A stretch of DNA of 64,000 nucleotides from an uncultured Bacteroidales bacterium. GTDB taxonomy: Bacteria > Bacteroidota > Bacteroidia > Bacteroidales > VadinHA17. Under the pieces are notes generated by a model, which did not search any database, was not told the DNA's origin, and was given only the letters and a program-made list of their open reading frames with translations. Positions 1-64,000 of the stretch are shown here, in pieces. Both the position numbers and the translations under genes were made by a program. How positions within the stretch are numbered: the stretch's first letter is position 1; each line of letters begins with the position of its first letter. The stretch covers positions 143,259 to 207,258 of the forward strand of contig CAWJLF010000012.1 in assembly GCA_963843635.1 (NCBI GenBank), given 5' to 3'.

Positions 1-1
1 C

Positions 2-512
2 GCAAATACCGGCGGATTGAACGGAAGAGCAGTCAGGGCTGGAGATGAACTGTTACTCGGGGAATGCAGGATGGGTAAAAGGCGAATTAGCGTCGAAGGA
101 GAAACTGCTTCCCTGGAATAATTTTAACAGGGTAATAAGATATGTCCACAGGGGACCTGAGGCGGACCATTTTGAGGATACTGTATTAGATGTCTTATTC
201 AGGTTTCATATCGTGTATCTGAATACAGCGACAGAATGGGTTACGGCTCTCGGCAAGCCCTTGAGCATAAAGAACAGGGCAGGTATAATCTCTGCCGGGG
301 TAACAGCGGTACTGTCCAGGTTCCCGGTGACGGGCTGCCGCTTATTCTAATGGCTGACCGTCAGACAAGTGGCGGTTATTCCCGGATAGCAAATGTAATC
401 AGTGCTGATCTTCCGCATGGTGGCACAGCTGATGCCTGGTGACACTGTACATTTTAATGAGGTAGCACTGGGGAATCGCAAAGTTTATATTCAGAGACGG
501 AGAATTTATTAA
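2..512 (+). pseudogene. 5-oxoprolinase subunit C / allophanate hydrolase subunit 2 (PxpC/KipA-like) C-terminal remnant, multiply frameshifted, 5' end outside window
   Basis: Family-typical strings are spread over all three + frames. ANTGGLNGRAVRAGDELLL is in the frame of nt 2. IRYVHRGPEADHF and GKPLSIKNRAGIISAGV are in ORF 45..350. GTVQVPGDGLPLILMADRQTSGGYSRIANVISADLP is in ORF 236..442. MPGDTVHFNEVAL is in the third frame, with a stop at 510-512. At least 4-5 frame switches. Confidence 0.6.
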
Positions 513-552
513 GGAGCTAATAAGCGGGCAAATGGAAAGATAATCTTCCTCT

Positions 553-1008
553 TTATGATCCCAGCAGCTGTTTCACGAGAGTTGATATTTCTCTTCCATC
601 TGCTTTTCCGGCCAGCTCCTTTGTTGCCACACCCATAACCTTTCCCAATATCAGAAGGGGATGCTGGCGCCTACCCGGTTAATTATCGACTGAGAGCTCC
701 TTTAGCTCAGCCTCACTCATCCTTGCAGGGAGGTACTTCTCAAGTACATCAGCTTCAACAGACTTCCTTTTCATATAGGTCGGTACGGTTTTGTTCCTTG
801 TAGATGACAGCTGATTCCCTCCTCTGTTTTACGAGCTTCTGAATGATTTTCAGCTCTTCATCGCGCCGACAGTACAGAATCAGCACCTTTTTCTGACCGT
901 GCAAGGACAAAAGCGGTTTTGGCTGCCCTGATTGCGTCAAGGGCCACCTTGTCTTTGGCCTTCATAGCCGTGATAAGATCGCCTGCTATTTTTTCACTAA
1001 GTGACATT
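553..1008 (-). pseudogene. GatB/YqeY domain protein, multiply frameshifted
   Basis: Reverse-strand hand translation starts MSLSEKIAGDLITAMKAKDKVALDAIRAAK. It continues in other frames with DEELKIIQKLVKQRRESAVIYKEQNRTDLYEKE (ORF 755..940), EADVLEKYLPARMSEAELKEL and GKVMGVATKELAGKADGREISTLVKQLLGS. Total length of about 150 codons fits YqeY. Confidence 0.65.
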
Positions 1009-1327
1009 TCGGTAGATATTAGGATTTATTAAATGATTTGAAAAATGTGTTATAAAGATACTATTTAGATATCAAACATATAAATCTCCTGTATTATAAG
1101 TAACTGCACTTAACTCACCCTTCTCAACAAAATACAGGAGATCGGAGAGGTATCACAGCTGATCCACATTCATCTTAATAGTTCCGGTCAATGGATATTA
1201 CTGTGTGATTTGGTATGACATGGGATGTTAATTGTTGTTAAAAGCTTTTAAGTAACAGCGTAAAGTCCTACTTTTGAGCTTTTATGACATATTAATTTTG
1301 AATAAAAGACAGAGGACAAGGAAAAAA

Positions 1328-2659
1328 ATGAAGAGGACGATCATATTTACAGGAATTGGAATTGGATTAGCCTTTATTCTATTATTTGTTTTCAACAGGA
1401 TAGCTATCCAGGAGAAATTCCCCGGATACTTTTGCTACAGTTAAGAAGGGAGAGTTTGAGATATCATTGTCTGCCACAGGTGAGTTATGGCAGAAAATTC
1501 AATTGATATAAAGGGTCCGGATTTTTCCAACCGGAGGTTTGTAAGGTTAAGAAGCATTAAGATACAGGACCTCATTCCGGAAGGGACCAATGTGCAGAAG
1601 GGAGATTATATTGCCACACTTGACAGGACGGACCTTGATAACAGTATTAAAGATCAGGTTGACCAGTTGCAGACTCTCCAGACAAAATTGGAAATGAAGA
1701 AACTCGATACGGCCGTTGTCCAGAACACAATGCGGGATGATATTAGGAACCAGGAATATATTGTTTCAGAGGCTGCCATGACACTTCATAATTCGAAATA
1801 TGAGTCCGCACCTATTATCAGGCAGGCTGAGATATCACTTGATAAGGCAAAACGTACCCTTGAGCAAAAGAAAGAAGCTTCGAACTGAATCTTGCCCAGA
1901 ACAAGACTGATATCTCGAATCAGAAATTGTTGATTTCAAGATATGAAAGAAGGGTGGAGGATATCAGGGAAATACTGGCAGGGTTTATCATAACCGCCCC
2001 GGCTCAGGGTATGGTAATTTATAAACGCGAATGGAACGGTACCAAGAGAAAGATGGGTTCTTCCATAAATCCCTTTGACAGAAGAGTGGCAACACTTCCG
2101 GATCTTTCCTCTATGATCTCAAAGACCTTTGTAAATGAAATAGATGAAAGTAAAGTAATAGCCTGGCCAGAGAGTTTTAATAACCGTTGATGCATTTCCG
2201 AAAAAATCATTTACAGGAACGGTGTCCAGTGTGGCAAACGTGGGGGAAATACTTCCAAACACAAACGATAAAGTATTTGAGGTACAGATCAGGCTCAATG
2301 GTGATGATCCTTCGCTAAGACCTTCAATGACCACAGGTAATAAGATTATCATGAGTATTCTACCGGATGCATTGTATATCCCATCAGAATGTGTCCATGC
2401 CGGAGTTGACAGCATCCCATTTGTTTATACAAAGAAGCATAAGAAACAGATAGTAGTTCTTGGAAAGGCAAACGATAAGAATGTTGTTGTTGAGAAAGGA
2501 CTTTCTGCAGGTAGCAAAATATATCTTAATAATCCTTCGTCTGACCTGCAAAGATTCAAGCTTGCAGGTGAAGAATTTATTCCGGAGATCAGGCAGAAAG
2601 CAGAAGCCAGGCTGGCAAAGGCGGAAAAGAATATAACAAAAGCCAATCGCGGAAATTAA
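1328..2659 (+). pseudogene. HlyD-family efflux transporter periplasmic adaptor subunit, broken into at least 4 frame segments
   Basis: N-terminal TM segment MKRTIIFTGIGIGLAFILLFVF begins at 1328. ATVKKGEFEISLSATGEL is in another frame, followed by ORFs 1487..1888, 1927..2190 and 2222..2659. The adaptor hallmarks are ITAPAQGMVIY and VNEIDESKV, then in a shifted frame PGQRVLITVDAFPKKSFTGTVSSVAN. Combined length is about 443 codons. Confidence 0.7.
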
Positions 2660-3504
2660 CCCGGCTCAACGTGTATTGTGACAGTCAGGTTTTCATAGTT
2701 CCGGGTGAGTTCATTTTCTATTGTATCACAATACCTGTGTGCATTACCTACTGATTCGTTTTCCGGTATCTCAACATGTATATCAATAAACCTGTAATTA
2801 CCGGCTAAACGGGTTCTCAGGTCATGATAATTCACTCCCATATCTTTCAGTGTTTTCTCGAGTTCCGTAACATCTTCTTCAGCCCATGCTGTGTCGAGAA
2901 GAGGGAAAAAGGCTTTGCGCAGCAGCTGATATGACTCAAAAATTATGAAGATGGCAACCAGGATAGCTATTACAGGGTCAAGCCATTCTATTCCTGTAAT
3001 CAATATAAGGCCAAGACCCAGGGAAACACCCAGTGATGTATATACATCGGTTTTAAGGTGAAGGGCATCTGCTTCAAGAGCCAGGGACTTGGTCGCACGG
3101 GCTACTTTGTATAATCTGGATGATACTATGGCATTAATCACAGCAGACACTAACATGACCAATGAACCAAGTAATATTGATTCGAGACCCGTACTCTCTC
3201 CAAGGAGTTTTTTCACGGCTTCGACAACAATCCATATTGCCGCTATAAATATCAGAAGTGCCTCTACCACTCCTGAAATATTTTCAAATTTACCATGTCC
3301 GTAAGGATGTCTTGAGTCGGGTGGGACATCTGAGATCTTAACCGCCAGAAATGCTATTACAGCGGCAATAAGGTCCATTGAAGAATGAATAGCCTCGGAT
3401 ATTATACTGACTGAACCGCTGATAATACCGACAACCAACTTCATAACGATGAGAAATGAATTGGAGATTATTGAAAGACGGGCTATGCTGACTTTAGCAT
3501 TCAT
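2656..3504 (-). CDS. cation diffusion facilitator (CDF) family divalent-metal efflux transporter
   Basis: 282 aa. N-terminal six-TM region with SEAIHSSMDLIAA and HPYGHGKFE motifs, plus a C-terminal cytoplasmic domain typical of CzcD/FieF-like CDF proteins. Confidence 0.85.
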   Translation of the reverse strand: MNAKVSIARLSIISNSFLIVMKLVVGIISGSVSIISEAIHSSMDLIAAVIAFLAVKISDVPPDSRHPYGHGKFENISGVVEALLIFIAAIWIVVEAVKKLLGESTGLESILLGSLVMLVSAVINAIVSSRLYKVARATKSLALEADALHLKTDVYTSLGVSLGLGLILITGIEWLDPVIAILVAIFIIFESYQLLRKAFFPLLDTAWAEEDVTELEKTLKDMGVNYHDLRTRLAGNYRFIDIHVEIPENESVGNAHRYCDTIENELTRNYENLTVTIHVEPG

Positions 3505-3593
3505 AGGTCCGGGTGTGTGATCCAGTGATATTCAAATTTAATCAGAAAATAATTAGAAGGTGCTACAATAATAGAAGAAATATCCACTGAATA

Positions 3594-4712
3594 CTAAATA
3601 GTTATCAATTCATATTCCATGGATCCCAACCCGATCTTCACAGCATGTTCCAATCCCGATTGCCAGAATGTATCCGGATGTGCTTTCCTGAATTTATCCT
3701 CTCCGTTCATGTCTCCGTGTGTATGATCTTCGCATATCCTGCTTCCAGGCAGAGCCGGTGCAGCTTTAACAAGGTCAGCACAGGCCATATCAAGAGCAAC
3801 GGGATCAAAAGATGCTGCAATACCGATGTCAGGAACAAGTGGATAATCATTGAATCCCCAGCAGTCGCAATCGGGTGATACATTCATAATGAAGTTAATA
3901 TGGAATGACGGTTTATCTTTTACCACAGCCAAAGTATACTCAGCGATCCTCCTGTTCACTGTTTCTGAGGAGTTCTGCCACACAACCCTTGCAGAATCAT
4001 ATTGACATACTGCAATACATTGGCCACAACCCACACATTTATCATAATCGATATGAGCAATTTTGTCGTCTCCGACACTGACAGCTTCATATGCGCAATA
4101 TCTCTCACAGATCTTGCATCCGGTGCAGTTTTCTTCAAATATTTCAGGAGATGCTCCGGAATGAAGGAACAGTTTTCCGCCAACTGAGGCACAACCCATG
4201 CCAATGTTCTTCAAAGCTCCACCAAATCCTGTAATCTCATGACCCTTGAAATGGTTGAGAGATATTAACACATCTGCATCTGCAACTGCACTCCCTATCT
4301 TTGCTGATTCGCAGTACTCCATATTCAGGTCTATCTCCCGGTATTCAGTACCCTTTATTCCATCAGCTATTATAACTGGGCAATCGACCGCCATCGGGTT
4401 AAAGCCATTTTCAAAAGCGGCTTCGATATGTGAAGGTGCATTTGAACGCCTTCCGTAATAAAGGGTGTTACAGTCGGTAAGAAAAGGGATTGCCTCCCTT
4501 GCTTTCAATAATTTAACTATACGGGCGGCATAGTTGGGTCTCAGGTAAGCAATGTTTCCCGGCTCACCGAAATGTATTTTAACAGCAGTTAACTTCTTAC
4601 GAAAATCTATCTCTTCAATACCTGCTTTTAATACCAGTGTATCAAGCTTTTTGTAAAGATTTTGTGATGGTTTTGACCTCAAGTTAGTAAAATATACTTT
4701 TGATACTGTCAT
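3594..4712 (-). CDS. DUF362 domain protein with 2x[4Fe-4S] ferredoxin insert
   Basis: The ORF runs 3594..4748. The preferred start is the internal Met (MTVSKVYFTNL). Motifs: KIHFGEPGN, CTGCKICERYC and CVGCGQCIAVC. Confidence 0.7.
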   Translation of the reverse strand: MTVSKVYFTNLRSKPSQNLYKKLDTLVLKAGIEEIDFRKKLTAVKIHFGEPGNIAYLRPNYAARIVKLLKAREAIPFLTDCNTLYYGRRSNAPSHIEAAFENGFNPMAVDCPVIIADGIKGTEYREIDLNMEYCESAKIGSAVADADVLISLNHFKGHEITGFGGALKNIGMGCASVGGKLFLHSGASPEIFEENCTGCKICERYCAYEAVSVGDDKIAHIDYDKCVGCGQCIAVCQYDSARVVWQNSSETVNRRIAEYTLAVVKDKPSFHINFIMNVSPDCDCWGFNDYPLVPDIGIAASFDPVALDMACADLVKAAPALPGSRICEDHTHGDMNGEDKFRKAHPDTFWQSGLEHAVKIGLGSMEYELITI

Positions 4713-4725
4713 TTTTGAAAGATTT

Positions 4726-5767
<1,042 letters not shown>

Positions 5768-5782
5768 TCAACTTTCCAATTG

Positions 5783-6658
5783 TCAGATATTTGAAACGAT
5801 ATCCCTGATATTTTCAATCAGCCATTTAGGGGTAGAAGTTGCTCCACAAATACCAACAGATTTTTTATTGATAAACCACTGCCTGTCGATTTCCTCGGGT
5901 GATGATACAAAGTGTGTATCGGGATTAACATGTTTACAGACTGAATAAAGCATTTTGCCATTGGAACTCTCTTTCCCGCTTACAAATATTATTGTATCAT
6001 GTTTTCTGGCAAAAACCTTCAGGTGGGGCTCCCTGTTAGATACCTGACCGCAAATAGTATTGTTGACAATAAGCTTCATGGCGGGATCAGCAATACCCTT
6101 TTCTGTCATTCTTGATCTGAGATTGTCGATCAGGGTACTATATTCCTTAATACTCATTGTTGTTTGTGAAAACAGATGGACAGGTCGGGTGACATCAATC
6201 CGGGAAAAATCGTCCGGACCGGAAACTACTATTCCCTCATTGTCTATCTGTCCCTGGAGTCCTGTAACCTCGGCATGTCCTGCTTTGCCGAAGATCACAA
6301 GCTGCCCGTTCCCTTCCTTGGTCTCCAGCCAGGCATTTTTTATCTTCGACTGTAACCTTCTTACAATAGGGCAGGTAGCTTCAATGATTGTAATATTATT
6401 TCTCTCAGCAATAGAATATGTCTCGGGGGGCTCTCCGTGCGCCCTTATTAGGACCTTGCAATTGCTCAGATCGGTGAATTTCTTATAGTCAATCGAAACA
6501 AGCCCCAGTGCTGATAATCGCTCCACCTCCTTATCGTTATGGACTATCGGTCCTAAAGAGAATACTTTTTCTCCATTAAGGAGGGCCTTTTCAGCTATCT
6601 CAACAGCATTCTGGACCCCAAAGCAAAAACCCGACTGCTCATCGATCTCAACTATCAT
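5783..6658 (-). CDS. ispH: 4-hydroxy-3-methylbut-2-enyl diphosphate reductase
   Basis: MIVEIDEQSGFCFGVQNAV start, plus IVHN, ATCP and SSNG-type motifs. About 291 aa counted from the internal Met. Confidence 0.9.
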   Translation of the reverse strand: MIVEIDEQSGFCFGVQNAVEIAEKALLNGEKVFSLGPIVHNDKEVERLSALGLVSIDYKKFTDLSNCKVLIRAHGEPPETYSIAERNNITIIEATCPIVRRLQSKIKNAWLETKEGNGQLVIFGKAGHAEVTGLQGQIDNEGIVVSGPDDFSRIDVTRPVHLFSQTTMSIKEYSTLIDNLRSRMTEKGIADPAMKLIVNNTICGQVSNREPHLKVFARKHDTIIFVSGKESSNGKMLYSVCKHVNPDTHFVSSPEEIDRQWFINKKSVGICGATSTPKWLIENIRDIVSNI

Positions 6659-7343
6659 TTTTCTTCTTCTCAATTATTTTGCTAATCCAAAGCATCTGCT
6701 CCTCAACTGTCATCCTGCTGTTATCGAGGATTAAGGCATCTTCAGCTCTCCTGAGAGGACTGATATCCCTGTTTTCATCAGCTATATCGCGTGCAATAAT
6801 GTTATTTTTTATTTCCTCGAAATCGACCTCAGTCCCTCTATGTCTGAGCTCGTCAAATCTTCTCCTTGCCCTGATATCAACAGAAGCAGTCATGAAAATT
6901 TTAAGGTCCGCGTGAGGGAACACTACTGTTCCAATATCCCTGCCATCCATTACAATTCCCCTGGATGCACCTATCTGTCTCTGTAACTCAACCATCCTCT
7001 CCCTGACCTCAGGTACCTGGCTCACCCTGCTTACATGCTTCGAAACCTCAATGCTCCTGATCTCATCTTCTACATTTTCTGAGTTAAGGAAAGTCTCATA
7101 TTCGGTCTTATCAGGATTATACACAAAGTCGATATGTATGTTCTCAAGCTCAGACAAAACAGCCGGAACATTAAGTAAATCCCCTTTAAAAAAAAGTCTT
7201 CTCATGCAATAGAGCGTTACTGCCCTGTACATTGCCCCACTGTCAATATAGAGATAATTAAGTTCTCTGGCAATGGATCGGGCGAAGGTACTTTTCCCAC
7301 ATGATGAATAACCGTCTATTGCTATTATTAGTTTCCTGTTCAT
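6648..7343 (-). CDS. cmk: (d)CMP kinase
   Basis: IIAIDGYSSCGKSTFARSIA P-loop, YIDSGAMYRA and MDGRDIGTVVFP motifs. Confidence 0.9.
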   Translation of the reverse strand: MNRKLIIAIDGYSSCGKSTFARSIARELNYLYIDSGAMYRAVTLYCMRRLFFKGDLLNVPAVLSELENIHIDFVYNPDKTEYETFLNSENVEDEIRSIEVSKHVSRVSQVPEVRERMVELQRQIGASRGIVMDGRDIGTVVFPHADLKIFMTASVDIRARRRFDELRHRGTEVDFEEIKNNIIARDIADENRDISPLRRAEDALILDNSRMTVEEQMLWISKIIEKKKNDS

Positions 7344-7363
7344 ACAAATTTTGCTGCTTATTT

Positions 7364-8397
7364 TCAGATGTGATTCTTTTTATAAATATTATTAAGCCGG
7401 AGTATAAGAGATACATTGGTAGAAGACCCGGCAAGATGATACGTGGCTCTTCCAAATTCAATATCCATTAATGATGTGTTGATCCCGAAGCCCCACGATA
7501 ATCCTACTGTTGAAGTCTTTGAATCTATGGAGAGCTCCCTTCTGCGCTGATAATTGTATCCGGCACTTAAATAGAAATTTTTTGAAGGGATCAGTTCAAC
7601 ACCGATTACTGCATGTCTCATCAGGTTCTCTGCAAATCCGGAAGATTCAGCTTTAGTAGTTCCTGATGAAGAGGGATCGGTATACTGGTAGGTAAGGTCA
7701 AACTTTTCCAGGTGTCTGAGAGTAAGAGAAAAACGGAAAGGAGCATGAGCCAGGGACTGTGACACACCTGCCTGTATTTCAAAGGGAAGATTCTCTCGTG
7801 GTTCACCGGCATAAGTTGTCACCTGGTAACCCAGGTTCCTGATCACCAGTCCTGCTGAAAAGAGCTGGCTGGTATTATGCCATGTCGCGCCAAGATCAAA
7901 GGCAAAACCGAATGAGGTGTATTTTTCAAGATGCGATAACACGGGTTTGAAATTGATCCCCACAGTGAACAGGGAATCAATAGTACGTGAGCATATCATC
8001 GAAAATGCATATTCAGCAGCTTTAAACTCACCTGTAATTATACCCGATTCATTCGCTTCAGTGAATGACCCATAGTTAAGATATGTAAGCCCAACTGCAA
8101 AACTGGCAATCCCGGGATATGACCTGGAGTACATGGCCAGACCGTAATTGATACCGGCAAAGTAATTGACATAATTAAGAGCAAGACTGTTATCCATTTT
8201 TGAATTAAGCAGGGCCGGGTTATGATAAGCGAGGTTCAGATCATTACCCTGAAGCGATACATTGTTCCCTCCAAGAGATGTTACAGTCCCGAATGTGTCA
8301 GATTAAGGAATTCGTAGACATTGTCTCCACCTGTCTGGGAAAAAACAGGAGATAATAGCATGCTCAATAACAGATAAGAAATGACCTTTTTCCTCAT
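7364..8397 (-). pseudogene. porQ: type IX secretion system PorQ-like outer-membrane protein with one frame disruption near 8294-8298
   Basis: Signal peptide MRKKVISYLLLSMLLSPVFSQTGGDNVYEFLNL starts at 8397. The body frame (ORF 7364..8197) extends upstream as TFGTVTSLGGNNVSLQGNDLNLAYHNPALLNSKMDNSLALNYVNYF. The shift sits at a tgtgt/acaca dinucleotide run. Confidence 0.65.
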
Positions 8398-8494
8398 AGC
8401 TAATAATCCCTGGCAAAGATAGTATGATTTATTTAATCCGTTGTCCGTTGAGTATCATAATAAGGGTAAAGGAGACACCTTCTGATGAAGAGCA

Positions 8495-9418
8495 TCAGGC
8501 GGTTTTACCTGTTAGGACAGTAGCCTCTTCTGAGAACTTCCTGGTTCCATTGATCTGCGACATGAAGAGACCGGCAATCACAACAGCCATGCCAACCATA
8601 TTCTGAATAGTAAGTTTGTCGCCAAGCAGAATAAAGGAAAAGAGTGCAGTGAAAACAGGTATGATATTGGAAAAGACATTTGCCCTTGTAATACCCATAT
8701 GCCTTACTGAATAGGCAAATAAAATGAAAGCGCCACAGGAAGCAAATACGGAAAGCTGAATTATGGGTTTGAACATGCTGAAAGTGAGGTGCATGGTTGA
8801 GAAATTCCGCAGATCGAGGATCAGGAACAGCGGAAGGAAGAGTACTGCACCGATTACATTCTGCACATTCACAATATAAACAGGACTATAGGTGCCAACA
8901 AGGCGACTCAGTGTCAGGTTATACCCGACTGCGGATATAACGGCAAGCATAAGAAATCCCAGTCCTCTGATATCAAATGAAATCGTGCCGTTCCGGTTCA
9001 GGATAAAGATGAGAACCCCGATAAAAGATAATATAACCCCTGCATAGTTTATCAACTTTAGTTTTTCCCGGAAAAACAGCCAGGCCCCAATTGTTGCAAA
9101 CACAGGAATTGTAGAAATGAAGACCGAACAGAGTGTGGCGGATACATATGTCAGACCGAAACTCTCTCCAATGAAATAAAAGAAAGGTTCAAACAGTGCC
9201 AGCATAACAAACAGTTTTCTGTCGTGTTTCTGGATCTTCATAAAATTCTTCGTAATTAAAAGATAGGCGGTCAGTAGCAGGGCGGAGAATGCAAGCCGTA
9301 TGAAGACTATTGTCAGTGGATATAGGTTCTCATTGGCAACCTTGAACCAGATGAATGAGAAGGACCAGAAGACCATGGCCATCAGTACAGCGACATATGA
9401 CTTGATTGTAATTCTCAA
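8495..9418 (-). CDS. DMT superfamily (EamA-like) transporter
   Basis: 307 aa, about 10 TM helices, two-fold EamA-like repeat organisation. Confidence 0.75.
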   Translation of the reverse strand: MRITIKSYVAVLMAMVFWSFSFIWFKVANENLYPLTIVFIRLAFSALLLTAYLLITKNFMKIQKHDRKLFVMLALFEPFFYFIGESFGLTYVSATLCSVFISTIPVFATIGAWLFFREKLKLINYAGVILSFIGVLIFILNRNGTISFDIRGLGFLMLAVISAVGYNLTLSRLVGTYSPVYIVNVQNVIGAVLFLPLFLILDLRNFSTMHLTFSMFKPIIQLSVFASCGAFILFAYSVRHMGITRANVFSNIIPVFTALFSFILLGDKLTIQNMVGMAVVIAGLFMSQINGTRKFSEEATVLTGKTA

Positions 9419-9642
9419 TTGTATTTATCCTGAAATTTATATTAAAGGCGTGCGAATTTAATTTTAATATTTCTAATTTTAATATTGTTAATTGAAAAAC
9501 CTTTAAAAACAAACACGGACCGGATGATTGTTTCGACCATATTTGCTGATTTGAACCAGATTGATCGCCATGGTCTTGATATATAATGAGATAATAGGAA
9601 TTTTGATTTCGAATATATGATAATATTGATGGTTTTTAGATT

Positions 9643-9655
9643 TGATTGTGAATCA
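9643..9655. promoter_or_regulatory. perfect palindrome TGATT-GTG-AATCA abutting the putative etf promoter
   Basis: tgattgtgaatca read directly. It lies 8 nt upstream of the TATATTTG box and within a 120-bp stretch holding five TTGAT words. Confidence 0.25.
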
Positions 9656-9662
9656 TAAATTA

Positions 9663-9670
9663 TTATATTT
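9663..9670 (+). promoter_or_regulatory. Bacteroidota-type -7 promoter box (TAnnTTTG) for etfB
   Basis: TATATTTG, 82 nt upstream of the etfB ATG in an AT-rich 330-bp intergenic region. Confidence 0.35.
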
Positions 9671-9751
9671 GCCGCCTCGAAGGTTTAAAATTTTGTTATT
9701 TATTCTATTAACCTGGTTAGTATAAGTTAATTAACTAATATCATAGATTAG

Positions 9752-10501
9752 ATGAAAATTCTGGTTTGTTTAAGTAATGTTCCCGATACCACTACTAAAA
9801 TCAAATTTGCCGAGGATAATACTTCAGTAGATACGAATGGAGTTCAGTGGGTCATAAACCCGTGGGACGAACTATCGCTGACCCGTGCTCTGGAATTAAA
9901 GGATGATGCAGGCAGTGGTATTAATTCAGTTACAGTTGTGCACGTTGGACCGGCTGCCTCTGAACCTACAATTCGGAAGGCTCTCGCTATTGGAGCCGAT
10001 GATGCTGTCAGGGTCAATTCTGAGTCATCGGATGCAATGTATGTTGCGGCTCAAATTGCGGAAGTTGTCAGAAAGGAGCAGTTTGATATTGTCATGTGTG
10101 GAATAGAATCTAGCGATTATAATGGTTCTGCCGTGGGCGGTATGGTGGCGGAATTCCTGGACATTCCATCTGTCTCAGCTGTTTCGGGTATTCAAATTGA
10201 AGGTGGCAAACCTGTTCTGACCCGTGAGATTGATGGGGGTAAAGAAGTTGTATCGGTTCCGGTGCCTTTCGTGGCGATTGTACAGAAAGGTATTGCAAAG
10301 GAGCCCAGGATAGCGGCTATGCGGGGGATAATGATGGCCAGGTCAAAGCCGGTGAAGCTTATTGAACCGGTTGCTGCAGAAATACTTACTGAAATAGTGG
10401 CCTACGAAAAACCTGCCCCACGTGCAGCTTGCAGGTTTATTGATGCTGAAAATGCAGAACAGCTGATCGATATTTTGCAGAACGAAGCGAAAGTAATCTG
10501 A
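9752..10501 (+). CDS. etfB: electron transfer flavoprotein beta subunit
   Basis: MKILVCLSNVPDTTTKIKF...NPWDELSLTRALELK is typical EtfB. It is followed directly by etfA. Confidence 0.9.
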   Translation: MKILVCLSNVPDTTTKIKFAEDNTSVDTNGVQWVINPWDELSLTRALELKDDAGSGINSVTVVHVGPAASEPTIRKALAIGADDAVRVNSESSDAMYVAAQIAEVVRKEQFDIVMCGIESSDYNGSAVGGMVAEFLDIPSVSAVSGIQIEGGKPVLTREIDGGKEVVSVPVPFVAIVQKGIAKEPRIAAMRGIMMARSKPVKLIEPVAAEILTEIVAYEKPAPRAACRFIDAENAEQLIDILQNEAKVI

Positions 10502-10533
10502 TAATTAGTACAAAAACAGTAAATTTAGAAGTT

Positions 10534-11499
10534 ATGTCAGTATTAGTATATACCGAGAACTGGGACGGAAAATTTAAAAAACTCTCATATGAACTTGTAT
10601 CATATGCTGCAGGTGTTGCCAAAATGGCCGGGACTACGGTAACTGTTGTCTCGATAGGAAAGACAGATAGTGAAGAGTTAAAGAAACTTGGTAACTATGG
10701 TGCTGCCAAAATCATAAGTATTGAAGGTGATCAGTTGGATGCTCTTGATAATCAGGCCTATACAAGCGTATTGTCTGAGGTGGCAAAAAAGGAAGATTCA
10801 TCTGTTATAATTATCTCCAACAATAACACTGGTAAGGCAGTTGCACCCCGGCTGGCAGTGAGGCTCAAAGCAGGAATCGGTTCAGGTGTGAGCAAACTTC
10901 CTCTTAGCCTGGAACCATTCACGGTTTATAAGAGAACTTTTTCGGGGAATGCTTTTGCTCATCTCGTAATAAAATCAGACATAAAAATATTAACCCTTTC
11001 CCAGAACTCATTTGAACTTGTTGAAACAGACAATAATGCTTCCATTGAGAATCAGAATTTTACAGTAGATGGATCATTACTGAATACCACTGTAAAGGAT
11101 GTGAAGAAACAGACAGGTAAGATATTGCTTACCGATGCAGATATTGTGGTATCCGGAGGAAGGGGTATGAAGTCACCTGACAACTGGGCTCCTATTGAAG
11201 AACTGGCTTCACTATTGGGTGGGGCCACAGCATGTTCGCGCCCTGTTTCCGATGAAGGATGGAGACCTCATGAAGAACATACAGGTCAGACTGGAAAGAT
11301 AATTGCTCCCAACCTTTATATTGCTGTAGGAATATCCGGTGCAACACAGCATCTTGCCGGGATAAGTTCGTCCAAGTATATTGTTGCTGTCAATACAGAC
11401 AAGGATGCGCCTATTTTTGAATCAGCACAATATGGGATTGTCGGTGATGCCATGAAGGTTCTTCCAAAACTTGTTGAAGCTGTTAAATCACGAAAATAA
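10534..11499 (+). CDS. etfA: electron transfer flavoprotein alpha subunit
   Basis: C-terminal FAD-binding signature VSGGRGMK...RPVSDEGW...QTGKIIAPNLYIAVGISGATQHLAG. Confidence 0.9.
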   Translation: MSVLVYTENWDGKFKKLSYELVSYAAGVAKMAGTTVTVVSIGKTDSEELKKLGNYGAAKIISIEGDQLDALDNQAYTSVLSEVAKKEDSSVIIISNNNTGKAVAPRLAVRLKAGIGSGVSKLPLSLEPFTVYKRTFSGNAFAHLVIKSDIKILTLSQNSFELVETDNNASIENQNFTVDGSLLNTTVKDVKKQTGKILLTDADIVVSGGRGMKSPDNWAPIEELASLLGGATACSRPVSDEGWRPHEEHTGQTGKIIAPNLYIAVGISGATQHLAGISSSKYIVAVNTDKDAPIFESAQYGIVGDAMKVLPKLVEAVKSRK

Positions 11500-11506
11500 C
11501 ACTGTA

Positions 11507-11534
11507 GCAGGGACGTTGCAGGCAACGTCCCTGC
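11507..11534. terminator. perfect 13-bp inverted repeat (GCAGGGACGTTGC-AG-GCAACGTCCCTGC) between etfA and the downstream Fe-S gene
   Basis: Read directly. GC-rich stem with no clear T tract after it (ataaaaac), so it may be an attenuator or processing hairpin rather than a strong terminator. Confidence 0.45.
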
Positions 11535-11561
11535 ATAAAAACAGAATTTAATCAGTCAATC

Positions 11562-12896
11562 ATGACGAAACAGATAGTATTTGCGATCACACTCCTGGTT
11601 ACACTGGGAATATTTACTTATACCATAAGCAGGCTCATCAGATTTTTCAGGTTCACCCGTTCAGCATTCCCGGTCAGGGATTTCGGCAAGAGAATCAGAG
11701 TCATGCTCGCTGTTGCTTTTGGTCAGACAAAGATCTTTCGCAGGCCTGTAATAGGGTTATTTCATGCATTGGTATTCTGGGGATTTTGTGTTATTCTCAT
11801 CGGGAGTATCGAGATGGTTATCGACGGCCTGTCCGGTTCAGACAGGATTCTTCAGTTCCTCGGTCCGGTTTATAATGTTATAATGGCCTCAGGCGATATT
11901 TTTGCGCTACTTGTTGCCGTGTCCATTGTAATATTCCTTAGCCGGAGAATTTTCTTCCATATTAAGAGATTTGAGGGTATAGAGATGAAAAAAATCTCTC
12001 ATATTGATGCCAATATAGCTCTTACAATCATATTGTTATTAATGTTGTCCCTACTCTCAATGAATGCTGCCTATGTTAATTACAAGTCAGTAACGGGGGA
12101 AGCTATGGCCGGAATCTTCCCTGTGGGGAGATACCTGGCAGGCCTGTCTGGCGGTGGGGAGGCACACAGTTACTCCCTGGTGTATGAAGCTTCATGGTGG
12201 ACACATATAGTATTGATATTCATCTTTGCAAATATTTTGCCCTATTCCAAACATTTCCATGTGTTCATGTCGGTGCCAAATGTTTTCCTTTCGAGACTTG
12301 ATCCGCTGGGCAAGCTCCCCAACATGGACAGCATCACACGGGAAGTTAAACTGATGCTTAATCCTGATACTGCCTTTACCGCCGATACAGGAGAAGTTCC
12401 ATATGAGAGATTCGGGGTCAAAGATGCTGAGGATGCTTCATGGAAAAATTATTTTGATTCCCTTGCATGCACCGAATGCGGAAGATGTACATCTGTGTGT
12501 CCCGCCAATATAACAGGTAAGAAACTATCTCCAAGGAAGATCATGATGGATCTTAGAGCAAGGATGAAGGAAAAGGGTCCCTTGATGGTAAAGAACGGGA
12601 GAGACTTCAATGATAACAGGTCGCTTCTCAGGGACTTTATTTCCGAGGAGGAACTGTGGGCCTGCACAACATGTAATGCATGTGCAAAAGAATGCCCTAT
12701 TAACATAAATCATCCGACTCTAATTTTAGATATGAGACGTTACCTGGTAATGGAAGAAGCTTCGGCACCCGGTGAACTGAAAACGGTATTTAATAACATT
12801 GAGAACAACGGGGCTCCATGGCAATACTCGGCAGAGGACAGACTTGAGTGGGCAAAAGACCTCGAGATGGGCGTTCGGTCGGAGGTAACTGTCTGA
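11562..12896 (+). CDS. EtfD-like membrane Fe-S oxidoreductase, N-terminal module (polytopic membrane domain plus 2x[4Fe-4S])
   Basis: 444 aa. Multiple TM helices, then CTECGRCTSVCP and CTTCNACAKECP ferredoxin motifs. Located directly after etfBA. Confidence 0.7.
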   Translation: MTKQIVFAITLLVTLGIFTYTISRLIRFFRFTRSAFPVRDFGKRIRVMLAVAFGQTKIFRRPVIGLFHALVFWGFCVILIGSIEMVIDGLSGSDRILQFLGPVYNVIMASGDIFALLVAVSIVIFLSRRIFFHIKRFEGIEMKKISHIDANIALTIILLLMLSLLSMNAAYVNYKSVTGEAMAGIFPVGRYLAGLSGGGEAHSYSLVYEASWWTHIVLIFIFANILPYSKHFHVFMSVPNVFLSRLDPLGKLPNMDSITREVKLMLNPDTAFTADTGEVPYERFGVKDAEDASWKNYFDSLACTECGRCTSVCPANITGKKLSPRKIMMDLRARMKEKGPLMVKNGRDFNDNRSLLRDFISEEELWACTTCNACAKECPININHPTLILDMRRYLVMEEASAPGELKTVFNNIENNGAPWQYSAEDRLEWAKDLEMGVRSEVTV

Positions 12897-12925
12897 TAAA
12901 CAGAAGAAAACATATTAAACCGAAT

Positions 12926-13720
12926 ATGGAAACCAGGAAAATTGAAGTACCCGTGATGGCTGATCTCTTTGCGAAGGGAGAGAAGCCTGAATACCTGTTT
13001 TGGGTGGGATGTGCCGGAGCTTTTGATGACAGATACAGGAAAGTTGTAAGAGCATTTACCAAGATACTCACCTACCTGGACATAAATTTTGCAGTTCTCG
13101 GAAAAGAGGAGACCTGCACGGGTGATCCTGCCAGGCGTGCTGGAAACGAGATGCTTTACCAGATGCAGGCTTTGCAGGTAATAGAGATACTGAAGATGTA
13201 TGATGTAAAAAAGATCATTACCATATGTCCCCATTGTTTTAATATTTTCAGGAATGAATATCCCGATCTGGGTGGTCATTACGAGGTGTTTAATTATCTT
13301 CAGTTGCTGGACCGCTATATGGCAGAGGGTAAACTGAAGATCAATCAGGCTTCGTTGCAAGACGTTAAAGTCACCTATCACGATCCATGTTACCTTGGAA
13401 GGGCAAATGACATATATGACGAACCGCGTCATATCATTAAGAGACTTACCGGCAATATGGTTGAGATGCACAGGCATAAGAGCTTCGCGCTCTGTTGTGG
13501 TGCGGGGGGTGGTCAGATGTTTAAGGAGGCTGAGAAGGGTGATAAAGAGGTATTTATTGAAAGAACAGAAGATGCTCTTGAAACTGGTGCCAGTGTTATT
13601 GCAACAGCCTGTCCATTCTGTATGACTATGCTTACTGACGGTTTAAAGTATAAAAACAGGGAGAATGAAATAAAAAATCTTGATATTGCTGAATTAATAG
13701 TCCAATCACTTGATATATAA
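12926..13720 (+). CDS. CCG-domain (HdrD/GlcF-like) Fe-S protein, partner of the preceding membrane module
   Basis: The ORF runs 12848..13720. The preferred start is METRKIEVPVMADLF at 12926. Cys-rich CCG-type motifs: WVGCAGAFD, CTGDPARRAGNE, ICPHC, HDPCYLGR, ALCCGAGGG, ACPFC. Confidence 0.7.
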   Translation: METRKIEVPVMADLFAKGEKPEYLFWVGCAGAFDDRYRKVVRAFTKILTYLDINFAVLGKEETCTGDPARRAGNEMLYQMQALQVIEILKMYDVKKIITICPHCFNIFRNEYPDLGGHYEVFNYLQLLDRYMAEGKLKINQASLQDVKVTYHDPCYLGRANDIYDEPRHIIKRLTGNMVEMHRHKSFALCCGAGGGQMFKEAEKGDKEVFIERTEDALETGASVIATACPFCMTMLTDGLKYKNRENEIKNLDIAELIVQSLDI

Positions 13721-13743
13721 ATCCAATTATTAAACTGACAAAA

Positions 13744-15522
13744 ATGGAAAACAGCAAACTTTTGAAAAGCGGTGAATTTCTTGTAAGCGAAGTTGAATCA
13801 AAAGATGTCTTCATTCCGGAAGAATTTAATGAGGAACAGAAGATGATAGCGCAGACATGCAGTGACTTTCTTGAAGCAGAAGTTTATCCTAATATTGAAC
13901 AGCTGGAAAAAAGTGACAGGGATCTCATGAAGAGTATTCTGAAGAAGTCAGGTGATCTTGGATTAATGGGTGTTTCAATACCTGAGGAATTTGGGGGATT
14001 CGGCCAGTCCTTTGTAACTCAGATGCTTGTGGCTGAGACAACAGGTGCAGGTTATTCTTTTTCAGTGGCATATATGGCGCATTGTGGTATTGGCACTCTC
14101 CCGATAATGTATTATGGGAACAAGGATCAGAGGGACCGGTATGTATCAAAACTGGCAACAGGTGAGATTATTGGTGCTTATTGTCTTACGGAACCTGGTG
14201 CCGGAAGTGATGCCAATTCGGGTAAAACAAATGCCAAATTGAGTGAGGATGGAAAAGATTACATCCTTAACGGGCAGAAAATGTGGATCACCAATGCCGG
14301 ATTTGCCGATTCTCTTGTCGTCTTTGCCAAAATTGACAACGACAGGGTCCTCAGTGCTTTTATAGTTGAAAGCAAATATCCAGGCGTGGTAATTGGCCAG
14401 GATGAACACAAGATGGGTATAAAGGGCTCCTCGACAGCACAGATCTACTTCAATGATGTAAAAGTACCTGTTGAAAACCTTCTTGGTAAGAGAGGCGAGG
14501 GGTTCAGGATAGCACTTAGCATCCTTCATATGGGAAGACTGAAGCTTGGGGCCAACGTGCTGGGTGCTGCAAAAAAAACAATAACAGATACGGTAAGATA
14601 TGCTAATGAAAGGAAGCAGTTTGGAGTACTAATATCAACTTTCGGAGCGCTGAAGTATAAAATGGCTCAGCAGGTTATTCGTCTTTTTGCATCAGAATCA
14701 GCTGTTTACCGGGTAAGCAACGATATTGATAACCTGATGAAAAAGCTCACTGTTGATTGTGGTGACTATGGGAGAGCCTCAATCGAGGCTATAAGTCACT
14801 ATGCTGTTGAAGCAGCTATCCTGAAGGTTGTTGGTTCCGAGATGCTTGATTATGTTGCTGATGAAGCAGTTCAGATACACGGAGGAATGGGTTACTCTGC
14901 TGAAATGTCTGTTGAAAGAGGATACCGTGATTCAAGAATAAACAGGATCTTCGAGGGAACAAATGAGATAAACAGGCTCCTGGTGGTTGATACAGCCATG
15001 AAGCGGGCCATGAAGGGTGAGTTTGACCTCTTTGGAGAGGCTGAGGCCTTATACGACAGCCTGGAGAAGATAAATGACGGGAAGAAAGATGGTGAAAGCT
15101 ATTACGAGGAGAAGAAAAGATATATCAAAAACTTTAAAAAGGTCATTCTGCTTTGTATTCATGGAGCTTCCAAACGCTTTGAGAAAAGCCTTATTTACGA
15201 GCAGGAAGTATTGAATAATATAGCGGAAATGATGATGGAAACCTATGTTTCCGAGTCACTGGCGCTGAGGGTTGAGAAGCTGGAATCCTTAAAAGGGAAT
15301 GCATCACTTTACAGGGATATGCTTGATGTCAACCTTTTTGATACTGCCGATATTGTCAGAAAATCTGCTTTTGAGGCGGTCGGTTCATTCTCAGAACCTG
15401 AGATATGCGGTTCGCTGACCGGAGCAGTTGAAGATCTGACAAGGGTTAATTGTATAAATGTGAAAGATGCCAGGCGCAGGATAGCTGACAGGCTTATTGA
15501 AGATAACATGTACAAATTCTGA
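13744..15522 (+). CDS. acyl-CoA dehydrogenase, long form with C-terminal extension
   Basis: 592 aa. Motifs: GAYCLTEPGAGSDA, WITNAG, QIHGGMGY, EGTNEINR. Confidence 0.9.
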   Translation: MENSKLLKSGEFLVSEVESKDVFIPEEFNEEQKMIAQTCSDFLEAEVYPNIEQLEKSDRDLMKSILKKSGDLGLMGVSIPEEFGGFGQSFVTQMLVAETTGAGYSFSVAYMAHCGIGTLPIMYYGNKDQRDRYVSKLATGEIIGAYCLTEPGAGSDANSGKTNAKLSEDGKDYILNGQKMWITNAGFADSLVVFAKIDNDRVLSAFIVESKYPGVVIGQDEHKMGIKGSSTAQIYFNDVKVPVENLLGKRGEGFRIALSILHMGRLKLGANVLGAAKKTITDTVRYANERKQFGVLISTFGALKYKMAQQVIRLFASESAVYRVSNDIDNLMKKLTVDCGDYGRASIEAISHYAVEAAILKVVGSEMLDYVADEAVQIHGGMGYSAEMSVERGYRDSRINRIFEGTNEINRLLVVDTAMKRAMKGEFDLFGEAEALYDSLEKINDGKKDGESYYEEKKRYIKNFKKVILLCIHGASKRFEKSLIYEQEVLNNIAEMMMETYVSESLALRVEKLESLKGNASLYRDMLDVNLFDTADIVRKSAFEAVGSFSEPEICGSLTGAVEDLTRVNCINVKDARRRIADRLIEDNMYKF

Positions 15523-15551
15523 TCCGGGTCTGTTCCCGGCAATGGTAAGAA

Positions 15552-16225
15552 TCAGTGTGAGGAATGTGTGGCTATCATGGCAGCTGTAACGGATGCTGCT
15601 ATTGCTGCCTGCACTTCCCTTATTGCCTGGTTTATACCTGATGTCATAGGATAAGCCTTTTGTAAAGCGATGTTCTTTCTCCGCATTTTCCTTACCTCTC
15701 CTCTTTCGCGTGATATAAGTTTGTATGCCCTTGAGGTCTCTATTATTCCAAGTATCATTATATCATGTTGGCTCAGGCTGTTTCCCATGGATAAGAAATC
15801 CCCTGAGGCTCCTCTATAAGGTTCTCCCTTGTACACTTTATCATAGAAGTGGTATCTCTTGTAAGGGATTATATTAAGGAACATTTTATGGTCAATTCTA
15901 ATGATCATCTTTTTTTCCAGTTTCTCAAAAACTTCCCCGGAATGAAGCGGCTTCTTCTGGTCAGGCGATTTATCCAGAAGGAGATCCTTCTGTGGTTTGT
16001 TGAATTCATTATCCTGTCTGCCACCATATCATGAAGCGGATCTCCGTTTCTCCTGTAGGCAGGAATGATGCGTTTGTTCTCAATGGTTATTTCTTCATTA
16101 AAGAGATGATCTAAAAGTATTGCCCCGGTAAGAGAATATCTGAAATGAATGTTGTCAACAGCAATCCTGCCATTGACAGGATTTATTGCAAGGATCGTAA
16201 ATAGTTCTGCAACTGAGTGATTCAT
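15552..16225 (-). pseudogene. GPP34/GOLPH3-like family protein split by a frameshift at a G4/C4 run (about 15937-15945)
   Basis: ORFs 15905..16225 and 15552..15908 are adjacent. The downstream frame stays open upstream as ...PLHSGEVFEKLEKKMIIRIDHK, overlapping the tail of the first ORF. Family assignment rests on my recollection of the pattern (AELFTILAINPVNGRI...LTGAILLDHL). Confidence 0.5.
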
Positions 16226-16292
16226 TAAAGCAATATATATTTTGTTTTAATAACTATTCGTAAATTTAGGAAAATATATGTCAACTTGGTGA

Positions 16293-16306
16293 ATGATATA
16301 GATCAA
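16293..16306. promoter_or_regulatory. FNR/CRP-type box candidate (aTGAT-ATAG-ATCAA) upstream of the cytochrome operon
   Basis: 9/10 match to TTGAT-N4-ATCAA read directly. It lies about 90 nt upstream of the TATATTTG box. Confidence 0.3.
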
Positions 16307-16382
16307 TTATGAACATGATAAAGAGCATGGAATATTGACTATTTTTATACATATTAGGATGCTTTTAAAGAGGATAATCAGG

Positions 16383-16390
16383 TATATTTG
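16383..16390 (+). promoter_or_regulatory. Bacteroidota-type -7 promoter box for the cytochrome operon
   Basis: TATATTTG. It overlaps the GTG that the ORF track uses as a start, which argues for a downstream ATG start. Confidence 0.35.
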
Positions 16391-16434
16391 TGAATAAATT
16401 AACAATAATTTTTAATATGAATCAGAAATTTAAT

Positions 16435-16794
16435 ATGAAAAGACAGATTTTGGTTGCACTGGCCATGGTTGCCATTATGATCGGAATATCTTCATGTGAA
16501 AAGTACTCTTTTTTGCCACCGGTCATTAACCCGGTTGACACTATCCATTTTGCAACAGATATCCAGCCAATCTTTAATGCAAATTGTATAACATGTCATG
16601 GCAGTCTCAGGGCACCTGATCTCAGAGAAGGGAAATCGTATGAAGCACTTACCAAAGGTGGTTTTGTTGATCAGCCAGGTGAGACAAGCTTACTCTATAC
16701 ACAGATGAACAAATCGGATCATGTTCCAAGGTCAACAGATGCCGATAAACAAAAAGTACTCATCTGGATAAACCAGGGAGCCCTTGATAATTAA
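16435..16794 (+). CDS. monohaem c-type cytochrome lipoprotein with a Planctomycete-cytochrome-C (PSCyt1)-like domain
   Basis: Lipobox MKRQILVALAMVAIMIGISSC. Also IQPIFNANCITCHG ... LIWINQGA, the PSCyt1-like pattern with a single CxxCH. Confidence 0.65.
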   Translation: MKRQILVALAMVAIMIGISSCEKYSFLPPVINPVDTIHFATDIQPIFNANCITCHGSLRAPDLREGKSYEALTKGGFVDQPGETSLLYTQMNKSDHVPRSTDADKQKVLIWINQGALDN

Positions 16795-16825
16795 CTAATA
16801 ACATAACCCGATAATACATATTGAC

Positions 16826-17686
16826 ATGAAAAAGCTCTTAATACTATTGACATTATCTTTCTTTCTTTCTTCTCTGTCAGCACAGGATACTCAGACAAAG
16901 GAAGAGTCCACTCCTGTACGCTTTACCTTTGGAACGAACATGCTCATCGATAATCAGACAGTTGAATCTCCCTATAAAGGTGGATTACAACTTCAGATTC
17001 AGCACAGGTTCAGCCTTATTGAGAACTACCATAACCTTTATGGTATATATGGTTCAGCTAATACGAGGCTTGCTCTGACTTATGGTATTACAGACAAGCT
17101 GATGGTTGGTGTCGGAACAACAAAAGATTACCAGATGCAGGATATAGAGTGGAAATACAGGATCCTCAGTCAGACTGAAGATGGTAAGATGCCTGTTTCA
17201 CTTTCCTACTTCGGGAATGTAGTAGCGGACCTCAGGACAAGTGAAGCCTTCGGCCCTGAACAAAGTTTTAGGAATATTCACAGGTTCTCATATTTTACAC
17301 AGTTGATTCTTGCCCGTAAATTCTCAGAAAAAATATCAGCTCAGATTGCTCCATCGGTTATATATTTCAACTCTGTGCCAAGATACAGTGATACCCAGGG
17401 ATATAAAAACGTGAACTTCGGTATATCAGCCGGGGCACGCGCCAACCTGTTTGGCAACCATTCACTTATACTTGAGTATGATCAGCTTCTTTCAAAACAG
17501 GATCTTGATGTTCAGCCAAAACCCAACCTGGCTTTTGGATGGGAGATCAATACAGCAACTCATACCTTCCAGATTTTTGCAGCCAATTATAACCAGATCA
17601 TCAGCCAGAGGAATCTTGTATTCAATACGAATGATTTCACAAAAGGAGGTTACCTGTTGGGTTTTAATATAACTGTAAGGTTTTAA
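16826..17686 (+). CDS. outer-membrane beta-barrel protein (DUF5777-like)
   Basis: Signal peptide ending SLSAQ, alternating-hydrophobicity strands, C-terminal ...GFNITVRF with a terminal Phe. The DUF5777 assignment is from memory of the family. Confidence 0.6.
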   Translation: MKKLLILLTLSFFLSSLSAQDTQTKEESTPVRFTFGTNMLIDNQTVESPYKGGLQLQIQHRFSLIENYHNLYGIYGSANTRLALTYGITDKLMVGVGTTKDYQMQDIEWKYRILSQTEDGKMPVSLSYFGNVVADLRTSEAFGPEQSFRNIHRFSYFTQLILARKFSEKISAQIAPSVIYFNSVPRYSDTQGYKNVNFGISAGARANLFGNHSLILEYDQLLSKQDLDVQPKPNLAFGWEINTATHTFQIFAANYNQIISQRNLVFNTNDFTKGGYLLGFNITVRF

Positions 17687-17706
17687 TAAAAAATACTATA
17701 TCAGGG

Positions 17707-18714
17707 ATGAATTTTTATAAGTTCAGGATCATTACCCTGTTCGCATTAGCATCATTGAGTTCGTTTGCATTTGCAAGCCCGTTTGATTTTGGAAACCAGG
17801 AAAACAAGATTCAGGATACGACTTCCTTTGTTTCCCCTTTTGCAGAAGATAACGAGAGGTGCTTCAAATGCCACGGTCAGTCATTATACGAATACACTAA
17901 TGAGACTCTAGGACGGCAGGTGCGGGATATTATGTGTTCTGAAAGGATTGTCAACAGGGAGGAGTTCTACAGGTCAAATCATAAAAGCTTCAGCTGTACT
18001 GACTGTCATTCTGAGGAATATACAACATTTCCTCATCCTGGTGAACTGAGGATGGAACAGATGTATAATTGTATCGATTGTCATGGAGGGGATGAGAGGT
18101 TCGCTAAATACCATTTTGAGGAGATTGAGACTGAGTACCAGCAGAGCGTTCACTATAAACTGGAAAAGGATGGATTTTCATGCTGGAAATGTCATAATCC
18201 GCATACTTACAGGATCAGCGTCAGGACATCAGAGAACCTCAGAGAGACCATTGCATATGATAATGCAATATGCCTTAACTGTCATTCCAACTTCAATAAT
18301 TTTCAGTTGCTGACAGACAGGAAAGAGATCAATATCATTCAGAAGCATGACTGGCTTCCAAACCAGACAGCACATTTTGCCAATGTACGATGTATTGAGT
18401 GTCATACCCAGATTAACAGTGAAGTTCCTGTTGCTCATCTTATTAAACCAAAGGAAGAGGCAGTACGTCTTTGCAATGAGTGTCATTCCCGGAATTCTAT
18501 CCTGATGGCTTCACTCTACAAATTTGAATCGAAGGAGAGTCGTCGAAATGGTTTTTTCAATGGTATTATTCTTAATGAATCATATGTTATCGGCGCAAAC
18601 CGGAATGAATATCTTAACCTTCTGAGCCAGTTTTTATTCATTGCCGTACTGGGCATCATTCTCATTCATATCATATTCAGGATCAGAAAAAGTAAAACTT
18701 ATAAAGGAGATTGA
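17707..18714 (+). CDS. heptahaem c-type cytochrome with signal peptide and C-terminal TM anchor
   Basis: Seven CxxCH sites: CFKCH, CTDCH, CIDCH, CWKCH, CLNCH, CIECH, CNECH. C-terminal helix LSQFLFIAVLGIILIHIIFRI. Confidence 0.85.
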   Translation: MNFYKFRIITLFALASLSSFAFASPFDFGNQENKIQDTTSFVSPFAEDNERCFKCHGQSLYEYTNETLGRQVRDIMCSERIVNREEFYRSNHKSFSCTDCHSEEYTTFPHPGELRMEQMYNCIDCHGGDERFAKYHFEEIETEYQQSVHYKLEKDGFSCWKCHNPHTYRISVRTSENLRETIAYDNAICLNCHSNFNNFQLLTDRKEINIIQKHDWLPNQTAHFANVRCIECHTQINSEVPVAHLIKPKEEAVRLCNECHSRNSILMASLYKFESKESRRNGFFNGIILNESYVIGANRNEYLNLLSQFLFIAVLGIILIHIIFRIRKSKTYKGD

Positions 18715-18715
18715 A

Positions 18716-19327
18716 ATGTATCTTTACCCTAAATGGATAAGGCTCTGGCATCTTATTAACGCTGTATTGTTCATTATTCTGATTATTACCGGATTAAGTA
18801 TGCAATATACCGGGAAAGACAATCCTGCCTATATGGTCGGTTTTGCCAAAGCTGTGAAATGGCATAATTTTGCTGCCGTTCTGTTGATTATCAATTATAT
18901 AATATTTGTCACCGGTAACATATTTACCAGTAATGGAAGACACTATAAAGCGGATAAGAAGAGCTTTACAGCAGATATCATCAGGCAGCTGAAATATTAT
19001 TCTTTCGGTATGTTCAGAGGAGAAAAAAAGCCCTTTGAGATAACTGAAACCAATAAGTTCAATCCGCTGCAAAAGTTCAGCTATCTTCTTGCAATGTATA
19101 TTGCTCTTCCTTTGCTGATTATATCTGGTATAGGCTTGCTGCTTCCTGAGATCACCATAAATCGCTTTCTGGGTGTGAGTGGACTGATTTACACAGATAT
19201 TCTTCATATAACTATGGGTTTCTTTTTATCGATCTTCATGCTGATCCATATTTATACATGCACGCTTGGAGCTAAACCAACTTCATTGTTCTGGGGTATG
19301 ATTACCGGTTATCACCGGTCCGAATAA
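18716..19327 (+). CDS. di-haem b-type cytochrome membrane subunit (FdnI/HydC/PhsC-like)
   Basis: The ATG lies 1 nt after the upstream stop codon. Four TM-embedded His residues (WHLINAV, KWHNFAA, ILHITMG, LIHIYT) and 4-5 TM helices. Confidence 0.7.
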   Translation: MYLYPKWIRLWHLINAVLFIILIITGLSMQYTGKDNPAYMVGFAKAVKWHNFAAVLLIINYIIFVTGNIFTSNGRHYKADKKSFTADIIRQLKYYSFGMFRGEKKPFEITETNKFNPLQKFSYLLAMYIALPLLIISGIGLLLPEITINRFLGVSGLIYTDILHITMGFFLSIFMLIHIYTCTLGAKPTSLFWGMITGYHRSE

Positions 19328-19346
19328 AAGCAGTTAACGAAATAAG

Positions 19347-20309
19347 ATGAAAGAGATGGAAGAAAATGAAGGTAAACGATCATCGAGACGCAATTTCATC
19401 AAGAAAGTCGGAGTAGGTGTTGGAGCTGTCTCTATTGCCGGCGTTGCCGGAACATCAGTAATAGGAAAAAACAATTTAAAGTCAGGCGAAAAGGTCCGCT
19501 TGCTTTCTACTGATGGCAAACTGGTTGAGGTGGACAAGGATGATATCCAGCCTGCCGGAGATGTTGTAGCTGAATTAAAGGAGGAAGCAAGAGTCGGTCT
19601 GCCAAACAGAAAATTTGTTATGGTAATTGACCTGGCGAAGTGCAAGAATGCCAGAAAATGTGTTGAGGCATGCCAGGAAGGCCACCTTCTGCCGAAGGAC
19701 CACGAGTGGATGAAGATATTTCTTCTCCAGGATGATCATGATACTACAAAGTACTGGTTTCCCCGGCCATGTTTCCATTGTGATAAACCAATGTGCGTTA
19801 GTGTTTGTCCCGTGGGCGCCACATATAAGAGAGATGATGGTATTGTGCTGATTGACAACCAGAGATGTATAGGATGTAAATTTTGTATGACCGGCTGCCC
19901 GTACTCCGTAAGAGTTTTTAACTGGGATGATCCTAAGGTTGAAGTACCGGAAGGCTATGAATACGATCCGGAAAAGGCAATCCCGCAGGTTGAGGGTACA
20001 GTGGGAAAATGTATATTCTGTGCTGATAAGCTTCGTATGGGTGAATTGCCGCGATGCGTCTCCGCATGCCCTATGGGAGTACTGTATTTTGGTGATATCC
20101 TTGAAGATACTGTTACTAACGGAGAAGAGACTGTCAGGTTCAGCAAGCTGATGAATGACAGGGCAGGATATCGTTACCGTGAAGACCTGGGAACCCTGCC
20201 AAGCGTATTTTATCTCCCCCCTGTTCAACGTCTGTTTCCTGTTGAAAGAGGAATGGAGGATCTTCCTGACTCACTTAAACTGAGGTATAAAGATGCCGGC
20301 CCCAGGTAA
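19347..20309 (+). CDS. Tat-exported Fe-S cluster subunit (NrfC/PsrB/HybA-like)
   Basis: Twin-arginine motif SRRNFIKKVG. Cluster motifs: CKNARKCVEAC (CxxAxxCxxxC, second Cys replaced), CFHCDKPMCVSVCP, CIGCKFCMTGCP, CIFC...CVSACP. Confidence 0.85.
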   Translation: MKEMEENEGKRSSRRNFIKKVGVGVGAVSIAGVAGTSVIGKNNLKSGEKVRLLSTDGKLVEVDKDDIQPAGDVVAELKEEARVGLPNRKFVMVIDLAKCKNARKCVEACQEGHLLPKDHEWMKIFLLQDDHDTTKYWFPRPCFHCDKPMCVSVCPVGATYKRDDGIVLIDNQRCIGCKFCMTGCPYSVRVFNWDDPKVEVPEGYEYDPEKAIPQVEGTVGKCIFCADKLRMGELPRCVSACPMGVLYFGDILEDTVTNGEETVRFSKLMNDRAGYRYREDLGTLPSVFYLPPVQRLFPVERGMEDLPDSLKLRYKDAGPR

Positions 20310-20331
20310 TTAACTGCATAATCTGATTATT

Positions 20332-21639
20332 ATGATGACTGAGAAGAAATTGCTTGAGGATTTGACTCCCGAGATTGAATCTACCACATTAAGATGGTAC
20401 CTTACATTTGCCGCATTCTTTATAGTCTTCTGCTTAGGCATCTATGGTTTGATCCAGCAGATTGACAAGGGACATATTGTTACAGGGATGCGAGATAATG
20501 TCGTTTGGGGTCTTTATATTGTCAACTTCATATTCTTTATGGGTTTGAGTTATGCCGGAGCCCTTTTATCAGGAGTGCTTCATCTTTTCCATACGGGTTG
20601 GCGAAAGCCTGTAATAAGGCTTGCAGAACTCATAACTGTTATCTCACTTGTGATAGGACCCTTCTTTATCTTTTTCTGTATAGGCCGCCTCGACAGATTG
20701 CCATTTCTCATATTACACCCCCGTATTCAGTCCCCGATTACTTGGGACGTCATTGCAATCAGCACAGACCTAGTCGGATGTTTTATGTATCTGTATCTGT
20801 CATTCATTGAGGATTTTGCAATTCTTCGCGATTACCAGGAACTCAATGTTCCTCAGTGGAAACGCAATGTCTACAGGGTATTGTCCCTTGGTTTTACCGG
20901 AACCGAAACACAGAAAAAGATATTAAAAAGAGCAAAAAATGTAATGGCATCTATGATTATTGCCATCGCTATCATTGTATATTCTGTTTTGGCCTGGATA
21001 TTCGGTGTTACACTTCAACCGGGATGGCATTCAACTATTTTCGGTCCATACTTTGTTATTGCAGCTGTATTCTCGGGAACTGGCTTACTCATTATACTGA
21101 TGTTCATATTCAGAAAGGTATATCACCTGGAAGAATATATTACAAAACGCCATTTTGTTAATGTAGGGGTACTGCTGACAATTATCGCTGCATTCTATGG
21201 ATATTTCACCTTCAGTGACTACCTGACAAAATGGTATGGATCAATAAAGATGGATTCACTCCTTATTGACAAGCTTTTTTCAGATTATTATTCCCTGTTT
21301 ATATTTGCTAACTATGTGGGTATTCTTATACCATGTGTTATAATAGCGTTCCCGAGATTCAGGAACATAAGGAGTATTACCATTGCTGCCGTGATAGCAG
21401 TGACAGCCCTGTGGGTAAACCGCTATATAATTGTGATCCCTACTCTTGAGACTCCATTTCTTCCCATTCAGGATACACGACCTGACTGGATACAGTATTC
21501 CCCGACATGGGTGGAATGGTCACTTACATTTGCAGGACTTGCTGTTTATGGAATGTTGTTCATGCTGGTCTCCAAGATAGCTCCAATTATCTCTATTTCG
21601 GAGATGAAAGAACAGGATAAGGTTGAGATATTGAAGTAA
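20332..21639 (+). CDS. NrfD/PsrC-family polytopic quinol-interacting membrane subunit
   Basis: 435 aa, about 10 TM helices, immediately downstream of the NrfC-like gene. WGLYIVNFIFFMGLSYAGALLS is a typical NrfD-type helix. Confidence 0.8.
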   Translation: MMTEKKLLEDLTPEIESTTLRWYLTFAAFFIVFCLGIYGLIQQIDKGHIVTGMRDNVVWGLYIVNFIFFMGLSYAGALLSGVLHLFHTGWRKPVIRLAELITVISLVIGPFFIFFCIGRLDRLPFLILHPRIQSPITWDVIAISTDLVGCFMYLYLSFIEDFAILRDYQELNVPQWKRNVYRVLSLGFTGTETQKKILKRAKNVMASMIIAIAIIVYSVLAWIFGVTLQPGWHSTIFGPYFVIAAVFSGTGLLIILMFIFRKVYHLEEYITKRHFVNVGVLLTIIAAFYGYFTFSDYLTKWYGSIKMDSLLIDKLFSDYYSLFIFANYVGILIPCVIIAFPRFRNIRSITIAAVIAVTALWVNRYIIVIPTLETPFLPIQDTRPDWIQYSPTWVEWSLTFAGLAVYGMLFMLVSKIAPIISISEMKEQDKVEILK

Positions 21640-21653
21640 AGCAGAAAGTTATT

Positions 21654-22544
21654 ATGAAAAAAATTATCACAGGCACCCTGATCATACTGGCATTACTGAC
21701 TATTGCTTCAACGGACTCATATTCGCAGGAAGCAGAAATGATAAGTCCGTATATACAGCTGCAATATTTCAAGAATACCAATGACAGTTCATCCTTAAAG
21801 ACAGCTCTTACTTACTCTGTGAACCGGATGGAGCTCCCTATAAAGGACATGAAGATCCTGTTTTATGCCGGAGTAGGAGGGGACAGGAAGCAGATCGGAG
21901 AAGCAGTCACCAACGATAAGGGTGTGGCCATTCTTCATCTTAGTGACAGGTCTGATTTTATTGAAGATGAAACAGGTCAGTGGGCTTTCAGCACTGAATA
22001 TGCGGGTAATGATACAATAGAATCAGCCTCAGCTGATCTTTTGATTCAGAATATAGAAATAGCCATGGAGCTGACAGAGCCGGATAGCATTAAAACAGTT
22101 GCCCTTACCGTTATGAAGGTGACAGATGGGAAAAGAGTACCTGCTGCCGGGGAAATGCTGACAGTTTATGTTCCCCGAATGTTCAGCTTCCTTCCGATTG
22201 GTGATGTTATACTTGACGATGCAGGATACGGATCACTTGAGTTTCCTGCGGACCTTCCGGGTGACAAAGATGGTAACCTGACAATAATTGCCAGGTTTGA
22301 CGAGCACCCGGAATTCGGGAATGTTGAGAAGGAGGCCACTTTAAAATGGGGAGTCCCATCATCTTATTCGATTCCTAAGGGACACAGGGCATTATGGACT
22401 AAAGTAGCTCCCCTGTGGATGATATATACCCTGTCCATCCTTCTGACTGGTGTATGGGGTCATTATATGTTTGCTTTGATAAGCCTTATCAGAATAAAGA
22501 GAGATGCCAAAAAGAATGAATCCGGAGATCTACGGACAAGGTGA
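21654..22544 (+). CDS. hypothetical exported protein with C-terminal TM anchor (operon member, function unknown)
   Basis: Signal peptide MKKIITGTLIILALLTIAS and C-terminal helix LWMIYTLSILLTGVWGHYMFALISLI. No motif I recognise. Confidence 0.5.
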   Translation: MKKIITGTLIILALLTIASTDSYSQEAEMISPYIQLQYFKNTNDSSSLKTALTYSVNRMELPIKDMKILFYAGVGGDRKQIGEAVTNDKGVAILHLSDRSDFIEDETGQWAFSTEYAGNDTIESASADLLIQNIEIAMELTEPDSIKTVALTVMKVTDGKRVPAAGEMLTVYVPRMFSFLPIGDVILDDAGYGSLEFPADLPGDKDGNLTIIARFDEHPEFGNVEKEATLKWGVPSSYSIPKGHRALWTKVAPLWMIYTLSILLTGVWGHYMFALISLIRIKRDAKKNESGDLRTR

Positions 22545-22600
22545 ATAAAAAAATTGCACGAAAATTGTTATCTCTATTTTGTAAATTAAAATGAAGTGTT

Positions 22601-22996
22601 ATGAAAAAAATGAAATTACTTTTATTTAGCTCGGCTCTGCTATTAATGAGCGCATCAATGTCTGCACAGACAAAACCCTGGGTGGTACCCGCGAACTTTA
22701 AATCAATGAAGAACCCAATTGCTATGAGTGATGCCAGTAAAAAAGCAGGCATGACTCTCTATACCAGGAACTGTGCATCCTGCCATGGAAAGGCCGGACT
22801 GGGTGATGGTGTAAAAGCCAGGATGCTGAAAGACTTCCCTGGTGATTTTTCAAAGGCTGATTTTCAGAATCAGACTGACGGTGAACATTTTTATAAGACA
22901 AAGACCGGAAGAGGTGAAATGCCTAAGTATGAAGGTAAGTTATCCGATAATGACATCTGGAACATTGTAAATTATATGAGATCCTTCAAAAAATAG
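22601..22996 (+). CDS. class I monohaem cytochrome c
   Basis: Signal peptide, CASCHG haem site, distal GEMPKY Met ligand motif, 131 aa. Confidence 0.85.
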   Translation: MKKMKLLLFSSALLLMSASMSAQTKPWVVPANFKSMKNPIAMSDASKKAGMTLYTRNCASCHGKAGLGDGVKARMLKDFPGDFSKADFQNQTDGEHFYKTKTGRGEMPKYEGKLSDNDIWNIVNYMRSFKK

Positions 22997-23016
22997 GTAA
23001 TAAAAGTTAAATAATA

Positions 23017-23051
23017 AAAAAAGGGACATGCATCAGCATGTCCCTTTTTTG
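23017..23051. terminator. bidirectional rho-independent terminator between convergent cytochrome genes
   Basis: A7-GGGACATGC-atca-GCATGTCCC-T6 hairpin read directly. Confidence 0.7.
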
Positions 23052-23065
23052 TATCTGTTATTCTT

Positions 23066-24127
23066 TTATTTTACTACTGGTGGTGTATAACCCAGTCCAG
23101 TCATTGTAGCGATAGAATTATCAAGAAGAGTGTTTATGTATCCGGGGTTGTGGACACCCAGGCTCTTGTCCTGAGCAACTGCATCATAATCGAGGTAGGC
23201 CAGAACTACATTTGCTTTGAATGTACCTGCTGCTGCGAGGTCCGTAGCCACATCGTATATTCCAGCTGCAATAAGCTGAGCCTTAAGAGTTCCAAGCTTG
23301 GCAGTAACCTCGGTCTGAAGCGCCTCATAGTCAGGAACAGTTGGGTGGCAGGTCATGCAACCTGTGGTATTTATTTCTTCAGCACCGTGTACCATATAAG
23401 TCATACCCATGTTATGTCCACCAGCCTGGTAGCCATAAGGAGTTGCCAGGTGGCAAGTGATACAACCATTATCTCCAAAATGAGAATTGCTTGTCGGATA
23501 GGCTTCCCCGGGAAGTTCAAAAGGAATTTTACCAAGCAGGAAATTGGCCATTGGAGCATGATGTACACCTATACGTGAATCGTCACTGGTAATCACAAAA
23601 TCATCTCCGTCAAGTACAGGTGCCGGCGATACGTCGCGTGCCTGGTGGCATCCCACGCACTGGTTACTGTTACCGTTATCATAAGTAACAGATGCACCTG
23701 CATATTTGAGGATCAGAGTTTCTGCCCCGGGCTTGGTAAGAGCCCAGTCATCAGTGGTGAATGTGGTATGAATCTGATGACATGTGTAGCAGTTGATCTG
23801 CATAGGATCAGAAGGAACGGATATATCAGCATCTGAACCCTCTGCAACATACTCCAGGAAACCCTGGCTGGTATGGCAGCGAACACAACCTTTACGGTTG
23901 GCATAAGCAGCATTTACACCTGTGGCATGAACAGACTCACTCCACTGTGCTTGTTTTGTTTCAATTAAAGCGCTGTTGTCATGACATGTGGTACATGTTG
24001 CATTTGCATCGATACCATTAGCGCCATCTTGCCCATCTTGACCAGCAGGACCAGCAGGACCTTCACAGGACACAAGAATAAATCCAGCTGCAAACAAGGC
24101 AGAAAGTAGTTTAATCAGGTTTTTCAT
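23066..24127 (-). CDS. hexahaem c-type cytochrome lipoprotein with a collagen-like G-X-Y linker
   Basis: Lipobox FILVSC, then EGPAGPAGQDGQDGANG. Six CxxCH sites: CTTCH, CVRCH, CYTCH, CVGCH, CITCH, CMTCH. Confidence 0.85.
   Translation of the reverse strand: MKNLIKLLSALFAAGFILVSCEGPAGPAGQDGQDGANGIDANATCTTCHDNSALIETKQAQWSESVHATGVNAAYANRKGCVRCHTSQGFLEYVAEGSDADISVPSDPMQINCYTCHQIHTTFTTDDWALTKPGAETLILKYAGASVTYDNGNSNQCVGCHQARDVSPAPVLDGDDFVITSDDSRIGVHHAPMANFLLGKIPFELPGEAYPTSNSHFGDNGCITCHLATPYGYQAGGHNMGMTYMVHGAEEINTTGCMTCHPTVPDYEALQTEVTAKLGTLKAQLIAAGIYDVATDLAAAGTFKANVVLAYLDYDAVAQDKSLGVHNPGYINTLLDNSIATMTGLGYTPPVVK
24024..24059. repeat. two pairs of tandem 9-bp repeats encoding the G-X-Y linker
   Basis: ccatcttgc-ccatcttga-ccagcagga-ccagcagga on the + strand, encoding GPAGPAGQDGQDG on the - strand. 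Confidence 0.8.
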
Positions 24128-24240
24128 ATCAGTTTATTAGTTATTTTTTCACTTTGCAAGCTACAAAAACACTTTGTTATCTTAATAACAGCTTGCATGC
24201 TATTTGCGATTTTATTTATTGATACATATATTACAGACGA

Positions 24241-24254
24241 TTGATAAATGTCAA
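24241..24254. promoter_or_regulatory. FNR/CRP-type box candidate TTGAT-AAAT-GTCAA in the divergent cytochrome/regulator intergenic region
   Basis: 9/10 match to TTGAT-N4-ATCAA. Its centre is about 40 nt upstream of the start site predicted from the TATTTTTG box at 24274. Confidence 0.35.
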
Positions 24255-24273
24255 TTAAATAAATGATATTTGT

Positions 24274-24281
24274 TATTTTTG
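24274..24281 (+). promoter_or_regulatory. Bacteroidota-type -7 promoter box for the Crp/Fnr gene
   Basis: TATTTTTG, 51 nt upstream of the ATG at 24332. Confidence 0.35.
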
Positions 24282-24331
24282 TGATTCAAACAGTCAATTG
24301 ATATATTTTTAAACCCCTCTAAAACTATGGT

Positions 24332-25027
24332 ATGTCAGATAAAAATTTAAAAGAAAATTACGAAAACTGCACGAAAACATGGAAGAATTTTAAATACCTG
24401 ACAGGGGATGAGCTTCATATGATTGATGAAAACAGGTATGAAGCAACATTCAAACCCGGTGAAATAATATTGAAGCAGGGATCTCCTACTTCCAATGCTT
24501 TATTTCTTACTGATGGAATGGCAAAGACATATATTGAAGGCAATAATGGCAGGAACTTCATCATGGGAATAGCATTGCCCGGGCAATTGATAATTGGCCC
24601 TGGCGCTTATGTAAATTCGAGGCATACATATTCTGTAGCTGCCATTACTACTGTACAGGCCTGTTTTATCAACTTCGACATATTCAGACGGCTGTTAAAA
24701 ATAAACGGGAACTTTGCCGAAAGCCTGATGGAAGATATTAGTATCAATTCAATGAGATCGCATACCAGGATGGTGAACCTTGCTCAAAAGAAAATGCCGG
24801 GAAGACTGGCTGAAGCTATACTCTATTTTTCTGATGAGATCTTCAAATCTGATGAATTTGAAGTGATACTTTCGAGGCAAGAATTGGGAGAGATGACCAA
24901 TATGGCAAAGGAATGTGTTGTCAGAATTCTCAGGGAACTTGAGGAATTGGGAGTTATTCGTTCCGATTCATCAAAAATAAAAATAGTGGACAAAAAGAAA
25001 CTAGTTCAGATATCAGAAAAAGGCTGA
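24332..25027 (+). CDS. Crp/Fnr family transcriptional regulator (no N-terminal FNR Cys cluster)
   Basis: cNMP-binding-like beta-roll (FKPGEIILKQGSPTSNALFLTDGMAK) and C-terminal HTH SRQELGEMTNMAKECVVRILRELEELGVI. Only one Cys in the N-terminal 30 aa. Confidence 0.85.
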   Translation: MSDKNLKENYENCTKTWKNFKYLTGDELHMIDENRYEATFKPGEIILKQGSPTSNALFLTDGMAKTYIEGNNGRNFIMGIALPGQLIIGPGAYVNSRHTYSVAAITTVQACFINFDIFRRLLKINGNFAESLMEDISINSMRSHTRMVNLAQKKMPGRLAEAILYFSDEIFKSDEFEVILSRQELGEMTNMAKECVVRILRELEELGVIRSDSSKIKIVDKKKLVQISEKG

Positions 25028-25097
25028 CGGAGCAGGAAGGAAAGTGTATGGGTTTCCTGCTTCCTTTTATTATATTAAAACAAAATCTATAATTATT

Positions 25098-28000
25098 ATG
25101 AAACATTTGAAGTTTCTCATCTCTCCTGTTTTCATGGGAGTATTGTTTGTAATATTTGCCGTATCGATGGCAGTTGCAACGTTTATTGAAAATGACTTTG
25201 GCTCATCAGCTGCATATAATATGGTATATAACACCAGGTGGTTCGAATTAATACTCCTGCTCCTGGTTGTCAACCTTATTGGACAGCTGATAGTTTTTAA
25301 GCTGTTTAAGAAAACCAGGCTGACTGGTGCCCTTTTCCATCTGTCATTCGTCGTAATGATATTAGGTGCAGGGATAACACGGTATTTCGGGTGGGAAGGA
25401 ACCATCCACATCAGAGAAGGAGAAGTGCAGGACAAATGTTTTTCGACCGACAAGTACATTGGATATTCAATAAAGGATCAAAATGGGAATCTAGTGGCTC
25501 AGGATATGGAAAAGTATTCAATGACCTCTGTTTCAGCAGAAAACTATGAAAAAAACATAAGCCTTAATAACAATAACTATCAGCTTGTTCTTTCCAAAAT
25601 ACTTCCAAATGCTTCCGAAGTCATTTCAGAAAATCCGGAAGGCACTCCTGTAGTTTCACTGGTCCTCACAAAAGACATGATTACCCAGGATAACCTGATA
25701 ATAAAAAAAGGAGAAAGTAAGTCATTTGACGGAGTGTCATTCAGCTTTGACCCTGCCATATCAGCTGACATAAATATTTCATACGATTCAGCCGGGTTTT
25801 ATCTCAGTTCAGGTACTGAAATAGGAGAGATGGGAATGGGATCCCATGATATCATAAAAGTTGCTCCAGGGGAAAGGGTGGAGATGTCGAAAATGCAGGT
25901 ATTTACCATAAATGACCTTAAGATTATTCCACAGACATTAAATGCATCGGGAATGGTAACTGCTGTTGCGGTCAATCCGGCTCAGCGTAATACAGGTCTG
26001 AATGCCTTTATTTTTCACGTTTATGGCAATGATAAATCGGAGACCCTTTATTTGTGGGATCGCAATTCTGAAAAGGTAGCGACAGACAGTTGTGTGGTTG
26101 ACGGTTATAAAATTGCGCTTAGTTATGGTTCTAAGATCACAACTCTTCCTTTTTCGATTAAGCTGAATGATTTCATTATCGACAGGTACCCCGGCTCAAA
26201 CAGCCCATCGGGCTATAAGAGTGATGTGACACTTATCGACAGTAAGGCAGGCATTGAAAAACCCTTTATGATCTTTATGAATAATATTCTTAAATACAAA
26301 GGTTATCGTTTTTATCAGTCCTCTTTTGATCGCGATGAGCAGGGTACCATTTTGTCTGTCAATCATGACAGGGCAGGTATGTTAGTAACCTATACAGGTT
26401 ATGCATTGCTGTTTTTCTTTATCATTCTTTCCCTGATAAACAGGAATTCTGTTTTCTATAAGGTAAATGCTGGTTACTGGCAGTCAAACCTGAGAAAGGT
26501 AATCCCATCGCTGATCATCATCTTCTTTCTTTCGGGTCTTTCTTCGGTGAATGCTCAAAAGCTGGTTCCCGGGAAAGATGTTTCGACAGAATTCGGGAAG
26601 GTGCTTGTACAGGATCAGAAGGGAAGGACCAAACCTCTGTTTACTCTCAGTAATGATATCCTGCGCAAGGTAACCAGGAAGAATGAGTTTGACGGATTAA
26701 CCTCCATGCAGGTATTCATGGGTATTTTCCTTGATTTCGACCACTGGAAGGATGTACCTCTCATCACTGTTTCAAATAAAGACCTCCGTAAGAAGATAGG
26801 AATAAGTGGAAAATATGCAGCCTTTTCAGACCTGGTTGATCTTGGAGGGAACGGTAACTATAAGATATCCGCGGATGTCAACAGCGCCTATTCAAAGGCA
26901 CCCGGCGAAAGGACAAAGATGGATAAGGAGGTGATGAAGGTCGATGAAAGACTGAACATCATATACATGATATATAAAGGTGATTTCCTGAAACTGTTCC
27001 CTCTCAAGAATGGAACTCATGACTGGGGTTCTCCTGAAGAAGCTCTCAAAGGGGCAGTAAGCAAGGAAGATTCAGTATACCTAAGCAATATTATCCCGGT
27101 ACTGTCTAATGCCATGACCACCAATAATATTGCTGATACAAGAAAGATTACCGAATCAATAAGCGGATACCAGGAAAGATTTGCACAGTATGATCTTCCT
27201 TCAACCTTTAAAACGAAAGCCGAATTATTATATTACAGGCTTGGCATCTTTGAAAAGCTATTCCCCTTTTATGCCACTGTCGGACTCATTATGCTTATTA
27301 GCCTGATAACAATGGTTATCAGAGGTAAAAATAAAAAATCTCTATTTATCAGGTTGTTGGGATGGCTGTTGTTTGGCGGCTTTCTTTTCCATACTTTTGG
27401 TTTGGTCCTCAGGTGGTATATTGCCGGTCACTCACCGATGAGCAACGGGTATGAATCAATGATTTTTATTTCCTGGGTTACTCTTCTTGCCGGGTTTATC
27501 TTCAGCAGAAAATCGCCTTTTGCACTTTCTGCAACTGCAGTGCTCGGGTCCATGACCCTCATGGTTGCACATCTCAGTTTTATGGACCCTGAGATTACCA
27601 ACCTTGTGCCTGTATTAAAATCATACTGGCTTACTTTGCACGTTTCAGTTATAACAGGTAGTTATGGGTTTCTGGGATTAGGAGCCATTCTGGGACTGAT
27701 AACACTCATACTGCTGACCTTGTCAAATAATAGGAACCGTGAAAGGATATCTGTAACCATTGATGAATTAACAGTAATTAATTATAAGACCCTTACACTG
27801 GGACTGTATTTTCTGACGATCGGTACTTTTCTCGGTGCTGTATGGGCAAATGAATCATGGGGCAGGTACTGGGGATGGGATCCAAAAGAGACATGGTCGC
27901 TTATTACAATAATTGTATACAGTATTGTGATACACTCACGACTCATACCAGGTATGAAAGATGTATATTCTTTTAACCTCCTGTCACTCGTTGCTTTCTT

Positions 28001-28184
28001 TTCAGTATTAATGACCTATTTCGGTGTAAATTACTACCTGTCGGGACTGCATTCCTACGCGGCAGGGGATCCTATACCTATTCCTTCATTTGTATATATA
28101 ACGATTATTGTGCTGTCATTACTCTCGCTGGTGGCCTATCTTAAATATACAAAATGGAAAAAACCTGAAGCAGGTATTAAATAA
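25098..28184 (+). CDS. ccsBA: fused system II cytochrome c biogenesis protein (ResB/CcsB plus CcsA haem lyase)
   Basis: N-terminal ResB-like region (preferred start MKHLKFLISPVFMGVLF). C-terminal CcsA with the WWD motif WGRYWGWDPKETWS and conserved His-containing helices. Confidence 0.85.
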   Translation: MKHLKFLISPVFMGVLFVIFAVSMAVATFIENDFGSSAAYNMVYNTRWFELILLLLVVNLIGQLIVFKLFKKTRLTGALFHLSFVVMILGAGITRYFGWEGTIHIREGEVQDKCFSTDKYIGYSIKDQNGNLVAQDMEKYSMTSVSAENYEKNISLNNNNYQLVLSKILPNASEVISENPEGTPVVSLVLTKDMITQDNLIIKKGESKSFDGVSFSFDPAISADINISYDSAGFYLSSGTEIGEMGMGSHDIIKVAPGERVEMSKMQVFTINDLKIIPQTLNASGMVTAVAVNPAQRNTGLNAFIFHVYGNDKSETLYLWDRNSEKVATDSCVVDGYKIALSYGSKITTLPFSIKLNDFIIDRYPGSNSPSGYKSDVTLIDSKAGIEKPFMIFMNNILKYKGYRFYQSSFDRDEQGTILSVNHDRAGMLVTYTGYALLFFFIILSLINRNSVFYKVNAGYWQSNLRKVIPSLIIIFFLSGLSSVNAQKLVPGKDVSTEFGKVLVQDQKGRTKPLFTLSNDILRKVTRKNEFDGLTSMQVFMGIFLDFDHWKDVPLITVSNKDLRKKIGISGKYAAFSDLVDLGGNGNYKISADVNSAYSKAPGERTKMDKEVMKVDERLNIIYMIYKGDFLKLFPLKNGTHDWGSPEEALKGAVSKEDSVYLSNIIPVLSNAMTTNNIADTRKITESISGYQERFAQYDLPSTFKTKAELLYYRLGIFEKLFPFYATVGLIMLISLITMVIRGKNKKSLFIRLLGWLLFGGFLFHTFGLVLRWYIAGHSPMSNGYESMIFISWVTLLAGFIFSRKSPFALSATAVLGSMTLMVAHLSFMDPEITNLVPVLKSYWLTLHVSVITGSYGFLGLGAILGLITLILLTLSNNRNRERISVTIDELTVINYKTLTLGLYFLTIGTFLGAVWANESWGRYWGWDPKETWSLITIIVYSIVIHSRLIPGMKDVYSFNLLSLVAFFSVLMTYFGVNYYLSGLHSYAAGDPIPIPSFVYITIIVLSLLSLVAYLKYTKWKKPEAGIK

Positions 28185-28187
28185 TAA

Positions 28188-28222
28188 AATGGGGCAGGTC
28201 ACAGACCTGCCCCATTATTTTT
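28188..28222. terminator. bidirectional rho-independent terminator (ccsBA / tRNA-His)
   Basis: 13-bp stem AATGGGGCAGGTC-aca-GACCTGCCCCATT followed by ATTTTT, with an A-rich run on the other side. Confidence 0.7.
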
Positions 28223-28248
28223 CCCGCCCTTTTTCATACTGGGAACAG

Positions 28249-28323
28249 GGTGGAAGATGGGGCTCGAACCCACGACCTTCGGAACCACAATCCGACGTTC
28301 TAACCGACTGAACTACATCCACC
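28249..28323 (-). tRNA. tRNA-His (anticodon GTG)
   Basis: Hand-folded cloverleaf. Acceptor GTGGATG/CTTCCAC has one U-U mismatch. D arm GTTC-AGTCGGTTA-GAAC. Anticodon stem TCGGA/TCCGA with loop TTGTGGT. T arm GTGGG-TTCGAGC-CCCAT. An extra 5' G(-1) lies opposite discriminator C, as in bacterial tRNA-His. CCA is not encoded. Confidence 0.9.
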
Positions 28324-28494
28324 GTTTCAGGAGTGCAAAATAAGGTCAAAATTTCTATTTCACAAAATTTTAATTTTATTTTCTCTAACTGATGCCAATT
28401 AGTATCTTTGGACGGTTCATATTAAAGTGAACCGGTTGATAATTAGTTCAGCCGGTCTGTATAAAAGGGAAAGTTATAATATATCTTTCGTGCG

Positions 28495-29843
28495 TTGAGA
28501 AAAATTAAACTAATAGACAACATTTCAGGGCTGCAGCTATTTCATCTGATGAAGCCGGTTGTCTTCCTTATTATAAGCATTATTTTTACAAAGACACATT
28601 ATACCCGTGCAGATATAGGGCAATGGGAAATGTTTATGTTTATCGCAGGACTTGTGACTTTCTTCTGGGTTACAGGTCTGATTCAATCACTTCTCCCCCT
28701 GTACCACAGGAACAGGACTTACAGGAAATTGGGAAGTAATGAGAGTTCAAAGTCACCTGAGATTTTCAATGCATTTCTTCTCCTGTGCGTTTTCAGTGTA
28801 TTTGTATATATCATAGGGCTCTCTCTGAAATATAATTTTTCAGTTTTTCATATGTCGGGTGATGTTCCCTATATAAACCTTTTATTGCTTTATATCCTGC
28901 TGAGCAGTCCTGTATGCCTTATCGAGTATATCTATCTTCTCAACAACAGGTCATACCGAATTTTTCAGTACGGCGCCTATACATATACCACACAGTTGAT
29001 CCTTGTTATAACACCTTTGCTTCTCGGAAAAGACATTATTTGGTCCATTTACGGGCTACTGGCTATTACCGGAATAAGATGGATATGGTTGATTTTTCTT
29101 CTAAGACGCTATACTGAAATGAAAATTTCAGTGAAATTTATGAAAGAACATCTCTACCTGGGCTTGCCGCTGATTATCACTACATTGATAAGCGGGTCGG
29201 CACAGTACACGGACGGAGTTATTGTCTCGGCTGTTTACAGAGATCCACGGTGTTTGCATTATTCCGTTACGGTGCAAAGGAATTTCCTCTGGTCCTTATG
29301 CTAGCCAATGGTCTGAGTGCAGCAATGCTTCCGGAATTTTCCACCCGTGAAAAGATGAAGGAATCACTGGCTAAAATCAGGGCTAAGTCGAAGAGGTTGA
29401 TGCACCTTCTTTTCCCTCTTGCCATGATCATGATGCTGTTTTCCAGGTGGATATACCCGAGGATGTTCAACCCTGACTTCTACAGAAGCGCTGATGTCTT
29501 CCTGATTTATTCCCTGCTCATCATTCCCAGGCTTATCTTTCCCCAGACCATTATTGTAGGCAGGAAAAAAACACATATTACATTAATAGCTGCTATTCTG
29601 GAACTGATTGTTAATATTCCCATGAGTCTTTTAATGATAAAGCTCGGATATGGAGTTGTTGGGGTAGCACTATCCACATTTATCGTCTACTTAATAGGAA
29701 AAGGATTTCTGGTTGCTTACCTGTGGGTAAAGATGAAAATAAGACCTTCCGATTATATTCCACTGGAGGTATATACCCTGTACTCTTTTTTAGTGGGAGT
29801 TATGTTTGTACTTATTGACCACAGGGTAATTGGTAATTATTAA
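28495..29843 (+). pseudogene. polysaccharide biosynthesis / oligosaccharide flippase (Wzx/MOP-like) with one frame disruption near 29236-29250
   Basis: ORFs 28495..29304 and 29250..29843 overlap. The junction reads ...VSAVYRDP / (T)VFALFRYGAKEFPLVLMLANGLS. About 12 or more TM helices in total, about 449 codons. Confidence 0.6.
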
Positions 29844-29920
29844 CTTGCCGGTCGGTGGCCGGAATCCCGTTCAGGGTATGGAAAATCTGGTTATATTTGT
29901 AATACGCTCCACTAAACTGA

Positions 29921-31165
29921 ATGGAAAAGCAATTTTCAAAAACAAATTTAATGCAGGTAATTGAAGTCGTTACAAAACAAGACAAGAAGGAATTTATTAA
30001 TTTCCCGAAGAGACTCTATAAAGGTGATCCATATTGGGTATGCCAGCTGGATGATGATATAGAGTCTGTCTTTGACAGGTCAAAAAACCCGACATTCAGT
30101 CATGGTGATGCAAAACGATGGATTTTGAAGGATGATGATAACAGGACTATTGGCAGGGTAGCAGCTTTTATCGATCAGATCAGGTCCGCTGCAAATAACC
30201 AGCCTACCGGTGGAATAGGATATTTTGAGGTTATTGAGGAAAGGGAGGCCGCCTTTGCGCTCTTTGATGTGGCCAGGGAATGGCTGGGTTCACTGGGCAT
30301 GGAAGCTATGGACGGCCCTATAAATTTTGGTGAAAATGATAATAACTGGGGACTCCTGGTAGAGGGATTTATACAACAGGGTTTCGGTATGCCTTATAAC
30401 AGGCAGTATTACAGGGAATTCTTTGAAGAATATGGATTCAGGAACTATTTTGAACAGTATTCCTATCACAGGGATGTGCGCCGGCCCGATGGAAAAATAG
30501 TAATGTTCCCGGAGAGGATAATGAAGATTGCTGAATGGCTGTCTAAAAGACAGGGATATTCATTCCGTCATTTTGAATTCAGGAATAAGGATAAATATAT
30601 CAACGACATAGTTGATATATATAACTCAACCTGGTCGGTGTTTAAGGATGACTTTACGCCACTCGATCCGGCGTTTCTAAATGAGTCGCTAAGCAAAGCA
30701 AGACCCATTATTGACCAGGAGCTTATTTGGTTTGCCTATTTCAATGATAAACCGATTTCATTCTTTATCCTCTTTCCTGACCTTAACCAGATCCTGAAAT
30801 ACTTCAATGGTACCCTGAATCTCTGGAATATATTACGTTTCGGGTATTTTAAATTAACTCATAAAATGACGAGGATGAGAGCCGTGGTGGGAGGCGTTCA
30901 CCCAACTTACCAGAATAGCGGGGTTGAATCGGCAATATTCTTTCAGTTGTATCAGGTTTTCAAAAGGAAGCCCTGGTTTACAGAACTGGAGTTATCATGG
31001 GTTGGAGATTATAATCCCAAGATGATAGCTATATATGAGGCCCTGGGGGCCAGGAAGGCAAAAATGCATGTCACTTACCGCTACCTCATTAATGACAGGC
31101 TTGCTTTCAGGAGATTTAAAGATGAAATGGCTGATAAACAGGGCTTAAAGCATGAAAATAAATAG
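29921..31165 (+). CDS. conserved hypothetical protein (possibly GNAT-fold acyltransferase-like)
   Basis: Solid 414-aa ORF preceded by a TATATTTG box at 29892. The functional guess rests only on loose resemblance (VGGVHPTYQNSGVESAIF acetyl-CoA-site-like segment). Confidence 0.35.
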   Translation: MEKQFSKTNLMQVIEVVTKQDKKEFINFPKRLYKGDPYWVCQLDDDIESVFDRSKNPTFSHGDAKRWILKDDDNRTIGRVAAFIDQIRSAANNQPTGGIGYFEVIEEREAAFALFDVAREWLGSLGMEAMDGPINFGENDNNWGLLVEGFIQQGFGMPYNRQYYREFFEEYGFRNYFEQYSYHRDVRRPDGKIVMFPERIMKIAEWLSKRQGYSFRHFEFRNKDKYINDIVDIYNSTWSVFKDDFTPLDPAFLNESLSKARPIIDQELIWFAYFNDKPISFFILFPDLNQILKYFNGTLNLWNILRFGYFKLTHKMTRMRAVVGGVHPTYQNSGVESAIFFQLYQVFKRKPWFTELELSWVGDYNPKMIAIYEALGARKAKMHVTYRYLINDRLAFRRFKDEMADKQGLKHENK

Positions 31166-31275
31166 CCGGTTTATAAATCTTACAATTATTTTGTTATTTG
31201 AATAATGTTAATTAATTTTGCAAACCCTAAATGGGCTGAAATTATATAAAATACTAAGGAATAAAATACTGAGCA

Positions 31276-31539
31276 ATGAAAAATGGAATTCATCCGGACA
31301 ATTACAGGTTTGTAATATTTCAGGATATGTCAAACGGACATGCCTTTATGAGTAAATCGACTGCCCCTTCAAAGGAAAAGATCAAATGGGAAGACGGTAA
31401 TGAATATCCTCTTATCAAGCTTGAAATATCAAACACATCGCATCCTTTCTATACAGGTAAGATGAAGCTTGTTGATACTGCCGGAAGGGTTGATAAGTTC
31501 ATGAACCGTTATAAGGACCATGTGGGAAAAAAGAAATAA
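31276..31539 (+). CDS. rpmE2: 50S ribosomal protein L31, type B (zinc-independent)
   Basis: [10 protein letters not shown] ... HPFYTGK ... DTAGRVDKF. No CxxC zinc motif, 87 aa. Confidence 0.9.
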
Positions 31540-31563
31540 GAAGTATAGATAATTATGGAAAAG

Positions 31564-31598
31564 GGGAGGGCTATGAACTTGCATAGCCCTCCCTTTTT
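31564..31598 (+). terminator. rho-independent terminator after rpmE2
   Basis: GGGAGGGCTATG-aacttg-CATAGCCCTCCC followed by TTTTT. Confidence 0.7.
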
Positions 31599-31604
31599 CC
31601 ATTA

Positions 31605-31620
31605 TGGCACAATCATTGCA
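31605..31620 (+). promoter_or_regulatory. sigma-54 (-24/-12) consensus promoter candidate upstream of lon
   Basis: TGGCAC-AATCA-TTGCA with exact GG-N10-GC spacing, 134 nt upstream of the lon ATG. Confidence 0.4.
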
Positions 31621-31655
31621 TAGCCCTCTATCAGGTCTTTTGTTAAAATTATATG

Positions 31656-31663
31656 TAATTTTG
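31656..31663 (+). promoter_or_regulatory. Bacteroidota-type -7 box upstream of lon
   Basis: TAATTTTG, 91 nt upstream of the lon ATG. Confidence 0.3.
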
Positions 31664-31753
31664 ACATGCCTGTTAATCAGAATAAGAAGGGAGTACTCCA
31701 TGATAATGACCAGGGAGGTAACAGACCGAAATAAGTAAGGAGTAAAAGGAGTT

Positions 31754-34216
31754 ATGGAAAAGAAATTCAGGAACCGGGTCAGCGAGATATTGATACCGGA
31801 TATCATTGATGGTGATGGAGATATCATACCAATTATTGCTGACGGAGATGATAGCGAACTTGAGGATATGGATGTGCCGGAGACTATTCCGATTCTTTCA
31901 TTAAGAAATACAGTATTGTTTCCGGGGGTTGTACTGCCTATCTCCATAGGCCGGCCGAAATCTATTCAGCTGATCAAGGATGCCTACAGGAATGATAAAA
32001 TAGTTGGTACCGTTGCACAGCAAGATCCGGACACTGAAAATCCGAAATATAGCGATCTTCATAATATAGGTACCATTGGCTTGATAGTTAAGCTTCTGGA
32101 AATGCCCGATGGTTCAACAACAGCAATTATACAGGGAAGAAAGAGAATGATGCTGCAGGAACTTGTCTCTGATAATCCGTATTTTACTGCGAAGGTAAAG
32201 ACTCTGCCTGAGATAAAGCCTGATTCATTGAGCAAGGATTTCGATGCTATTGTAGGGTCACTGAAAGATCTGTCTCTTAAGATCATAAAGATAAATCCCA
32301 ATATAAGTCCGGAGGCCTCTTTTGCAGTTAAAAACATAGAGAATAACACATACCTGATTAATTTTATCTGTTCAAACACTGACATCAAAGTTCAGGACAA
32401 GCAGAAATTGCTGGAAATAAGCAGTTTGCGCGATAGGGGCTTTATGCTGTTGGAATATATGGTACAGGAAATACAGGTTCTGGAACTTAAGAATGAACTG
32501 CAGTCAAAGGTAAAAAGCGATCTTGATCAGCAACAAAGGGAGTTTCTATTACATCAGCAGATGAAGACCATTCAGAATGAACTTGGTGGCAATCCCGCTG
32601 AAAAAGAGATCGAAGAGTACAAAAAAAGAGCCGGGGATAAAAAATGGACTGAGGATGTTAAGAAGGTATTTGAAAAGGAACTTGAAAAACTAGGTCGTTT
32701 AAATCCTGCTGCAGCTGAATATTCCGTGCAGGTAAACTATATTCAGACACTCCTGGAATTGCCGTGGGGTGAGTATACTGATGATAATCTCGATCTTAAG
32801 AACGCACGCAGTGTTCTCGACTTTGATCATTTCGGGCTGGAGGAGGTTAAGGAGAGAATTCTGGAGCACCTTGCTGTTTTAAAGCTAAAGGGCGATCTTA
32901 AATCACCGATACTTTGTCTTTATGGTCCTCCTGGAGTTGGTAAAACCTCGTTGGGCCGGTCAATATCCAAAGCGATTGACAGAAAATATGTCAGAATGTC
33001 ACTAGGGGGCCTGCACGATGAGGCTGAGATACGGGGACACAGGAAAACTTATATCGGAGCCATGCCTGGAAGAATAATTCAGAACATTAAAAGAGCCGGT
33101 TCATCGAACCCTGTTTTTATTCTTGATGAGATTGACAAGGTAGGACAGGATTTCAGAGGTGATCCTTCATCTGCTTTACTGGAAGTCCTTGATCCTGAAC
33201 AGAACAGCACTTTCTTTGATAATTTCCTTGAAATGGAATATGACCTGTCAAAGGTTATGTTCATTGCCACCGCTAATACATTATCGACAATCAGTCCGGC
33301 ACTGAGGGACAGGATGGAGATGATTGAAATAACCGGTTACCTGGTTGAGGAAAAAATTGAGATAGCCCGGGCACATCTCTTTCCAAAACAACTGGAGAAT
33401 CATGGAGTGAAACCGGAACAGTTAATACTCAATGATTCTGTTATTGAATTGATAATTGAAAAATATACACGGGAATCTGGAGTCAGAGAGCTCAATAAAC
33501 GATTGGCTAAAATAGTAAGGGTGATAGCAAAAAATATTGCTTCGGAAACAAAATACAACATAGAGCTTTCGAGGGAGGATATTTATGCGATACTTGGATC
33601 TACAAGATATAACAGGGATATATACTCGGGCAACGAACAGGCAGGAGTTGTCACCGGTCTTGCCTGGACAGCTGCAGGCGGAGAGATATTGTTTATAGAA
33701 ACAAGCATTAGCCGGGGCACCGGGAAGCTTACATTAACCGGAAATCTTGGTGATGTAATGAAGGAATCGGCTGTCATTGCTCTGGAATATCTTAAATCAA
33801 ATGCAGAGTTGCTTGAACTCCCGGATAATTTTTCAGAGAGGTGGAATATACATATACATGTTCCTGAGGGTGCTATACCTAAAGATGGTCCTTCAGCAGG
33901 TATTACAATGGCAACATCCATTGCTTCAGCCTTTACTCAGAGAAAAGTAAAGAAGTACCTGGCTATGACCGGTGAGATAACTCTGAGAGGGAAGGTGTTA
34001 CCTGTTGGCGGAATCAAGGAAAAGATACTTGCAGCAAAGAGAGCCAGTATTAAGGATATAATTGTGTCAGAAGAAAACAGGAAAGATGTTGAGGATATAA
34101 AGGATATTTATATCCGGGGTTTGAAATTTCATTATGTACAGACCATTATGGAAGTTCTGGAACTGGCACTGCTACGTCAGAAGGTCAAAAATCCTAAAAA
34201 AATATCATTCGAATGA
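31754..34216 (+). CDS. lon: ATP-dependent Lon protease (endopeptidase La)
   Basis: 820 aa. Walker [10 protein letters not shown], and the catalytic region [14 protein letters not shown] with ...[18 protein letters not shown]. Confidence 0.95.
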
Positions 34217-34695
34217 AAAAAATAGCTGTTTTTCCCGGGTCATTTGATCCTTTCACCATCGGTCATGAATCAATTGTCAGAAGAGCACTGGATCTTTTTG
34301 ATGAGATAATTATTGCTGTCGGGGCCAATGCGCTGAAGAAAAATTACTATTCTCTTGAAACCAGGAAAGAGATCATCAACAATGTGTTTAAGGATGAACC
34401 CGCGGTAAGAGTTGATCATTATGAGGGCCTTACCGTTGATTATTGCAAAAGAAATAAAGCAAGTTACCTGCTTCGTGGCTTAAGGACTGCTGCTGATTTT
34501 GAATTTGAAAGGGCAATAGGCCAGGTCAACAGGTCACTCGAACCTTCTATAGAATCTGTGTTTCTTCTTACCGTACCAGAACATTCCCATATTAATTCCA
34601 CCATCGTACGCGATATAATAAGAAGCGGAGGTGATGCTTCTCAATTTTTACCGGGATCGATAAATATTAATGATTATAAGGGAATGGATAATTGA
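34213..34695 (+). CDS. coaD: pantetheine-phosphate adenylyltransferase
   Basis: AVFPGSFDPFTIGHESIV ... YLLRGLR ... INSTIVRDI. Confidence 0.9.
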   Translation: MKKIAVFPGSFDPFTIGHESIVRRALDLFDEIIIAVGANALKKNYYSLETRKEIINNVFKDEPAVRVDHYEGLTVDYCKRNKASYLLRGLRTAADFEFERAIGQVNRSLEPSIESVFLLTVPEHSHINSTIVRDIIRSGGDASQFLPGSININDYKGMDN

Positions 34696-34697
34696 TC

Positions 34698-35312
34698 TTA
34701 GCGCAGTATGGAGCAGTTAATGATTTCCATCAGGGACAGCCATGCATCAGTTTTTATTGAATTCAATTCATCTGGTAACAACCACTGTACTTTAGTTATC
34801 CCTTCTTCCACCTGGGGGTCCGTTAACATTTCTCCTTCATAACTCATAAGGAACCAGTGTGTTTTTTTAAGGTAGGAAATACCCTGCCAGCTGTAGGTGT
34901 GATAACTTGGCAGCATATTGCCAATAATGGTATGCCCGCTTATTCCACATTCCTCTGCAACCTCTCTTAATGCACAGGCTTCCGGCTCTTCTCCTTCTTC
35001 AATATGTCCCTTCGGCAGGTCGAGTTTCCCTTTCTTTTCGATAAAAAGATAATGTCCGGTATTATGTTTTACCAGTCCTCCGGCAGCACCCACCTCTGTA
35101 AAATAAATACGAAATATCTTCCACAGATGTTTTATATTAGTGCCATAGATGTTTATAGAACTGATAGATTTATTTGCCTGGAATTCAGCGATTAGTTTAT
35201 AAAGTTCACTGGTATCATTGAATTTATGGAATAAGCCGTATTTTTGTAACCTGTCAGGTTCAGGGCTTATCATTATGAATCTGTTCTCAAAATGAACCTT
35301 ATAACTATCCAT
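34698..35312 (-). CDS. NUDIX hydrolase
   Basis: Nudix box LPKGHIEEGEEPEACALREVAEECGI. Confidence 0.8.
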   Translation of the reverse strand: MDSYKVHFENRFIMISPEPDRLQKYGLFHKFNDTSELYKLIAEFQANKSISSINIYGTNIKHLWKIFRIYFTEVGAAGGLVKHNTGHYLFIEKKGKLDLPKGHIEEGEEPEACALREVAEECGISGHTIIGNMLPSYHTYSWQGISYLKKTHWFLMSYEGEMLTDPQVEEGITKVQWLLPDELNSIKTDAWLSLMEIINCSILR

Positions 35313-35954
35313 ATGGAAAATATTGCGAAAAAAACAGCTGAATATCTTTTACAAATTAAAGCAATTAAATTGCAACCATCAAATCCTTTTACCTGGGCAT
35401 CAGGCTGGAAATCTCCAATATATTGTGACAATCGGAAAACTCTCTCCTATCCAGTGATCAGAAGTTTCATCTGTGAATCATTTGTAGCGTTACTTAAAGA
35501 GTACTACCCTGAAACTGAAGTAATTGCCGGAGTAGCAACAGGAGCAATTGCTCATGGTACACTAGTAGCGGATAGGCTTGGCTTACCATTTATTTACGTA
35601 CGGGCCGGGGCCAAGGAACATGGTCTGGGAAACCAGATAGAGGGTCATTATGTTGCCGGGCAGAAAGTTGTGGTCATTGAGGACCTGATCTCAACAGGCG
35701 GGAGCAGTCTTAGTGCGGTTAGAGCACTAAAAGACGCAGGCTGTAATGTGTCAGGCATGCTTGCAATTTTTTCCTATGAATTCCGTAAAGCGGTTGATGC
35801 CTTTGAGTCTGAGGATTGTAAACTTATTACCCTCGGCAATTACTCTTCACTGATTGAAACAGCCTTAAAGATCGGATATATAGGACAGGCTGAGGTGGAG
35901 ACACTCAGACAGTGGCGTCTTGATCCTGGTAGATGGGAAGTAAAACAAAATTAA
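35313..35954 (+). CDS. pyrE: orotate phosphoribosyltransferase
   Basis: FTWASGWKSPIYCDNR plus the PRPP-binding VVVIEDLISTGGSS motif. Preferred start is the internal MENIAKK. Confidence 0.9.
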   Translation: MENIAKKTAEYLLQIKAIKLQPSNPFTWASGWKSPIYCDNRKTLSYPVIRSFICESFVALLKEYYPETEVIAGVATGAIAHGTLVADRLGLPFIYVRAGAKEHGLGNQIEGHYVAGQKVVVIEDLISTGGSSLSAVRALKDAGCNVSGMLAIFSYEFRKAVDAFESEDCKLITLGNYSSLIETALKIGYIGQAEVETLRQWRLDPGRWEVKQN

Positions 35955-35957
35955 ATT

Positions 35958-36389
35958 ATGGGTGATATTTCATATTTCGAAAGCAGGTCAGGAGACCTGG
36001 TCTGCTCTCCAAAAGAGATATTTGACTTTGCAGGTGATATGCGGAATTTTAATAAACTTATCCCCCGGGGCACAATAAATGACTGGAGTGCTGAGGAGAG
36101 TTCCTGCAGCTTTAATGTTTCAATGCTAGGAACAGTAAGGGTTGTTATCAGCGAGAAAGATCAATACACCCGTATAGTTTATACAGGTGATGCTCTTAAC
36201 AAAAACGACTTCACCCTTTCGCTTCTTATAGACATGAATAGCGATATGACTGCCAGGGTCAGGCTGGAATTAAATGCGGAACTTAACACTATGATGAAGA
36301 TGATTGCTGCCAAGCCGATCGCGCAATTCCTGGAATTGCTTATCAGTGAGATGGAAAAATTTGACGGGTGGGGGGAGACTATAAAATAA
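35958..36389 (+). CDS. hypothetical protein (SRPBCC-like fold suspected)
   Basis: 143-aa ORF tightly following pyrE. The fold guess is by size and pattern only. Confidence 0.35.
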   Translation: MGDISYFESRSGDLVCSPKEIFDFAGDMRNFNKLIPRGTINDWSAEESSCSFNVSMLGTVRVVISEKDQYTRIVYTGDALNKNDFTLSLLIDMNSDMTARVRLELNAELNTMMKMIAAKPIAQFLELLISEMEKFDGWGETIK

Positions 36390-37119
36390 ATTCAATTTCC
36401 TTGAAGGAATAATGGGTTTTATTCCCTGATTTCCTTTCAACCTCTAACATGCCATTGCCGGAAATTCCGGTTATCCTTCCTGTGAATATACTCTCTGAGT
36501 CCCTGAAACCATGCCATTCATTGTACCGGAATAATCTCCCGGCATACTCCTCCGTGATTTCTGAATCCTTGCCGGAAAGCAATTGCTTATACCTGTTGTC
36601 AAGGTCTGCAGAGATTAGGGTAAGACCTGATGTAAGGTCATATTCCACTCCGGTTATTTGTTTAAGTGATATCGGATTGGGAGCACTGCTTAAAAATAAT
36701 TCCTGGTTAATGTTAAATCCTATTCCGGCTATTGAATATTCAATTCTGTCTTCCATTATAGAATTTTCAATCAGAATACCTGCTATTTTGTCATCATCAA
36801 CATAAATGTCATTAGGCCATTTTACTTTTGCGGACCTTATATACCTCTCTGCAAAGTCGCAGACACCTAATGATATCAACATTGAAATCAAAAACTGCTG
36901 ATCAGGCTTAATGCCGGATGGACGCAGTAATATACTGAATAACAGATTTTTATTCTTTTCGCTTTCCCATCTGCTATTGGAATATCCTCTTCCTGCACTC
37001 TGATAACCAGTACTGACAATGGTCCCTTCCTGCAGATCCTGGATCTTAACAAGGTCAGTCAGGTAACTATTGGTTGATGGCAGACTTTCCTTGAAAATTT
37101 TATTTACACCTATTATCAT
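36379..37119 (-). CDS. birA: biotin--[acetyl-CoA-carboxylase] ligase (group I, no N-terminal HTH)
   Basis: QSAGRGYSNSRWESEKNKNLLFSILL and KWPNDIYVDDDKIAGILIE motifs, 246 aa. Confidence 0.85.
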   Translation of the reverse strand: MIIGVNKIFKESLPSTNSYLTDLVKIQDLQEGTIVSTGYQSAGRGYSNSRWESEKNKNLLFSILLRPSGIKPDQQFLISMLISLGVCDFAERYIRSAKVKWPNDIYVDDDKIAGILIENSIMEDRIEYSIAGIGFNINQELFLSSAPNPISLKQITGVEYDLTSGLTLISADLDNRYKQLLSGKDSEITEEYAGRLFRYNEWHGFRDSESIFTGRITGISGNGMLEVERKSGNKTHYSFKEIEFIL

Positions 37120-37184
37120 AGTAAACAGCTTTTTATACAGGATTCTATGTTTATTTAAGCAAGATTTTTAATTGTCTCCAAAGT

Positions 37185-37200
37185 TGGCATTGAAATTGCA
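37185..37200 (+). promoter_or_regulatory. sigma-54 (-24/-12) consensus promoter candidate upstream of rsfS-ftsH
   Basis: TGGCAT-TGAAA-TTGCA with exact GG-N10-GC spacing, 76 nt upstream of the rsfS ATG. Confidence 0.4.
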
Positions 37201-37239
37201 AAAGTAATTTATAGTGACAAAAAATACAGATAAAAGTGG

Positions 37240-37247
37240 TACTTTTG
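37240..37247 (+). promoter_or_regulatory. Bacteroidota-type -7 box upstream of rsfS
   Basis: TACTTTTG, 29 nt upstream of the ATG at 37276. Confidence 0.35.
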
Positions 37248-37275
37248 CGACTTAATAACAAACTGATAGACATTG

Positions 37276-37647
37276 ATGAAGAAAAGATCTGACGGAACTG
37301 ATGCTCTCCTTGGTAGCATATTGAAGGGAATATTTTTAAAGAAGGGACAGAAAGTTCTGAAAATTGACCTTAGGAAACTCGAAAACAGGATCACGGATTA
37401 TTTTGTTATTTGTCACGCCTCTTCCGGTACCCAGGTAAGCGCAATATGCGATTCCGTGGAGGACACAGCAAGAGAAGAAGCAGGTGAAAAGCCAATACAT
37501 ATTGAAGGGCTCGATAACAGTTTTTGGGTGCTTCTCGATTATGGTAATGTAGTGGTTCATATTTTTCTTGAAGAGTACAGAAATTTTTACAGCCTTGAGT
37601 CTCTCTGGGCTGATGCGGATATTGAAGTCATGGAAGATGTAATATAA
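37276..37647 (+). CDS. rsfS: ribosome silencing factor
   Basis: ITDYFVICHASSGTQV...WVLLDYGNVVVHIF...R.FYSLE.LW pattern. Confidence 0.85.
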   Translation: MKKRSDGTDALLGSILKGIFLKKGQKVLKIDLRKLENRITDYFVICHASSGTQVSAICDSVEDTAREEAGEKPIHIEGLDNSFWVLLDYGNVVVHIFLEEYRNFYSLESLWADADIEVMEDVI

Positions 37648-37662
37648 GAAGGAGTAATATTT

Positions 37663-39804
37663 ATGGCAGAAAATGGGAATAACGGACAGGGTACAGATAA
37701 GAAACCCGATAAGAATATAAAACCCCGGTTTAATACAAACTGGATTTTCGCGATTCTTGCTGTTTCAGCAATACTTTTTCAAGTGTTTGCTGGTGGCAAG
37801 ACCACACAAAAGACAACTACCAGTGAGATCAAGGATATGATCTCTGGACACGATATCGAGAAGATAGTCGTTGTCAATAAGGAAACGGCTGAGATATACC
37901 TTACCAAGAATGCCCTTCAGTCGGGAAAGTATCCAAATGCAACGAAACCCTCAAGTAATTTTGGCTTATCAGAACCAAAACCCAACTTTGTTTACAACAT
38001 AGGCGATATAAGTAATTTTGAACCGTTTCTGCTTGATGCGCAGAAGAGTGCTGGCTATTCTGAAAAGGATCTTATTTATCCCGATTATGTAACGCGTAAG
38101 AACTATCTGGGTGATATTCTTTCATGGCTCCTGTTACCCGTTATGCTTATCATCTTCTGGCTCTTTATGATGAAGAGGATGTCAGGCGGAGGAGCTGGTG
38201 GAGCAGGAGGCATTTTCAGTGTTGGTAAGTCAAGGGCACAGATATTTGACAAGGATACTAACGTCAAACTTAATTTTAATGATGTTGCAGGTCTGGAGGA
38301 GGCAAAGACAGAGGTGATGGAGATAGTTGATTTCCTGAAGAATCCTAAGAAATATACCCAGTTAGGAGGCAAGATACCTAAGGGAGCGCTTCTGATAGGT
38401 CCTCCCGGTACAGGAAAAACAATGCTTGCTAAAGCCGTGGCCGGTGAAGCCAATGTGCCTTTCTTCTCTATCTCAGGTTCTGATTTTGTGGAGATGTTTG
38501 TTGGGGTTGGTGCCTCAAGGGTCAGGGACCTATTTAAACAGGCAAAGGAAAAGGCTCCGTGTATTGTTTTTATAGATGAGATTGATGCAGTAGGAAGGGC
38601 CAGGGGAAGGAATGCCAACTTCGGTTCCAATGATGAGAGGGAGAATACCCTGAACCAGCTGCTTACTGAGATGGATGGTTTTGGGACCAATATGGGAGTA
38701 ATAATACTCGCCGCCACCAACAGAGCTGATATTCTTGACAGGGCATTAATGAGAGCCGGACGTTTTGACCGGCAAATACATGTAGAACTGCCTGACCTGA
38801 ATGAACGGGAAGCAATATTCAAAGTTCATCTCCGTCCCATAAAGCTTGAGAAAGATTTAGATGTCAGCTTCCTTGCAAAGCAGACTCCGGGCTTTTCCGG
38901 TGCCGATATTGCAAATGTCTGTAATGAATCTGCCCTTGTGGCAGCAAGGAAGAATAAACATATGGTTCAGAAGCAGGATTTCCTCGATGCCATTGATAGG
39001 ATAGTTGGCGGTCTGGAGAGGAAGACAAAGATTATTTCAATGGAAGAAAAGAGGACTATTGCTTATCACGAAGCCGGTCACGCAACTGCCAGCTGGCTTC
39101 TCGAGCACGCTAGTCCGCTCCTGAAAGTTACTATCATACCAAGGGGGAGAGCCCTGGGTGCTGCCTGGTATCTTCCTGAAGAAAGACAACTTACCACCAC
39201 TGAACAGATACTGGACGAGTTGGCATATGCCCTTGGTGGAAGGGCTTCTGAAGAGCTTAACTTTGGCAAAATATCAACGGGTGCCCTGAGTGACCTTGAG
39301 AAGGTTACCAAGCAAGCATATGCGATGGTCTCATTCTTCGGGATGAGTCAGAAGGTGGGAAATATAAGTTTTTATGACTCCTCCGGGCAATCTGATTATG
39401 GCTTTACAAAACCTTACAGTGAGAAAACGGCTGAACTCATAGACTCTGAAGTTAACAGGATAATCGCAGAATCTTATGAAAGAGCCAAGAATGTCCTCCG
39501 TAGCAATATGAAGGGTCTGACTGAGTTGGCTGAACTGCTTCTGGAGAAAGAAGTAATTTTTACTGAGGACCTTGAAAGGATATTTGGCAAAAGGAAAGGT
39601 GAACAGATGAAAGAGGAAAGAGATGCATTGGCTAAATCCAAAAGCCCTGAAGAAGTAAAAGTTAAGGGGAAGATAAAACCCGGAAAAGCAGCAGGTATAT
39701 CAGTGCCTGCCAGTAAAGTTAAACATTCCGGAAAGGTGGACGGCGTTGCTGTCTCAACTTCAAAGACAACTGTAAAGAGGTCAAAACCGAAGGATAAAGA
39801 ATAA
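37663..39804 (+). CDS. ftsH: ATP-dependent zinc metalloprotease FtsH
   Basis: Walker A GPPGTGKT, SRH region, zinc site HEAGHA, 713 aa with a Lys-rich C-terminal tail. Confidence 0.95.
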   Translation: MAENGNNGQGTDKKPDKNIKPRFNTNWIFAILAVSAILFQVFAGGKTTQKTTTSEIKDMISGHDIEKIVVVNKETAEIYLTKNALQSGKYPNATKPSSNFGLSEPKPNFVYNIGDISNFEPFLLDAQKSAGYSEKDLIYPDYVTRKNYLGDILSWLLLPVMLIIFWLFMMKRMSGGGAGGAGGIFSVGKSRAQIFDKDTNVKLNFNDVAGLEEAKTEVMEIVDFLKNPKKYTQLGGKIPKGALLIGPPGTGKTMLAKAVAGEANVPFFSISGSDFVEMFVGVGASRVRDLFKQAKEKAPCIVFIDEIDAVGRARGRNANFGSNDERENTLNQLLTEMDGFGTNMGVIILAATNRADILDRALMRAGRFDRQIHVELPDLNEREAIFKVHLRPIKLEKDLDVSFLAKQTPGFSGADIANVCNESALVAARKNKHMVQKQDFLDAIDRIVGGLERKTKIISMEEKRTIAYHEAGHATASWLLEHASPLLKVTIIPRGRALGAAWYLPEERQLTTTEQILDELAYALGGRASEELNFGKISTGALSDLEKVTKQAYAMVSFFGMSQKVGNISFYDSSGQSDYGFTKPYSEKTAELIDSEVNRIIAESYERAKNVLRSNMKGLTELAELLLEKEVIFTEDLERIFGKRKGEQMKEERDALAKSKSPEEVKVKGKIKPGKAAGISVPASKVKHSGKVDGVAVSTSKTTVKRSKPKDKE

Positions 39805-39816
39805 TTTACTTAAGCT

Positions 39817-40659
39817 TTGAATAATTTTGTCAGAAGGACATTGACAGGGGCATGGATAGTTATTTTCGTGCTGGGAGGCTTATGGCTTCATCCTCTTTCG
39901 TTTTTTTTCACAGGTCTTGTGATTGTTGTCGGAACACAGTACGAATATTATATGATAATAAGAAGCCTGGGTATAAAACCCCAGGTGACCGGTGGTCTCA
40001 TTACAGGGATTACAACATATGTAATAGCAACATTAGCTGCTGCAGAAATTATCCCGTCCCGTTATTTCCTTGTCCTTATACCACTGATGATTCTGGTAAT
40101 CATCATTGAATTGTACAGAAAAGAGGAAAGACCTTTTGATTCGCTTTCACACACATTCTTTTCTGTTCTGTATTCAGCGATTCCCTTTGCGATGTTTCCC
40201 TATTCTGCATATTCCCATACCGGACTCTCTTCCTTGCTGCCACAGCAGGGAATCGTTTTTTCTCCGGGTATAGTGATAGGGTTTTTTCTTCTTATTTGGG
40301 CAAATGACACCGGGGCATACCTTACCGGGATGCTTATTGGGCGTCACAGGCTCATGGAAAGAATATCGCCAAAGAAGAGCTGGGAAGGATTTTTGGGAGG
40401 AATCTTAATAGCTGCCCTGGTAGCCTGGCTTTTATCGGGCTGGCTGGGAGTTGTTGACAGAGCGCATTGGATAGTGATATCTGTTATTGTCTCTGTTGCC
40501 GGTACATTTGGAGACCTGGTGGAATCGATGCTTAAAAGATCTGCCGGTGTAAAGGATTCGGGATCAATAATGCCGGGTCACGGAGGATTCCTCGACAGGT
40601 TCGACAGTGCAATTATTTCCTTTCCCCTGGTCTATCTTTTTATTTCACTTTTTGGTTGA
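39817..40659 (+). CDS. cdsA: phosphatidate cytidylyltransferase
   Basis: C-terminal signature SMLKRSAGVKDSGSIMPGHGGFLDRFDS. Polytopic membrane protein. The start codon is uncertain (TTG in the ORF track). Confidence 0.85.
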   Translation: MNNFVRRTLTGAWIVIFVLGGLWLHPLSFFFTGLVIVVGTQYEYYMIIRSLGIKPQVTGGLITGITTYVIATLAAAEIIPSRYFLVLIPLMILVIIIELYRKEERPFDSLSHTFFSVLYSAIPFAMFPYSAYSHTGLSSLLPQQGIVFSPGIVIGFFLLIWANDTGAYLTGMLIGRHRLMERISPKKSWEGFLGGILIAALVAWLLSGWLGVVDRAHWIVISVIVSVAGTFGDLVESMLKRSAGVKDSGSIMPGHGGFLDRFDSAIISFPLVYLFISLFG

Positions 40660-40698
40660 TTGATAGGACTTGATTAGTTTTGTGCAAATTATTAAGAA

Positions 40699-41355
40699 AT
40701 GAGTATTCATAAGGAGGGATATAAGATTCTGGGTTATGGCTTTCTTGCCCTGCTGGTCATTAATATTGCAGTTAATATAATATTGCAGAGTAACGAACTC
40801 CTGAAATGGGCGTTCATTCTCTGCTCACTTATGTTATATATATTCCTGCTCTTCTTTTTCAGGCTGCCATCACGGGCGCTGGAAGCTGACCCCGGACTTA
40901 TTTATGCTCCGGCTGACGGGAAGGTGGTTGTAATAGAAGAAACTCATGAAAAGGAATATTTTAATGATACACGATTGCAGGTTTCAATTTTTATGTCGCC
41001 ATTCAATATGCATAGTAACAGGTATCCTGTTTCAGGAAAGATAAAGTTTGTGGCTCATCATCCAGGCCGTAACATGGTTGCCTGGCATCCCAAATCGTCA
41101 GAGCTTAATGAAAGGAGTACAGTAGTAATTGAAGCAAAAGATGGTGTTGAAATACTTGTGAGGCAGATTGCAGGGGCAGTAGCCCGCAGGATAGTCACCT
41201 ATGCAAAAAATGATCAGGCAATTCAACAGGGAGACGAACTGGGCTTTATTAAGTTCGGATCAAGGGTTGATATTTTTTTGCCAGTGGGCACAGAGGTTGA
41301 GATCCCTATTCTTCAGCAGGTTAAGGCAAACAAGACGATTATTGCCAAAATCTGA
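40699..41355 (+). CDS. psd: phosphatidylserine decarboxylase family proenzyme
   Basis: 218 aa. N-terminal TM pair and the FGSRVD self-cleavage-site region (GS motif). Confidence 0.8.
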   Translation: MSIHKEGYKILGYGFLALLVINIAVNIILQSNELLKWAFILCSLMLYIFLLFFFRLPSRALEADPGLIYAPADGKVVVIEETHEKEYFNDTRLQVSIFMSPFNMHSNRYPVSGKIKFVAHHPGRNMVAWHPKSSELNERSTVVIEAKDGVEILVRQIAGAVARRIVTYAKNDQAIQQGDELGFIKFGSRVDIFLPVGTEVEIPILQQVKANKTIIAKI

Positions 41356-41370
41356 AAAACCATTGACTAC

Positions 41371-42594
41371 ATGAACAAAACAGATGATAAAATAATTAAG
41401 GTAACCGATGATGTTACCTGGTTGGGTGTTCTTGATTATGATATCAAGACTTTTGATATTGTAATGCATACTGATTACGGGACTACCTATAATTCATATT
41501 TTATAAATGCACAGAAAAAGACAATAATAGAAGTAGCCAAGGCTAAATTCAGCGATACCTACCTGTCCAAGCTGCGTGAACTTACCAATCCCGGGGAGAT
41601 AGAATATATAATACTTGATCATACGGAACCGGATCATTCCGGAAGCCTGGGGATCCTTCTTGACCTTGCGCCTTCTGCCACTGTTGTCGGAAGCGGCAAT
41701 GCAATAAGATATCTTGAGGATATTATTAATTTACCATTCAGATCACTGATCGTTAAGGATGGTGACACTCTTGATCTGGGGAATAAGACACTGCGGTTCA
41801 TTGCAGCCCCTAATCTCCACTGGCCTGACTCAATCTATACTCTGCTGGTGGATGACAATGTGTTATTTACCTGCGATTCATTCGGTGCCCATTACTGTAC
41901 TCCTGACATGTTCAGCGATTTTTCAGGGCCATATCTTGATGCTTACAAATATTATTTCGATGTTATTCTCAGACCATTCAGCAGGTTCATGCTTAAAGCT
42001 ATTGAAAACATTAAACCATTCAGGATAGATTTTATATGCCCGGGTCACGGACCAATTCATCATAAGAACCTTCAGGAAGCAGTTGAGTTGTCCCGGTCAT
42101 ATGCCACTGACTATATGAAGATCATAACGGAAAAGGACCGCAACAGGATCCTTATCACATATGTCTCAGCTTACGGATATACTAAAGAAGCTGCTGAGCT
42201 GATAGCCTCCGGTATAGATGAATCAGGAGAGCTCATTACTGAAGTGCTTGATATTGAAACGATAGAGGCAGAAGAGCTTGAGTCAAAATTGATTGAGGCT
42301 GATGGGATACTGGTTGGATCACCTACAATTAACCAGAACACCTTACTCCCGGTTTATAAGCTGTTTTCCCTGATAAATCCCCTGAGGGATAAGGGGAAAC
42401 TGGGAGGAGCATTCGGATCCTATGGATGGAGTGGTGAGTCGCCAAAGATCATACTTGAAAATCTCAGATTGCTAAAACTTAAGACTTTCGAGGAGACAGG
42501 AGCATTCAAATTCTCGCCCGGAAGCTATAAATCAGATCTTCTGATTGATTTCGGAAGAAGATTTGCACAAAAATTCCAGGAAGAATGCGGATAA
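41371..42594 (+). CDS. flavodiiron protein (FprA / rubredoxin:oxygen oxidoreductase type)
   Basis: Metallo-beta-lactamase-like di-iron motif LDHTEPDHSG followed by a C-terminal flavodoxin-like domain (LITYVSAYGYTKEAA...GSPTINQN). Confidence 0.85.
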   Translation: MNKTDDKIIKVTDDVTWLGVLDYDIKTFDIVMHTDYGTTYNSYFINAQKKTIIEVAKAKFSDTYLSKLRELTNPGEIEYIILDHTEPDHSGSLGILLDLAPSATVVGSGNAIRYLEDIINLPFRSLIVKDGDTLDLGNKTLRFIAAPNLHWPDSIYTLLVDDNVLFTCDSFGAHYCTPDMFSDFSGPYLDAYKYYFDVILRPFSRFMLKAIENIKPFRIDFICPGHGPIHHKNLQEAVELSRSYATDYMKIITEKDRNRILITYVSAYGYTKEAAELIASGIDESGELITEVLDIETIEAEELESKLIEADGILVGSPTINQNTLLPVYKLFSLINPLRDKGKLGGAFGSYGWSGESPKIILENLRLLKLKTFEETGAFKFSPGSYKSDLLIDFGRRFAQKFQEECG

Positions 42595-42596
42595 AT

Positions 42597-42845
42597 AAAA
42601 AGAGGTTGTCTTAAAAGATGAAATCCAATAACCGCTGAGGTCGCTAAAAATTTACGCGAAGATCGCAAAGTATTGATTGCTAAAATATTGCCTTTGTGTC
42701 CTTTGCGCTTTTATTACCCACCGTAGAATTACGGAGGTGGGCTTAGCGTCCCCGTCCGACCGGTATCCAGTATAAACAATTCTATTATGGCATTTCAGCC
42801 GGGCGGGCTTTGCGGTTAAAAAATCTTTTGAGACATCCTCTTTTT
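42597..42845. repeat. 249-bp element bounded by 23-bp imperfect inverted repeats (MITE-like or a long structured RNA), filling the convergent fprA/hsp20 gap
   Basis: Left arm is AAAAAGAGGTTGTCTTAAAAGAT. The reverse complement of the right arm is AAAAAGAGGATGTCTCAAAAGAT, a 21/23 match. The interior holds the hairpin CCCACCGTA-gaat-TACGGAGGTGGG and CGCAAAG/CTTTGCG-type word repeats. Confidence 0.5.
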
Positions 42846-42857
42846 ATTACAGGATTA

Positions 42858-43283
42858 TTAATCAATCCTGATCTCCCTTGATATCTTGCTTTTCTCTTCT
42901 TCATCTTTAGGCAGGCTTATACTGAGAACGCCGTCCTTGTAATTGGCTTCAATCTTTTCTTTGTTTACATTCTCAGGAATATAAAAGCTTCTGCAAAACG
43001 ATGAGTAGCTGAACTCTTTTCTTTTATATCCATCCTTTTCCTGTTCATTCTCATTTTTTGTCTCCGATGAGATGGTAAGAACATCTTCATTCATGTCAAT
43101 TTTCAGATCTTTCTTATCCATACCCGGGATAGCTAGATCAAGCATATAATTCTTCTCATCTTCCCTGATGTTTACAGCCGGTAATGAACCTGTCCTGTTT
43201 GATAATGCAGGGAAAAAATCGTCGTCAAAAAGATTAGGCATATAAAAAGGCCTGAAACTTCTTCTGGTAATTGTTGGTAACAT
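42858..43283 (-). CDS. Hsp20/alpha-crystallin family small heat-shock protein
   Basis: Alpha-crystallin domain PAVNIREDEKNYMLDLAIPGMDKKDLKI ... YKDGVLSISLPK. Confidence 0.9.
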   Translation of the reverse strand: MLPTITRRSFRPFYMPNLFDDDFFPALSNRTGSLPAVNIREDEKNYMLDLAIPGMDKKDLKIDMNEDVLTISSETKNENEQEKDGYKRKEFSYSSFCRSFYIPENVNKEKIEANYKDGVLSISLPKDEEEKSKISREIRID

Positions 43284-43645
43284 AGTTTTATCCTCCTATT
43301 AATTTAATTTAAAATTCGTTTATATATCTCTCACCTTTCAAACTCTATTCCATTTTTGAAAAAATGTCATTATGGCACATAATTTCAGATATAGCAGACA
43401 ATATGGCAGTATGATAATTTTAAAATATACGTAAAGGTTACATATACAGCTATTTATATAACTGTCAAAATTAAGCCTCCTGGCTATTAAAATTTATATT
43501 TGCCTGGCTATCTGGTCGTATTATTTTCTTACCGGTATTTTTATGCCATGTTATAAATGAGAATAAATGAACCGGTATTATGAAACATATTGTTAGCGAA
43601 TTAAAAAAATTTGGATTAGGTTTGTAGATAGAAAAGCCTCTGTTG

Positions 43646-44827
43646 ATGAATACAACATTCCGAAATATTCTGATATTTATTGGTGTATTGATTCTTCTGG
43701 CATGTGCCTGGTATTTTCGCAATATTGTAGTTTATATTCTTGTATCAGGTGTTTTTTCAATAATGGGGCGTCCTTTGGTGGACCTTTTCTGCAGGATAAA
43801 AATTTTGAAATGGTCCTTTCCCCGTGCTCTTAGTGCATTACTTACTCTGATAATAATATGGGGATTCATCATACTCTTTTTTATTATTTTCATACCACTG
43901 ATTACCAGGCAGATAAATTATTTCTCAACAATCGACAGTGAGAAGATAGTGCAGCTAGTTGCCGATCCCATTAACAAAGTGGAAAACCTGTTCAGGGCAT
44001 TTAACAAGGATATAACCAGTGATCTTTCTATCCAGGATTATATAGTGAAGAAAGTATCGGGAGTTCTGAGCATAAATATGATACAGAATTTTCTGGGATC
44101 TTTGGTCGGTATCCTTGGTAATGTGCTGGTAGCTGTTTTTTCGATAACATTCATTACATTCTTTTTTCTTAAGGATCAGAGACTTTTTTTTGAATCGATA
44201 TTAATGTGGGTACCTGACAAATATGTTGAAAATGCCACGAGGGCTCTTTATTCGATCAAGAAGCTATTGACAAGGTATTTTATTGGGATACTGATACAAA
44301 GCACCTGCATTATGATCCTGATAACAATTGGTATGACCATTGCCGGTATCGATTTTCAGCAGGCACTGGTAATGGGGCTTATCCTAGGTATCCTGAATGT
44401 AATTCCCTATGTAGGACCGTGGCTGGGCTTATTTATTGCAATTATCATGGGTGTCGCTTCGCATATGAGTCAGGATTTTAATACAGTGGTTGTGCCGCTG
44501 GTCACCTATATGATAATTGTTGAGGCCATTACCCATTTGATTGATAATGTTGTATTTCAGCCGATTATCTTCTCAAACAGTGTTAGGGCACATCCCCTGG
44601 AGATTTTTGTTGTAGTGCTGGCTTCAGGACTGGCGGCAGGAATCCCGGGTATGATACTGGGCATACCTGCTTATACCGTTCTCCGGGTATTCGCGAAGGA
44701 ATTTTTTAACAACTTCAAAGCTGTTCAGAAGATCACATCGAGTCTTTCATCTGATAACCTGGAAGAAAAGAACCGATTGTCCTTCAGACCAGGTGATGAT
44801 ACGGAGAAAACAACAAGTCATGATTGA
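43646..44827 (+). CDS. AI-2E family transporter (PerM-like)
   Basis: About 8 TM helices, with the GILNVIPYVGPWLG signature region. Confidence 0.75.
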   Translation: MNTTFRNILIFIGVLILLACAWYFRNIVVYILVSGVFSIMGRPLVDLFCRIKILKWSFPRALSALLTLIIIWGFIILFFIIFIPLITRQINYFSTIDSEKIVQLVADPINKVENLFRAFNKDITSDLSIQDYIVKKVSGVLSINMIQNFLGSLVGILGNVLVAVFSITFITFFFLKDQRLFFESILMWVPDKYVENATRALYSIKKLLTRYFIGILIQSTCIMILITIGMTIAGIDFQQALVMGLILGILNVIPYVGPWLGLFIAIIMGVASHMSQDFNTVVVPLVTYMIIVEAITHLIDNVVFQPIIFSNSVRAHPLEIFVVVLASGLAAGIPGMILGIPAYTVLRVFAKEFFNNFKAVQKITSSLSSDNLEEKNRLSFRPGDDTEKTTSHD

Positions 44828-44880
44828 CAATTATTATTTTGTCAATAGTTGAAATTATTATCTAGATAATTGCCGGGTGG

Positions 44881-45129
44881 ATGAAATATATATTTTCTTT
44901 AATAAACCGACTTTTTCATTTTTATTATGATGGATTCAGAAATATGTCGGGATGGGGCAGAAAGGTATGGCTAATAATAATTATTAAGCTATTTATTATG
45001 TTTGTTGTATTGAAAATTTTCTTTTTCCATAATTTTCTAAATAAGAAATATGATAATGACCGGCAGAGAAGTGAGTATGTTCTGGATCAATTAATTAATT
45101 CACCTGATACCCATGATAGAAAACATTGA
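44881..45129 (+). CDS. DUF4492-like small membrane protein preceding cydA
   Basis: 82 aa. YYDGFRNMSGWGRKVWLIIIIKLFIMFVVLKIFFF. Overlaps the cydA start by 17 nt. The family name is from memory. Confidence 0.55.
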   Translation: MKYIFSLINRLFHFYYDGFRNMSGWGRKVWLIIIIKLFIMFVVLKIFFFHNFLNKKYDNDRQRSEYVLDQLINSPDTHDRKH

Positions 45130-46669
45130 TTTAAGTCTGGTGGACTGGTCAAGGGCTCAATTTGCTCTTACAGCCATGTACCATTGGTTATTTGTCCCTC
45201 TTACACTGGGATTATCTTTTCTCCTTGCTATAATGGAGACTATTTATGTAAAAACAGGGGATGAGAGATGGAAAAGGCTGACCCGATTCTGGATGACGCT
45301 ATTTGGGATTAATTTTGCCATCGGGGTGGCTACAGGTATAATTTTGGAGTTTGAGTTCGGAACAAACTGGTCAAACTATTCCTGGTTTGTTGGCGATATT
45401 TTCGGAGCTCCCCTGGCTATTGAGGGTATCCTTGCTTTCTTTCTCGAATCCACCTTTGTGGCTGTGATGTTTTTTGGATGGAATAAGGTTAGCAAACGGT
45501 TTCACCTTATTTCTACCTGGCTGGTTGCAATTGGAGCCAACCTCTCTGCACTGTGGATTCTTGTGGCAAATGCCTGGATGCAGAACCCTGTCGGTATGAT
45601 TTTTAATCCGGAGGCTGCACGAAATGAGATGGTTAGTTTCTGGGCAGTGCTATTCAACCAGATGGCAACAGCGAAATTTTTACATACAATTTCATCAGGG
45701 TTCCTAATGGCCTCCATGTTTGTACTTGGAATAAGTTCATGGTATCTCATCAGGAAAAGAGAGGTACATATGGCGAAACGAAGTATACTCGTGTCATCTG
45801 TTTTCGGACTCCTTTCCTCGCTTATGGTTGCTTATACAGGTGACGGATCAGCCAGAACGGTTGCAAAAGTGCAGCCTGTTAAATTTGCCTCAATGGAAGC
45901 ACTCTATAAAGGAAAGAGCAATGCAGGACTGGTGGCAGTAGGTTTTTTGAAAGATACGGGTGAGAAACTGGGGGAAAAGGAAATAAAAGACATCAGATTT
46001 CGCATAGAAATTCCCGGACTGATGTCTATACTGACCGGTGGAACAGCCGATTCATATGTTCCCGGAATTGAAGATCATATTTTTGGAAATGACAGCCTGG
46101 GTATCCTTTCTGTCAGTGATAAACAGTCAAGGGGCCATCTTGCTGTGGATATGCTATCTGCATACCAGAAAGCACGTGCGGCTAACGATAAACACAGGGT
46201 TGATTCATTAAGGACCATTTTGGCAACCCAGGAATACCAGGACAATTATTTCAGGTATTTCGGCTATTCCTCGATAACCAAACCTGAAGATGTTATTCCG
46301 GATGTATCCCTTACATTCTATTCATTTCATCTCATGGTTATCCTGGGCTTTCTTTTCATCATGATCTTTGTGGTGGCAGTCTATCTCCTGTTCAGGGGTA
46401 CATTGGAAAAGAACAGGTGGTTTTTATGGGTGGCTCTTCTTGCCATACCTCTTACATACCTGGCTGGTGAACTTGGATGGGTACTGGCTGAGATGGGCCG
46501 GCAACCCTGGATTATACAGGATCTTATGACTATCCCGATGGGAGTCTCAAAGATTGCATCCGGCTCCGTATTAACAACTTTCATTCTTTTTGCTGTTCTT
46601 TTCACCGGGCTGTTAATATCCGAGCTGTCAATAATGGTTAAACAGATTAAAACAGGTCCAAAACATTAG
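45113..46669 (+). CDS. cydA: cytochrome bd-type quinol oxidase subunit I
   Basis: LSRAQFALTAMYHWLFVPLTLG, Q-loop region, GWVLAEMGRQPW signature. Confidence 0.95.
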   Translation: MIENIDLSLVDWSRAQFALTAMYHWLFVPLTLGLSFLLAIMETIYVKTGDERWKRLTRFWMTLFGINFAIGVATGIILEFEFGTNWSNYSWFVGDIFGAPLAIEGILAFFLESTFVAVMFFGWNKVSKRFHLISTWLVAIGANLSALWILVANAWMQNPVGMIFNPEAARNEMVSFWAVLFNQMATAKFLHTISSGFLMASMFVLGISSWYLIRKREVHMAKRSILVSSVFGLLSSLMVAYTGDGSARTVAKVQPVKFASMEALYKGKSNAGLVAVGFLKDTGEKLGEKEIKDIRFRIEIPGLMSILTGGTADSYVPGIEDHIFGNDSLGILSVSDKQSRGHLAVDMLSAYQKARAANDKHRVDSLRTILATQEYQDNYFRYFGYSSITKPEDVIPDVSLTFYSFHLMVILGFLFIMIFVVAVYLLFRGTLEKNRWFLWVALLAIPLTYLAGELGWVLAEMGRQPWIIQDLMTIPMGVSKIASGSVLTTFILFAVLFTGLLISELSIMVKQIKTGPKH

Positions 46670-46680
46670 GAGGTTAAAAT

Positions 46681-47811
46681 ATGACAATAATGATTTCACA
46701 TCTGTTTCTGCAATATTACTGGTGGATAATTGTATCAATCCTGGCCGGTATACTTGTGTTTCTTATGTTTGTTCAGGGCGGACAATCTTTTATCTTCTCA
46801 CTGCCTGAAAATAATATCCAGAAAACACTGATAATTAATGCCATGGGAAGAAAGTGGGAGTTCACTTTCACAACACTCGTCACATTTGGGGGAGCTTTTT
46901 TTGCATCATTTCCGCTTTTTTATGCAACCAGTTTTGGCGGAGCCTACTGGGTATGGATCGCTATCCTGTTCAGTTTTACCATTCAGGCAGTTGCATACGA
47001 ATTCAGGTCAAAACCGGTCAATGTGCTGGGTCAGAGGACATTTGATATATTCCTTCTTATTAATGGCTCCCTGGGACCTTTTCTGATAGGTACTGCAGTT
47101 GCAACATTTTTTACCGGTTCTATGTTTAGTCTCGACCAGATGAACCATGTACACTGGGAGACAACATGGTATGGGCTGGAGGCTCTTCTTAACATACGTA
47201 ACCTGTCCCTGGGGCTGGCAGTTCTTTTCCTTTCCAGAATTAATGGCCTGCTTTATTTAGTTAATTCGGTTGATGATAGTGGTCTTATTTCATCTGCACA
47301 TAGAAAGTTGCCGGTCAATTCAATACTTTTCCTTGTCTTTTTCCTGTACTTCCTTGTTTCACTTCTTCTTTCCAAGGGTTTTGCGTCTGATCCCTTAACA
47401 GGAACAGTCACTACGGAGAAGTATAAATATTTTATCAATTTTATACATATGCCATTGGTTCTGGTCATCTTTCTGGCAGGAGTAGTGGGAGTGTTGTACG
47501 GAATCGGCATATCTGTTTTCAAAAAAAGCACTACCGGTATCTGGTATACCGGAGCAGGAAGCATATTTGCAGTATTTGCTCTCTTCCTGGTCGCCGGATT
47601 TAATGGAACATCCTTTTATCCATCTGTTTATGATTTGCAGAGTTCGCTCACTTTGACCAATTCATCATCCAGCCATTTCACACTTAAAGCCATGATGTTT
47701 GTATCATTTTTGGTTCCATTTGTCATTGCATATATATGGTATGCATGGCAATCGATTAATAATAAAAAGATTACCGAGGAAGAAATGAAATCTGAAGGAC
47801 ATGTATATTAG
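46681..47811 (+). CDS. cydB: cytochrome bd-type quinol oxidase subunit II
   Basis: 376-aa polytopic membrane protein directly after cydA. N-terminal YYWWIIVSILAG pattern. Confidence 0.9.
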   Translation: MTIMISHLFLQYYWWIIVSILAGILVFLMFVQGGQSFIFSLPENNIQKTLIINAMGRKWEFTFTTLVTFGGAFFASFPLFYATSFGGAYWVWIAILFSFTIQAVAYEFRSKPVNVLGQRTFDIFLLINGSLGPFLIGTAVATFFTGSMFSLDQMNHVHWETTWYGLEALLNIRNLSLGLAVLFLSRINGLLYLVNSVDDSGLISSAHRKLPVNSILFLVFFLYFLVSLLLSKGFASDPLTGTVTTEKYKYFINFIHMPLVLVIFLAGVVGVLYGIGISVFKKSTTGIWYTGAGSIFAVFALFLVAGFNGTSFYPSVYDLQSSLTLTNSSSSHFTLKAMMFVSFLVPFVIAYIWYAWQSINNKKITEEEMKSEGHVY

Positions 47812-47926
47812 TGAAATTCTTGAATACCTGATCTGGCCTGTCTTTATTTTGATAAGCTGGTTTTCAATAAAATATGCTCTTTCTGTTTATGAAAAGAAGT
47901 TCCCCGAAGAGGGGCAGGAGAGCTGA
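47801..47926 (+). CDS. unlisted 41-codon single-TM small ORF overlapping the cydB stop (candidate bd-oxidase small subunit)
   Basis: Hand translation: MYISEILEYLIWPVFILISWFSIKYALSVYEKKFPEEGQES. ATG at 47801 lies inside the last 11 nt of cydB. One hydrophobic helix plus a charged tail. Confidence 0.4.
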   Translation: MYISEILEYLIWPVFILISWFSIKYALSVYEKKFPEEGQES

Positions 47927-47984
47927 TACCCGGTCTTTTTGCGATCGGTACTAACTGATTAATATTGCGGATAGCTCTGATTTG

Positions 47985-48704
47985 TCAGAGAAGCAGTGAT
48001 ATCAGTGAGACTAAAATATATATTGGTATTATTAGCGACAATGCTCCTGTTCCCAATAACAGGAGAGCGATAAGCACAAGTATCGCAAGCAGGTATCTAC
48101 CTTCATTTCCCTTGATTTTCAGATCTTTAATTTTAAGTGAAAGAAAAGGTATCCGGCTTACCATCAGCAGTGAAAGGAGAATAGTTAATCCGGTTATTAT
48201 TACCGGGCTGCCGATGACATATTTTATAACTTCTGATTGAGTATAATGTCCGGCGAGGATAACAGATATTACTGCCAGGGCATTTGCGGGAGTGGGTAAG
48301 CCCCTGAAGGTAGTTGCCTGTGTTGTATCTACATTGAAAACCGCAAGACGCAAAGCAGCACAGGCAGGCATTATTGCCGGAATAAGAAGGATAACTACGG
48401 AAGATATACTGGCTGAGGTACCGATCGCCGAACCAGTATTGACTAAAGACTCATTAAGAAGATGGTGGATAATAATGGCAGGGGCCACGCCAAAGCTTAC
48501 AACATCAGCAAGACTGTCTAGTTCTTTGCCGATGTCGGAATAAGCTTTAAGCAGACGCGCCGAAAAACCATCAAGGAAATCGAAGATCATTGCAGCAAGA
48601 ATCAGCCATGATGCAGTTGTGATGTCACCATTAGTGGCATAAATTATTGCTATAAAACCAGAGGTAAGGTTGAGTGATGTAATAAAATTTGGAATATTTT
48701 TCAT
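47985..48704 (-). CDS. pssA: CDP-diacylglycerol--serine O-phosphatidyltransferase
   Basis: CDP-alcohol phosphatidyltransferase motif DFLDGFSARLLKAYSDIGKELDSLADVVSFGVAP. Confidence 0.85.
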   Translation of the reverse strand: MKNIPNFITSLNLTSGFIAIIYATNGDITTASWLILAAMIFDFLDGFSARLLKAYSDIGKELDSLADVVSFGVAPAIIIHHLLNESLVNTGSAIGTSASISSVVILLIPAIMPACAALRLAVFNVDTTQATTFRGLPTPANALAVISVILAGHYTQSEVIKYVIGSPVIITGLTILLSLLMVSRIPFLSLKIKDLKIKGNEGRYLLAILVLIALLLLGTGALSLIIPIYILVSLISLLL

Positions 48705-48798
48705 TCTGAATTATCAAATCAAGTAAGAGAAGGTGTGTAAAATTAAGAAAATCTTCATTCATTTATTATTAGATTTGCATCAATTAATATAATTATGA

Positions 48799-49251
48799 AT
48801 GGTTGATTTTGCAGGAATAAAAATTGCAGTCGATTTTGACGGTACAATAGTAGAACATGAATATCCTGATATAGGTAAGGAGAAACTGTTTGCCTTCCAG
48901 ACTCTGAAAGAGTTTAATAAACTGGGAGCACGTCTTATACTGTGGACCTTTCGAACAGGAAAAGAGCTTGAAGATGCTGTTGAGTTTTGTAAGGAAAACG
49001 GGATAGAGTTTTATGCTGTAAATAAAAACTACCCGGAAGAGATCTATGATGAATCGGTAAGTCGCAAAATAGATGCAGATATATTTATTGATGATAAAAA
49101 TGTAGGTGGTTTTCCCGGATGGAGCGCAATATGGCAGATATTAAACCCGTATGAGATGCAGCAGATGGAAGCAGAAAAGCACATTACTTCTTTGAGCAGA
49201 AAAATATTAAATAAAATATTTACAAGGAAAAAGCGTAGTGATGAGAGCTAA
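48799..49251 (+). CDS. hypothetical protein, HAD-like phosphatase fold suspected
   Basis: IAVDFDGTIV (DxDGT-type nucleophile motif) and a late FIDDK motif. 150 aa. TAGATTTG box at 48770. Confidence 0.4.
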   Translation: MVDFAGIKIAVDFDGTIVEHEYPDIGKEKLFAFQTLKEFNKLGARLILWTFRTGKELEDAVEFCKENGIEFYAVNKNYPEEIYDESVSRKIDADIFIDDKNVGGFPGWSAIWQILNPYEMQQMEAEKHITSLSRKILNKIFTRKKRSDES

Positions 49252-50362
49252 CTATTTGAGATTAATAATTTCAGTATCTGTACTTCTGATGGTTATTTGG
49301 ACCGGATCCTGCTCAGGGGGATCAGGCAGTGTGGCTACAGCAGATGATAAGTCCTCTGCAGATTCAAAGGGAGAGGCCTCTCTTAAAATGATAAAGATGG
49401 TTCTGCCTGATGAGAATACAGGATTTAAGCTGCATGAACAGATAAAGGTTGAACTGGCAATTGTGAAAGAGAATGTTTTACCTGACTCAGTAAGGATATA
49501 CTTTGATGGAAAGAGTGTTGCTACACTTACCTCAGGGCCATGGCAATACACTATTCCTGAATCTTTTACAGTCAACACTGGCAGGAAGTCATTAAAAGCC
49601 GTGGCTTATGGTAAGGGGAGACAACAGAATACAGTTACGCGCTTTATGATAATCTATTCAGATATTGTACCTGCAAAATACGGTTACAAGGTAATTAATA
49701 CCTATCCGCATGACAGGAAGGCCTTTACTCAGGGACTTGTTTACGATGATGGCGTTTTATACGAGGGTACAGGACAGGAGTCAGGTTCGAGCCTTAGGAA
49801 AGTAGAATTGACTACAGGTAAAATTCTGATGCAACATAACCTGGATGCATCACTTTTCGGTGAAGGCATTACCATTTACAACAACCGTATTTTCCAGGTC
49901 ACATGGGAGAACAAAGTTGGCTTCGTATATAAAAAATCTGACTTTGAACTTATAAACAAAATATATTATCCGACCCAGGGATGGGGGCTTACCACTATCG
50001 GTGACAGAATAGTGATGAGTGATGGTTCAAATGTTCTTTATTTTTATGAACCTGAATTGTTTACTGTTGTATCCAGGCTCGAGGTCTATGATAACAGTGA
50101 ATTGGTGGATTCCCTTAATGAACTTGAGTATATAAATGGGGAGATATGGGCTAACATATGGATGACAGATAAAATAGCACGCATTGATCCTGAGAGTGGG
50201 AGGGTCAACGGATATATTTATCTTAAGGGTTTGCTGCCTGAAGCTGACAGGGACCCCGATACCAATGTTCTGAATGGAATAGCATATGATTCTGAGGGGA
50301 AAAGGATCTTTGTTACAGGTAAATACTGGCCTAAACTGTTTGAGATCAAGGTTACCGAATAA
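49241..50362 (+). CDS. glutaminyl-peptide cyclotransferase (beta-propeller type) lipoprotein with N-terminal extra domain
   Basis: Lipobox VIWTGSC. YPHDRKAFTQGLVYDDGVLYEGTGQ...SLRKVEL.TGK...FGEGIT...QVTWENKVGFVY is typical of plant/bacterial glutamine cyclotransferases. Confidence 0.75.
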   Translation: MRANYLRLIISVSVLLMVIWTGSCSGGSGSVATADDKSSADSKGEASLKMIKMVLPDENTGFKLHEQIKVELAIVKENVLPDSVRIYFDGKSVATLTSGPWQYTIPESFTVNTGRKSLKAVAYGKGRQQNTVTRFMIIYSDIVPAKYGYKVINTYPHDRKAFTQGLVYDDGVLYEGTGQESGSSLRKVELTTGKILMQHNLDASLFGEGITIYNNRIFQVTWENKVGFVYKKSDFELINKIYYPTQGWGLTTIGDRIVMSDGSNVLYFYEPELFTVVSRLEVYDNSELVDSLNELEYINGEIWANIWMTDKIARIDPESGRVNGYIYLKGLLPEADRDPDTNVLNGIAYDSEGKRIFVTGKYWPKLFEIKVTE

Positions 50363-51305
50363 GTGGAGTACCGTAAATAATTTTTACAGCTTCCGGTATT
50401 ATGCCGAACTCAACCGGTGTATGACCGAGTGATTCCCCGTCAGCTTCAACCTTCAGCAATGATTTGGATGTGACTTTTATACTGGTGCATTTATACCCCT
50501 CTATCAACGGGTGGGTAAGAATAGTCCCGTCATACAGGATCTTAAGTTTCCTGATTATCTCAAATTTGCCTATGTCTTTAATTATTGTAACATCCAGCAA
50601 TCCATCATCGGGTAAGGCTCTTGGTGTTTGTCTCATTCCGCCGCCGCAATACTTGCCGTTCCCGACATTTATTGAGAATATCACATCAGAAATTTTTTCA
50701 TTATCAATTATTATATCGACCATTGTATTCTTATAATATAAAAGACTGGTAAAAAGATTATAAAGGTAAATTAGCTTGCCTCCATGGCCTCTGTCTTTTT
50801 GATTGTTGGTCTTTTGTACAACGACAGACTCAAAACCAATCCCTGCAATATTTATAAAATATCTCGTTTTCTTCTCCTGTCCTTCGAGATAGTTTATTAC
50901 ACCAATGTCATGCAGCATATGTTTTTTCCCTGCGATAATACTTACTGTTTTATCGTAGTCCCCTGTTATACCAAACATTTTTCCCCAGTCATTACCCGTA
51001 CCAACAGGTATTGATGCCAGCGAAATATCGGTGGACGGGCATACGCCATTCAGCAATATGCCGTTTACCACTTCGTTAAGGGTTCCATCACCACCAACAG
51101 ATACTATATTCCTGAAACCTCCTGTAATCCCTTCAGTAGTAAGCGTTATCGCATGACCTTTCGATTCGGTAAAACGTGCGGTGAATGGCAGTTTTTCACT
51201 GTTCAGCAGTGACGAGATCCTTTCCCAGTCTTTTTTACCCTTGCCTTGTCCTGCATTAGGATTAATAATGACCAGCCACTCATTATTCAAAATATTTTGT
51301 TCCAT
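50352..51305 (-). CDS. YegS/BmrU-type diacylglycerol/lipid kinase
   Basis: VIINPNAGQGKG ... VSVGGDGTLNEVVNG ... PVGTGNDW. Confidence 0.8.
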   Translation of the reverse strand: MEQNILNNEWLVIINPNAGQGKGKKDWERISSLLNSEKLPFTARFTESKGHAITLTTEGITGGFRNIVSVGGDGTLNEVVNGILLNGVCPSTDISLASIPVGTGNDWGKMFGITGDYDKTVSIIAGKKHMLHDIGVINYLEGQEKKTRYFINIAGIGFESVVVQKTNNQKDRGHGGKLIYLYNLFTSLLYYKNTMVDIIIDNEKISDVIFSINVGNGKYCGGGMRQTPRALPDDGLLDVTIIKDIGKFEIIRKLKILYDGTILTHPLIEGYKCTSIKVTSKSLLKVEADGESLGHTPVEFGIIPEAVKIIYGTPLIR

Positions 51306-51459
51306 CTTCCGTTTTGCTAATTTGTTGAGCAAATATGAGAATAAAATGCATATTTATCATTTCTACGATAAAGAAAAGATGTTAATAAGATGTTGAAAAC
51401 CCCGAAAAAAATGTTTACAATTACATCTTTTACTACCGGCACCTGAAGAGCATAATAAG

Positions 51460-51467
51460 TAAATTTG
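51460..51467 (+). promoter_or_regulatory. Bacteroidota-type -7 box upstream of parA
   Basis: TAAATTTG, 36 nt upstream of the ATG at 51503. Confidence 0.3.
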
Positions 51468-51502
51468 AAGCTCTAAATTAATACATAAAATAAAGCGAGA
51501 AG

Positions 51503-52282
51503 ATGGGAAGGACAATAGCAATTGCGAATCAGAAAGGTGGGGTAGGGAAGACAACAACAGCAATTAACCTTGCTGCCAGTCTGGCCGCTTTAGAGAAAAA
51601 GGTACTTATTGTTGACGCTGATCCACAGGCTAATGCTACATCAGGAATTGGAATAGACACAAGGCAGATAAGGAACACAATTTACGATTGCCTCATTGAT
51701 GAGAAGTTACCTTCAGAGGCTTTGATGAAGTGCAATATCGATAATCTGTCAATCATTCCATCGAACATCGACCTGGTGGGTGCTGAGATTGAGATGCTTG
51801 ATAGACCTGAGAGGGAGAAAATATTAAAGAAAGTATTGGAAAAGCTTGATATTGAATTTGACTATGTTCTGATTGATTGTTCGCCATCGCTCGGTCTCCT
51901 TACGGTAAATGCACTTACAGCTGCAGATTCTGTTATAATACCAGTTCAGTGCGAATATTTTGCTCTTGAGGGACTCGGCAAGCTTCTAAACACGATAAAG
52001 ATCATTCAGAATAATCTTAATCCAAAACTCGAGATAGAAGGATTTCTTCTGACCATGTATGACTCAAGGCTCAGGTTATCAAACCAGGTCGCTGATGAAG
52101 TGAACAAGCATTTTCAACAGATGGTCTTCAAGACCATTATTCAGCGTAATGTAAAACTTTCGGAAGCCCCGAGTTTCGGTCAACCTGCAATTCTCTATGA
52201 TGCTGATTCGAGAGGGACAGTGAATTATCTTAATCTGGCCAATGAATTGATAGAGAAGCTGGCAGAGAAAGTGGTACAGTAA
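51503..52282 (+). CDS. parA: chromosome partitioning ATPase ParA/Soj
   Basis: Deviant Walker A IAIANQKGGVGKTTTAINLA, 259 aa. Confidence 0.9.
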   Translation: MGRTIAIANQKGGVGKTTTAINLAASLAALEKKVLIVDADPQANATSGIGIDTRQIRNTIYDCLIDEKLPSEALMKCNIDNLSIIPSNIDLVGAEIEMLDRPEREKILKKVLEKLDIEFDYVLIDCSPSLGLLTVNALTAADSVIIPVQCEYFALEGLGKLLNTIKIIQNNLNPKLEIEGFLLTMYDSRLRLSNQVADEVNKHFQQMVFKTIIQRNVKLSEAPSFGQPAILYDADSRGTVNYLNLANELIEKLAEKVVQ

Positions 52283-52312
52283 ATTTTTAACATTTCAAGT
52301 GGAGTAACAATA

Positions 52313-53202
52313 ATGAATATGGCTAAGAAAAATGCGTTGGGAAGAGGTCTTGGTGCATTAATTGATGGTGTGGAGAAAGAAGTTCTTGAAAAAAAGGTTG
52401 AGGCAAATCGTGATATTCCGGTGGAATGCAATTGAGGCCAATCCTTTTCAGCCCAGAACTAATTTTGATGAACAATCTCTCGAGGAATTATCACTGTCAA
52501 TAAGAAAATTAGGCATCGTTCAGCCTCTTACTGTCAGGGAAACAAGTACTGGTCGGTACCAGCTCATAGCAGGGGAAAGAAGGTTAAGGGCAGCCCGTAT
52601 GGCGGGACTTACACATGTGCCTGCATTTATCAGGACGGCAGATGATCAGGCTATGCTTGAGCTGGCGCTTGTTGAGAATATCCAGCGCGAAGACCTTGAT
52701 GCCGTGGAGGTTGCGATCAGTTTTCAGCGACTCATTGAGGAGTGTAAACTTACCCAGGAACAACTTAGTGACAGGGTAGGAAAACAACGCTCTACAGTGG
52801 CCAATTACCTGAGGTTGCTGAGACTGCCGGCAGAGATACAGCTCGGTTTAAGAAATAAACAATTGATGATGGGTCACGCACGAACCCTCATAAGCATCGA
52901 TGATCCGAAAAAACAGATCAATGTCTATTATAAGATTATTAGACGGGGAACTGTCTGTACGTCAGGCAGAAGAACTGGTGAGTCATCTTCAGTCGGGACT
53001 TACAAAAGACCCGTCAAGGCTTGATAAAAAGAAGAAACTGAATGAAGACTTCGTTAAACTCTCAGATCATCTCAAAAAAATCTTTTCAGCTAGAGTTAAC
53101 TTCAGAATAAATGAAAACGGAAAAGGAAAGATCGTAATTCCTTTTGAGAATCCGGAAGAGATGGAACGCATTTTAGGAGTATTTGATCGCCTTAACTCCT
53201 GA
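52313..53202 (+). pseudogene. parB: chromosome partitioning protein ParB with two frame disruptions (about 52425 and about 52935)
   Basis: MNMAKKNALGRGLGALI starts at 52313. IEANPFQPR...GERRLRAA is in ORF 52362..53024. DGELSVRQAEELV is in ORF 52900..53202. Confidence 0.8.
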
Positions 53203-53241
53203 AAATAATTATCTTTATCGCGCAAAATTATTAAAACCGGG

Positions 53242-53964
53242 TTGTTTATTACGGTTGGTTTTATTTTGAAGACTTTTCAAAAAATAGCGATCGTTCTGAT
53301 TATGCATCTGTTTTGTTTACTGCAAAACGGGTATGCACAGGATACAATTCCCGGCAAAAGGCAAAAAGCTTCTACCGATTTAAAGATGAACATTGTACAG
53401 GATACCGTGGCTGTCGGCAAGGCTCTTTATCATAAATTCCAGCCTGATCCGATGAGAGCAACCATGCTGTCTGTAGCCTTGCCTGGACTGGGACAGATAT
53501 ATACAAGGAAGTACTGGAAGCTGCCACTGGTTTACGGCGGATTCGGTGCGCTTATATATAGTGTTCGCTTTAACTCAAAGAATTATATTAAATATGTGAA
53601 AGCTTATCAGGATTTTACAGATCAGATTCCTGCAACAGACAGCTATCTTGCCCTGATTCCGGCAGACCCTTCTACATATGATCCTGTACTTTATCCCAAT
53701 AATAAAGATATTGCTGCAAATGCAAAATATTATAAAGATGGAATGCTAAGAACAGTGGATTATTATAAAAGATATCGTGATCTTTCGTATATTGGCATCG
53801 CCGGCTGGTATCTTATTTGGATACTTGATGCAAATGTTGAAGCTAGTCTGTTCAACTATGATGTCAGTACTAATCTCAACCTTAGTCTGTTCCCGGTGCA
53901 GTTACCGCTGCCTGGAGGATATTATGGGGCAGGGATTAATGTGGGATTTGAAATAACCTTTTAA
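53242..53964 (+). CDS. DUF5683-like membrane protein
   Basis: LSVALPGLGQIYTRKYWKLPLVYGGFGALIY. Position after parB is typical in Bacteroidota. The family name is from memory. Confidence 0.6.
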   Translation: MFITVGFILKTFQKIAIVLIMHLFCLLQNGYAQDTIPGKRQKASTDLKMNIVQDTVAVGKALYHKFQPDPMRATMLSVALPGLGQIYTRKYWKLPLVYGGFGALIYSVRFNSKNYIKYVKAYQDFTDQIPATDSYLALIPADPSTYDPVLYPNNKDIAANAKYYKDGMLRTVDYYKRYRDLSYIGIAGWYLIWILDANVEASLFNYDVSTNLNLSLFPVQLPLPGGYYGAGINVGFEITF

Positions 53965-53980
53965 CGAAAAGAACTAAACT

Positions 53981-55530
53981 ATGAGATTTACAGCTATACT
54001 TGCTAACATTTTTTTTATTTAACCTCAACCTGAATGCGACACCTGATTATGATACTTTAATTATAAGGAATGATAATACTATAACAAGGATAACCAGCGA
54101 TCTGGACAGCCTGTGTAATTCCTGGTATGTAAAACTTGCTATCAAAAAGGCTGACGGAGGGACCTCCTTTGACAGTATGGGATATAAGTGTTCCGATAGT
54201 GTTTACGCTGCGAGGATAAATAAAATAAATTCTGTTATCAGTCTGAAGTTCAATAGTATAATACAGGAATCATATTGAGGTATATACAGTGAGACAGCGG
54301 GACCAGTTCAGTGCGGTACTGGGACTGACCGATTACTATTTTCCTATGATTGAAGATATCTTTGATTCATACGGGCTTCCTGCTGAACTCAAATATATGG
54401 CAGTGATTGAGTCTGCTCTTAATCCAAACGCGGTCAACCGCCGTTCCGGGGCAACAGGACTATGGCAATTTATGTATAGTACAGGAAGGATGTACGGACT
54501 TACAATCAACTCAGTAGTGGATGAACGAAGAGACCCGATAAAATCAACCCATGCTGCTGCCCGGTATATTAAGGACCTGTATAGAATCTACAATGACTGG
54601 ATACTCGTGATTGCAGCCTATAATTGTGGTCCGGGTAACGTAAATAAAGCTATAAGGAGATCGGGTAATAAGAAGGACTACTGGGAGATTTTCTACAGGC
54701 TGCCGAGGGAGACCAGAGGTTACATCCCACAGTATGTTGCTGCAGCTTATGCTGTTAATTATTATGCTGACCACCAGATTCAGCCACTGGCACTGAATAT
54801 TCCTGTAGCTACTGATACAATTATGCTGCATAAGGATTTTCATCTGAAACAAATTTCTGAAGTGATGGGAATACCACTTGGGGAATTATATGCCCTCAAT
54901 CCACAGTACCGTACAGGACTTATTCCCGGGTCATCCAAACCTTTTTCCCTGACCCTTCCCATGAACCATTTGGGAGATTTTATTGACCTTAATGATACTA
55001 TCAGAAGCTATAAATCAGATATTTATCTTGATAAGAAGACTGTTATAGCTGATCCGTCACGATCCACTTATCGTCCGGCTGATGTTAAAGGTAAAACCAA
55101 GCTCCTCTATACGGTCAGGGATGGAGATAATCTTGGATATATAGCCGAATGGTATAAAGTTGGACTGTCACAGCTCAGGTACTGGAATAATATCTACCGT
55201 AATACGATAAGGGTTGGCCAGAAGCTTGTAGTTTATGTTGATCCTTCAAGTGCTAATAGTTACTCAAAGATCAATTCAATGACCTTTGCAGAAAAACAGG
55301 CTACGATCGGGAAATCTGTTACCAAAGTCTCATCTGTTCAGAATAATTATGTATCAGATGAATCTGATAGCGAGTTTGTTACTTATACTGTTCGCTATGG
55401 AGATACTATATGGGACATTGTAAAAATGTTTGACGATGTTACCACCACTGATGTCCTCACGTTAAATAAAATTTCCGATCCGGGTAAGATACAGGTTGGG
55501 CAGAAGCTGAAGATCAAGAGGAAAAGCTGA
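53981..55530 (+). pseudogene. MltD-like lytic transglycosylase with two LysM domains and a frame disruption near 54268 (possibly a second in the T8 run at 54010-54018)
   Basis: The junction reads ...FNSIIQ / NHIEVYTVRQRDQF. SLT catalytic region AVIESALNPNAVNRRSGATGLWQFM. LysM-like YTVRDGDNLGYIAEWY and YTVRYGDTIWDIVKMF. Confidence 0.7.
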
Positions 55531-55544
55531 TTCTTTTCTACAAT

Positions 55545-58523
55545 ATGCGTCCTTCAAGGTCATTCTTATTATTACTGATCTTTCTAATTTTTTTTACCGG
55601 TCTTTACTATATTATTCCGGCAATCGGGCTATTTCCACCTTTGACTGAGTTTATTCCCGGTAATATAATTCCGGGTTTATCATCATCAGAGATAAAAACT
55701 GAATATCCCCCCGGTGAGAAAACTGATACCCTTGAGATTTTATCAATACCTCCTTTACGCGTAATTAACTCATTACCTGGTGACTCAGCTAATATCAATC
55801 CTATTCAGAGGCTGGTTGATTCACTCAGATATTCCTCCGGACAGGTACGTGTAATGTATTATGGCGATTCACAACTTGAGGGTGACCGGATCAGTTCTTA
55901 CCTCAGACATATACTTAGAAAATATGACGCGGGAACGGGTCCGGGCCTGCTTCTTCCCTTAATGCCTATAATGTACACGAAGAGTGTTTGGGTTAAGTCA
56001 TCATCGAACTGGGAGAGATATAATTATCTCTCTTATAAGGAAGGTGTATTGTCGCATAATGCACTGGGCCCCTTCATGACAATCTGCCGCTTTATGCCTG
56101 AAGGCAGAAAAACCAGCAATCCTGAGAAAGCCTGGGTGAAAATAATACCCTCCGCTGTTGCCGACAGTGCATCTTCAATATATGACTTTCTGCGAATATT
56201 TTATGGGAATACATATGGATTGGTAAATGTCACTGTTAAATCAGGTGACTCCGTGATGATGTCCGAAAGCCTTAAGCCGGGAAAGGGGTTTAATGAGATC
56301 TCATGTAACCTTAACAAAAAACATAATGTTCATATTGAATTCACCGGGAATGTCAGTCCTGATATATACGGGATCAGCATTGAAAGTAAGAAAGGGCTTG
56401 TCCTGGACAATATTTCACAGAGAGGCAGTGCCGGGCTGGAATTTACAATGGTGGACAAACAAAACCTGAGCCAGGCATACGAAAGACTTTCCCCCGATCT
56501 TATAATTTTGCAGTACGGGCTGAATATCGTAAAAAACATAAAAGATAATTATGCTTATTACAGGAAAGGGCTGGGCAGGCAGCTTAATCTCCTGAAAGAG
56601 ATAGCTCCTTCTGCTGATATTCTTGTTGTAGGACTCACAGATATGGCAGAAAATGAGGGCGACAGCATCAAATCATTCGGTAATATCCCACTTATAATCA
56701 AAGCACAGGAACAGGCTGCCCTCAGTGCAGGCGCCACTTTCTGGAATGCTTTTAAGGCTATGGGCGGGAAATCCTCTATTGTCAAATGGACCGAGAAAAA
56801 CCCTCCTCTGGCACAGGAAGATTATGTGCATCTGACATACCCGGGTGCCGATACTCTTTCAAAGATCATGTTCGCTGCACTCTTCTCGCCGGCAATAAAT
56901 GACACTGTCCATAAGGATACGTTTACAGTTTCGAAGGACACTATTTCCCTTCCTACACATGCGACTATTATTCCCGCCAATGTTGAGACAATGCCCGAAA
57001 CTACCCTGAAAAAGATTATCTCGGCTCTTTTCAGGTATGATCCAGGTGAACCAATGATTTTTTCTGTTCCTGCTTTCTGGCTCTTTTTCCTGTTTGTACT
57101 GGCTGGTTACAGTTTTTTATATAAGAAGAAATTCGTACGAAATCTTTTCCTTTTTCTTGTCAGCCTTTTCTTCTATTACAAGTCTGGCGGATTATTTCTT
57201 TTGCTTCTGATTTTAGTGACGCTCGTTGATTACAGCTGTGGCTTGTTCATTTATCGTTCACGAAGTAAATATTCAAGGAAGTTATTTATCCTGGTTAGTA
57301 TCATCTCAAACCTGGGCATTTTGGCCTATTTTAAATACACCGGTTTCATTGTCCATTCTATTAATGAATTGCTGGGTACGGATTATCGGGTATATGATTT
57401 TCTGGCCGCTTTTTCAAATGTACAACTTGGCACCTCTTTCGATGTCAGCAATATCCTGCTGCCTGTGGGAATATCGTTTTTTACTTTTCAATCGCTAAGC
57501 TATACTCTTGATGTTTACCGGAAAAAAGTTGAACCTGTCAGGAACATAATCGATTTTGGGTTTTATGTTTCCTTCTTTCCCCAGCTGGTAGCCGGACCAA
57601 TTGTCCGTGCATCAGAATTTATTCCCCAGCTCTATAATGATTATCATCTCTCCAAAAGAGAATTCGGACATGCAGTATTTCTGATCTCAAAAGGGCTAAT
57701 AAAGAAAATTATTATCTCTGATTTTATTGCTGTCAACTTCATCGACAGGGTATTTGATGCACCTTCCATATATTCCGGATTTGAAAATCTGATGGCAATA
57801 TATGGCTATGGTCTTCAGATATACTGTGATTTTTCAGGTTATACTGATATAGCAATAGGGCTTGGGCTGATACTGGGCTTCCGTTTGCCAATTAACTTCA
57901 ACTCTCCGTATAAGGCTTCTAGTGTCAGTGATTTCTGGAAGCGATGGCATATATCACTCTCCAGGTGGTTAAAGGATTATCTGTATATACCCCTGGGAGG
58001 TAACAGGAAGGGAAAGTTCAGGACAACTGTTAACCTTATGATCACAATGATCCTGGGAGGACTGTGGCATGGGGCGAATATAAGATTTGTCTTTTGGGGA
58101 ATGCTGCACGGGGCCGGCCTGGTTTTCAATAAGATATGGCGATGGATATTCGGTGAGAGGAAGAGAAAGAATATTTTTCTTCGTGCTGTTTCCGTCTTTC
58201 TTACATTCCAGTTCGTCAATTTCGCCTGGGTCTTTTTCAGGTCAAATGATATGAATAATGCCAGGATCATGTTCAGGCAGATAACCGGTAGTTTCTCACC
58301 CGGATCGTACATGACGGTACTCCCGGCCTACAGCAATGTCTTTCTGCTTATTATTGCAGGATATGCCATCCATTTTCTTCCCGACAGAATAAAGGAATCT
58401 TACAGGGGCCTTTTCATAAGTATGCCTGTTATTATTCAGATGCTTATAGTTCTTCTTATTGCTGTCCTTTTATACCAGATGAGATCGGTAGGTGTGATGC
58501 CATTTATTTATTTCAGGTTCTGA
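55545..58523 (+). CDS. fusion protein: N-terminal TM anchor plus SGNH/GDSL-type esterase-acyltransferase domain plus C-terminal MBOAT O-acyltransferase (PatB/PatA- or AlgX/AlgI-like)
   Basis: SGNH blocks YYGDSQLEGD (I), QRGSAG (II), QYGLN (III) and EDYVHLT (V). MBOAT region FFTFQSLSYTLDVY, AGPIVR, WHISLSRWLKDYLYIPLGGNRKG, GGLWHGA. 992 aa, uninterrupted. Confidence 0.8.
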   Translation: MRPSRSFLLLLIFLIFFTGLYYIIPAIGLFPPLTEFIPGNIIPGLSSSEIKTEYPPGEKTDTLEILSIPPLRVINSLPGDSANINPIQRLVDSLRYSSGQVRVMYYGDSQLEGDRISSYLRHILRKYDAGTGPGLLLPLMPIMYTKSVWVKSSSNWERYNYLSYKEGVLSHNALGPFMTICRFMPEGRKTSNPEKAWVKIIPSAVADSASSIYDFLRIFYGNTYGLVNVTVKSGDSVMMSESLKPGKGFNEISCNLNKKHNVHIEFTGNVSPDIYGISIESKKGLVLDNISQRGSAGLEFTMVDKQNLSQAYERLSPDLIILQYGLNIVKNIKDNYAYYRKGLGRQLNLLKEIAPSADILVVGLTDMAENEGDSIKSFGNIPLIIKAQEQAALSAGATFWNAFKAMGGKSSIVKWTEKNPPLAQEDYVHLTYPGADTLSKIMFAALFSPAINDTVHKDTFTVSKDTISLPTHATIIPANVETMPETTLKKIISALFRYDPGEPMIFSVPAFWLFFLFVLAGYSFLYKKKFVRNLFLFLVSLFFYYKSGGLFLLLLILVTLVDYSCGLFIYRSRSKYSRKLFILVSIISNLGILAYFKYTGFIVHSINELLGTDYRVYDFLAAFSNVQLGTSFDVSNILLPVGISFFTFQSLSYTLDVYRKKVEPVRNIIDFGFYVSFFPQLVAGPIVRASEFIPQLYNDYHLSKREFGHAVFLISKGLIKKIIISDFIAVNFIDRVFDAPSIYSGFENLMAIYGYGLQIYCDFSGYTDIAIGLGLILGFRLPINFNSPYKASSVSDFWKRWHISLSRWLKDYLYIPLGGNRKGKFRTTVNLMITMILGGLWHGANIRFVFWGMLHGAGLVFNKIWRWIFGERKRKNIFLRAVSVFLTFQFVNFAWVFFRSNDMNNARIMFRQITGSFSPGSYMTVLPAYSNVFLLIIAGYAIHFLPDRIKESYRGLFISMPVIIQMLIVLLIAVLLYQMRSVGVMPFIYFRF

Positions 58524-58623
58524 GGCGTCAGGCTCCCGATAGCTATCGGGAAGGCATCAGGCGTCAGGCGGCAGGCAGCAAGGTATCGGAAGATATCAGG
58601 TTCTTGATTCCCCTCCCCGGAGG
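58524..58623. repeat. intergenic repeat copy A: GGCNNCA heptads, the CCCGATAG/CTATCGGG palindrome and a 41-bp core
   Basis: ggcgtca ggctccc ... ggcatca ggcgtca ggcggca ggcagca, then the core ggtatcggaagatatcaggttcttgattcccctccccggag. The core matches the reverse complement of 62938-62981 at 38/41. Confidence 0.65.
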
Positions 58624-58636
58624 TACCATCATAGTA

Positions 58637-59869
58637 TTACAGGTATCCCACTCCAGGGTCTCTCTTCCCTTTCACAAAAGGCGCCACAGCCCTGTCATAA
58701 ATTCCCTGAACATAAGCTATAGCCATACCATAGTTGGTAACAGGTACCCCGGCTTTTATTGCTGGCAGCAAGCGGTTATGAAGCTGTCTCCTGGTTATCA
58801 TGCATCCGCCGCATTGTATCACAAGTGAGTAATCTGTAACCTGACGAGGCAATAAATCAAGCCCTGCCACAGTATCATATTCGAGCTTCTTGCCGGTAAA
58901 ACTACTTATCCATCGGGGTATTTTGGTTCTTCCTATATCATCGCAGGATACATGATGAGTGCATGACTCCAGCAGCAGTATCCTGTCGCCGTCTTTCAAA
59001 GATGATATACTGGGTGTTCCCTTAATGTAATTATCGAAATCCCCTTTAAAGCGTGCGAGCATTATGCTGAAACTTGTCAGCGGTATATCAGCCGGAACAG
59101 AGGCATCAGCTTTCACAAATACCTGGGAGTCAGTCACAGCAAGGGCTGGTTTAATCCCGGTTCTCTTAAGGAAAGTATCCACCTCTCTCTCCTTTAGTAT
59201 TATTGCAACAGCCTCATTGTCGAGAATATCTCTAATTGCCTGAACCTGAGGAAGTATTAATCGTCCTGCAGGAGCTTCCACGTCAATAGGTGTTATCAAT
59301 AAAACTATGTCACCATATTTTATGAGGTCACCCAGGAGGGTTTGTGTTCTCCAGGAGTGTTCCGGTATGGTGTTTTTTATGAGAGTAATAAGTGCTTCAT
59401 AGTTTCGTTTGTCAAAAGCTGAGAATTCAAAAGGGGCAATACCGGCTGACTTTGTCACATCAATGCGGAAGGAATCAGACAGCTCATCCAGGTCCGATTT
59501 ATTATGTATTATTATAAACGGAACATCCAGGTCCCTGAATTTTGAAACAAGATCATCTTCGGCACTCCCCCAGGAATTATTAGTAATTACCAGGATACCA
59601 AGGTCTATTTCACTAAGAGTTTTTAATGTTTTACCAATCCTTTTTTCACCCAGCTCTCCTGAATCATCTATCCCGGCAGTATCGACAAGTATGACCGGAC
59701 CAAAACCTGTGATCTCAAAACTCTTTTTTACGGGATCGGTTGTTGTCCCGGCATGATCGGAAACGATCGCTATATCCTGGCCCGCAAGACAGTTGATAAG
59801 ACTGCTCTTGCCTTTATTACGACGACCATAGATACCGATATGCGGTTTCGATTCCCTGCCTTTTACCAT
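58637..59869 (-). CDS. hydF: [FeFe]-hydrogenase H-cluster maturation GTPase HydF
   Basis: GRRNKGKSSLINCLAG...TTTDPV...DTAGIDD GTPase motifs, plus C-terminal Fe-S ligand motifs CTHH...CGGC. Confidence 0.85.
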   Translation of the reverse strand: MVKGRESKPHIGIYGRRNKGKSSLINCLAGQDIAIVSDHAGTTTDPVKKSFEITGFGPVILVDTAGIDDSGELGEKRIGKTLKTLSEIDLGILVITNNSWGSAEDDLVSKFRDLDVPFIIIHNKSDLDELSDSFRIDVTKSAGIAPFEFSAFDKRNYEALITLIKNTIPEHSWRTQTLLGDLIKYGDIVLLITPIDVEAPAGRLILPQVQAIRDILDNEAVAIILKEREVDTFLKRTGIKPALAVTDSQVFVKADASVPADIPLTSFSIMLARFKGDFDNYIKGTPSISSLKDGDRILLLESCTHHVSCDDIGRTKIPRWISSFTGKKLEYDTVAGLDLLPRQVTDYSLVIQCGGCMITRRQLHNRLLPAIKAGVPVTNYGMAIAYVQGIYDRAVAPFVKGKRDPGVGYL

Positions 59870-59934
59870 TTGTTTGGAATTTGGTGCAAAATTAGTAATT
59901 TTTATGTCAGTATCAGCTATAGATTTCTCTGTTG

Positions 59935-60014
59935 TCCTCCGTACTCCTCAGTGTAACCATGCATTATTAATAACTTTCACATTGATCACAAAGCTGACAA
60001 AGAGTTGCACAGAG
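59935..60014. repeat. degenerate short word repeats (TCCTCCGT/ACTCCTCAGT; CACAAAG/GACAAAG/GCACAGAG) in the aspA-hydF spacer
   Basis: Read directly. Similar word types (CTGAGG, CGCGAAG, CGCAAAG, CTTTGTG, CTTTGCG) occur inside the 42597-42845 element. Confidence 0.4.
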
Positions 60015-60059
60015 TATTTAAGGCAATATCCGTTCGAGATGAGTGAGTAATTAAAGTTT

Positions 60060-61577
60060 TCAGAGGTCATCCAATGAGAAACCAAGTTTGAGGAGGTTTC
60101 CGGAATCAAGGATAGTTCTTAGTCTGGACTCATCGAGTAGGTGAAGGACCGAGTTAGCCTCGAAGATGTCAAAACCCTTCTCTTTCATAAGTAAAGCAAG
60201 TTCAGATGCTTTGTGATATCCTGTATACGGAATAAGAGCAGTAGTTATCGAAGGGCTATGGATAAGGGCATCATAAGCAGATTTTTCATCTATTGTAAGG
60301 CCGGTGATCAGGTTTTCCAGTAAAGTTTTATTGCAAGATATCAGTAGTTTAATGCTTTCGATAACTGCACATCCGATAACAGGAATATATGCATTCAGCT
60401 CCAGCATACCCTGGCTGCAGAGAGAACTTATCAGCATATCATTTGAATATATCCTGTGTGAAGATGAGATTACAAATTCGGGAATAACAGGATTTATCTT
60501 TCCTGGCATAATGGAACTACCAACCTGTCGTTCAGGTATAGTCAAGGTTTTGTCCCTGCTTATATCTGAAGCCAGCATACGTATGTCAGAGACCATTTTT
60601 TCTAGGTTTACTGCGTGAGCTTTTAAGGTGGCATGAATCTCCACCCATTTATCCAGGTTCGAAGTGGCGTCGGCCAGGTTTTCACTATGCGCAAGAGGCA
60701 GGTTGGTGAGTTGACGTAACTCCGGGACGACCTCCATAATAAAATAACGGGGCAGGGACAGGCCTGTACCCGTGGCTCCACCACCGAGATTAATCTGTTT
60801 GATTCTTTCGGCACATTTTGATACTCGCCACCAATCACGGGATAATGCTTCATTATATGTGCTGAACAGCATACCGAAAGATGAAGGAACTGCTTCCTGC
60901 ATCTGTGTATAGCCAATCCGGAGCTTTTCCCTGGATGATCTTTCAATATGTTCAATTTTCCCACGTAGTGTATTAATCTGTTCTTCGAGTGCGTGCAGGA
61001 GCTTCATTACGGCTACAGCGAGAGCAGTGGGTATTACATCGTTAGTCGACTGGTAGATATTAGCATGTTCAAGCGGATCAATAAAATCATAATCACCGCA
61101 TCTCTTTCCAGTATGCAGAAGAGCAAGATTAGTAATTATCTCATTGATATTCATGTTGATACTTGTGCCGGCCCCTCCCTGTACAGCAGGAATAATAAAC
61201 TGATCGAAGTGATCACCATCTGATACTCCCATAGCTGCATTACTTAGAGCATCAAGGATTTTGTCGTCGATCCTCTTATAAGCATTAGATGGTCCATACT
61301 TTTCTTCAGCTGCTTTCCGGAATCGCCTGTAAGTATTATAGCATGCCAGTTTTGTTATTCCAACAGCCTCATACCACTCACGCGGAAATTGAGAGTCACC
61401 GGGAAAATTCTCCTTAGCCCTTACAGCATGTATTCCATACAATGCATCAGTAGGGATTTGTTTTTCTCCAAGTGTATCTTTTTCAATCCGGTACATGTAT
61501 ATTTTGTATTTCTTAATATTCCTGAGTGTTTCCAGCTCTTCCTTGTGAGTCCCGTTGCCGTTTCTTTCTTTTGTCAT
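60060..61577 (-). CDS. aspA: aspartate ammonia-lyase (fumarate-lyase superfamily)
   Basis: GSSIMPGKINPVIPE signature, TNDVIPTA and GTGLS motifs. The true start may be the internal MYRIEKDTLGE at 61496. Confidence 0.85.
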   Translation of the reverse strand: MTKERNGNGTHKEELETLRNIKKYKIYMYRIEKDTLGEKQIPTDALYGIHAVRAKENFPGDSQFPREWYEAVGITKLACYNTYRRFRKAAEEKYGPSNAYKRIDDKILDALSNAAMGVSDGDHFDQFIIPAVQGGAGTSINMNINEIITNLALLHTGKRCGDYDFIDPLEHANIYQSTNDVIPTALAVAVMKLLHALEEQINTLRGKIEHIERSSREKLRIGYTQMQEAVPSSFGMLFSTYNEALSRDWWRVSKCAERIKQINLGGGATGTGLSLPRYFIMEVVPELRQLTNLPLAHSENLADATSNLDKWVEIHATLKAHAVNLEKMVSDIRMLASDISRDKTLTIPERQVGSSIMPGKINPVIPEFVISSSHRIYSNDMLISSLCSQGMLELNAYIPVIGCAVIESIKLLISCNKTLLENLITGLTIDEKSAYDALIHSPSITTALIPYTGYHKASELALLMKEKGFDIFEANSVLHLLDESRLRTILDSGNLLKLGFSLDDL

Positions 61578-61622
61578 CGGTGAAAAGCCAGGAGTCAGGA
61601 GGGAGCATAAAGGCGTTAAAGG

Positions 61623-62798
61623 TTAAACATTACCTTCCGATACAGGTCTTGCATAAGCCTGAACATCCTTCCCTTTTATATCAGAAGGACAAAGGATAAT
61701 AAGTCTTTCCAGAACATTTCTGAATTCCCTGACATTTCCTGTCCAGGTTATATTTTGAAGCTCTTTAATAGCGTCTTCAGTAATAATTTTTTTACTCATT
61801 CCGTATTCATTACATATCATTGTAATAAAATGGTCCGCAAGCAGTGGAATATCTTCAGTCCTTTCGTTAAGAGTAGGCACATGAATCAGGATGACACTAA
61901 GCCTGTGGTAGAGGTCCTCCCTGAATCCATTGTTCTCAATCTCCTTCTTTATATTTTTATTTGTGGCTGTTACAATCCTTACATTCACATGTATATCTTT
62001 ATCGGATCCAACTCGGGTTATCTTGTTTTCCTGAAGTGCCCTTAGCACTTTTGCCTGTGCTGAGAGACTCATATCCCCAATCTCATCAAGAAACAATGTT
62101 CCTCCTGTTGCCTGTTCAAACTTCCCAATTCTCTGTTTGATGGCAGATGTAAAGGAGCCTTTCTCATGTCCGAAGAGCTCACTCTCTATCAGTTCTGATG
62201 GGATAGCAGCACAATTGACCTCAACAAACGGGCCTTTTGCCCTGGGACTCTTTTCGTGGATCTGGTGAGCTACAAGTTCTTTTCCGGTCCCGTTAGCACC
62301 GGTAATGAGTACCCTTGCTTCAGTGGAAGCCACACGGTCAATCATATTTTTCACCTGTTCAATAGCCTCAGACTGTCCAACAATCTCATACATCTTGCTG
62401 ACCTTGTTTTTAAGGACTTGTGTCTGAGTAATCAGTGAAGACTTATCCATCGCATTGCGTATGGTAATAAGCAGTCTGTTCAGATCGAGAGGTTTCTCGA
62501 GAAAATCGAAAGCACCTTTTTTTATAGCTTCTACTGCAGTATCGATATTACCATGCCCCGATATCATTACGACAGGTGTATCAGATGATATCTCAGTGAT
62601 CCTGCCAAGGACCTCAATACCATCCATCTTGGCCATTTTAATATCACAGAGCACTATGTCATAAGTATTTGCAGCGAACATCTCAATGCCGGTCGGTCCA
62701 TCTTCGGCCAGGTCAACTTCGTATTTTTCATACTCAAGGACTTCCTTCAGTGTATTCCTTATCGCTTTTTCATCATCAATTACGAGTATTTTTGACAT
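61623..62798 (-). CDS. sigma-54-dependent response regulator (REC plus AAA+), lacking a C-terminal HTH domain
   Basis: REC: ILVIDDE...DIVLCDIKMAKMDG. AAA+: ITGANGTGKELVA, and GHEKGSFTSA in place of GAFTGA. It ends about 25 aa after NVREFRNVLERLIIL, with only 45 nt to the next gene. Confidence 0.85.
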   Translation of the reverse strand: MSKILVIDDEKAIRNTLKEVLEYEKYEVDLAEDGPTGIEMFAANTYDIVLCDIKMAKMDGIEVLGRITEISSDTPVVMISGHGNIDTAVEAIKKGAFDFLEKPLDLNRLLITIRNAMDKSSLITQTQVLKNKVSKMYEIVGQSEAIEQVKNMIDRVASTEARVLITGANGTGKELVAHQIHEKSPRAKGPFVEVNCAAIPSELIESELFGHEKGSFTSAIKQRIGKFEQATGGTLFLDEIGDMSLSAQAKVLRALQENKITRVGSDKDIHVNVRIVTATNKNIKKEIENNGFREDLYHRLSVILIHVPTLNERTEDIPLLADHFITMICNEYGMSKKIITEDAIKELQNITWTGNVREFRNVLERLIILCPSDIKGKDVQAYARPVSEGNV

Positions 62799-62875
62799 CT
62801 TTCTCTCTTTTTAATCAACGCTAATCCATCCCGGGAGTGGATATTTAATCAATTATCAGTCACCTTTAGTTATCG

Positions 62876-63036
62876 TGTCACCTGTCGCCTGCCGCCTTTT
62901 TCAACCCGCCCCTAACCCCACGCAGAGCGTGGCAGGCTCTCCAGGGAGGGGAATCAAAAACCTGATATCTTTCGATACACTGTCGCCTGCCGCCTGTCGC
63001 CTGCCGCCTGCCGCCTGCCGCCTAATGCCAATCGCC
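62876..63036. repeat. intergenic repeat copy B (inverted relative to A): 3 heptads, spacer with hairpin CCACGC-aga-GCGTGG, the 41-bp core, and 8 TG(C/T)CGCC heptads
   Basis: tgtcacc tgtcgcc tgccgcc ... core ccagggaggggaatcaaaaacctgatatctttcgatacac ... tgtcgcc tgccgcc tgtcgcc tgccgcc tgccgcc tgccgcc taatgcc aatcgcc. Confidence 0.65.
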
Positions 63037-63040
63037 TAAC

Positions 63041-64000
63041 TTATCCCCTGTATGACAGCCATTTCCACATCTCTTTCCATGAGGTTTTTTTGCCGTACAT
63101 CAATATGCCGGTTCTATAAACCTTGGCTGCCATCAGGACAAAGAGCGCGAATGTTATTAACATAATGACCATCGAAACAGCGATCTGCCAGTATGGAACG
63201 CCGAATGGAATCCGGGCCATCATTACGATAGGAGAGGTGAGAGGTATCATTGAGCACCAGAATGAAAGGGAACTCTCCGGATTTTGCATGGTACCCATTG
63301 CGACCATCAGGGCCAGAATAATCGGTATTGTCACCGGCAACATGAATTGCTGCGTTTCGGTCTCGTTGTCAACCGCTGATCCAATAGCCGCAAATACGGA
63401 AGCGTATAGAAGATAACCTGTAGCAAAGTAGAATATAAAACAGATGATTATCAGTCCCCAAGGCTGATTCATTGCACTGTCAAACAGTTTAGAGAACTCG
63501 GCAAGCTGAGGCGAGACTTCAGAAGTCTGAACTGCTGTAGCAACAGTATCGCTTTTTACTGACATCATGCTCTGAGGATTCATCTGCGCAATTTCGGTGA
63601 GGTCGGTTTTTTGAAGAACAGTAGTCTTAAGCACTGTTACAATTCCCAGGGTGAGCATGATCCAGATGAAAAACTGGGTAAGGCCCACGAGTGCTATACC
63701 GATTATTTTCCCCATCATAAGCTGTACCGGTTTAACTGAAGATATGATAACCTCAACAACTCGGCTGGTTTTCTCTTCTATGACTCCGCGCATCACCTGT
63801 GCACCGAAGATAAAAACGAGCATATACATCAGAAACCCCAGTATATATGCCAGGGCCATTGCAATTCCTGTACTTGTTTTCTTAACTTGTCCAGATGAGT
63901 CGATCTTGATAGTCTGTATTGAAACATTTGTTTCAATATTCTTCATTATCTCGTTTAGATCCTGGATGTTGTAGGCTAGCAGTTTCTGTCGTTCAATCTC
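63041..64000 (-). CDS. ABC-2 type transporter permease (NatB-like), 5' end outside window
   Basis: C-terminal 6-TM ABC-2 permease pattern with the EEKTSRVVEVIISSVKP motif. The frame stays open upstream of the listed Met to the window edge (..EIERQKLLAYNIQDLNEIMKN). Confidence 0.65.
   Translation of the reverse strand, partial: EIERQKLLAYNIQDLNEIMKNIETNVSIQTIKIDSSGQVKKTSTGIAMALAYILGFLMYMLVFIFGAQVMRGVIEEKTSRVVEVIISSVKPVQLMMGKIIGIALVGLTQFFIWIMLTLGIVTVLKTTVLQKTDLTEIAQMNPQSMMSVKSDTVATAVQTSEVSPQLAEFSKLFDSAMNQPWGLIIICFIFYFATGYLLYASVFAAIGSAVDNETETQQFMLPVTIPIILALMVAMGTMQNPESSLSFWCSMIPLTSPIVMMARIPFGVPYWQIAVSMVIMLITFALFVLMAAKVYRTGILMYGKKTSWKEMWKWLSYRG

Follow-up and report, generated by a model that had tools for sequence, protein, structure and literature searches.

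A heptahaem cytochrome c and dihaem cytochrome b gene pair related to Geobacter CbcBA in an uncultured Bacteroidales bacterium

Two adjacent genes in a 64-kb stretch of DNA from an uncultured Bacteroidales bacterium (the window, meaning the whole stretch that was analysed) encode a seven-haem cytochrome c (17707-18714, + strand) and a cytochrome b (18716-19327, + strand). An earlier note made from the sequence alone had pointed to a resemblance between this arrangement and CbcBA (Cbc5) of Geobacter sulfurreducens, which consists of the heptahaem cytochrome c CbcA (GSU0594) and the dihaem cytochrome b CbcB (GSU0593) and serves Geobacter as the gate to respiration close to the thermodynamic limit. 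The published role of CbcBA is quinol oxidation at low potential with a low yield; it is needed for respiration below approximately -0.21 V, and the midpoint of CbcA is approximately -279 mV (bioRxiv 10.1101/2021.04.15.440034; PMC13591261). The question raised by the locus is whether the resemblance is more than architectural and, if so, what the pair does. The pair is real and is a widespread relative of Geobacter CbcBA, not a new kind of system.

Haem ligands and linkage of the two genes

The CbcA-like heptahaem protein (335 aa) has a signal-peptide-like N-terminus (MNFYKFRIITLFALASLSSFAFA), exactly seven CxxCH motifs (CFKCH, CTDCH, CIDCH, CWKCH, CLNCH, CIECH, and CNECH), and a single hydrophobic helix at its C-terminal end (FLFIAVLGIILIHIIF) followed by RIRKSK, all in agreement with the earlier description of this open reading frame. 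An exact look-up of the protein returned no record. Seven distal histidines (92, 110, 149, 166, 214, 223, and 244) are conserved; the seven CxxCH motifs and these seven extra histidines are invariant across phyla, and all seven c haems are predicted from this pattern to be bis-His ligated. The AF2 model has a helix at residues 300-332 at the C-terminus; the model as a whole was unusable (pLDDT 44), and a Foldseek search with it was discarded as meaningless.

The second gene encodes a dihaem cytochrome b of the PhsC/CbcB type (203 aa, four transmembrane helices; PF01292, 82 bits), for which a 100% identical record with the same start exists (P0121). The four helix-embedded histidines that had been noticed before are H12, H50, H164, and H178, which lie in transmembrane helices and are invariant in 121-128 of the 130 family representatives. 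They align with the haem ligands H18, H57, H155, and H169 of E. coli FdnI and with H22, H63, H184, and H198 of HyaC, and N116 and Q119 align with N110 and Q113 of FdnI. By analogy with FdnI, H12 and H178 would bind the b haem on the cytoplasmic side, and H50 and H164 would bind the one on the periplasmic side. The topology was assigned by the positive-inside rule (14 K+R inside versus 4 outside). Helices were placed by AF2 at residues 6-30, 37-70, 117-142, and 156-182 in a poor model (pLDDT 67), and the only suggestive fold match of the AF2 models was HyaC in 6g94 (E = 0.5).

The anchor helix of the haem protein (approximately residues 305-327; 18619-18687, + strand) contains H321 (codon 18667-18669) and R325. 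H321 is invariant in the sequences compared (36/36 and 30/30), R325 is present in 35/36 and 30/30, and every intact anchor helix among 80 loci carries HxxxR. This fifth conserved histidine and its arginine were absent from the earlier note.

The haem protein gene ends with TGA at 18712-18714, and a single A at 18715 separates it from the ATG at 18716, exactly the 1-nt spacing reported before. In 76/76 loci with readable upstream DNA, the b gene directly adjoins a homologous multihaem gene, which ends between -14 and +36 nt relative to the b start codon (most often at -4, an ATGA overlap), and the two genes are fused in 2 further loci; the pairing is therefore not due to chance. Counted over species genomes from about ten phyla, a homologous multihaem c gene either precedes the b gene or forms a fusion with it in all that were informative (78/78), and the linkage is thus obligate where it could be read; a lack of co-occurrence in related genomes, which had been named as evidence against the idea, was not seen. 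Most representatives of at least about 500-550 aa are fusions in which exactly seven CxxCH motifs are followed by the anchor helix and then by cytochrome b.

The family was found at no fewer than 557 places in species-representative genomes, using a genome scan alignment led by a Bryobacteraceae sequence. Relatives of the pair are present in Prolixibacteraceae, and Geobacter is not among the best 80 of the at least 557 matches. The 20 representative clusters that were named come only from Bacteroidales, Aquipluma, Bryobacterales, and Magnetococcales, and Geobacter CbcB was not found among them.

Relation to CbcBA, PhsC, and other quinone-linked cytochromes

The CbcB/CbcA reference was an uncultured relative with a Desulfuromonadia-type cbc5 locus (L084) together with PDB entry 28pb, not GSU0593 and GSU0594. 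The window b protein matched the CbcB-like protein of L084 over its full length with 30% identity (E = 6e-29). The cbcA-like gene of L084 has two frameshifts, and the stitched protein used in the pairwise comparison matched the window haem protein with approximately 21% identity (E = 1e-11). The heptahaem family profile matched PDB 28pb_A, a 278-aa seven-haem “Cytochrome c,” over haems 1-6 (E = 8.8e-19; next match 3e-10). This entry is most likely Geobacter CbcA; a CbcA structure exists according to a review in which the code is printed as “2BPB” (PMC13591261). A fragment search with 28pb gave no 100% match and a best match of 65% identity, so the Geobacter 28pb protein itself appears to be absent from the searched collection. 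This 65%-identical relative is encoded in L084, where a sigma54 regulator gene lies in divergent orientation, the junction measures 1 nt, the cytochrome b has 217 aa, and a multihaem gene of the c7 type is also present.

The c-then-b gene order and the TGA-N-ATG 1-nt junction are common to the window and L084. Other CbcBA-like features are the seven-haem periplasmic subunit, its C-terminal anchor helix with a conserved histidine, and the four-helix “thiosulfate reductase-like” PF01292 dihaem b, the gene for which directly follows the c gene. The CbcA-like protein of L084 has ...PILHGTLRF... at its end and shares the His/Arg anchor motif with the window protein; Joshi et al. noted that the C-terminal anchor of the CbcBA c subunit has a conserved histidine (bioRxiv 10.1101/2021.04.15.440034). 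On sequence grounds, the likeness to CbcBA is homology in both subunits, and the suspicion that it was more than architectural was well founded.

The window pair differs from CbcBA in several respects. An EF-hand-like insert of approximately 75 aa between haems 6 and 7 in the CbcA type is missing from the window protein. Regulation is of the Crp/Fnr type in the window and by sigma54/BccR in Geobacter, and the neighbours are DUF5777, a monohaem lipoprotein, and an alternative complex III (ACIII)-like module, versus CbcC-E in the Geobacter operon. The distances of the b subunit were 0.74 to the CbcB-like protein, 0.65 to true PhsC, and 0.90-0.93 to FdnI/HyaC, and pairs from other phyla are likewise nearer to it than the CbcB-like protein is. 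On the PhsC model, the window b protein scored 174 bits versus 110 bits for the CbcB-like protein, and the two fall in different major clades of an NJ tree that is unbootstrapped and has short deep branches. Because the b subunit is nearer to PhsC and falls in a different NJ clade from the CbcB-like protein, the pair is regarded as a CbcBA-family relative and not as a demonstrated orthologue; strict orthology would place CbcB as its nearest characterised relative and in the same clade, and neither was the case, with the tree unbootstrapped. The earlier note had also proposed such a system outside the Desulfobacterota. Homologous pairs do occur there, but this is not new: cbcBA homologues were described in Bacteroidetes (Prolixibacter, Marinilabiliales, and Labilibaculum), Caldithrix, and Verrucomicrobia, and as fusions in Chloroflexi (Joshi et al. 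2021, bioRxiv 10.1101/2021.04.15.440034). Current views are not overturned.

The best curated model for the b protein was PhsC (NCBIfam NF011582, of the PhsABC thiosulfate reductase) at 173.7 bits, which is below the equivalog cut-off of 204 bits for this five-helix model and was matched from model position 56 only; true PhsC representatives score 311-345 bits. A formate dehydrogenase or hydrogenase gamma subunit was rejected with 49.1 bits for FdnI (TIGR01583, cut-off 115.85) and 42.1 bits for HydC (TIGR02125, cut-off 121.5). Of the FdnI/HydC/PhsC-type pattern originally proposed, the PhsC part stood, as did the ligand alignment with FdnI, but the scores for FdnI and HydC themselves are far under their cut-offs. 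The b protein did not cluster with these gamma subunits, from FdnI and HyaC of which it is far removed, and a relation of the haem protein to CbcA was detected, contrary to the outcome that had been named as speaking against a CbcBA relationship.

The four haem histidines and the NPxQ/Y motifs are common to PhsC and the window b protein. Since the match begins at model position 56, the extra N-terminal helix of PhsC (TM0) is missing from the window b protein. In genuine PhsC proteins, TM0 bears HxxxR, as does the anchor helix of the haem protein, and by this motif comparison the anchor helix is the equivalent of TM0. PhsC thus has five helices in one chain and PhsAB as its partner, whereas in the window the fifth helix belongs to the cytochrome c and the partner is the heptahaem protein. 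In the NJ tree, true PhsC nests among haem-linked forms, within the clade of the window b protein. No molybdopterin subunit was found among the long open reading frames profiled in the window (CcsBA, Lon, FtsH, and MBOAT).

FdnI (formate dehydrogenase-N gamma) and HyaC/HydC ([NiFe]-hydrogenase) also belong to PF01292, and their periplasmic partner likewise gives one C-terminal helix; unlike the characterised relatives of the window pair, these enzymes reduce quinone. CbcL (Geobacter; a nine-haem c fused to a HydC-like b), ImcH, and NapC-NirT-CymA share with the pair the general task of an inner-membrane link between quinol and the cytochromes of the periplasm. A CbcL-like fusion on L084 has a b domain with only 24% identity to the window b protein (42 bits). 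The NapC/NirT/CymA/NrfH type, which is anchored N-terminally, was rejected for the C-terminally anchored haem protein, with no PF03264 match at E ≤ 0.01 and 24 bits on NrfH (TIGR03153) versus a cut-off of 134.

Proposed electron transfer and competing readings

Judged from the sequence comparisons, the pair probably acts as a two-subunit inner-membrane quinol:cytochrome c oxidoreductase of the CbcBA/PhsC-type family, with the mechanism and role outlined here. The 335-aa subunit would be exported and held by its one C-terminal helix, with the seven bis-His c haems in the periplasm. The anchor helix with HxxxR would provide a fifth helix for the b subunit, where PhsC has its own N-terminal helix. 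Menaquinol would be oxidised in a cytoplasm-side pocket comprising N116/Q119, the haem bC ligand H178, and H321/R325 of the anchor, and electrons would pass through the two b haems across the membrane to the seven c haems and on to periplasmic cytochromes; the quinol site, direction of flow, potential, and acceptor are those that we infer. As in PhsABC, the membrane potential would drive outward electron transfer from a quinol site on the N side, a route that would suit low-potential acceptors at a cost in energy yield. PhsABC is reportedly driven by the proton motive force, and the quinone reactivity of Wolinella HydA reportedly depends on His305 in its anchor helix. A low-potential function is suggested by the predicted bis-His ligation and by analogy. 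The c and b genes would be translationally coupled and co-transcribed within an eight-gene operon, and the likely role would be to feed a periplasmic and outer-membrane cytochrome chain, that is, extracellular or periplasmic anaerobic respiration. Neither a terminal reductase nor a recognised porin-cytochrome was found in the window. H321/R325 is a concrete target for probing the quinol site and may be useful to modellers of these complexes.

The eight-gene operon (16417-22996, + strand) has gaps of 1-56 nt. The pair is followed by a Tat-signal 4Fe-4S protein of the DsrO/NrfC/PsrB/ActB2 type (320 aa; 19347-20309, + strand), an NrfD-family membrane protein (435 aa; 20332-21639, + strand; Pfam NrfD, 105 bits), a 296-aa protein with a signal peptide and a C-terminal transmembrane helix (21654-22544, + strand), and, as the last gene, a monohaem class I cytochrome c (131 aa; 22601-22996, + strand; Cytochrome_CBB3 and Cytochrom_C in Pfam). 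In the PDB, the FeS protein matched PsrB (2vpw_B, E = 9e-27) and ActB (6f0k_B, E = 7.5e-19), the NrfD protein matched its closest relative, ACIII ActC, over nearly the full length (6f0k_C, E = 1.9e-51; 6btm_C, E = 7e-48), and the monohaem protein matched c552 (E = 1e-14) and ActE (E = 5e-6). The 296-aa protein, which always comes after the FeS-NrfD pair, had no Pfam, NCBIfam, or PDB match. The downstream genes only (19347-22996) are ACIII (ActABCDEF)-like in that FeS-NrfD-small membrane protein-monohaem c mirrors ActB-C-D-E; the FeS protein matches the Fe-S domain of ActB, and the 131-aa c matches ActE weakly. The ActA pentahaem protein, the molybdopterin-like B1 domain, and ActF are missing from this module, which does not qualify as an ACIII.

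These genes allow for a reading in which the pair is the cytochrome b/c arm of a larger DsrMKJOP-, Hmc-, or ACIII-like complex with the FeS, NrfD/ActC-like, 296-aa, and monohaem c proteins and with two quinone-interacting membrane subunits. All six genes share one operon with gaps of 14-56 nt from the b gene onward, the FeS protein is nearly a DsrO equivalog (NCBIfam, 185.7 bits; cut-off 200), the NrfD protein matches ActC strongly, and the six-gene order recurs in L002, L003, L017, L035, L067, L068, L072, L077, and L082. However, the FeS-NrfD-296-aa module adjoins the pair in only about 11/83 loci, lies on the other strand in L041 and L054, and is absent within 8 kb in most genomes, which makes such an assembly quite unlikely, as does the two-gene nature of Geobacter CbcBA, where cbcA and cbcB suffice for complementation (PMC13591261). 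Far less probable still is that the b protein anchors a molybdopterin enzyme (a thiosulfate, polysulfide, or tetrathionate reductase) as a genuine PhsC-type subunit, with the haem protein incidental. This would agree with PhsC as the top curated model, with the nesting of true PhsC in the same clade, and with the annotation of database relatives as “thiosulfate reductase cytochrome b subunit,” but a true PhsABC anchor was rejected given the score below the cut-off, the first helix that is supplied by the haem protein, the lack of a molybdopterin subunit among the profiled reading frames, and the multihaem c partner in every informative locus.

Electron flow in the reverse direction is also unlikely. 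Periplasmic or extracellular donors (Fe(II), Fe(0), reduced humics, or a syntrophic partner) would then deliver electrons through the c haems and b haems to menaquinone at the cytoplasmic side, as an Fdn-N-type redox loop generating proton motive force. The architecture, haem ligands, and quinone-site residues match those of FdnI, which runs that way, the operon's outer-membrane and monohaem components could serve uptake as well as export, and the Prolixibacteraceae, in which relatives of the pair occur, include iron-corroding nitrate reducers. Against this, the characterised relatives of this b type, CbcBA and PhsABC, oxidise quinol, and the ETF/acyl-CoA dehydrogenase, HydF, and cytochrome bd encoded in the window are those of a microaerotolerant anaerobe that lives by fermentation; no obvious high-potential quinol oxidase besides bd was found. 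The outward-directed quinol:cytochrome c oxidoreductase is preferred. Because a homologous module is found in hundreds of species from about ten phyla, the module is a candidate marker in genomes for quinol-linked electron transfer, whether periplasmic or extracellular, and the match of its anchor helix to the first helix of PhsC, together with the nesting of PhsC among haem-linked forms, suggests how thiosulfate reductase anchors relate to bc-type EET modules.

Neighbouring lipoproteins, barrel, and regulation

The first gene of the operon encodes a monohaem (CITCH) lipoprotein (125 aa, lipobox ISSC; 16417-16794, + strand), homologues of which lie directly upstream of a DUF5777 gene in 43 related loci. 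The next gene encodes a beta-barrel protein of the DUF5777 family that has a signal peptide and ends in Phe (16826-17686, + strand; PF19089, 231 bits) and is probably located in the outer membrane. Most Bacteroidota loci have a DUF5777 gene upstream of the pair, and none was detected near the pair in loci of other phyla; no literature on DUF5777 and no PDB sequence match to it were found. At the other end, a bidirectional terminator hairpin with a 15-bp stem (23017-23050) lies between the operon and a convergent gene for a hexahaem lipoprotein (353 aa; 23066-24127, - strand), in which the lipobox Cys is followed by a collagen-like (G-X-Y)6 linker. The lipobox and 4-9 G-X-Y repeats are kept in 36/39 homologues of this lipoprotein adjoining the pair. 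In Bacteroidales, the module is wired to distinct outer-membrane and lipoprotein cytochromes and to Crp/Fnr-type control.

Tentatively, the conserved Bacteroidota gene set around the pair may form an entire trans-envelope electron conduit that has not been described before, a proposal that is itself somewhat doubtful. The set would comprise an FNR-box promoter, the (G-X-Y)n-stalked hexahaem lipoprotein, the monohaem lipoprotein, the DUF5777 barrel, an optional monohaem c, the heptahaem c, and the cytochrome b. The CbcBA-like pair would be the inner-membrane entry point, a split porin-cytochrome resembling Cyc2 would be made up of the monohaem lipoprotein and the small DUF5777 barrel, and terminal reduction at the cell surface would fall to the collagen-stalked multihaem lipoprotein. 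If so, such a conduit would offer a route by which many anaerobic members of the Bacteroidales, Lentimicrobiaceae, and Prolixibacteraceae could use minerals or electrodes for respiration or corrode iron. A literature search for the cluster (DUF5777, Bacteroidetes CbcBA, Prolixibacter multihaem, and collagen-like multihaem lipoproteins) returned no description beyond one sentence in Joshi et al.

An FNR/CRP-type palindrome (TTGAT-N4-ATCAA with 1 mismatch; ATGATATAGATCAA, 16293-16306, + strand) lies upstream of the operon, and a second such box (TTGATAAATGTCAA, 24241-24254, + strand) lies in the divergent intergenic region between the hexahaem and crp genes. Only 4 sites of this type occur in the 64-kb window, and 2 of them are in the two promoter regions of the cytochrome island. 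The adjacent crp gene (24332-25027, + strand) encodes a 231-aa Crp/Fnr-family regulator without the FNR-type N-terminal Cys cluster and is kept beside the cluster in most Bacteroidota loci; this regulator probably controls the operon. It is followed by a gene for a fused ResB/CcsA (CcsBA) cytochrome c maturation protein (25095-28184, + strand), which is conserved near the cluster. In 31 related loci, a box match with ≤1 mismatch was present ≤350 nt upstream of a cluster gene, usually before the multihaem lipoprotein or crp gene, and many of these boxes are perfect (TTGATATATATCAA). A box at the position equivalent to 24241-24254 was present in L002, L003, L024, L026, L040, L053, L054, and L070.

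The gene pair and its conservation

The heptahaem c gene (17707-18714, + strand) was called as an ORF of 335 aa with exactly seven CxxCH motifs (CFKCH, CTDCH, CIDCH, CWKCH, CLNCH, CIECH, and CNECH), a typical signal peptide, and a lone C-terminal hydrophobic helix followed by RIRKSK. Its stop codon (TGA, 18712-18714) is followed after one base by the ATG (18716) of the dihaem cytochrome b gene (18716-19327, + strand), which encodes 203 aa; a 203-aa protein that is 100% identical and has the same start is present in public assemblies as P0121. Using Pfam, the b protein was assigned to PF01292 (prokaryotic cytochrome b561/Ni_hydr_CYTB) at 82 bits, and the haem protein matched generic multihaem models alone. 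AF2 models of the pair proteins were poor, and fold searches were uninformative. The b protein was searched against 1.84 billion cluster representatives, giving 571 relatives, and H12, H50, H164, and H178 were essentially invariant in 130 near-full-length representatives. The anatomy, the 1-nt spacing, and the four helix-embedded b histidines described in the earlier note were all correct.

With one genome scanned for each GTDB species, at least 557 places with a relative were found, and the best 80 of these were analyzed with their flanks. The best 80 include many Bacteroidales (Lentimicrobium, Mariniphaga, Rikenellaceae, and Marinilabiliales), Acidobacteriota (Bryobacterales), Calditrichia, Ignavibacteria, Kapaibacteria, Chloroflexota, Binataceae, and, from the Proteobacteria, Magnetococcales, Rhodoplanes, Rhodocyclaceae, Thiocapsa, and Noviherbaspirillum. 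The Bacteroidota context that had been proposed was borne out because the closest named genomes among the matches listed are Bacteroidales. The two genes also co-occur: among the best 80, the b gene is directly preceded on its own strand by a haem-protein homologue in 76 of the 76 loci with readable upstream DNA, and two additional loci are in-frame c-b fusions. The upstream partner in this set carries 7 CxxCH in about 60 loci, 8 or 10 in a few, and 13 (about 490 aa) in nine loci (L011, L021, L022, L029, L055, L065, L073, L075, and L080) that are mostly from Ignavibacteria and Kapaibacteria, with a few labelled otherwise. At L011 and L021, the b protein has an additional six-haem domain at its C-terminus (ORF of 735 aa, 6 CxxCH). 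Across the best 80, the b gene is inferred to start between -14 and +36 nt from the c stop; the commonest junction, seen at 17 loci, is an ATGA overlap of 4 nt, and the 1-nt gap of the window is found in eight loci. Among cluster representatives of at least about 500-550 aa, most are c-b fusions in which exactly seven CxxCH precede the anchor helix and, after it, the cytochrome b; such fusions are Rosetta-stone evidence that both proteins belong to a single unit. The pair is a true and well-conserved module of the CbcBA family.

Relation to CbcBA and PhsC

CbcBA of Geobacter sulfurreducens consists of a dihaem b protein (CbcB), usually annotated as thiosulfate-reductase-like, and a seven-haem c protein (CbcA) with a His-bearing C-terminal anchor, and cbcBA homologues were reported in Bacteroidetes (Prolixibacter, Marinilabiliales, and Labilibaculum), Caldithrix, and Verrucomicrobia, and as fusions in Chloroflexi (Joshi et al., bioRxiv 10.1101/2021.04.15.440034). 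The Bacteroidetes presence takes up one sentence there, and an occurrence outside the Desulfobacterota, as supposed in the earlier note, is therefore not new. In our literature search, the cluster was found only in that sentence, and DUF5777 was mentioned in no paper.

The comparison was made through two proxies for GSU0593/GSU0594, PDB 28pb_A and L084, a Desulfuromonadia-type cbc5-like locus of an uncultured relative. The best PDB match of the window haem protein is 28pb_A ('Cytochrome c', 278 aa, seven CxxCH; E 2.5e-4), which a profile of 30 family members matched at E 8.8e-19 over haems 1-6, with NrfA as runner-up (3e-10). The CbcA structure has been solved, with its code printed as '2BPB' (2026 review, PMC13591261); we infer that 28PB was meant and hence that 28pb is CbcA. 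Its closest relative in the protein collection (65% identical) is on the L084 contig, where the order is a divergent sigma54 response regulator and kinase, the cbcA-like gene with two frameshifts, stop-T-ATG, a 217-aa PF01292 b gene, and a c7-type multihaem gene, which is the published cbc5 layout. Frameshifts also split the cytochrome b, NrfD, and 296-aa genes of L002 (3.18-Mb contig), a close relative of the window, and those at both loci are probably long-read assembly errors, not pseudogenes.

The window b protein is 30% identical to the L084 CbcB-like protein over the full length (E 6e-29), and the window haem protein is 21% identical to the stitched CbcA-like protein over haems 1-6 (E 1e-11). 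By eye, both haem proteins have a YxxGxxR juxtamembrane motif and an HxxxR anchor, whereas an EF-hand-like insert of ~75 aa (DTDGDGLISLNELKKF) between haems 6 and 7 is found in the CbcA type and not in the window type. The insert was seen in L084 8001-9052 (DTDGDGLISLNELKKF) and at about residues 150-235 of 28pb_A (DTNNDNYISLAELRSF). The CbcL-like fusion on the L084 contig is more distant from the window b (24% identity, 42 bits), and no NapC/NirT signal was detected in the pair using Pfam and NCBIfam profiles.

With the curated model of PhsC, the membrane subunit of thiosulfate reductase (cut-off 204 bits), the window b protein scored 173.7 bits, partner-linked b proteins of Bryobacteraceae and Magnetococcales 178 and 180 bits, true five-helix PhsC 311-345 bits, and a Geobacter-type CbcB-like protein 110 bits. 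BLOSUM distances from the window b were 0.59-0.63 to haem-linked b proteins of other phyla, 0.65-0.66 to true PhsC, 0.74 to CbcB-like, and 0.90-0.93 to FdnI/HyaC, the formate dehydrogenase-N and hydrogenase cytochromes b, from which it is thus remote. In a neighbor-joining tree rooted with FdnI/HyaC, which is indicative only, having no bootstrap and short deep branches, the CbcB-like protein fell in a clade of 36 leaves with many 7-haem fusions, and the window b in a clade of 170 leaves with 7-haem fusions and true PhsC nested inside. The likeness to CbcBA proposed in the earlier note extends beyond architecture to homology of both proteins, but the window b is in a different clade. We read the pair as a member of the same haem-c-plus-PhsC-like-b family as CbcBA, but probably of a different subfamily, a family-level relation.

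Membrane unit and proposed electron transfer

When aligned with E. coli FdnI and HyaC, the four b histidines correspond to FdnI H18/H57/H155/H169 and HyaC H22/H63/H184/H198, which ligate haems bC and bP in the crystal structures, and the invariant N116/Q119 correspond to FdnI N110/Q113, which line the HQNO/menaquinone pocket. An FdnI-like N-in/C-in topology follows from the K+R count, 14 in the N-terminus, long TM2-TM3 loop, and C-terminus vs 4 in the remaining loops. In the haem protein, the seven CxxCH and His 92, 149, 166, 214, 223, and 244 are invariant in 36/36 and 30/30 sequences (two sets, several phyla), and H110 is conserved in 30/30 and in 33/36 of the fusion set; seven CxxCH with seven further conserved His are what bis-His ligation of all seven haems would predict.

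The anchor helix of the haem protein carries a feature absent from the earlier note, H321 (invariant, 36/36 and 30/30) and, four residues on, R325 (35/36 and 30/30). The PhsC model matches the window b from position 56 onward only, so PhsC has one extra N-terminal helix. The first helix of true PhsC carries H-x-x-x-R (e.g., LLHALLRRR and IGHAVLRF), and since this motif is shared with the haem-protein anchor and all fusions, the cytochrome c anchor helix is the counterpart of PhsC's first helix. Judged from these motifs, the functional membrane unit would have five helices in all three arrangements (PhsC, c+b pair, and fusion). H321 and R325 are a single turn away from the helix's cytoplasmic end, level with H12/H178 and the N116/Q119 pocket. 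We propose that they may help form the quinol site, by analogy with Wolinella HydA, whose anchor-helix His305 is reportedly needed for quinone reactivity. So far, neither the closeness to PhsC with the shared fifth helix nor how large the family is (species-representative genomes have at least 557 places) appears to have been described.

In the proposed mechanism, menaquinol would bind on the cytoplasmic side, and electrons would pass from haem bC to haem bP, the seven c haems, and periplasmic acceptors. With an N-side quinol site, transfer would be assisted by the membrane potential and would dissipate it, as has reportedly been shown for PhsABC. By analogy, such transfer would fit the very low growth yield of CbcBA, its operating range of roughly -0.21 V, and the CbcA midpoint of -279 mV (Joshi et al., bioRxiv 10.1101/2021.04.15.440034; review PMC13591261). 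We infer the direction of electron flow, the potentials, and the acceptor of the pair; the main rival, the same complex reversed as an Fdn-N-like electron uptake loop, is improbable.

Operon, neighbourhood, and wider window

The pair forms genes 3 and 4 of an eight-gene operon with intergenic gaps of 1-56 nt, which ends at a strong bidirectional hairpin (23017-23050). Genes 1 and 2 (16417-17686, + strand) encode a 125-aa monohaem lipoprotein and a DUF5777 beta-barrel with a signal peptide and C-terminal Phe. They are followed after the pair by a Tat-dependent 4Fe-4S protein (gene 5; DsrO 185.7 bits of 200, PsrB E 9e-27), an NrfD protein closest to ACIII ActC (gene 6; E 2e-51), a 296-aa orphan (gene 7; 21654-22544) with no relatives in Pfam, NCBIfam, or the PDB, and a monohaem c (gene 8). 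The FeS-NrfD-orphan module adjoins the pair in only about eleven of the best 80 loci and is therefore a separable unit. With its monohaem c (19347-22996), it travels as a block, only sometimes beside the b/c pair, and in sequence looks like a stripped-down alternative complex III, without ActA, the B1 domain, and ActF, or like DsrOP.

The monohaem lipoprotein and DUF5777 genes occur with the b/c pair in most Bacteroidota loci (43 related loci), and in the window and these 43 loci the ~125-aa gene is always directly upstream of the barrel gene. Their combination has the look of a porin-cytochrome split in two and recalls Cyc2. The CxxCH has been lost from the small protein of Lentimicrobium-type loci, where the barrel is followed by an additional monohaem c.

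A hexahaem lipoprotein gene (23066-24127, - strand, 353 aa) converges on the operon and encodes a collagen-like run, (G-X-Y)6 (GPAGPAGQDGQDGANGID), between the lipobox Cys and the first haem. The lipobox and 4-9 G-X-Y repeats are kept in 36 of the 39 homologues adjoining the pair (Bacteroidota and Ignavibacteria, L002-L079); the run may serve a surface cytochrome as a stalk, either for trimerisation or as a spacer, and no literature on a collagen-like multihaem lipoprotein was found. Beyond it lie the gene for a Crp/Fnr regulator (24332-25027), which lacks the N-terminal cysteines clustered in FNR, and that for a fused CcsBA haem lyase. Among the best 80, most Bacteroidota loci have a multihaem lipoprotein and a Crp/Fnr gene along with the pair. 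TTGAT-N4-ATCAA boxes are located at 16293-16306, upstream of the operon, and at 24241-24254, between the hexahaem and crp genes; only two other such sites occur in the window. In 31 related loci, equivalent positions ~100-200 nt ahead of the first cluster gene or the adjacent crp/fnr gene hold boxes that match the motif with no more than one mismatch, and many of these are perfect palindromes (TTGATATATATCAA). This Bacteroidota-specific neighbourhood (FNR boxes, monohaem lipoprotein with DUF5777, and collagen-stalked multihaem lipoprotein) appears to be undescribed so far; that it is a trans-envelope electron conduit of a new type is possible but doubtful.

The remainder of the window, which encodes cytochrome bd, HydF, a flavodiiron-like protein, and an ETF with an Fe-S oxidoreductase and acyl-CoA dehydrogenase, suggests a fermenter that is either anaerobic or microaerotolerant, and no terminal reductase for c-type cytochromes was found in the window. 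Just upstream, 9752-15522 encodes EtfB/EtfA, a membrane Fe-S oxidoreductase (CCG domains), and a 592-aa acyl-CoA dehydrogenase, syntenic in the close relatives L002 and L003; these enzymes could plausibly supply reduced menaquinone to the downstream cytochromes. A flavodiiron-like protein (41371-42594), cytochrome bd I and II (45113-47811), the [FeFe]-hydrogenase maturase HydF (58637-59869), and a sigma54-dependent response regulator (61623-62798) point to an oxygen-tolerant anaerobe.

Follow-up and report, generated by a model that had tools for sequence, protein, structure and literature searches.

A predicted Bacteroidota membrane complex, related to but much simpler than alternative complex III, with genetic links to cytochromes and a barrel of the outer membrane

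The window analyzed here, a stretch of 64,000 nucleotides from an uncultured Bacteroidales bacterium, carries at 19347-22996 four genes in the order Fe-S protein, NrfD-like protein, membrane-anchored protein and monohaem cytochrome c. The original prediction had described this order, and all of its features were found in place. The four genes are closely packed in one operon, with gaps of 14-56 nt. The genes and features discussed below are as follows.

16293-16306, + strand: Crp/Fnr-type box ATGATATAGATCAA, 5′ of the operon
16390-16794, + strand: cytc134, monohaem cytochrome c (CITCH) with lipobox GISSC, first gene of the operon; true start probably near 16435
16826-17686, + strand: DUF5777 β-barrel with signal peptide and C-terminal Phe (Pfam PF19089, E 1.7e-68)
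17707-18714, + strand: MHC335, heptahaem c-type cytochrome (seven CxxCH) with signal peptide and C-terminal TM helix, CbcA-like
18716-19327, + strand: four-TM cytochrome b of the PhsC/"thiosulfate reductase" type (PF01292, E 7.9e-23), CbcB-like
19347-20309, + strand: NrfC-like, Tat-exported four-cluster Fe-S subunit, 320 aa
19641-19673, + strand: Cys group I motif of the Fe-S subunit
20332-21639, + strand: ActC-like NrfD subunit, 435 aa, about 10 TM helices (Pfam NrfD, E 8e-30)
21654-22544, + strand: p296 (296 aa), signal peptide, two Ig/macroglobulin-like β-sandwich domains (AF2) and C-terminal TM helix
22601-22996, + strand: cytc131, soluble periplasmic class I monohaem cytochrome c (CASCH), 131 aa, read from sequence
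23017-23050, both strands: bidirectional intrinsic terminator with a 15-bp stem, closing the operon
23066-24127, - strand: MHC353, hexahaem c-type lipoprotein (lipobox LVSC, then a Gly/Pro-rich linker), a co-occurring partner
24332-25027, + strand: Crp/Fnr-family regulator (family match) without the FNR N-terminal Cys cluster
25044-28184, + strand: large multi-TM protein, putative fused CcsB/CcsA (system II cytochrome c biogenesis)

The genes were judged to be real because the database holds 4890 homologues of the Fe-S protein (E ≤ 1e-20) and 797 of p296 (E ≤ 1e-3), together with the short gaps and the terminator. Among 48 orthologous loci, 31 carry a box of the form NTGAT-N4-ATCAA ∼120 nt 5′ of the first gene (background rate 0.036 per 320 nt). 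In 67 of 72 genome loci NrfC, NrfD and p296 lie side by side, and in four the trio is duplicated in tandem; cytc131 comes after p296 in 67 of the 72, and cytc134 adjoins DUF5777 in 51. Homologues of MHC353 (50 loci, distant taxa included), of the Crp/Fnr regulator (46) and of the putative CcsBA (42) are also frequent. DUF5777 is accompanied by cytc134 and the hexahaem lipoprotein in Bacteroidales, Saprospiraceae, Flavobacteriaceae and Cytophagales, and the module is also present in aerobic Flavobacteriaceae and Saprospiraceae. In nine distant loci that have neither MHC335 nor the cytochrome b, DUF5777 sits immediately before NrfC. The Bacteroidota core unit consists of a lipoprotein cytochrome c, the DUF5777 barrel, NrfC, NrfD, p296 and a cytochrome c, usually with the hexahaem lipoprotein close by. 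The complex is linked genetically to cytochrome and barrel genes of the outer membrane. No catalytic enzyme gene was found beside the module in any locus examined. In the window itself, an Etf/acyl-CoA dehydrogenase electron-input block adjoins the module, and genes for a cytochrome bd quinol oxidase lie at 45113-47811.

The Fe-S protein begins with a Tat motif (SRRNFIKK, residues 12-19) and a hydrophobic stretch (residues 21-39). Its lack of a molybdopterin-like domain was borne out by the Pfam scan, which returned Fer4-type domains only. The predicted spacer of ∼60 residues between the signal and the first cluster measures about 55-60 residues up to Cys99 and is strongly conserved, S46, G47, L52, L53, G57 and L59-D63 being among its invariant residues. 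The four Cys groups align with those of PsrB and NarH. Group I (C99-C109) reads CKNARKCVEAC, the CxxAxxCxxxC pattern noted before, with Ala102 replacing the second Cys; the other groups are complete (C142/145/150/154, C174/177/180/184 and C222/225/237/241), group III reading CIGCKFCMTGCP. Conservation of the Cys-to-Ala position had been proposed as a check: residue 102 is non-Cys in 120 of 120 metagenome homologues and in all 71 family members from genome loci (Ala 68, Val 2, Leu 1). The remaining ligands of the site (C99, C105, and C241) are invariant, which argues for a cluster still being held there. This 3-Cys site likely carries a [3Fe-4S] cluster and is predicted to be the membrane-distal one; since AF2 modelling of this protein gave an unusable pLDDT of 36, both cluster type and position were assigned by motif homology only. 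Phe179 is invariant as well. The best NCBIfam match is DsrO (185.7 bits, cutoff 200), and the protein is closer to DsrO/PsrB than to ActB, whose counterpart it had been taken to be.

Solved-structure searches with the NrfD subunit matched ActC of alternative complex III (ACIII) best (R. marinus 6f0k_C, E 1.9e-51; F. johnsoniae 6btm_C, E 7e-48), and ActF at no better than 1e-7; PsrC was not found at E < 0.01. Judged by sequence, the protein is a member of a separate sister family to ActC, outside functionally defined NrfD clades. Its signature residues are W59, F66, C116, D139, Y217, I223, and R364, and the quinone-site signature of the family is WF[C/D]DH[I/L/V]R vs. WFHDHDR in ActC; the canonical ActC signature was seen only among relatives at ∼35% identity or below. 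The ActC triad His139/Asp169/Asp253 corresponds to C116/D139/I223. In 65 family members these positions are Cys or Asp, Asp, and Ile, Leu or Val, whereas representatives with the ActC signature keep the H/D/D triad. An Asp at the ActC His position is found in the wider NrfD family, as in DsrP. The pocket W, I and F and D139 are invariant or almost so, and the gate Arg395 of ActC is conserved as R364. When the channel residues listed for ActC (PMC5928083) were compared, nine of 14 cytoplasmic and two of six periplasmic positions were identical, and two more were conservative. The changes of His139 to Cys or Asp, of Asp253 to Ile or Leu, and of QrcC Tyr113 to Phe179 in the Fe-S protein suggest that the quinone chemistry may differ from that of the known complexes or run in reverse.

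No Pfam or NCBIfam family matched p296, in line with the original prediction. The AF2 model (pLDDT 84.6) consists of two Ig-like domains and a C-terminal helix, which keeps an R245-x-L-W...P253...W268 core; fold comparison gave generic Ig-like matches only. NrfD-p296 fusions occur as single polypeptides (P0362 of 740 aa, P0367, P0370, P0374, and P0387), and on its contig P0362 is followed by a cytochrome c gene. A cytochrome c-p296 fusion was found at locus L071, and at L077 a related NrfD is followed by a protein with Ig-like, TM and cytochrome c parts. These natural fusions indicate that p296 is a true subunit of the NrfCD complex and that it associates with the cytochrome c.

The multihaem cytochrome in front of the four genes had been likened to ActA. 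We found no ActA match for MHC335 in the PDB. Pentahaem ActA has an N-terminal anchor, whereas MHC335, with seven haems, is anchored by a TM helix at its C terminus (residues 305-323), and it is always paired with the cytochrome b (NCBIfam PhsC, 179.9 bits, cutoff 204). MHC335 occurs only in a Bacteroidales subclade; because the pair is missing from distant relatives, and on the grounds of haem number, anchor and pairing, its identity with ActA was rejected. The cytochrome b gene, correctly placed by the original prediction between the multihaem cytochrome and the Fe-S gene, belongs with MHC335 in what is, by architecture, a separate CbcBA-like pair. Geobacter CbcBA is a genetically validated quinol oxidase of extracellular electron transfer, and homologues in Bacteroidetes have already been noted (bioRxiv 10.1101/2021.04.15.440034). 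Its features, a C-terminally anchored seven-haem cytochrome c and a "thiosulfate reductase-like" (PhsC-like) cytochrome b, are all present at 17707-19327. The window pair differs from Geobacter CbcBA (GSU0593, GSU0594) in its order, A then B, and in having a Crp/Fnr-type regulator at the locus instead of a sigma-54 BccR-type one; the likeness drawn here is one of architecture.

The original prediction had read the gene order as that of ACIII (ActABCDEF; PDB 6F0K, 6BTM), and part of this reading stood: the NrfD subunit is nearest to ActC, with a similar set of about 10 TM helices, and shares with it Asp169, the gate Arg395 and most proton-channel residues. Common to both systems are also a periplasmic Fe-S subunit with a four-cluster motif set and one 3-Cys site, and a monohaem cytochrome c as the likely acceptor. 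A true ACIII variant with equivalents of ActA to ActE is nevertheless very improbable, the gene-order match being superficial. The cluster has a single NrfD gene, hence no ActF, as had been noticed, and no molybdopterin family gene by Pfam scan, so that the molybdopterin-like B1 domain is missing together with ActA and ActD. In the place of ActD stands p296, which has no PF11821 match and consists of one C-terminal helix and periplasmic β-sandwiches, whereas ActD spans the membrane with two helices and has its N and C termini on the cytoplasmic side; its assignment as ActD was rejected, and the Ig-like single-pass protein is an additional subunit with respect to ACIII. As for an ActE counterpart, cytc131 matches ActE weakly (5e-6), less well than a generic c552 (1e-14), and it is soluble, without a lipobox Cys, whereas ActE is a monohaem lipoprotein. 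Of the ActC quinone-site triad, a single residue is retained. The 3-Cys motif, which had been compared with the [3Fe-4S] site of ACIII, lies at the other end of the chain of Fe-S clusters, in group I (distal) instead of group III (proximal); in ACIII the [3Fe-4S] is the quinol-proximal cluster (PMC5928083; PMC7439408). ACIII-type Fe-S subunits at loci L079 and L080 have group III as C-x-G-T-R-x-C and an intact group I. Genuine ACIII-type clusters (L080 and L081) show all that the module lacks, namely a molybdopterin family gene with the B1 domain, ActA, ActD, ActF, the full triad and the group III 3-Cys site.

Other NrfCD-type systems were compared in the same way. A [3Fe-4S] cluster has been reported in QrcC, and QrcABCD resembles the module in having an NrfCD-type redox module partnered by periplasmic cytochromes c. 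Membership was rejected, as QrcC (120.6 vs. cutoff 400) and QrcD (47.1 vs. 570) score far under the NCBIfam cutoffs, and QrcA and QrcB are absent from the cluster. DsrOP of DsrMKJOP and the "DsrOhPh-Cyt" complexes of unknown function (bioRxiv 10.64898/2026.08.25.746951) likewise pair NrfCD with a cytochrome and no Mo enzyme. DsrMKJOP was also rejected: DsrO and DsrP (81.4 vs. 350) are both below their equivalog cutoffs, the NrfD subunit scores far better against ActC than against DsrP, and scanning of the cluster genes and of genes around them revealed no dsrMKJ or other sulfur genes. Mo-enzyme types (PsrABC, Ttr, and Dms) were discarded since no molybdopterin gene was found among the window genes scanned; the Fe-S subunit's own Tat signal, with no Mo partner gene, also counts against membership in the complex iron-sulfur molybdoenzymes. 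NosGH of clade II nos clusters is set apart by gene linkage, there being no nos gene among the window genes scanned. By description, Geobacter Cbc4 (CbcSTU) and the Melioribacter NrfCD (Mros1571-1572) also combine an NrfC-type protein, an NrfD-type protein and a cytochrome, and were proposed as quinol:cytochrome c oxidoreductases feeding extracellular electron transfer; NrfCD modules without catalytic subunit had been proposed earlier to supply periplasmic cytochromes (PMC3534657; Cbc4, bioRxiv 10.1101/2025.04.14.648717). Both systems lack a p296 subunit and a DUF5777 link, and Cbc4 differs further in its membrane-anchored NapC/NirT-type tetrahaem cytochrome and its four [4Fe-4S] clusters.

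Read from their sequences, the four genes specify a widespread Bacteroidota membrane complex that is related to ACIII, though considerably simpler, and whose most likely role is electron transfer between the menaquinone pool and a periplasmic cytochrome c. We favor, at a probability of about 55%, an inner-membrane complex of NrfC, NrfD and p296 acting as a menaquinol:cytochrome c oxidoreductase that feeds a cross-envelope route. Menaquinol would be oxidized at the remodeled periplasm-side pocket of the ActC-like subunit, and electrons would pass along the four-cluster wire from the proximal [4Fe-4S] cluster (group III) to the distal 3-Cys site (group I), probably a [3Fe-4S] cluster of higher potential. 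They would then exit to soluble cytc131, which may dock on or near p296. The reaction may couple to proton translocation, as most ionizable residues of the ActC proton pathway are kept. Co-transcription of the lipoprotein cytochrome c and DUF5777, and the co-occurrence of the hexahaem lipoprotein, the Crp/Fnr regulator and the putative CcsBA, suggest that this complex lets electrons enter, at the inner membrane, a route leading to an acceptor outside the cell or in the periplasm. In the Bacteroidales subclade, the CbcBA-type bc quinol oxidase inserted in the operon would be a second, parallel entry. The probable Met ligand of cytc131 lies in GEMPKY, and the high potential usual for class I His/Met cytochromes would be a poor fit with low-potential Fe(III) reduction. 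The altered quinone site and the presence of the module in aerobic Flavobacteriaceae and Saprospiraceae also speak against the favored reading.

That potential would better suit flow in the opposite direction, a Qrc-like cytochrome c:menaquinone reductase in which electrons from outside (Fe(II), reduced humics or a syntrophic partner) reach the quinone pool by way of the DUF5777/cytochrome pair and cytc131. A Cyc2-Cyc1-ACIII/bc1 scheme has been proposed for iron oxidizers, and an outer-membrane monohaem protein with a barrel, a soluble monohaem c and an ACIII-like complex would run parallel to it. The c552 type of cytc131 is usually of high potential, a high-potential distal 3-Cys cluster would suit electron entry, and both the occurrence of the module in aerobes and the cytochrome bd oxidase of the window are compatible with it. 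We regard this direction as unlikely, however: the QrcC Tyr essential for quinone reduction (PMC13059093) is Phe here, uphill transfer from cytochrome to menaquinone would cost proton-motive force with no obvious gain for an organotroph, the operon contains a quinol oxidase of the CbcBA type, which works outward in Geobacter, and the neighboring Etf/acyl-CoA dehydrogenase genes form an electron-input block. Still more doubtful is a generic delivery module for an unlinked periplasmic reductase, like NrfCD for NrfA or NosGH for NosZ. NrfCD-type pairs often work for soluble enzymes of the periplasm (PMC8076601), and the absence of a linked catalytic gene from every locus examined leaves room for such a role; but next to the module in distant Bacteroidota one always finds cytochromes, the DUF5777 barrel and p296, the fusions link the complex with a cytochrome c and not with an enzyme, and the window genes that were scanned include no nos, nrfA or Mo-enzyme gene.

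More tentatively, the six to seven conserved genes (those for the lipoprotein monohaem c, the DUF5777 barrel, NrfC with its distal 3-Cys site, the ActC-like NrfD, p296, the soluble monohaem c and the hexahaem lipoprotein) could constitute an undescribed Bacteroidota cross-envelope conduit, a "mini-ACIII" joined to a split Cyc2-like haem/barrel pair. If so, such a conduit could serve Bacteroidota of soils, wetlands and the sea as a main path of electron exchange with extracellular minerals, humics or partner cells. The DUF5777 protein is presumed to be an outer-membrane component, and at ∼250 residues a role as an electron-passing porin is speculative. Its homologues number 1865, and DUF5777 is the single domain in all 120 of those listed.

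The NrfC-like, NrfD-like and p296 genes formed a conserved three-subunit membrane module with a dedicated cytochrome c, and the module was ActC-like yet outside alternative complex III (ACIII). Gene calls and Pfam/NCBIfam matches placed all four open reading frames at 19347-22996 as described in the original prediction. Intergenic gaps in the operon are 1-56 nt. The operon and its flanking elements are as follows:

16293-16306, Crp/Fnr-type box (NTGATATAGATCAA)
16390-16794, + strand, cytc134, monohaem lipoprotein cytochrome, farther upstream of the module
16826-17686, + strand, DUF5777 beta-barrel (PF19089, 1.7e-68)
17707-18714, + strand, MHC335, heptahaem cytochrome, upstream of the Fe-S gene
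18716-19327, + strand, four-TM, PhsC-like cytochrome b, directly after MHC335
19347-20309, + strand, NrfC-like Fe-S protein, 320 aa (Fer4_11, 1.2e-22), with twin-arginine motif SRRNFIKK and hydrophobic signal stretch
20332-21639, + strand, NrfD-family protein, 435 aa (PF03916, 8e-30)
21654-22544, + strand, p296, 296 aa, no Pfam or NCBIfam family match
22601-22996, + strand, cytc131, class I monohaem cytochrome c, 131 aa
23017-23050, bidirectional terminator with a 15-bp stem, closing the operon
23066-24127, - strand, MHC353, hexahaem lipoprotein gene, convergent, downstream of the terminator
Downstream of MHC353, Crp/Fnr regulator gene
Downstream, large multi-TM protein, putative CcsBA as read from its sequence outside the family-library scan

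The NrfC, NrfD and p296 genes were contiguous in 67 of 72 loci fetched from genomes (numbered L). NrfD-p296 fusions occurred among the representative clusters (P0362, P0367, P0370, P0374, and P0387), with a cytochrome c gene after the P0362 fusion gene; such fusions make topological sense, the p296 signal peptide serving as an eleventh helix. In L071 a cytc131 homologue is fused to the second sandwich and helix of p296, and a protein of L077, encoded beside a related NrfD, combines an Ig-like domain with two helices and a cytochrome c domain. The contiguity and the fusions to NrfD and cytochrome c show that p296 is a subunit. The trio is tandemly duplicated in four loci (L055, 4433-10876; L056, 4083-10828; L063; L072), which carry two or three consecutive copies with a single DUF5777/cytochrome set.

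The absence of a recognizable motif in p296 was borne out by the family searches, and a confident AF2 model (pLDDT 84.6) has two beta-sandwich domains between a signal peptide and a C-terminal helix (residues 254-290). The protein contains no Cys and no haem motif. Its sequence had no match in the PDB (best E 0.51), and the Foldseek fold search returned only generic Ig, macroglobulin, ribophorin-like and antibody-like matches (TM about 0.2-0.3), which give no functional lead. Conservation is highest around the membrane junction and in the helix core (R245-x-L-W...P253...W268), and distant members consist of the second sandwich and helix only. H270 in the helix was rejected as a general haem or proton ligand, being found in close relatives only and absent from distant members. 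Equivalence to ActD, as implied by the predicted gene order, failed on both Pfam family and topology.

The motif CKNARKCVEAC with Ala for the second Cys is encoded at 19641-19673, as predicted. It runs from C99 to C109, Ala102 replaces the second Cys of group I, and the remaining three Cys groups are complete. The predicted stretch of ~60 residues ahead of the first cluster is highly conserved and amounts to ~55 residues between the signal and C99. Pfam detected only 4Fe-4S ferredoxin-type domains in the 320-aa protein and no molybdopterin domain. Its best curated NCBIfam family was DsrO (185.7 bits vs. a cutoff of 200), followed by the Ttr, Qrc, Nrf, and Arr B subunits, each far under its own cutoff; DsrOP and Qrc membership were rejected on these cutoffs. 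The nearest solved relatives were PsrB (2vpw_B, 8.8e-27) and ArrB, and the C-terminal domains of ActB matched more weakly (6f0k_B, 7.5e-19; 6btm_B, 1.5e-14).

Conservation of the Cys-to-Ala position among orthologues was confirmed. The second group I Cys is missing in the 120 best metagenome homologues (120/120, all at least 76% identical) and in all 71 family members from Bacteroidota genome loci, down to 48% identity, where Ala (68), Val (2) or Leu (1) takes its place. Its loss defines this family. The canonical CxxCxxCxxxC is present in an opposite-strand NrfC paralogue (12 loci) and in two of three Fe-S partners of more distant NrfD relatives (L074 and L078; the third, L076, has an insertion within the group I motif), so the loss is derived and fixed in the clade. 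Group I is thus a conserved 3-Cys site: since its remaining ligands C99, C105, and C241 are invariant, a three-ligand cluster would be retained and the site would not be empty. Such a cluster is most simply explained as [3Fe-4S].

The AF2 model of the Fe-S protein was unusable (pLDDT 36.4; input of 121 sequences, all at least 76% identical), so the cluster geometry is taken from alignment to PsrB, NarH, and EbdB. Group III of the window protein (CIGCKFCMTGCP) aligned with NarH C-G-W-R-M-C-x3-CP and EbdB C-K-G-H-R-H-C, which are classical motifs for a [3Fe-4S] at the membrane-proximal position, and group III of NarH and DmsB is established as the proximal cluster. By homology the group I site is predicted to be membrane-distal. 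The distal end of the wire is where Mo enzymes contact their catalytic subunit; as the Mo partner is absent here, it is at this end that electrons would naturally pass to or from a soluble carrier. The ACIII-type Fe-S subunits of L080 and L081 have group I intact and group III as C-V-G-T-R-Y-C-x3-CP, and that of L079 shows the same pattern of intact group I and altered group III. The ACIII [3Fe-4S] cluster adjoins the quinol site and has a potential of +140 mV (PMC5928083; PMC7439408). The predicted likeness to the ACIII substitution therefore held for its kind but not for its place: group I (distal) is altered here and group III in ACIII, which puts an ActB-type substitution at the opposite wire end. 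In the proximal group, the residue separating the second Cys from the third is an invariant Phe179, at the position matching the essential Tyr113 of QrcC (PMC13059093). The paralogue nearby and the ACIII-type subunit of L080 have Tyr there, and L079 has Ser.

The NrfD protein aligned end to end with ActC (R. marinus, 178.8 bits; F. johnsoniae, 167 bits). ActF was a weak match and PsrC was not found in the same search of solved-structure sequences. Residues were mapped onto ActC using published lists (PMC5928083; PMC8076601). The pocket residues W82, I86, F89, L166, and V250 are retained or conservatively replaced, and Asp169 corresponds to an invariant D139. Of 65 family members, 52 have Cys at the His139 position and 12 have Asp; the Asp253 position is Ile, Leu or Val, and Pro136 is replaced by Ile. 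The gate Arg395 is retained as R364. In the cytoplasmic half-channel 9 of 14 ActC residues are identical; in the periplasmic one Y270 and R395 are unchanged and Asp replaces two Glu. The position of Ser245, which is proposed to talk to ActD and ActF (PMC5928083; PMC8076601), is Ile, and this fits with the absence of both subunits. HMMER was run over all 1.84 billion representatives, and a signature was taken from an alignment. WF[C/D]DH[I/L/V]R was found in most full-length clusters nearest the window NrfD (about 36-58% identity), a few departing at one position; WFHDHDR, present in both solved ActCs, was confined to representatives with no more than about 35% identity. This split places the protein in a sister family of ActC, outside ActC itself, and it did not fall inside a functionally defined clade; a place inside one would have undone the original prediction. 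DsrP has a strictly conserved Asp at the ActC His position (bioRxiv 10.64898/2026.08.25.746951), and a DsrP model scored only 81 bits against the NrfD protein.

The ACIII interpretation thus stands for the ActC-like NrfD but not for the ActA and ActD equivalents or the position of the 3-Cys site. MHC335 differs from ActA in having seven haems (seven CxxCH motifs behind a signal peptide), a C-terminal helix and a cytochrome b partner, and in its absence from distant loci. With the PhsC-like cytochrome b it has the architecture of Geobacter CbcBA, of which Bacteroidetes homologues have been noted (bioRxiv 10.1101/2021.04.15.440034). The cytochrome b gene is inserted into the gene order as predicted. 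A Bacteroidales subclade accounts for the 48 loci with the pair, which is missing from Saprospiraceae, Lewinellaceae, Flavobacteriaceae and others among the fetched loci; in 9 loci lacking it, DUF5777 lies directly 5' of NrfC. By analogy, the pair is a putative inserted second quinol oxidase. An ActE identity for cytc131 is doubtful: it is nearer c552-type cytochromes (1e-14) than ActE (5e-6) and has no lipobox. ACIII-type comparison clusters, fetched via NrfD representatives with the ActC signature (L080, L081), encode a pentahaem protein with an N-terminal helix, two NrfD, PF11821 ActD, a cytochrome c, and a molybdopterin-like B1 (768 aa) and Fe-S B2 (248 aa) as separate genes. Both NrfD genes are adjacent there, ahead of ActD.

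The module is genetically coupled to envelope cytochromes and a barrel: 51 of 72 loci have both cytc134 and DUF5777, and 50 of 72 have an MHC353-like hexahaem lipoprotein, distant taxa included. Neither the neighbourhood of the module in Marinifilum and Aestuariivivens nor the set of window genes scanned yielded a catalytic reductase. Among the matches listed, DUF5777 homologues were only close single-domain orthologues, with no cytochrome-barrel fusion for a Cyc2-like reading. Within the library searched, no paper mentions DUF5777, and searches on Bacteroidota, NrfD, multihaem cytochromes and EET turned up no account of the module. In 31 of 48 orthologous loci (L002-L068) a Crp/Fnr-type box precedes the first operon gene by ~120 nt. 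FNR boxes in the window alone were not above chance (4 found vs. 7 expected), and the box is credible only because of this conserved position. A second near-match to the palindrome lies at 24241-24254, in the interval separating the hexahaem gene from that of the regulator, and the Crp/Fnr protein of the cluster lacks the FNR N-terminal Cys cluster.

The module was present in 72 species-level genomes, and its metagenome homologues number in the hundreds to thousands. All 72 matches are Bacteroidota or evidently mis-binned MAGs, the majority being Bacteroidales MAGs from soils, fens and lakes. The contigs labelled Nanoarchaeota and Bifidobacteriaceae MAGs (L050, L068) bear a Bacteroidota module, probably resulting from binning contamination in public records. 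Three cultured genera (Marinifilum, Aestuariivivens, and Lentiprolixibacter) carry the module, which makes the following predictions testable. Menaquinol would be oxidized at the ActC-like pocket, and electrons would pass from the proximal [4Fe-4S] to the distal [3Fe-4S] cluster and on to cytochrome c131 docked by p296; proton translocation is possible, and electrons may travel onward to the outer membrane. The reverse direction, in which the module works in electron uptake, is kept as a live alternative: the class I cytochrome with His/Met ligation is likely of high potential, and the module is found in aerobes. Catalytic-subunit-free NrfCD pairs feeding periplasmic cytochromes have been proposed before (PMC3534657; Cbc4, bioRxiv 10.1101/2025.04.14.648717), with DsrOhPh-Cyt complexes as another published case (bioRxiv 10.64898/2026.08.25.746951), so the module varies a known theme. 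Being tightly conserved, regulated and widespread, it bears on Bacteroidota respiration without soluble acceptors. Members of this phylum abound in anoxic soils, peat and sediments, where this type of respiration is poorly understood. The module is also a natural experiment on NrfD-type energy converters, with an ActC-like subunit in the absence of ActA, ActD, and ActF, swapped polar quinone-site residues, a low-coordination cluster at the far wire end and a new Ig-like subunit.

In many Bacteroidales loci (L004, L005, L008-L010, L012, L013, L020, L038, L048-L050, L057), but not in the window, the minus strand just 3' of cytc131 encodes another NrfC/NrfD pair, divergent at about 25-32% identity. 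This second pair has the canonical CxxCxxCxxxC as well as a group III Tyr, and an extra cytc131 paralogue comes after it. Around distant NrfC/NrfD genes, Cu-protein-like neighbours replace or accompany cytochrome c. Those of L076 (1237-1833, 4183-4839) include a cupredoxin-like protein with a weak Pfam match, apparent type-1-Cu-like Cys/His/Met motifs were read by eye in L076 and L078 (1-318), and L078 also has a dihaem cytochrome c. These neighbours recall auracyanin, an ACIII acceptor.

Directly upstream of the operon, the block at 9752-15522 encodes EtfB, EtfA, a 444-aa Fe-S protein, a 290-aa CCG-domain protein and a 592-aa acyl-CoA dehydrogenase, and resembles an ETF-linked module for feeding electrons into the quinone pool. 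The last three genes, 5' of the cytochrome cluster in the window, are present in 35-42 fetched loci, a co-occurrence that could reflect function or mere shared ancestry. The Fe-S (11562-12896) and CCG-domain (12848-13720) ORFs overlap by about 50 nt in different frames, and may be either two genes or a single HdrD/GlpC-like one broken by a frameshift or an error of assembly. After the putative CcsBA gene, three ORFs at 28495-31165 (269, 197, and 414 aa) have no Pfam family and have homologues in 16-18 fetched loci. The window also encodes:

41371-42594, flavodiiron-type protein
45113-47811, CydAB, cytochrome bd oxidase
58637-59869, HydF, [FeFe]-hydrogenase maturase (minus strand)

This set fits an oxygen-tolerant anaerobe with a menaquinone-based chain.

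Follow-up and report, generated by a model that had tools for sequence, protein, structure and literature searches.

The DNA analyzed here, referred to as the window, is a 64,000-nt stretch of contig CAWJLF010000012.1 (assembly GCA_963843635.1, positions 143,259-207,258 of the forward strand) from an uncultured Bacteroidales bacterium (Bacteroidota; Bacteroidia; Bacteroidales; VadinHA17). It carries, on the reverse strand at positions 23066..24127, an open reading frame with an ATG start that encodes a 353-aa hexahaem c-type cytochrome (Table 1). An initial annotation of this DNA had described the product as a lipoprotein with six CxxCH motifs, with a helical-looking C-terminal region, and encoded convergently to the main operon and divergently from a Crp/Fnr gene. 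These features were borne out by the lipobox LVSC, by CxxCH motifs at residues 45, 81, 113, 157, 222, and 257, by C-terminal helices with pLDDT > 90 in an AlphaFold2 model, and by the gene map, respectively. The model, which contains no haems, has a pLDDT of 76 overall; it is poor at residues 18-70 and disordered at the N-terminus. The residues around the predicted lipidation site, SC-EGP or SC-TKEGP, are kept in 237 of the 244 homologues that have a lipobox.

Table 1. Features of the hexahaem cytochrome gene and of the surrounding genes; positions refer to the 64,000-nt window
Feature	Position	Strand	Basis
Second FNR-type box, ATGATATAGATCAA, upstream of the operon	16293..16306	.	position conserved in 19 of 49 loci
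Small monohaem lipoprotein (lipobox ISSC, one CxxCH)	16390..16794	+	motif scan; adjoins DUF5777 and hexahaem genes in loci L063, L073, and L080
DUF5777 outer-membrane beta-barrel protein	16826..17686	+	PF19089, E 1.7e-68
Heptahaem c-type cytochrome with C-terminal TM helix, CbcA-like	17707..18714	+	seven CxxCH; TM segment contains His
Dihaem cytochrome b, thiosulfate-reductase PhsC-like, CbcB-like; start probably downstream of the listed TTG	18641..19327	+	PF01292; NF011582 179.9 bits, under the cut-off of 204
NrfC/DsrO-like 4Fe-4S protein and NrfD/DsrP-like membrane subunit, optional module	19347..21639	+	family matches
296-aa protein, co-occurs with the NrfCD-like pair	21654..22544	+	no Pfam or NCBIfam family matched
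Monohaem class I cytochrome c with signal peptide; probable soluble periplasmic carrier	22601..22996	+	family match, motif scan
Bidirectional intrinsic-terminator hairpin between the convergent hexahaem gene and last gene of the operon	23017..23050	.	terminator hairpin in the sequence
C-terminal three-helix module (helices 265-287, 305-320, 328-344) with invariant S-x-G-x-H326-N-P	23096..23335	-	AlphaFold2; alignment to octahaem nitrite reductases; PF02335 in homologues
Haem motif 6, CMTCH, residues 257-261 = NrfA haem 5; H238 = NrfA H301	23345..23359	-	hhalign and profile search of PDB sequences
Haem motif 5, CITCH, residues 222-226 = NrfA haem 4; preceding H216 = NrfA H275	23450..23464	-	hhalign of alignment A1 against E. 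coli NrfA; profile search of PDB sequences
R185-x-G-x-H189-H190 between haems 4 and 5, invariant; candidate distal-pocket or axial-ligand segment	23558..23575	-	columns of alignment A1
Haem motif 4, CVGCHQ, residues 157-162	23645..23659	-	motif scan, alignment A1
Haem motif 3, CYTCHQIH, residues 113-120	23777..23791	-	motif scan, alignment A1
Haem motif 2, CVRCH, residues 81-85; putative counterpart of NrfA catalytic haem 1, with His replacing Lys	23873..23887	-	motif-spacing colinearity, with no significant alignment
Haem motif 1, CTTCH, residues 45-49; extra N-terminal haem relative to NrfA	23981..23995	-	motif scan, spacing comparison
Uninterrupted (G-X-Y)6 collagen-like tract, GPAGPAGQDGQDGANGID, residues 23-40; holds both 9-bp arrays	24008..24061	-	sequence reading, family comparison
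Lipid-modified Cys21 (predicted), +1 of the mature lipoprotein	24065..24067	-	invariant column C21, alignment A1
Signal peptide, MKNLIKLLSALFAAGFILVS, residues 1-20, lipobox L-V-S before Cys21	24068..24127	-	sequence reading
FNR-type palindrome, TTGACATTTATCAA, in the Crp/Fnr-hexahaem divergent intergenic region, 127 nt upstream of the hexahaem ATG	24241..24254	.	cross-locus conservation
Crp/Fnr-family regulator with cNMP-binding domain and HTH_Crp_2	24332..25027	+	domain match; adjoins divergently in nearly all loci
ResB-CcsA fusion, system II cytochrome c maturation	25044..28184	+	domain match, synteny

Membership of the hexahaem gene in the neighboring cytochrome island, as initially proposed, is supported by synteny across approximately 60 Bacteroidales MAG loci, by a single-operon arrangement in one of these loci (L063), and by the presence of an FNR-type box at both promoters. 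The syntenic neighbors comprise the CbcBA-like heptahaem cytochrome and cytochrome b, an optional NrfCD-like pair, the monohaem cytochrome c, the small monohaem lipoprotein, the DUF5777 barrel, the Crp/Fnr regulator, and ResB-CcsA. While the NrfCD-like pair and the 296-aa protein are jointly missing from roughly half of the related loci, the DUF5777 barrel gene is invariably linked to the hexahaem gene. In L063, a co-directional operon holds, in this order, the genes for the hexahaem protein, the small lipoprotein cytochrome, DUF5777, cytochrome c, the heptahaem protein, cytochrome b, the FeS protein, NrfD, and the 296-aa protein; the triad of hexahaem protein, small cytochrome, and DUF5777 recurs in L073 and L080. 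An AlphaFold2 model of the DUF5777 protein (pLDDT 49; input homologues all at least 71% identical) contains, by a rough count, 12-13 strands. A Bacteroidetes cytochrome-plus-barrel cluster has been reported as enriched on an anode (PMC8258643) and may be related to the module described here. Genes for ETF and an acyl-CoA dehydrogenase also adjoin the cytochrome module. The labels 'Geobacter sp.' on L045 and 'Actinomycetota' on L074 were not accepted as signs of a wide taxonomic spread, as both are short MAG contigs.

With regard to regulation, an FNR-type box of the conserved form TTGAT-N4-ATCAA, with at most one mismatch and at approximately the same distance from the hexahaem gene, was found in 55 of 66 related loci. 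A window-wide excess of such boxes was considered and rejected (4 sites versus 7 expected by chance), and the case for the two promoter boxes rests on the cross-locus conservation of their positions. The module is apparently redox-regulated.

The initial annotation could name no similarity for the hexahaem protein; its C-terminal half, on the contrary, corresponds to the haem 4/5 region and three-helix module of a known multihaem superfamily. The hexahaem domain belongs, in pruned form, to the superfamily of NrfA, octahaem nitrite reductases, OcwA, and OmhA, for which a framework has been published (PMC9250108); its haems 2-6 appear colinear with NrfA haems 1-5, with one extra N-terminal haem and with the three-helix oligomerization module retained. 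The spacing of the motifs concerned (32/44/65/35) is similar to that in NrfA (38/49/73/32), and hhalign of the family alignment (A1) against E. coli NrfA equated H216/C222/H238/C257 with H275/C282/H301/C314 (probability 80%, E 1.4e-5). When PDB sequences were searched with a family profile, NrfA and octahaem nitrite reductases were matched at E 2e-4 to 9e-4. These matches span haems 5-6 together with the C-terminal helices and their 'G-x-H-N-P' ('GFHNP'); OcwA and OmhA gave no significant match. A structural homology search, as suggested in the initial annotation, was run with the haem-free model as query, and Foldseek returned OmhA (6qvm_A) as the top match (E 3.8e-4, probability 1.00, query TM 0.42, rmsd 8.1 Å, 326 aligned columns), followed by octahaem nitrite reductases and NrfA. 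A PDB search with the single sequence gave no meaningful match (best E 0.31, to antibody light chains), the NCBIfam search returned only far-sub-threshold multihaem matches, and PF02335 did not match the window protein at E<=1. Five homologues pass PF02335 marginally, scoring 24.2-28.2 bits where 24.1 are required, and their matches are confined to profile positions 235-372 of 438. A clear match to a characterized periplasmic enzyme family, which had been named as speaking against an outward-facing role, was thus only marginally approached, as the NrfA similarity (E ~1e-4) is confined to the C-terminal half. Mapping of the three N-terminal haems by HMMER local alignments to NrfA and octahaem reductases was rejected as mutually contradictory (haem 1 equated with either the CxxCK haem or NrfA haem 2), and motif spacing was used instead.

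Compared with NrfA and the octahaem nitrite reductases (PF02335; PDB 3ubr, 8rv0, 3sxq/3ttb), the hexahaem protein shares the last two haem motifs, two distal His, and the long C-terminal helices with G-x-H-N-P, and its genomic partners resemble NrfB, NrfC, and NrfD. By contrast, all of its motifs are CxxCH, with no CxxCK catalytic motif, the N-terminal 120 residues of NrfA are missing, and an N-terminal haem, a lipid anchor, and a collagen-like tract are added. Since some NrfA variants use CxxCH (PMC9250108), the absence of CxxCK does not by itself exclude catalysis. The open-coordination haem of NrfA is accompanied by a catalytic Arg/Tyr/His triad and a Ca2+ site; the N-terminal half of the hexahaem protein gave no significant alignment to NrfA, and the invariant R185, H189, and H190 are no more than candidates here. 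OmhA (PDB 6qvm, an S-layer undecahaem cytochrome) and OcwA are cell-surface multihaem cytochromes of Gram-positive metal reducers, assigned to clade 3 (PMC9250108). They likewise have CxxCH at all haems, envelope attachment is through a non-haem element in both cases (an S-layer binding domain there, lipid and stalk here), and the invariant His-His of the hexahaem protein recalls, by description only, the His pairs next to open-coordination haems in OcwA and OmhA (PMC9250108). These proteins differ from the hexahaem protein in having nine or eleven haems, two of them penta-coordinated, rather than six; the hexahaem host is a diderm that anchors the protein as a lipoprotein, and the TM score is only 0.42. 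We counted the surface location of OmhA, the best fold match, toward possible surface exposure.

A lipoprotein multihaem gene linked with an outer-membrane barrel, a periplasm-side cytochrome, and an inner-membrane quinol oxidase is also characteristic of the MtrC/OmcA and Geobacter OmcB type. While the hexahaem protein shows a weak likeness to this type with PF22113 (29.1 bits, cut-off 30), it scores only 24.8 bits with TIGR03507 (cut-off 209.3), has six rather than ten haems and an NrfA-type fold, and its linked periplasm-side partner is monohaem. The DUF5777 protein, with ~280 aa and 12-13 predicted strands versus 26 strands in MtrB, is, on its model, too small a barrel to sheath a multihaem protein in the manner of MtrB. 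Genes 17707-19327 match the published description of Geobacter CbcBA, i.e., a seven-haem cytochrome c with a His-bearing C-terminal TM helix and an adjacent thiosulfate reductase-like dihaem cytochrome b; homologous clusters in Bacteroidetes have been proposed as markers of extracellular electron transfer (bioRxiv 10.1101/2021.04.15.440034). The regulator here is of the Crp/Fnr type, as opposed to the sigma-54-dependent BccR of Geobacter.

The collagen-like segment lies between the predicted lipidated Cys and the haem domain. Cys21-Glu22 is followed by two GPA triplets, two GQD triplets, GAN, and GID, and then by four residues (ANAT) before the first haem Cys; the collagen-like tether of the initial annotation is confirmed, with six triplets rather than the five originally counted. 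This is the sole run of at least five G-X-Y triplets in all six frames of the 64-kb window. Among the 244 homologues with a lipobox, 237 have an uninterrupted tract of 2-16 triplets (median 7), many orthologues having only two or three, and 7 have none. The tracts fill the segment from the Cys to haem 1, beginning one residue past the Cys and stopping 1-4 residues before the haem motif; Pro accounts for 35% of X positions and Asp for 30% of Y positions. The 1634 triplets in these 237 proteins show zero interruptions within scored runs, Gly is constant although X and Y are free to change, and every indel spans three residues or a multiple of three, with one cluster combining a loss and a compensating gain that keep total length. 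The most conserved stretch is C-E-G-P-(M/A)-G-P, and even paralogues at 29% identity share a C-E-G-P-A-G-P-A-G start. As 46 of 69 distinct tracts (two thirds) contain no adjacent near-identical 9-bp units, the periodicity appears to reflect a constraint at the protein level rather than a by-product of DNA repeats. With its six triplets, the hexahaem protein has the uninterrupted G-X-Y repeats that define Pfam Collagen (PF01391) but, at 13 bits, misses the cut-off of 27.2. In the bacterial collagen-like surface proteins Scl1/2, BclA, Lcl, and Bucl8 and in phage fibre collagen segments, too, the G-X-Y register is strict, X is rich in Pro, Y is polar or charged, and the repeats adjoin a globular head and an anchoring device. 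By contrast, those proteins have tens to hundreds of triplets rather than 2-16, and in the hexahaem family the tract directly follows a lipidated Cys and the head is a multihaem cytochrome.

We suggest that the tract forms a stiff, length-defined stalk of collagen or polyproline-II type rather than a floppy linker. A true triple helix would form only if the haem domain trimerizes, since a collagen helix that stands by itself needs more than six triplets and the Collagen score is sub-threshold. NrfA, which is a dimer, argues against this; in the superfamily as a whole, the C-terminal helices mediate dimers, trimers, or hexamers, depending on the member (PMC9250108). It is also conceivable, although we consider it unlikely, that the tract is merely a flexible low-complexity linker or sorting motif with no collagen-like structure, in which the periodicity is left over from past duplications of triplets and lipoprotein processing or sorting depends on the C-E-G-P start alone. 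The shortness or, in seven homologues, absence of the tract, the Collagen score, an AlphaFold2 pLDDT < 50 over the tract, and the peak of conservation at its first residues are all consistent with such a linker; the uninterrupted runs, the three-residue indels, the fixed Gly next to free X and Y in tracts that mostly have no DNA repeat to explain them, and a composition typical of bacterial and phage collagen-like segments argue against it. A third explanation concerns the DNA itself. The initial annotation had reported two pairs of tandem 9-bp repeats as a substrate for slippage that could vary tether length, and such repeats could be read as a contingency locus that frequently switches tether length within populations. 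The repeats are present and adjoin, but they are minimal; Tandem Repeats Finder identified arrays of 9-bp units at 24024-24044 (2.3 copies, 91% matches, score 35) and 24040-24061 (2.4 copies, 100% matches, score 44), both below the default threshold of 50. In the closest relatives, QNG QDG replaces QDG QDG, and the second repeat, being one substitution apart, is therefore no evidence of recent duplication. Tether length does vary across the family, by whole triplets, and a one-triplet change was found in 2 of 8 clusters at >=90% identity; by contrast, in the >=90% identity cluster to which the window protein belongs, all four tracts are equally long and differ by substitution alone, and most tracts are free of adjacent repeat units. 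As length is almost fixed among close relatives, the case for slippage as a present-day cause of length variation is weak, and on/off switching can be set aside because the units are in-frame. We thus rejected a simple-sequence contingency locus and regard frequent switching of tether length as very improbable.

The explanation that we favor, and to which we give about an even chance as a whole, is that of a lipid-anchored, stalked hexahaem cytochrome that serves as the distal member of a conserved respiratory module, with the outer face of the outer membrane as the favored location. Cleavage by signal peptidase II would leave an acylated Cys21 to anchor the protein in a membrane leaflet, and after a single Glu the (G-X-Y)6 tract would span the full distance to the first haem of this distal, membrane-tethered cytochrome of a module under an FNR-type box. 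Menaquinol would be oxidized by the CbcBA-like pair of heptahaem and dihaem-b cytochromes and, in this genome, by the NrfCD-like pair as well; electrons would then probably flow via the small monohaem cytochromes to an outer-membrane unit of DUF5777 barrel and monohaem lipoprotein, on to the hexahaem protein, and from there to a final acceptor. At the outer face, the candidate acceptors would be extracellular, i.e., minerals, humics, or partner cells.

This explanation and its main rival differ in the location of the protein. The experimentally defined lipoprotein export signal of Bacteroidota consists of two consecutive acidic residues at about +3/+4, preceded by a polar residue or Lys, in the forms C-X-K-(D/E)2-X, Q-A-(D/E)2, and C-S-(D/E)2 (PMC5080379, PMC6222051); the acidic +2 residue that the initial annotation had considered compatible with surface export (C-E-G-P-A) fails this definition. 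The signal is likewise missing (C-E-G-P-x) from almost all Bacteroidales orthologues, and the variant C-T-K-E-G-P of 22 relatives has a single acidic residue. In one orthologue (P0190), however, the tract is replaced by CSKDENEDES, a canonical export signal, in the same triad of hexahaem protein, small cytochrome, and DUF5777; in addition, some relatives (720-1950 aa) are fused to PKD, Ig-like, CARDB, or MtrC/MtrF-like domains. The known collagen-like regions of bacteria are extracellular, and none is known in a periplasmic protein. Because of the export signal of P0190, the PKD/Ig-type fusions, the linked barrel, and the extracellular nature of known collagen-like regions, we consider a location on the outer face of the outer membrane somewhat more probable than not, and surface exposure is plausible. 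Alternatively, and as a real possibility that we rate below an even chance, the protein may be a periplasmic hexahaem cytochrome held at a height set by the stalk and fed by the CbcBA-like and NrfCD-like quinol oxidases, which either reduces a soluble acceptor entering through the DUF5777 channel (nitrite, hydroxylamine, NO, or a sulfur oxyanion) or merely bridges to the outer-membrane unit. The lack of the canonical signal in the window protein fits a periplasmic location, as do its nearest sequence-level relatives (periplasmic NrfA and octahaem nitrite reductases, with which the five-haem colinearity is shared), a gene set of reductase, multihaem carrier, FeS protein, and NrfD that parallels E. 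coli nrfABCD, and an FNR-type box typical of anaerobic respiratory reductases. The invariant R185-x-G-x-H-H and a total of eight invariant non-motif His in A1 for six haems would also leave room for a putative open-coordination catalytic haem. On the other hand, CxxCK is absent, the similarity to NrfA is limited to the C-terminal half with PF02335 missed, and approximately half of the loci keep the barrel without an NrfCD-like pair; the P0190 signal, the domain fusions, and the collagen-like tract itself also speak against a periplasmic enzyme. Against an outer-face location, no secretion system for a folded haem protein was evident in the 64-kb window. A more far-reaching version of the surface reading, which we regard as improbable, would have a genuine lipid-anchored collagen triple helix carrying NrfA-superfamily heads as a trimeric 18-haem 'lollipop' at a distance of 3-14 nm from the outer membrane. 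In this version, the small lipoprotein cytochrome and DUF5777 would supply a split Cyc2-like unit of a monohaem and a small barrel and, with the 'lollipop', would make up a new type of outer-membrane electron conduit through which fermentative and beta-oxidizing Bacteroidales could discharge menaquinol electrons to minerals, humics, or syntrophic partners. The C-E-G-P-x-G-P start would also act as a previously unrecognized signal for surface sorting or trimer nucleation, and the protein would be the first example of a family that is very large and has no name.

Sediments, soils, and digesters harbor Bacteroidales in abundance, and these bacteria are commonly regarded as fermenters. A widespread syntenic module with its own barrel, near ETF and acyl-CoA dehydrogenase genes, would give these organisms a respiratory outlet for electrons from beta-oxidation, and would provide a testable marker of electron transfer, whether extracellular or between species, beyond Proteobacteria and Desulfobacterota. 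The distance between membrane and haem affects electron-transfer rates, and the strict register and discrete length classes of the tract would make it a 'molecular ruler' for this distance. In the literature searched, we found no precedent for a redox protein that is tethered solely by a collagen-like segment; 'collagen-like' and 'multiheme cytochrome' were not found together, and collagen-like, c-type cytochrome, and lipoprotein co-occurred only in unrelated work. With the hexahaem family, the NrfA/OcwA superfamily would gain a lipid-anchored branch with six haems, all of them at CxxCH motifs, which is relevant to the view that multihaem cytochromes evolve by 'grafting and pruning'. No description of the family was found in literature searches that included the topics DUF5777, Bacteroidales extracellular electron transfer lipoproteins, and Prolixibacter multiheme proteins. 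Profile searches placed 2266 clusters (50% identity) in the family at E<=1e-3, and 385 at E<=1e-30; some of the homologue database records are named 'collagen-like protein'.

The hexahaem gene encodes a lipid-anchored cytochrome of the NrfA superfamily whose tether is a strict G-X-Y tract throughout, and it is genetically linked to, and probably co-regulated with, an outer-membrane barrel and a quinol-oxidising module that resembles CbcBA. The ORF, on the minus strand, proved genuine (353 aa, ATG start); ahead of Cys21, its product carries a signal peptide typical of lipoproteins, MKNLIKLLSALFAAGFILVS. While the initial annotation was right that an uninterrupted G-X-Y run lies behind the lipid-modified Cys, the run following Cys21-Glu22 comprises six triplets rather than five (GPA GPA GQD GQD GAN GID; 24008-24061). 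The six CxxCH motifs are found at residues 45, 81, 113, 157, 222, and 257, the first of them four residues past the tract; no other G-X-Y run of at least five triplets occurs in any frame of the window. The 9-bp tandem repeats described for the tract are real and form two arrays, but are minimal (2.3 and 2.4 copies, with scores of 35 and 44 in Tandem Repeats Finder). The described gene orientation was borne out, the hexahaem gene being convergent with the upstream operon, with a bidirectional terminator hairpin (23017-23050) in between, and divergent from the Crp/Fnr-family gene.

A word-indexed homology search identified 593 relatives, nearly all of which measure 340-370 aa and stem from metagenome bins of Bacteroidales, with annotated names that include "hypothetical", "cytochrome c3 family", and even "collagen-like protein"; an exhaustive profile search yielded 2266 clusters (50% identity) at E<=1e-3 and 385 at E<=1e-30. 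Tract statistics were taken from the 244 sequences with a recognisable lipobox, 237 of which carry 2-16 G-X-Y triplets in unbroken succession (median 7). This run starts one residue past the Cys (C-E|G-P...) in 179 sequences and past C-T-K-E in 22, and ends 1-4 residues short of the first haem Cys, so that the tract fills the whole tether. Over 1634 triplets, position X is Pro in 35% and position Y is Asp in 30%. In some genomes, the hexahaem gene is accompanied by a paralogue in tandem (L002/L014 11190-12311, L015, L050; 373 aa); as these paralogues are only ~29% identical and nevertheless retain the S-C-E-G-P-A-G-P-A-G start, the N-terminal motif is better conserved than the haem domain. Family-bearing contigs were also found in two bins with labels from outside Bacteroidota, "uncultured Geobacter sp." (L045) and "Actinomycetota bacterium" (L074); the former contig, 1.8 kb long and 56-57% identical to Bacteroidales proteins, is likely mis-binned.

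The repeats had been proposed as a substrate for slippage that could vary the tether length. Tract length is nearly invariant inside clusters of at least 90% identity, two of eight of which contain a one-triplet length variant; in the cluster that includes the window protein (4 members), D/N substitutions are the sole tract differences. Among the near-identical proteins of another cluster (P0118), a KGD triplet has been lost and an APG triplet gained elsewhere in the tract while the total stays at 30 residues, suggesting selection on length. At the DNA level, adjacent near-identical 9-bp units are absent from 46 of 69 distinct tracts. The periodicity is thus upheld by protein-level selection for Gly at every third position rather than produced by ongoing slippage; triplet indels do happen, but over evolutionary time and not on the time scale of populations.

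With regard to the haem domain, Pfam and NCBIfam gave only generic multihaem matches for the window protein, and a PDB search with this single sequence returned nothing. Four other lines of evidence place the protein, as a pruned version, in the NrfA/ONR/HAO/OcwA/OmhA superfamily, for which "three C-terminal oligomerisation-forming helices" have been described (PMC9250108). An AlphaFold2 model (mean pLDDT 76, with the three C-terminal helices >90 and residues 18-70 <50) gave as its top Foldseek match OmhA (6qvm; E 3.8e-4, probability 1.00, query TM 0.42), an undecahaem S-layer cytochrome of Carboxydothermus ferrireducens, followed by octahaem nitrite reductases and NrfA. Among PDB sequences, a family profile matched NrfA of Shewanella and two octahaem nitrite reductases (E 2e-4 to 9e-4), the matched region spanning haems 5-6 plus the C-terminal helices with their S-x-G-x-H-N-P motif; five homologues marginally passed the Pfam threshold for PF02335 (profile positions 235-372); and hhalign placed H216/C222/H238/C257 opposite H275/C282/H301/C314 of E. 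coli NrfA. The architecture is an NrfA-like five-haem core, all CxxCH, with an extra N-terminal haem and three C-terminal helices; the spacing of motifs 2-6 (32/44/65/35) can be compared with that of NrfA motifs 1-5 (38/49/73/32), and haem 2 corresponds by position to the NrfA catalytic haem. An alignment of 64 homologues showed eight invariant non-motif His (H67, H120, H189, H190, H216, H238, H247, and H326), and the invariant R185-x-G-x-H189-H190 is a candidate distal pocket. The protein does not belong to NrfA proper, as it has no CxxCK, scores sub-threshold, and lacks the N-terminal 120 residues, nor does it classify with OcwA/OmhA or with MtrC.

Features of the hexahaem locus in the window
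Feature	Coordinates	Remark
Small monohaem lipoprotein	16390-16794	
DUF5777 outer-membrane barrel	16826-17686	
Heptahaem cytochrome	17707-18714	C-terminal TM helix with His (…FIAVLGIILIHIIF…)
PhsC-like dihaem cytochrome b	18641-19327	
DsrO/NrfC-like FeS protein	19347-20309	
NrfD-like membrane protein	20332-21639	
296-aa protein	21654-22544	function unassigned
Monohaem cytochrome c	22601-22996	
Hexahaem gene	23066-24127	opposite strand
Crp/Fnr-family regulator	24332-25027	
ResB-CcsA fusion	25044-28184	system II cytochrome c maturation; one 1046-aa ORF

The tabulated gene order is repeated in ~60 Bacteroidales MAG loci, all of which retain the hexahaem, cytochrome c, cytochrome b, heptahaem, and DUF5777 genes; the FeS/NrfD/296-aa trio is an optional cassette, jointly present or jointly absent, and is missing from roughly half of these loci. 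In nearly all related loci, the ResB-CcsA fusion adjoins the regulator. A 120-140-aa monohaem lipoprotein is always encoded immediately upstream of DUF5777 (window 16390-17686; L063 1110-2453; L073; L080 4055-5307). Three distant loci, in which the hexahaem gene lies directly 5' of this pair, strengthen its tie to the barrel: the gene opens a single co-directional operon with all partners in L063, and in L073 and L080 the genes for the small lipoprotein cytochrome and DUF5777 come straight after it. Small lipoprotein and barrel resemble a putative split version of a fused monohaem-porin protein such as Cyc2, and as the two together are about the size of such fusions, they may represent a split cytochrome-porin. 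The heptahaem and cytochrome b pair (17707-19327) fits the published description of Geobacter CbcBA, i.e., a TM helix with His followed by a PhsC-like b; that paper also notes homologues in Bacteroidetes, which it proposes as markers for electron transfer to the cell exterior (bioRxiv 10.1101/2021.04.15.440034). With the TTG listed as its start, the cytochrome b gene overlaps the heptahaem gene; its translation probably begins further downstream. Immediately ahead of the cytochrome operon, 9752-15522 encodes EtfB, EtfA, an FeS protein, a CCG-domain protein, and an acyl-CoA dehydrogenase, and these genes remain adjacent in most related loci, a hint that the menaquinone pool drained by the cytochrome module receives electrons from beta-oxidation.

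Box conservation was scored over related loci L001-L072. Of 66 loci, 55 have an FNR-type palindrome, TTGAT-N4-ATCAA, ~127 nt ahead of the start codon of the hexahaem gene (24241-24254 in the window), and in 19 of 49 loci a related (G/A)TGAT-N4-ATCAA box precedes the operon of the small lipoprotein cytochrome and DUF5777 by a constant distance (16293-16306 in the window); jointly, the two boxes suggest a single regulon under the adjacent Crp/Fnr-family protein. While E. coli FNR has an N-terminal four-Cys cluster, this regulator has no such cluster and contains only three Cys (C13, C111, and C195); its box fits the FNR consensus, yet sensing probably does not occur via a [4Fe-4S] cluster.

We see about an even chance that the hexahaem protein sits on the outer face of the outer membrane. 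An acidic residue at +2 had been put forward as a possible export cue; C-E-G-P-A, however, does not match the experimentally defined Bacteroidota export signal, i.e., a pair of adjacent acidic residues at around +3/+4 behind a polar or Lys residue (PMC5080379, PMC6222051), and this mismatch argues against surface exposure. A periplasm-facing protein, which we regard as possible though somewhat doubtful, would also be consistent with its closest sequence relatives being periplasmic enzymes, with a gene set that parallels NrfABCD, and with the small size of the DUF5777 barrel (~12-13 strands in a low-confidence model). By contrast, an orthologue with the same triad of hexahaem, small lipoprotein, and barrel genes (P0190) has no G-X-Y tract but carries C-S-K-D-E-N-E-D-E, a canonical export signal; the closest fold match to the window protein is a cell-surface cytochrome; and an outer-membrane barrel is invariably linked. 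Surface location is further favoured by giant relatives of 720-1950 aa and 13-24 haems (P0127, P0207, P0229, P0234, and P0249), which combine the hexahaem module with PKD, Ig-like, CARDB, and MtrC/MtrF-like domains in one polypeptide, two of them (P0127 and P0229) retaining the lipobox and a collagen-like tract N-terminally. Such domains are typical of extracellular proteins, and the collagen-like segments of bacteria are, to our knowledge, extracellular as well.

The tract may form a stiff polyproline-II or collagen-type stalk, which at ~0.29 nm per residue would measure ~5 nm in the window protein and 2-14 nm family-wide; a triple helix could form if the head trimerises via its C-terminal helices. 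Within the module, the protein may act as terminal reductase or distal electron-output unit. Its kind is a known one, that of multihaem lipoproteins from the NrfA/OcwA superfamily in a CbcBA-type module, and the strongly conserved G-X-Y tether is the unusual part; neither the hexahaem family nor any collagen-stalked cytochrome was found described in the searchable literature. The anatomy and distribution of the protein are solid, and surprising to specialists. Elsewhere in the window, a flavodiiron-type protein (metallo-beta-lactamase-like plus flavodoxin; 41371-42594) and both subunits (I and II) of cytochrome bd oxidase (45113-47811) represent genes for oxygen defence or micro-oxic respiration in a genome that otherwise looks like that of an anaerobe. 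Finally, the sole Rfam match at the gathering threshold in the window is a tRNA gene, 28249-28322 (-), just downstream of ResB-CcsA.
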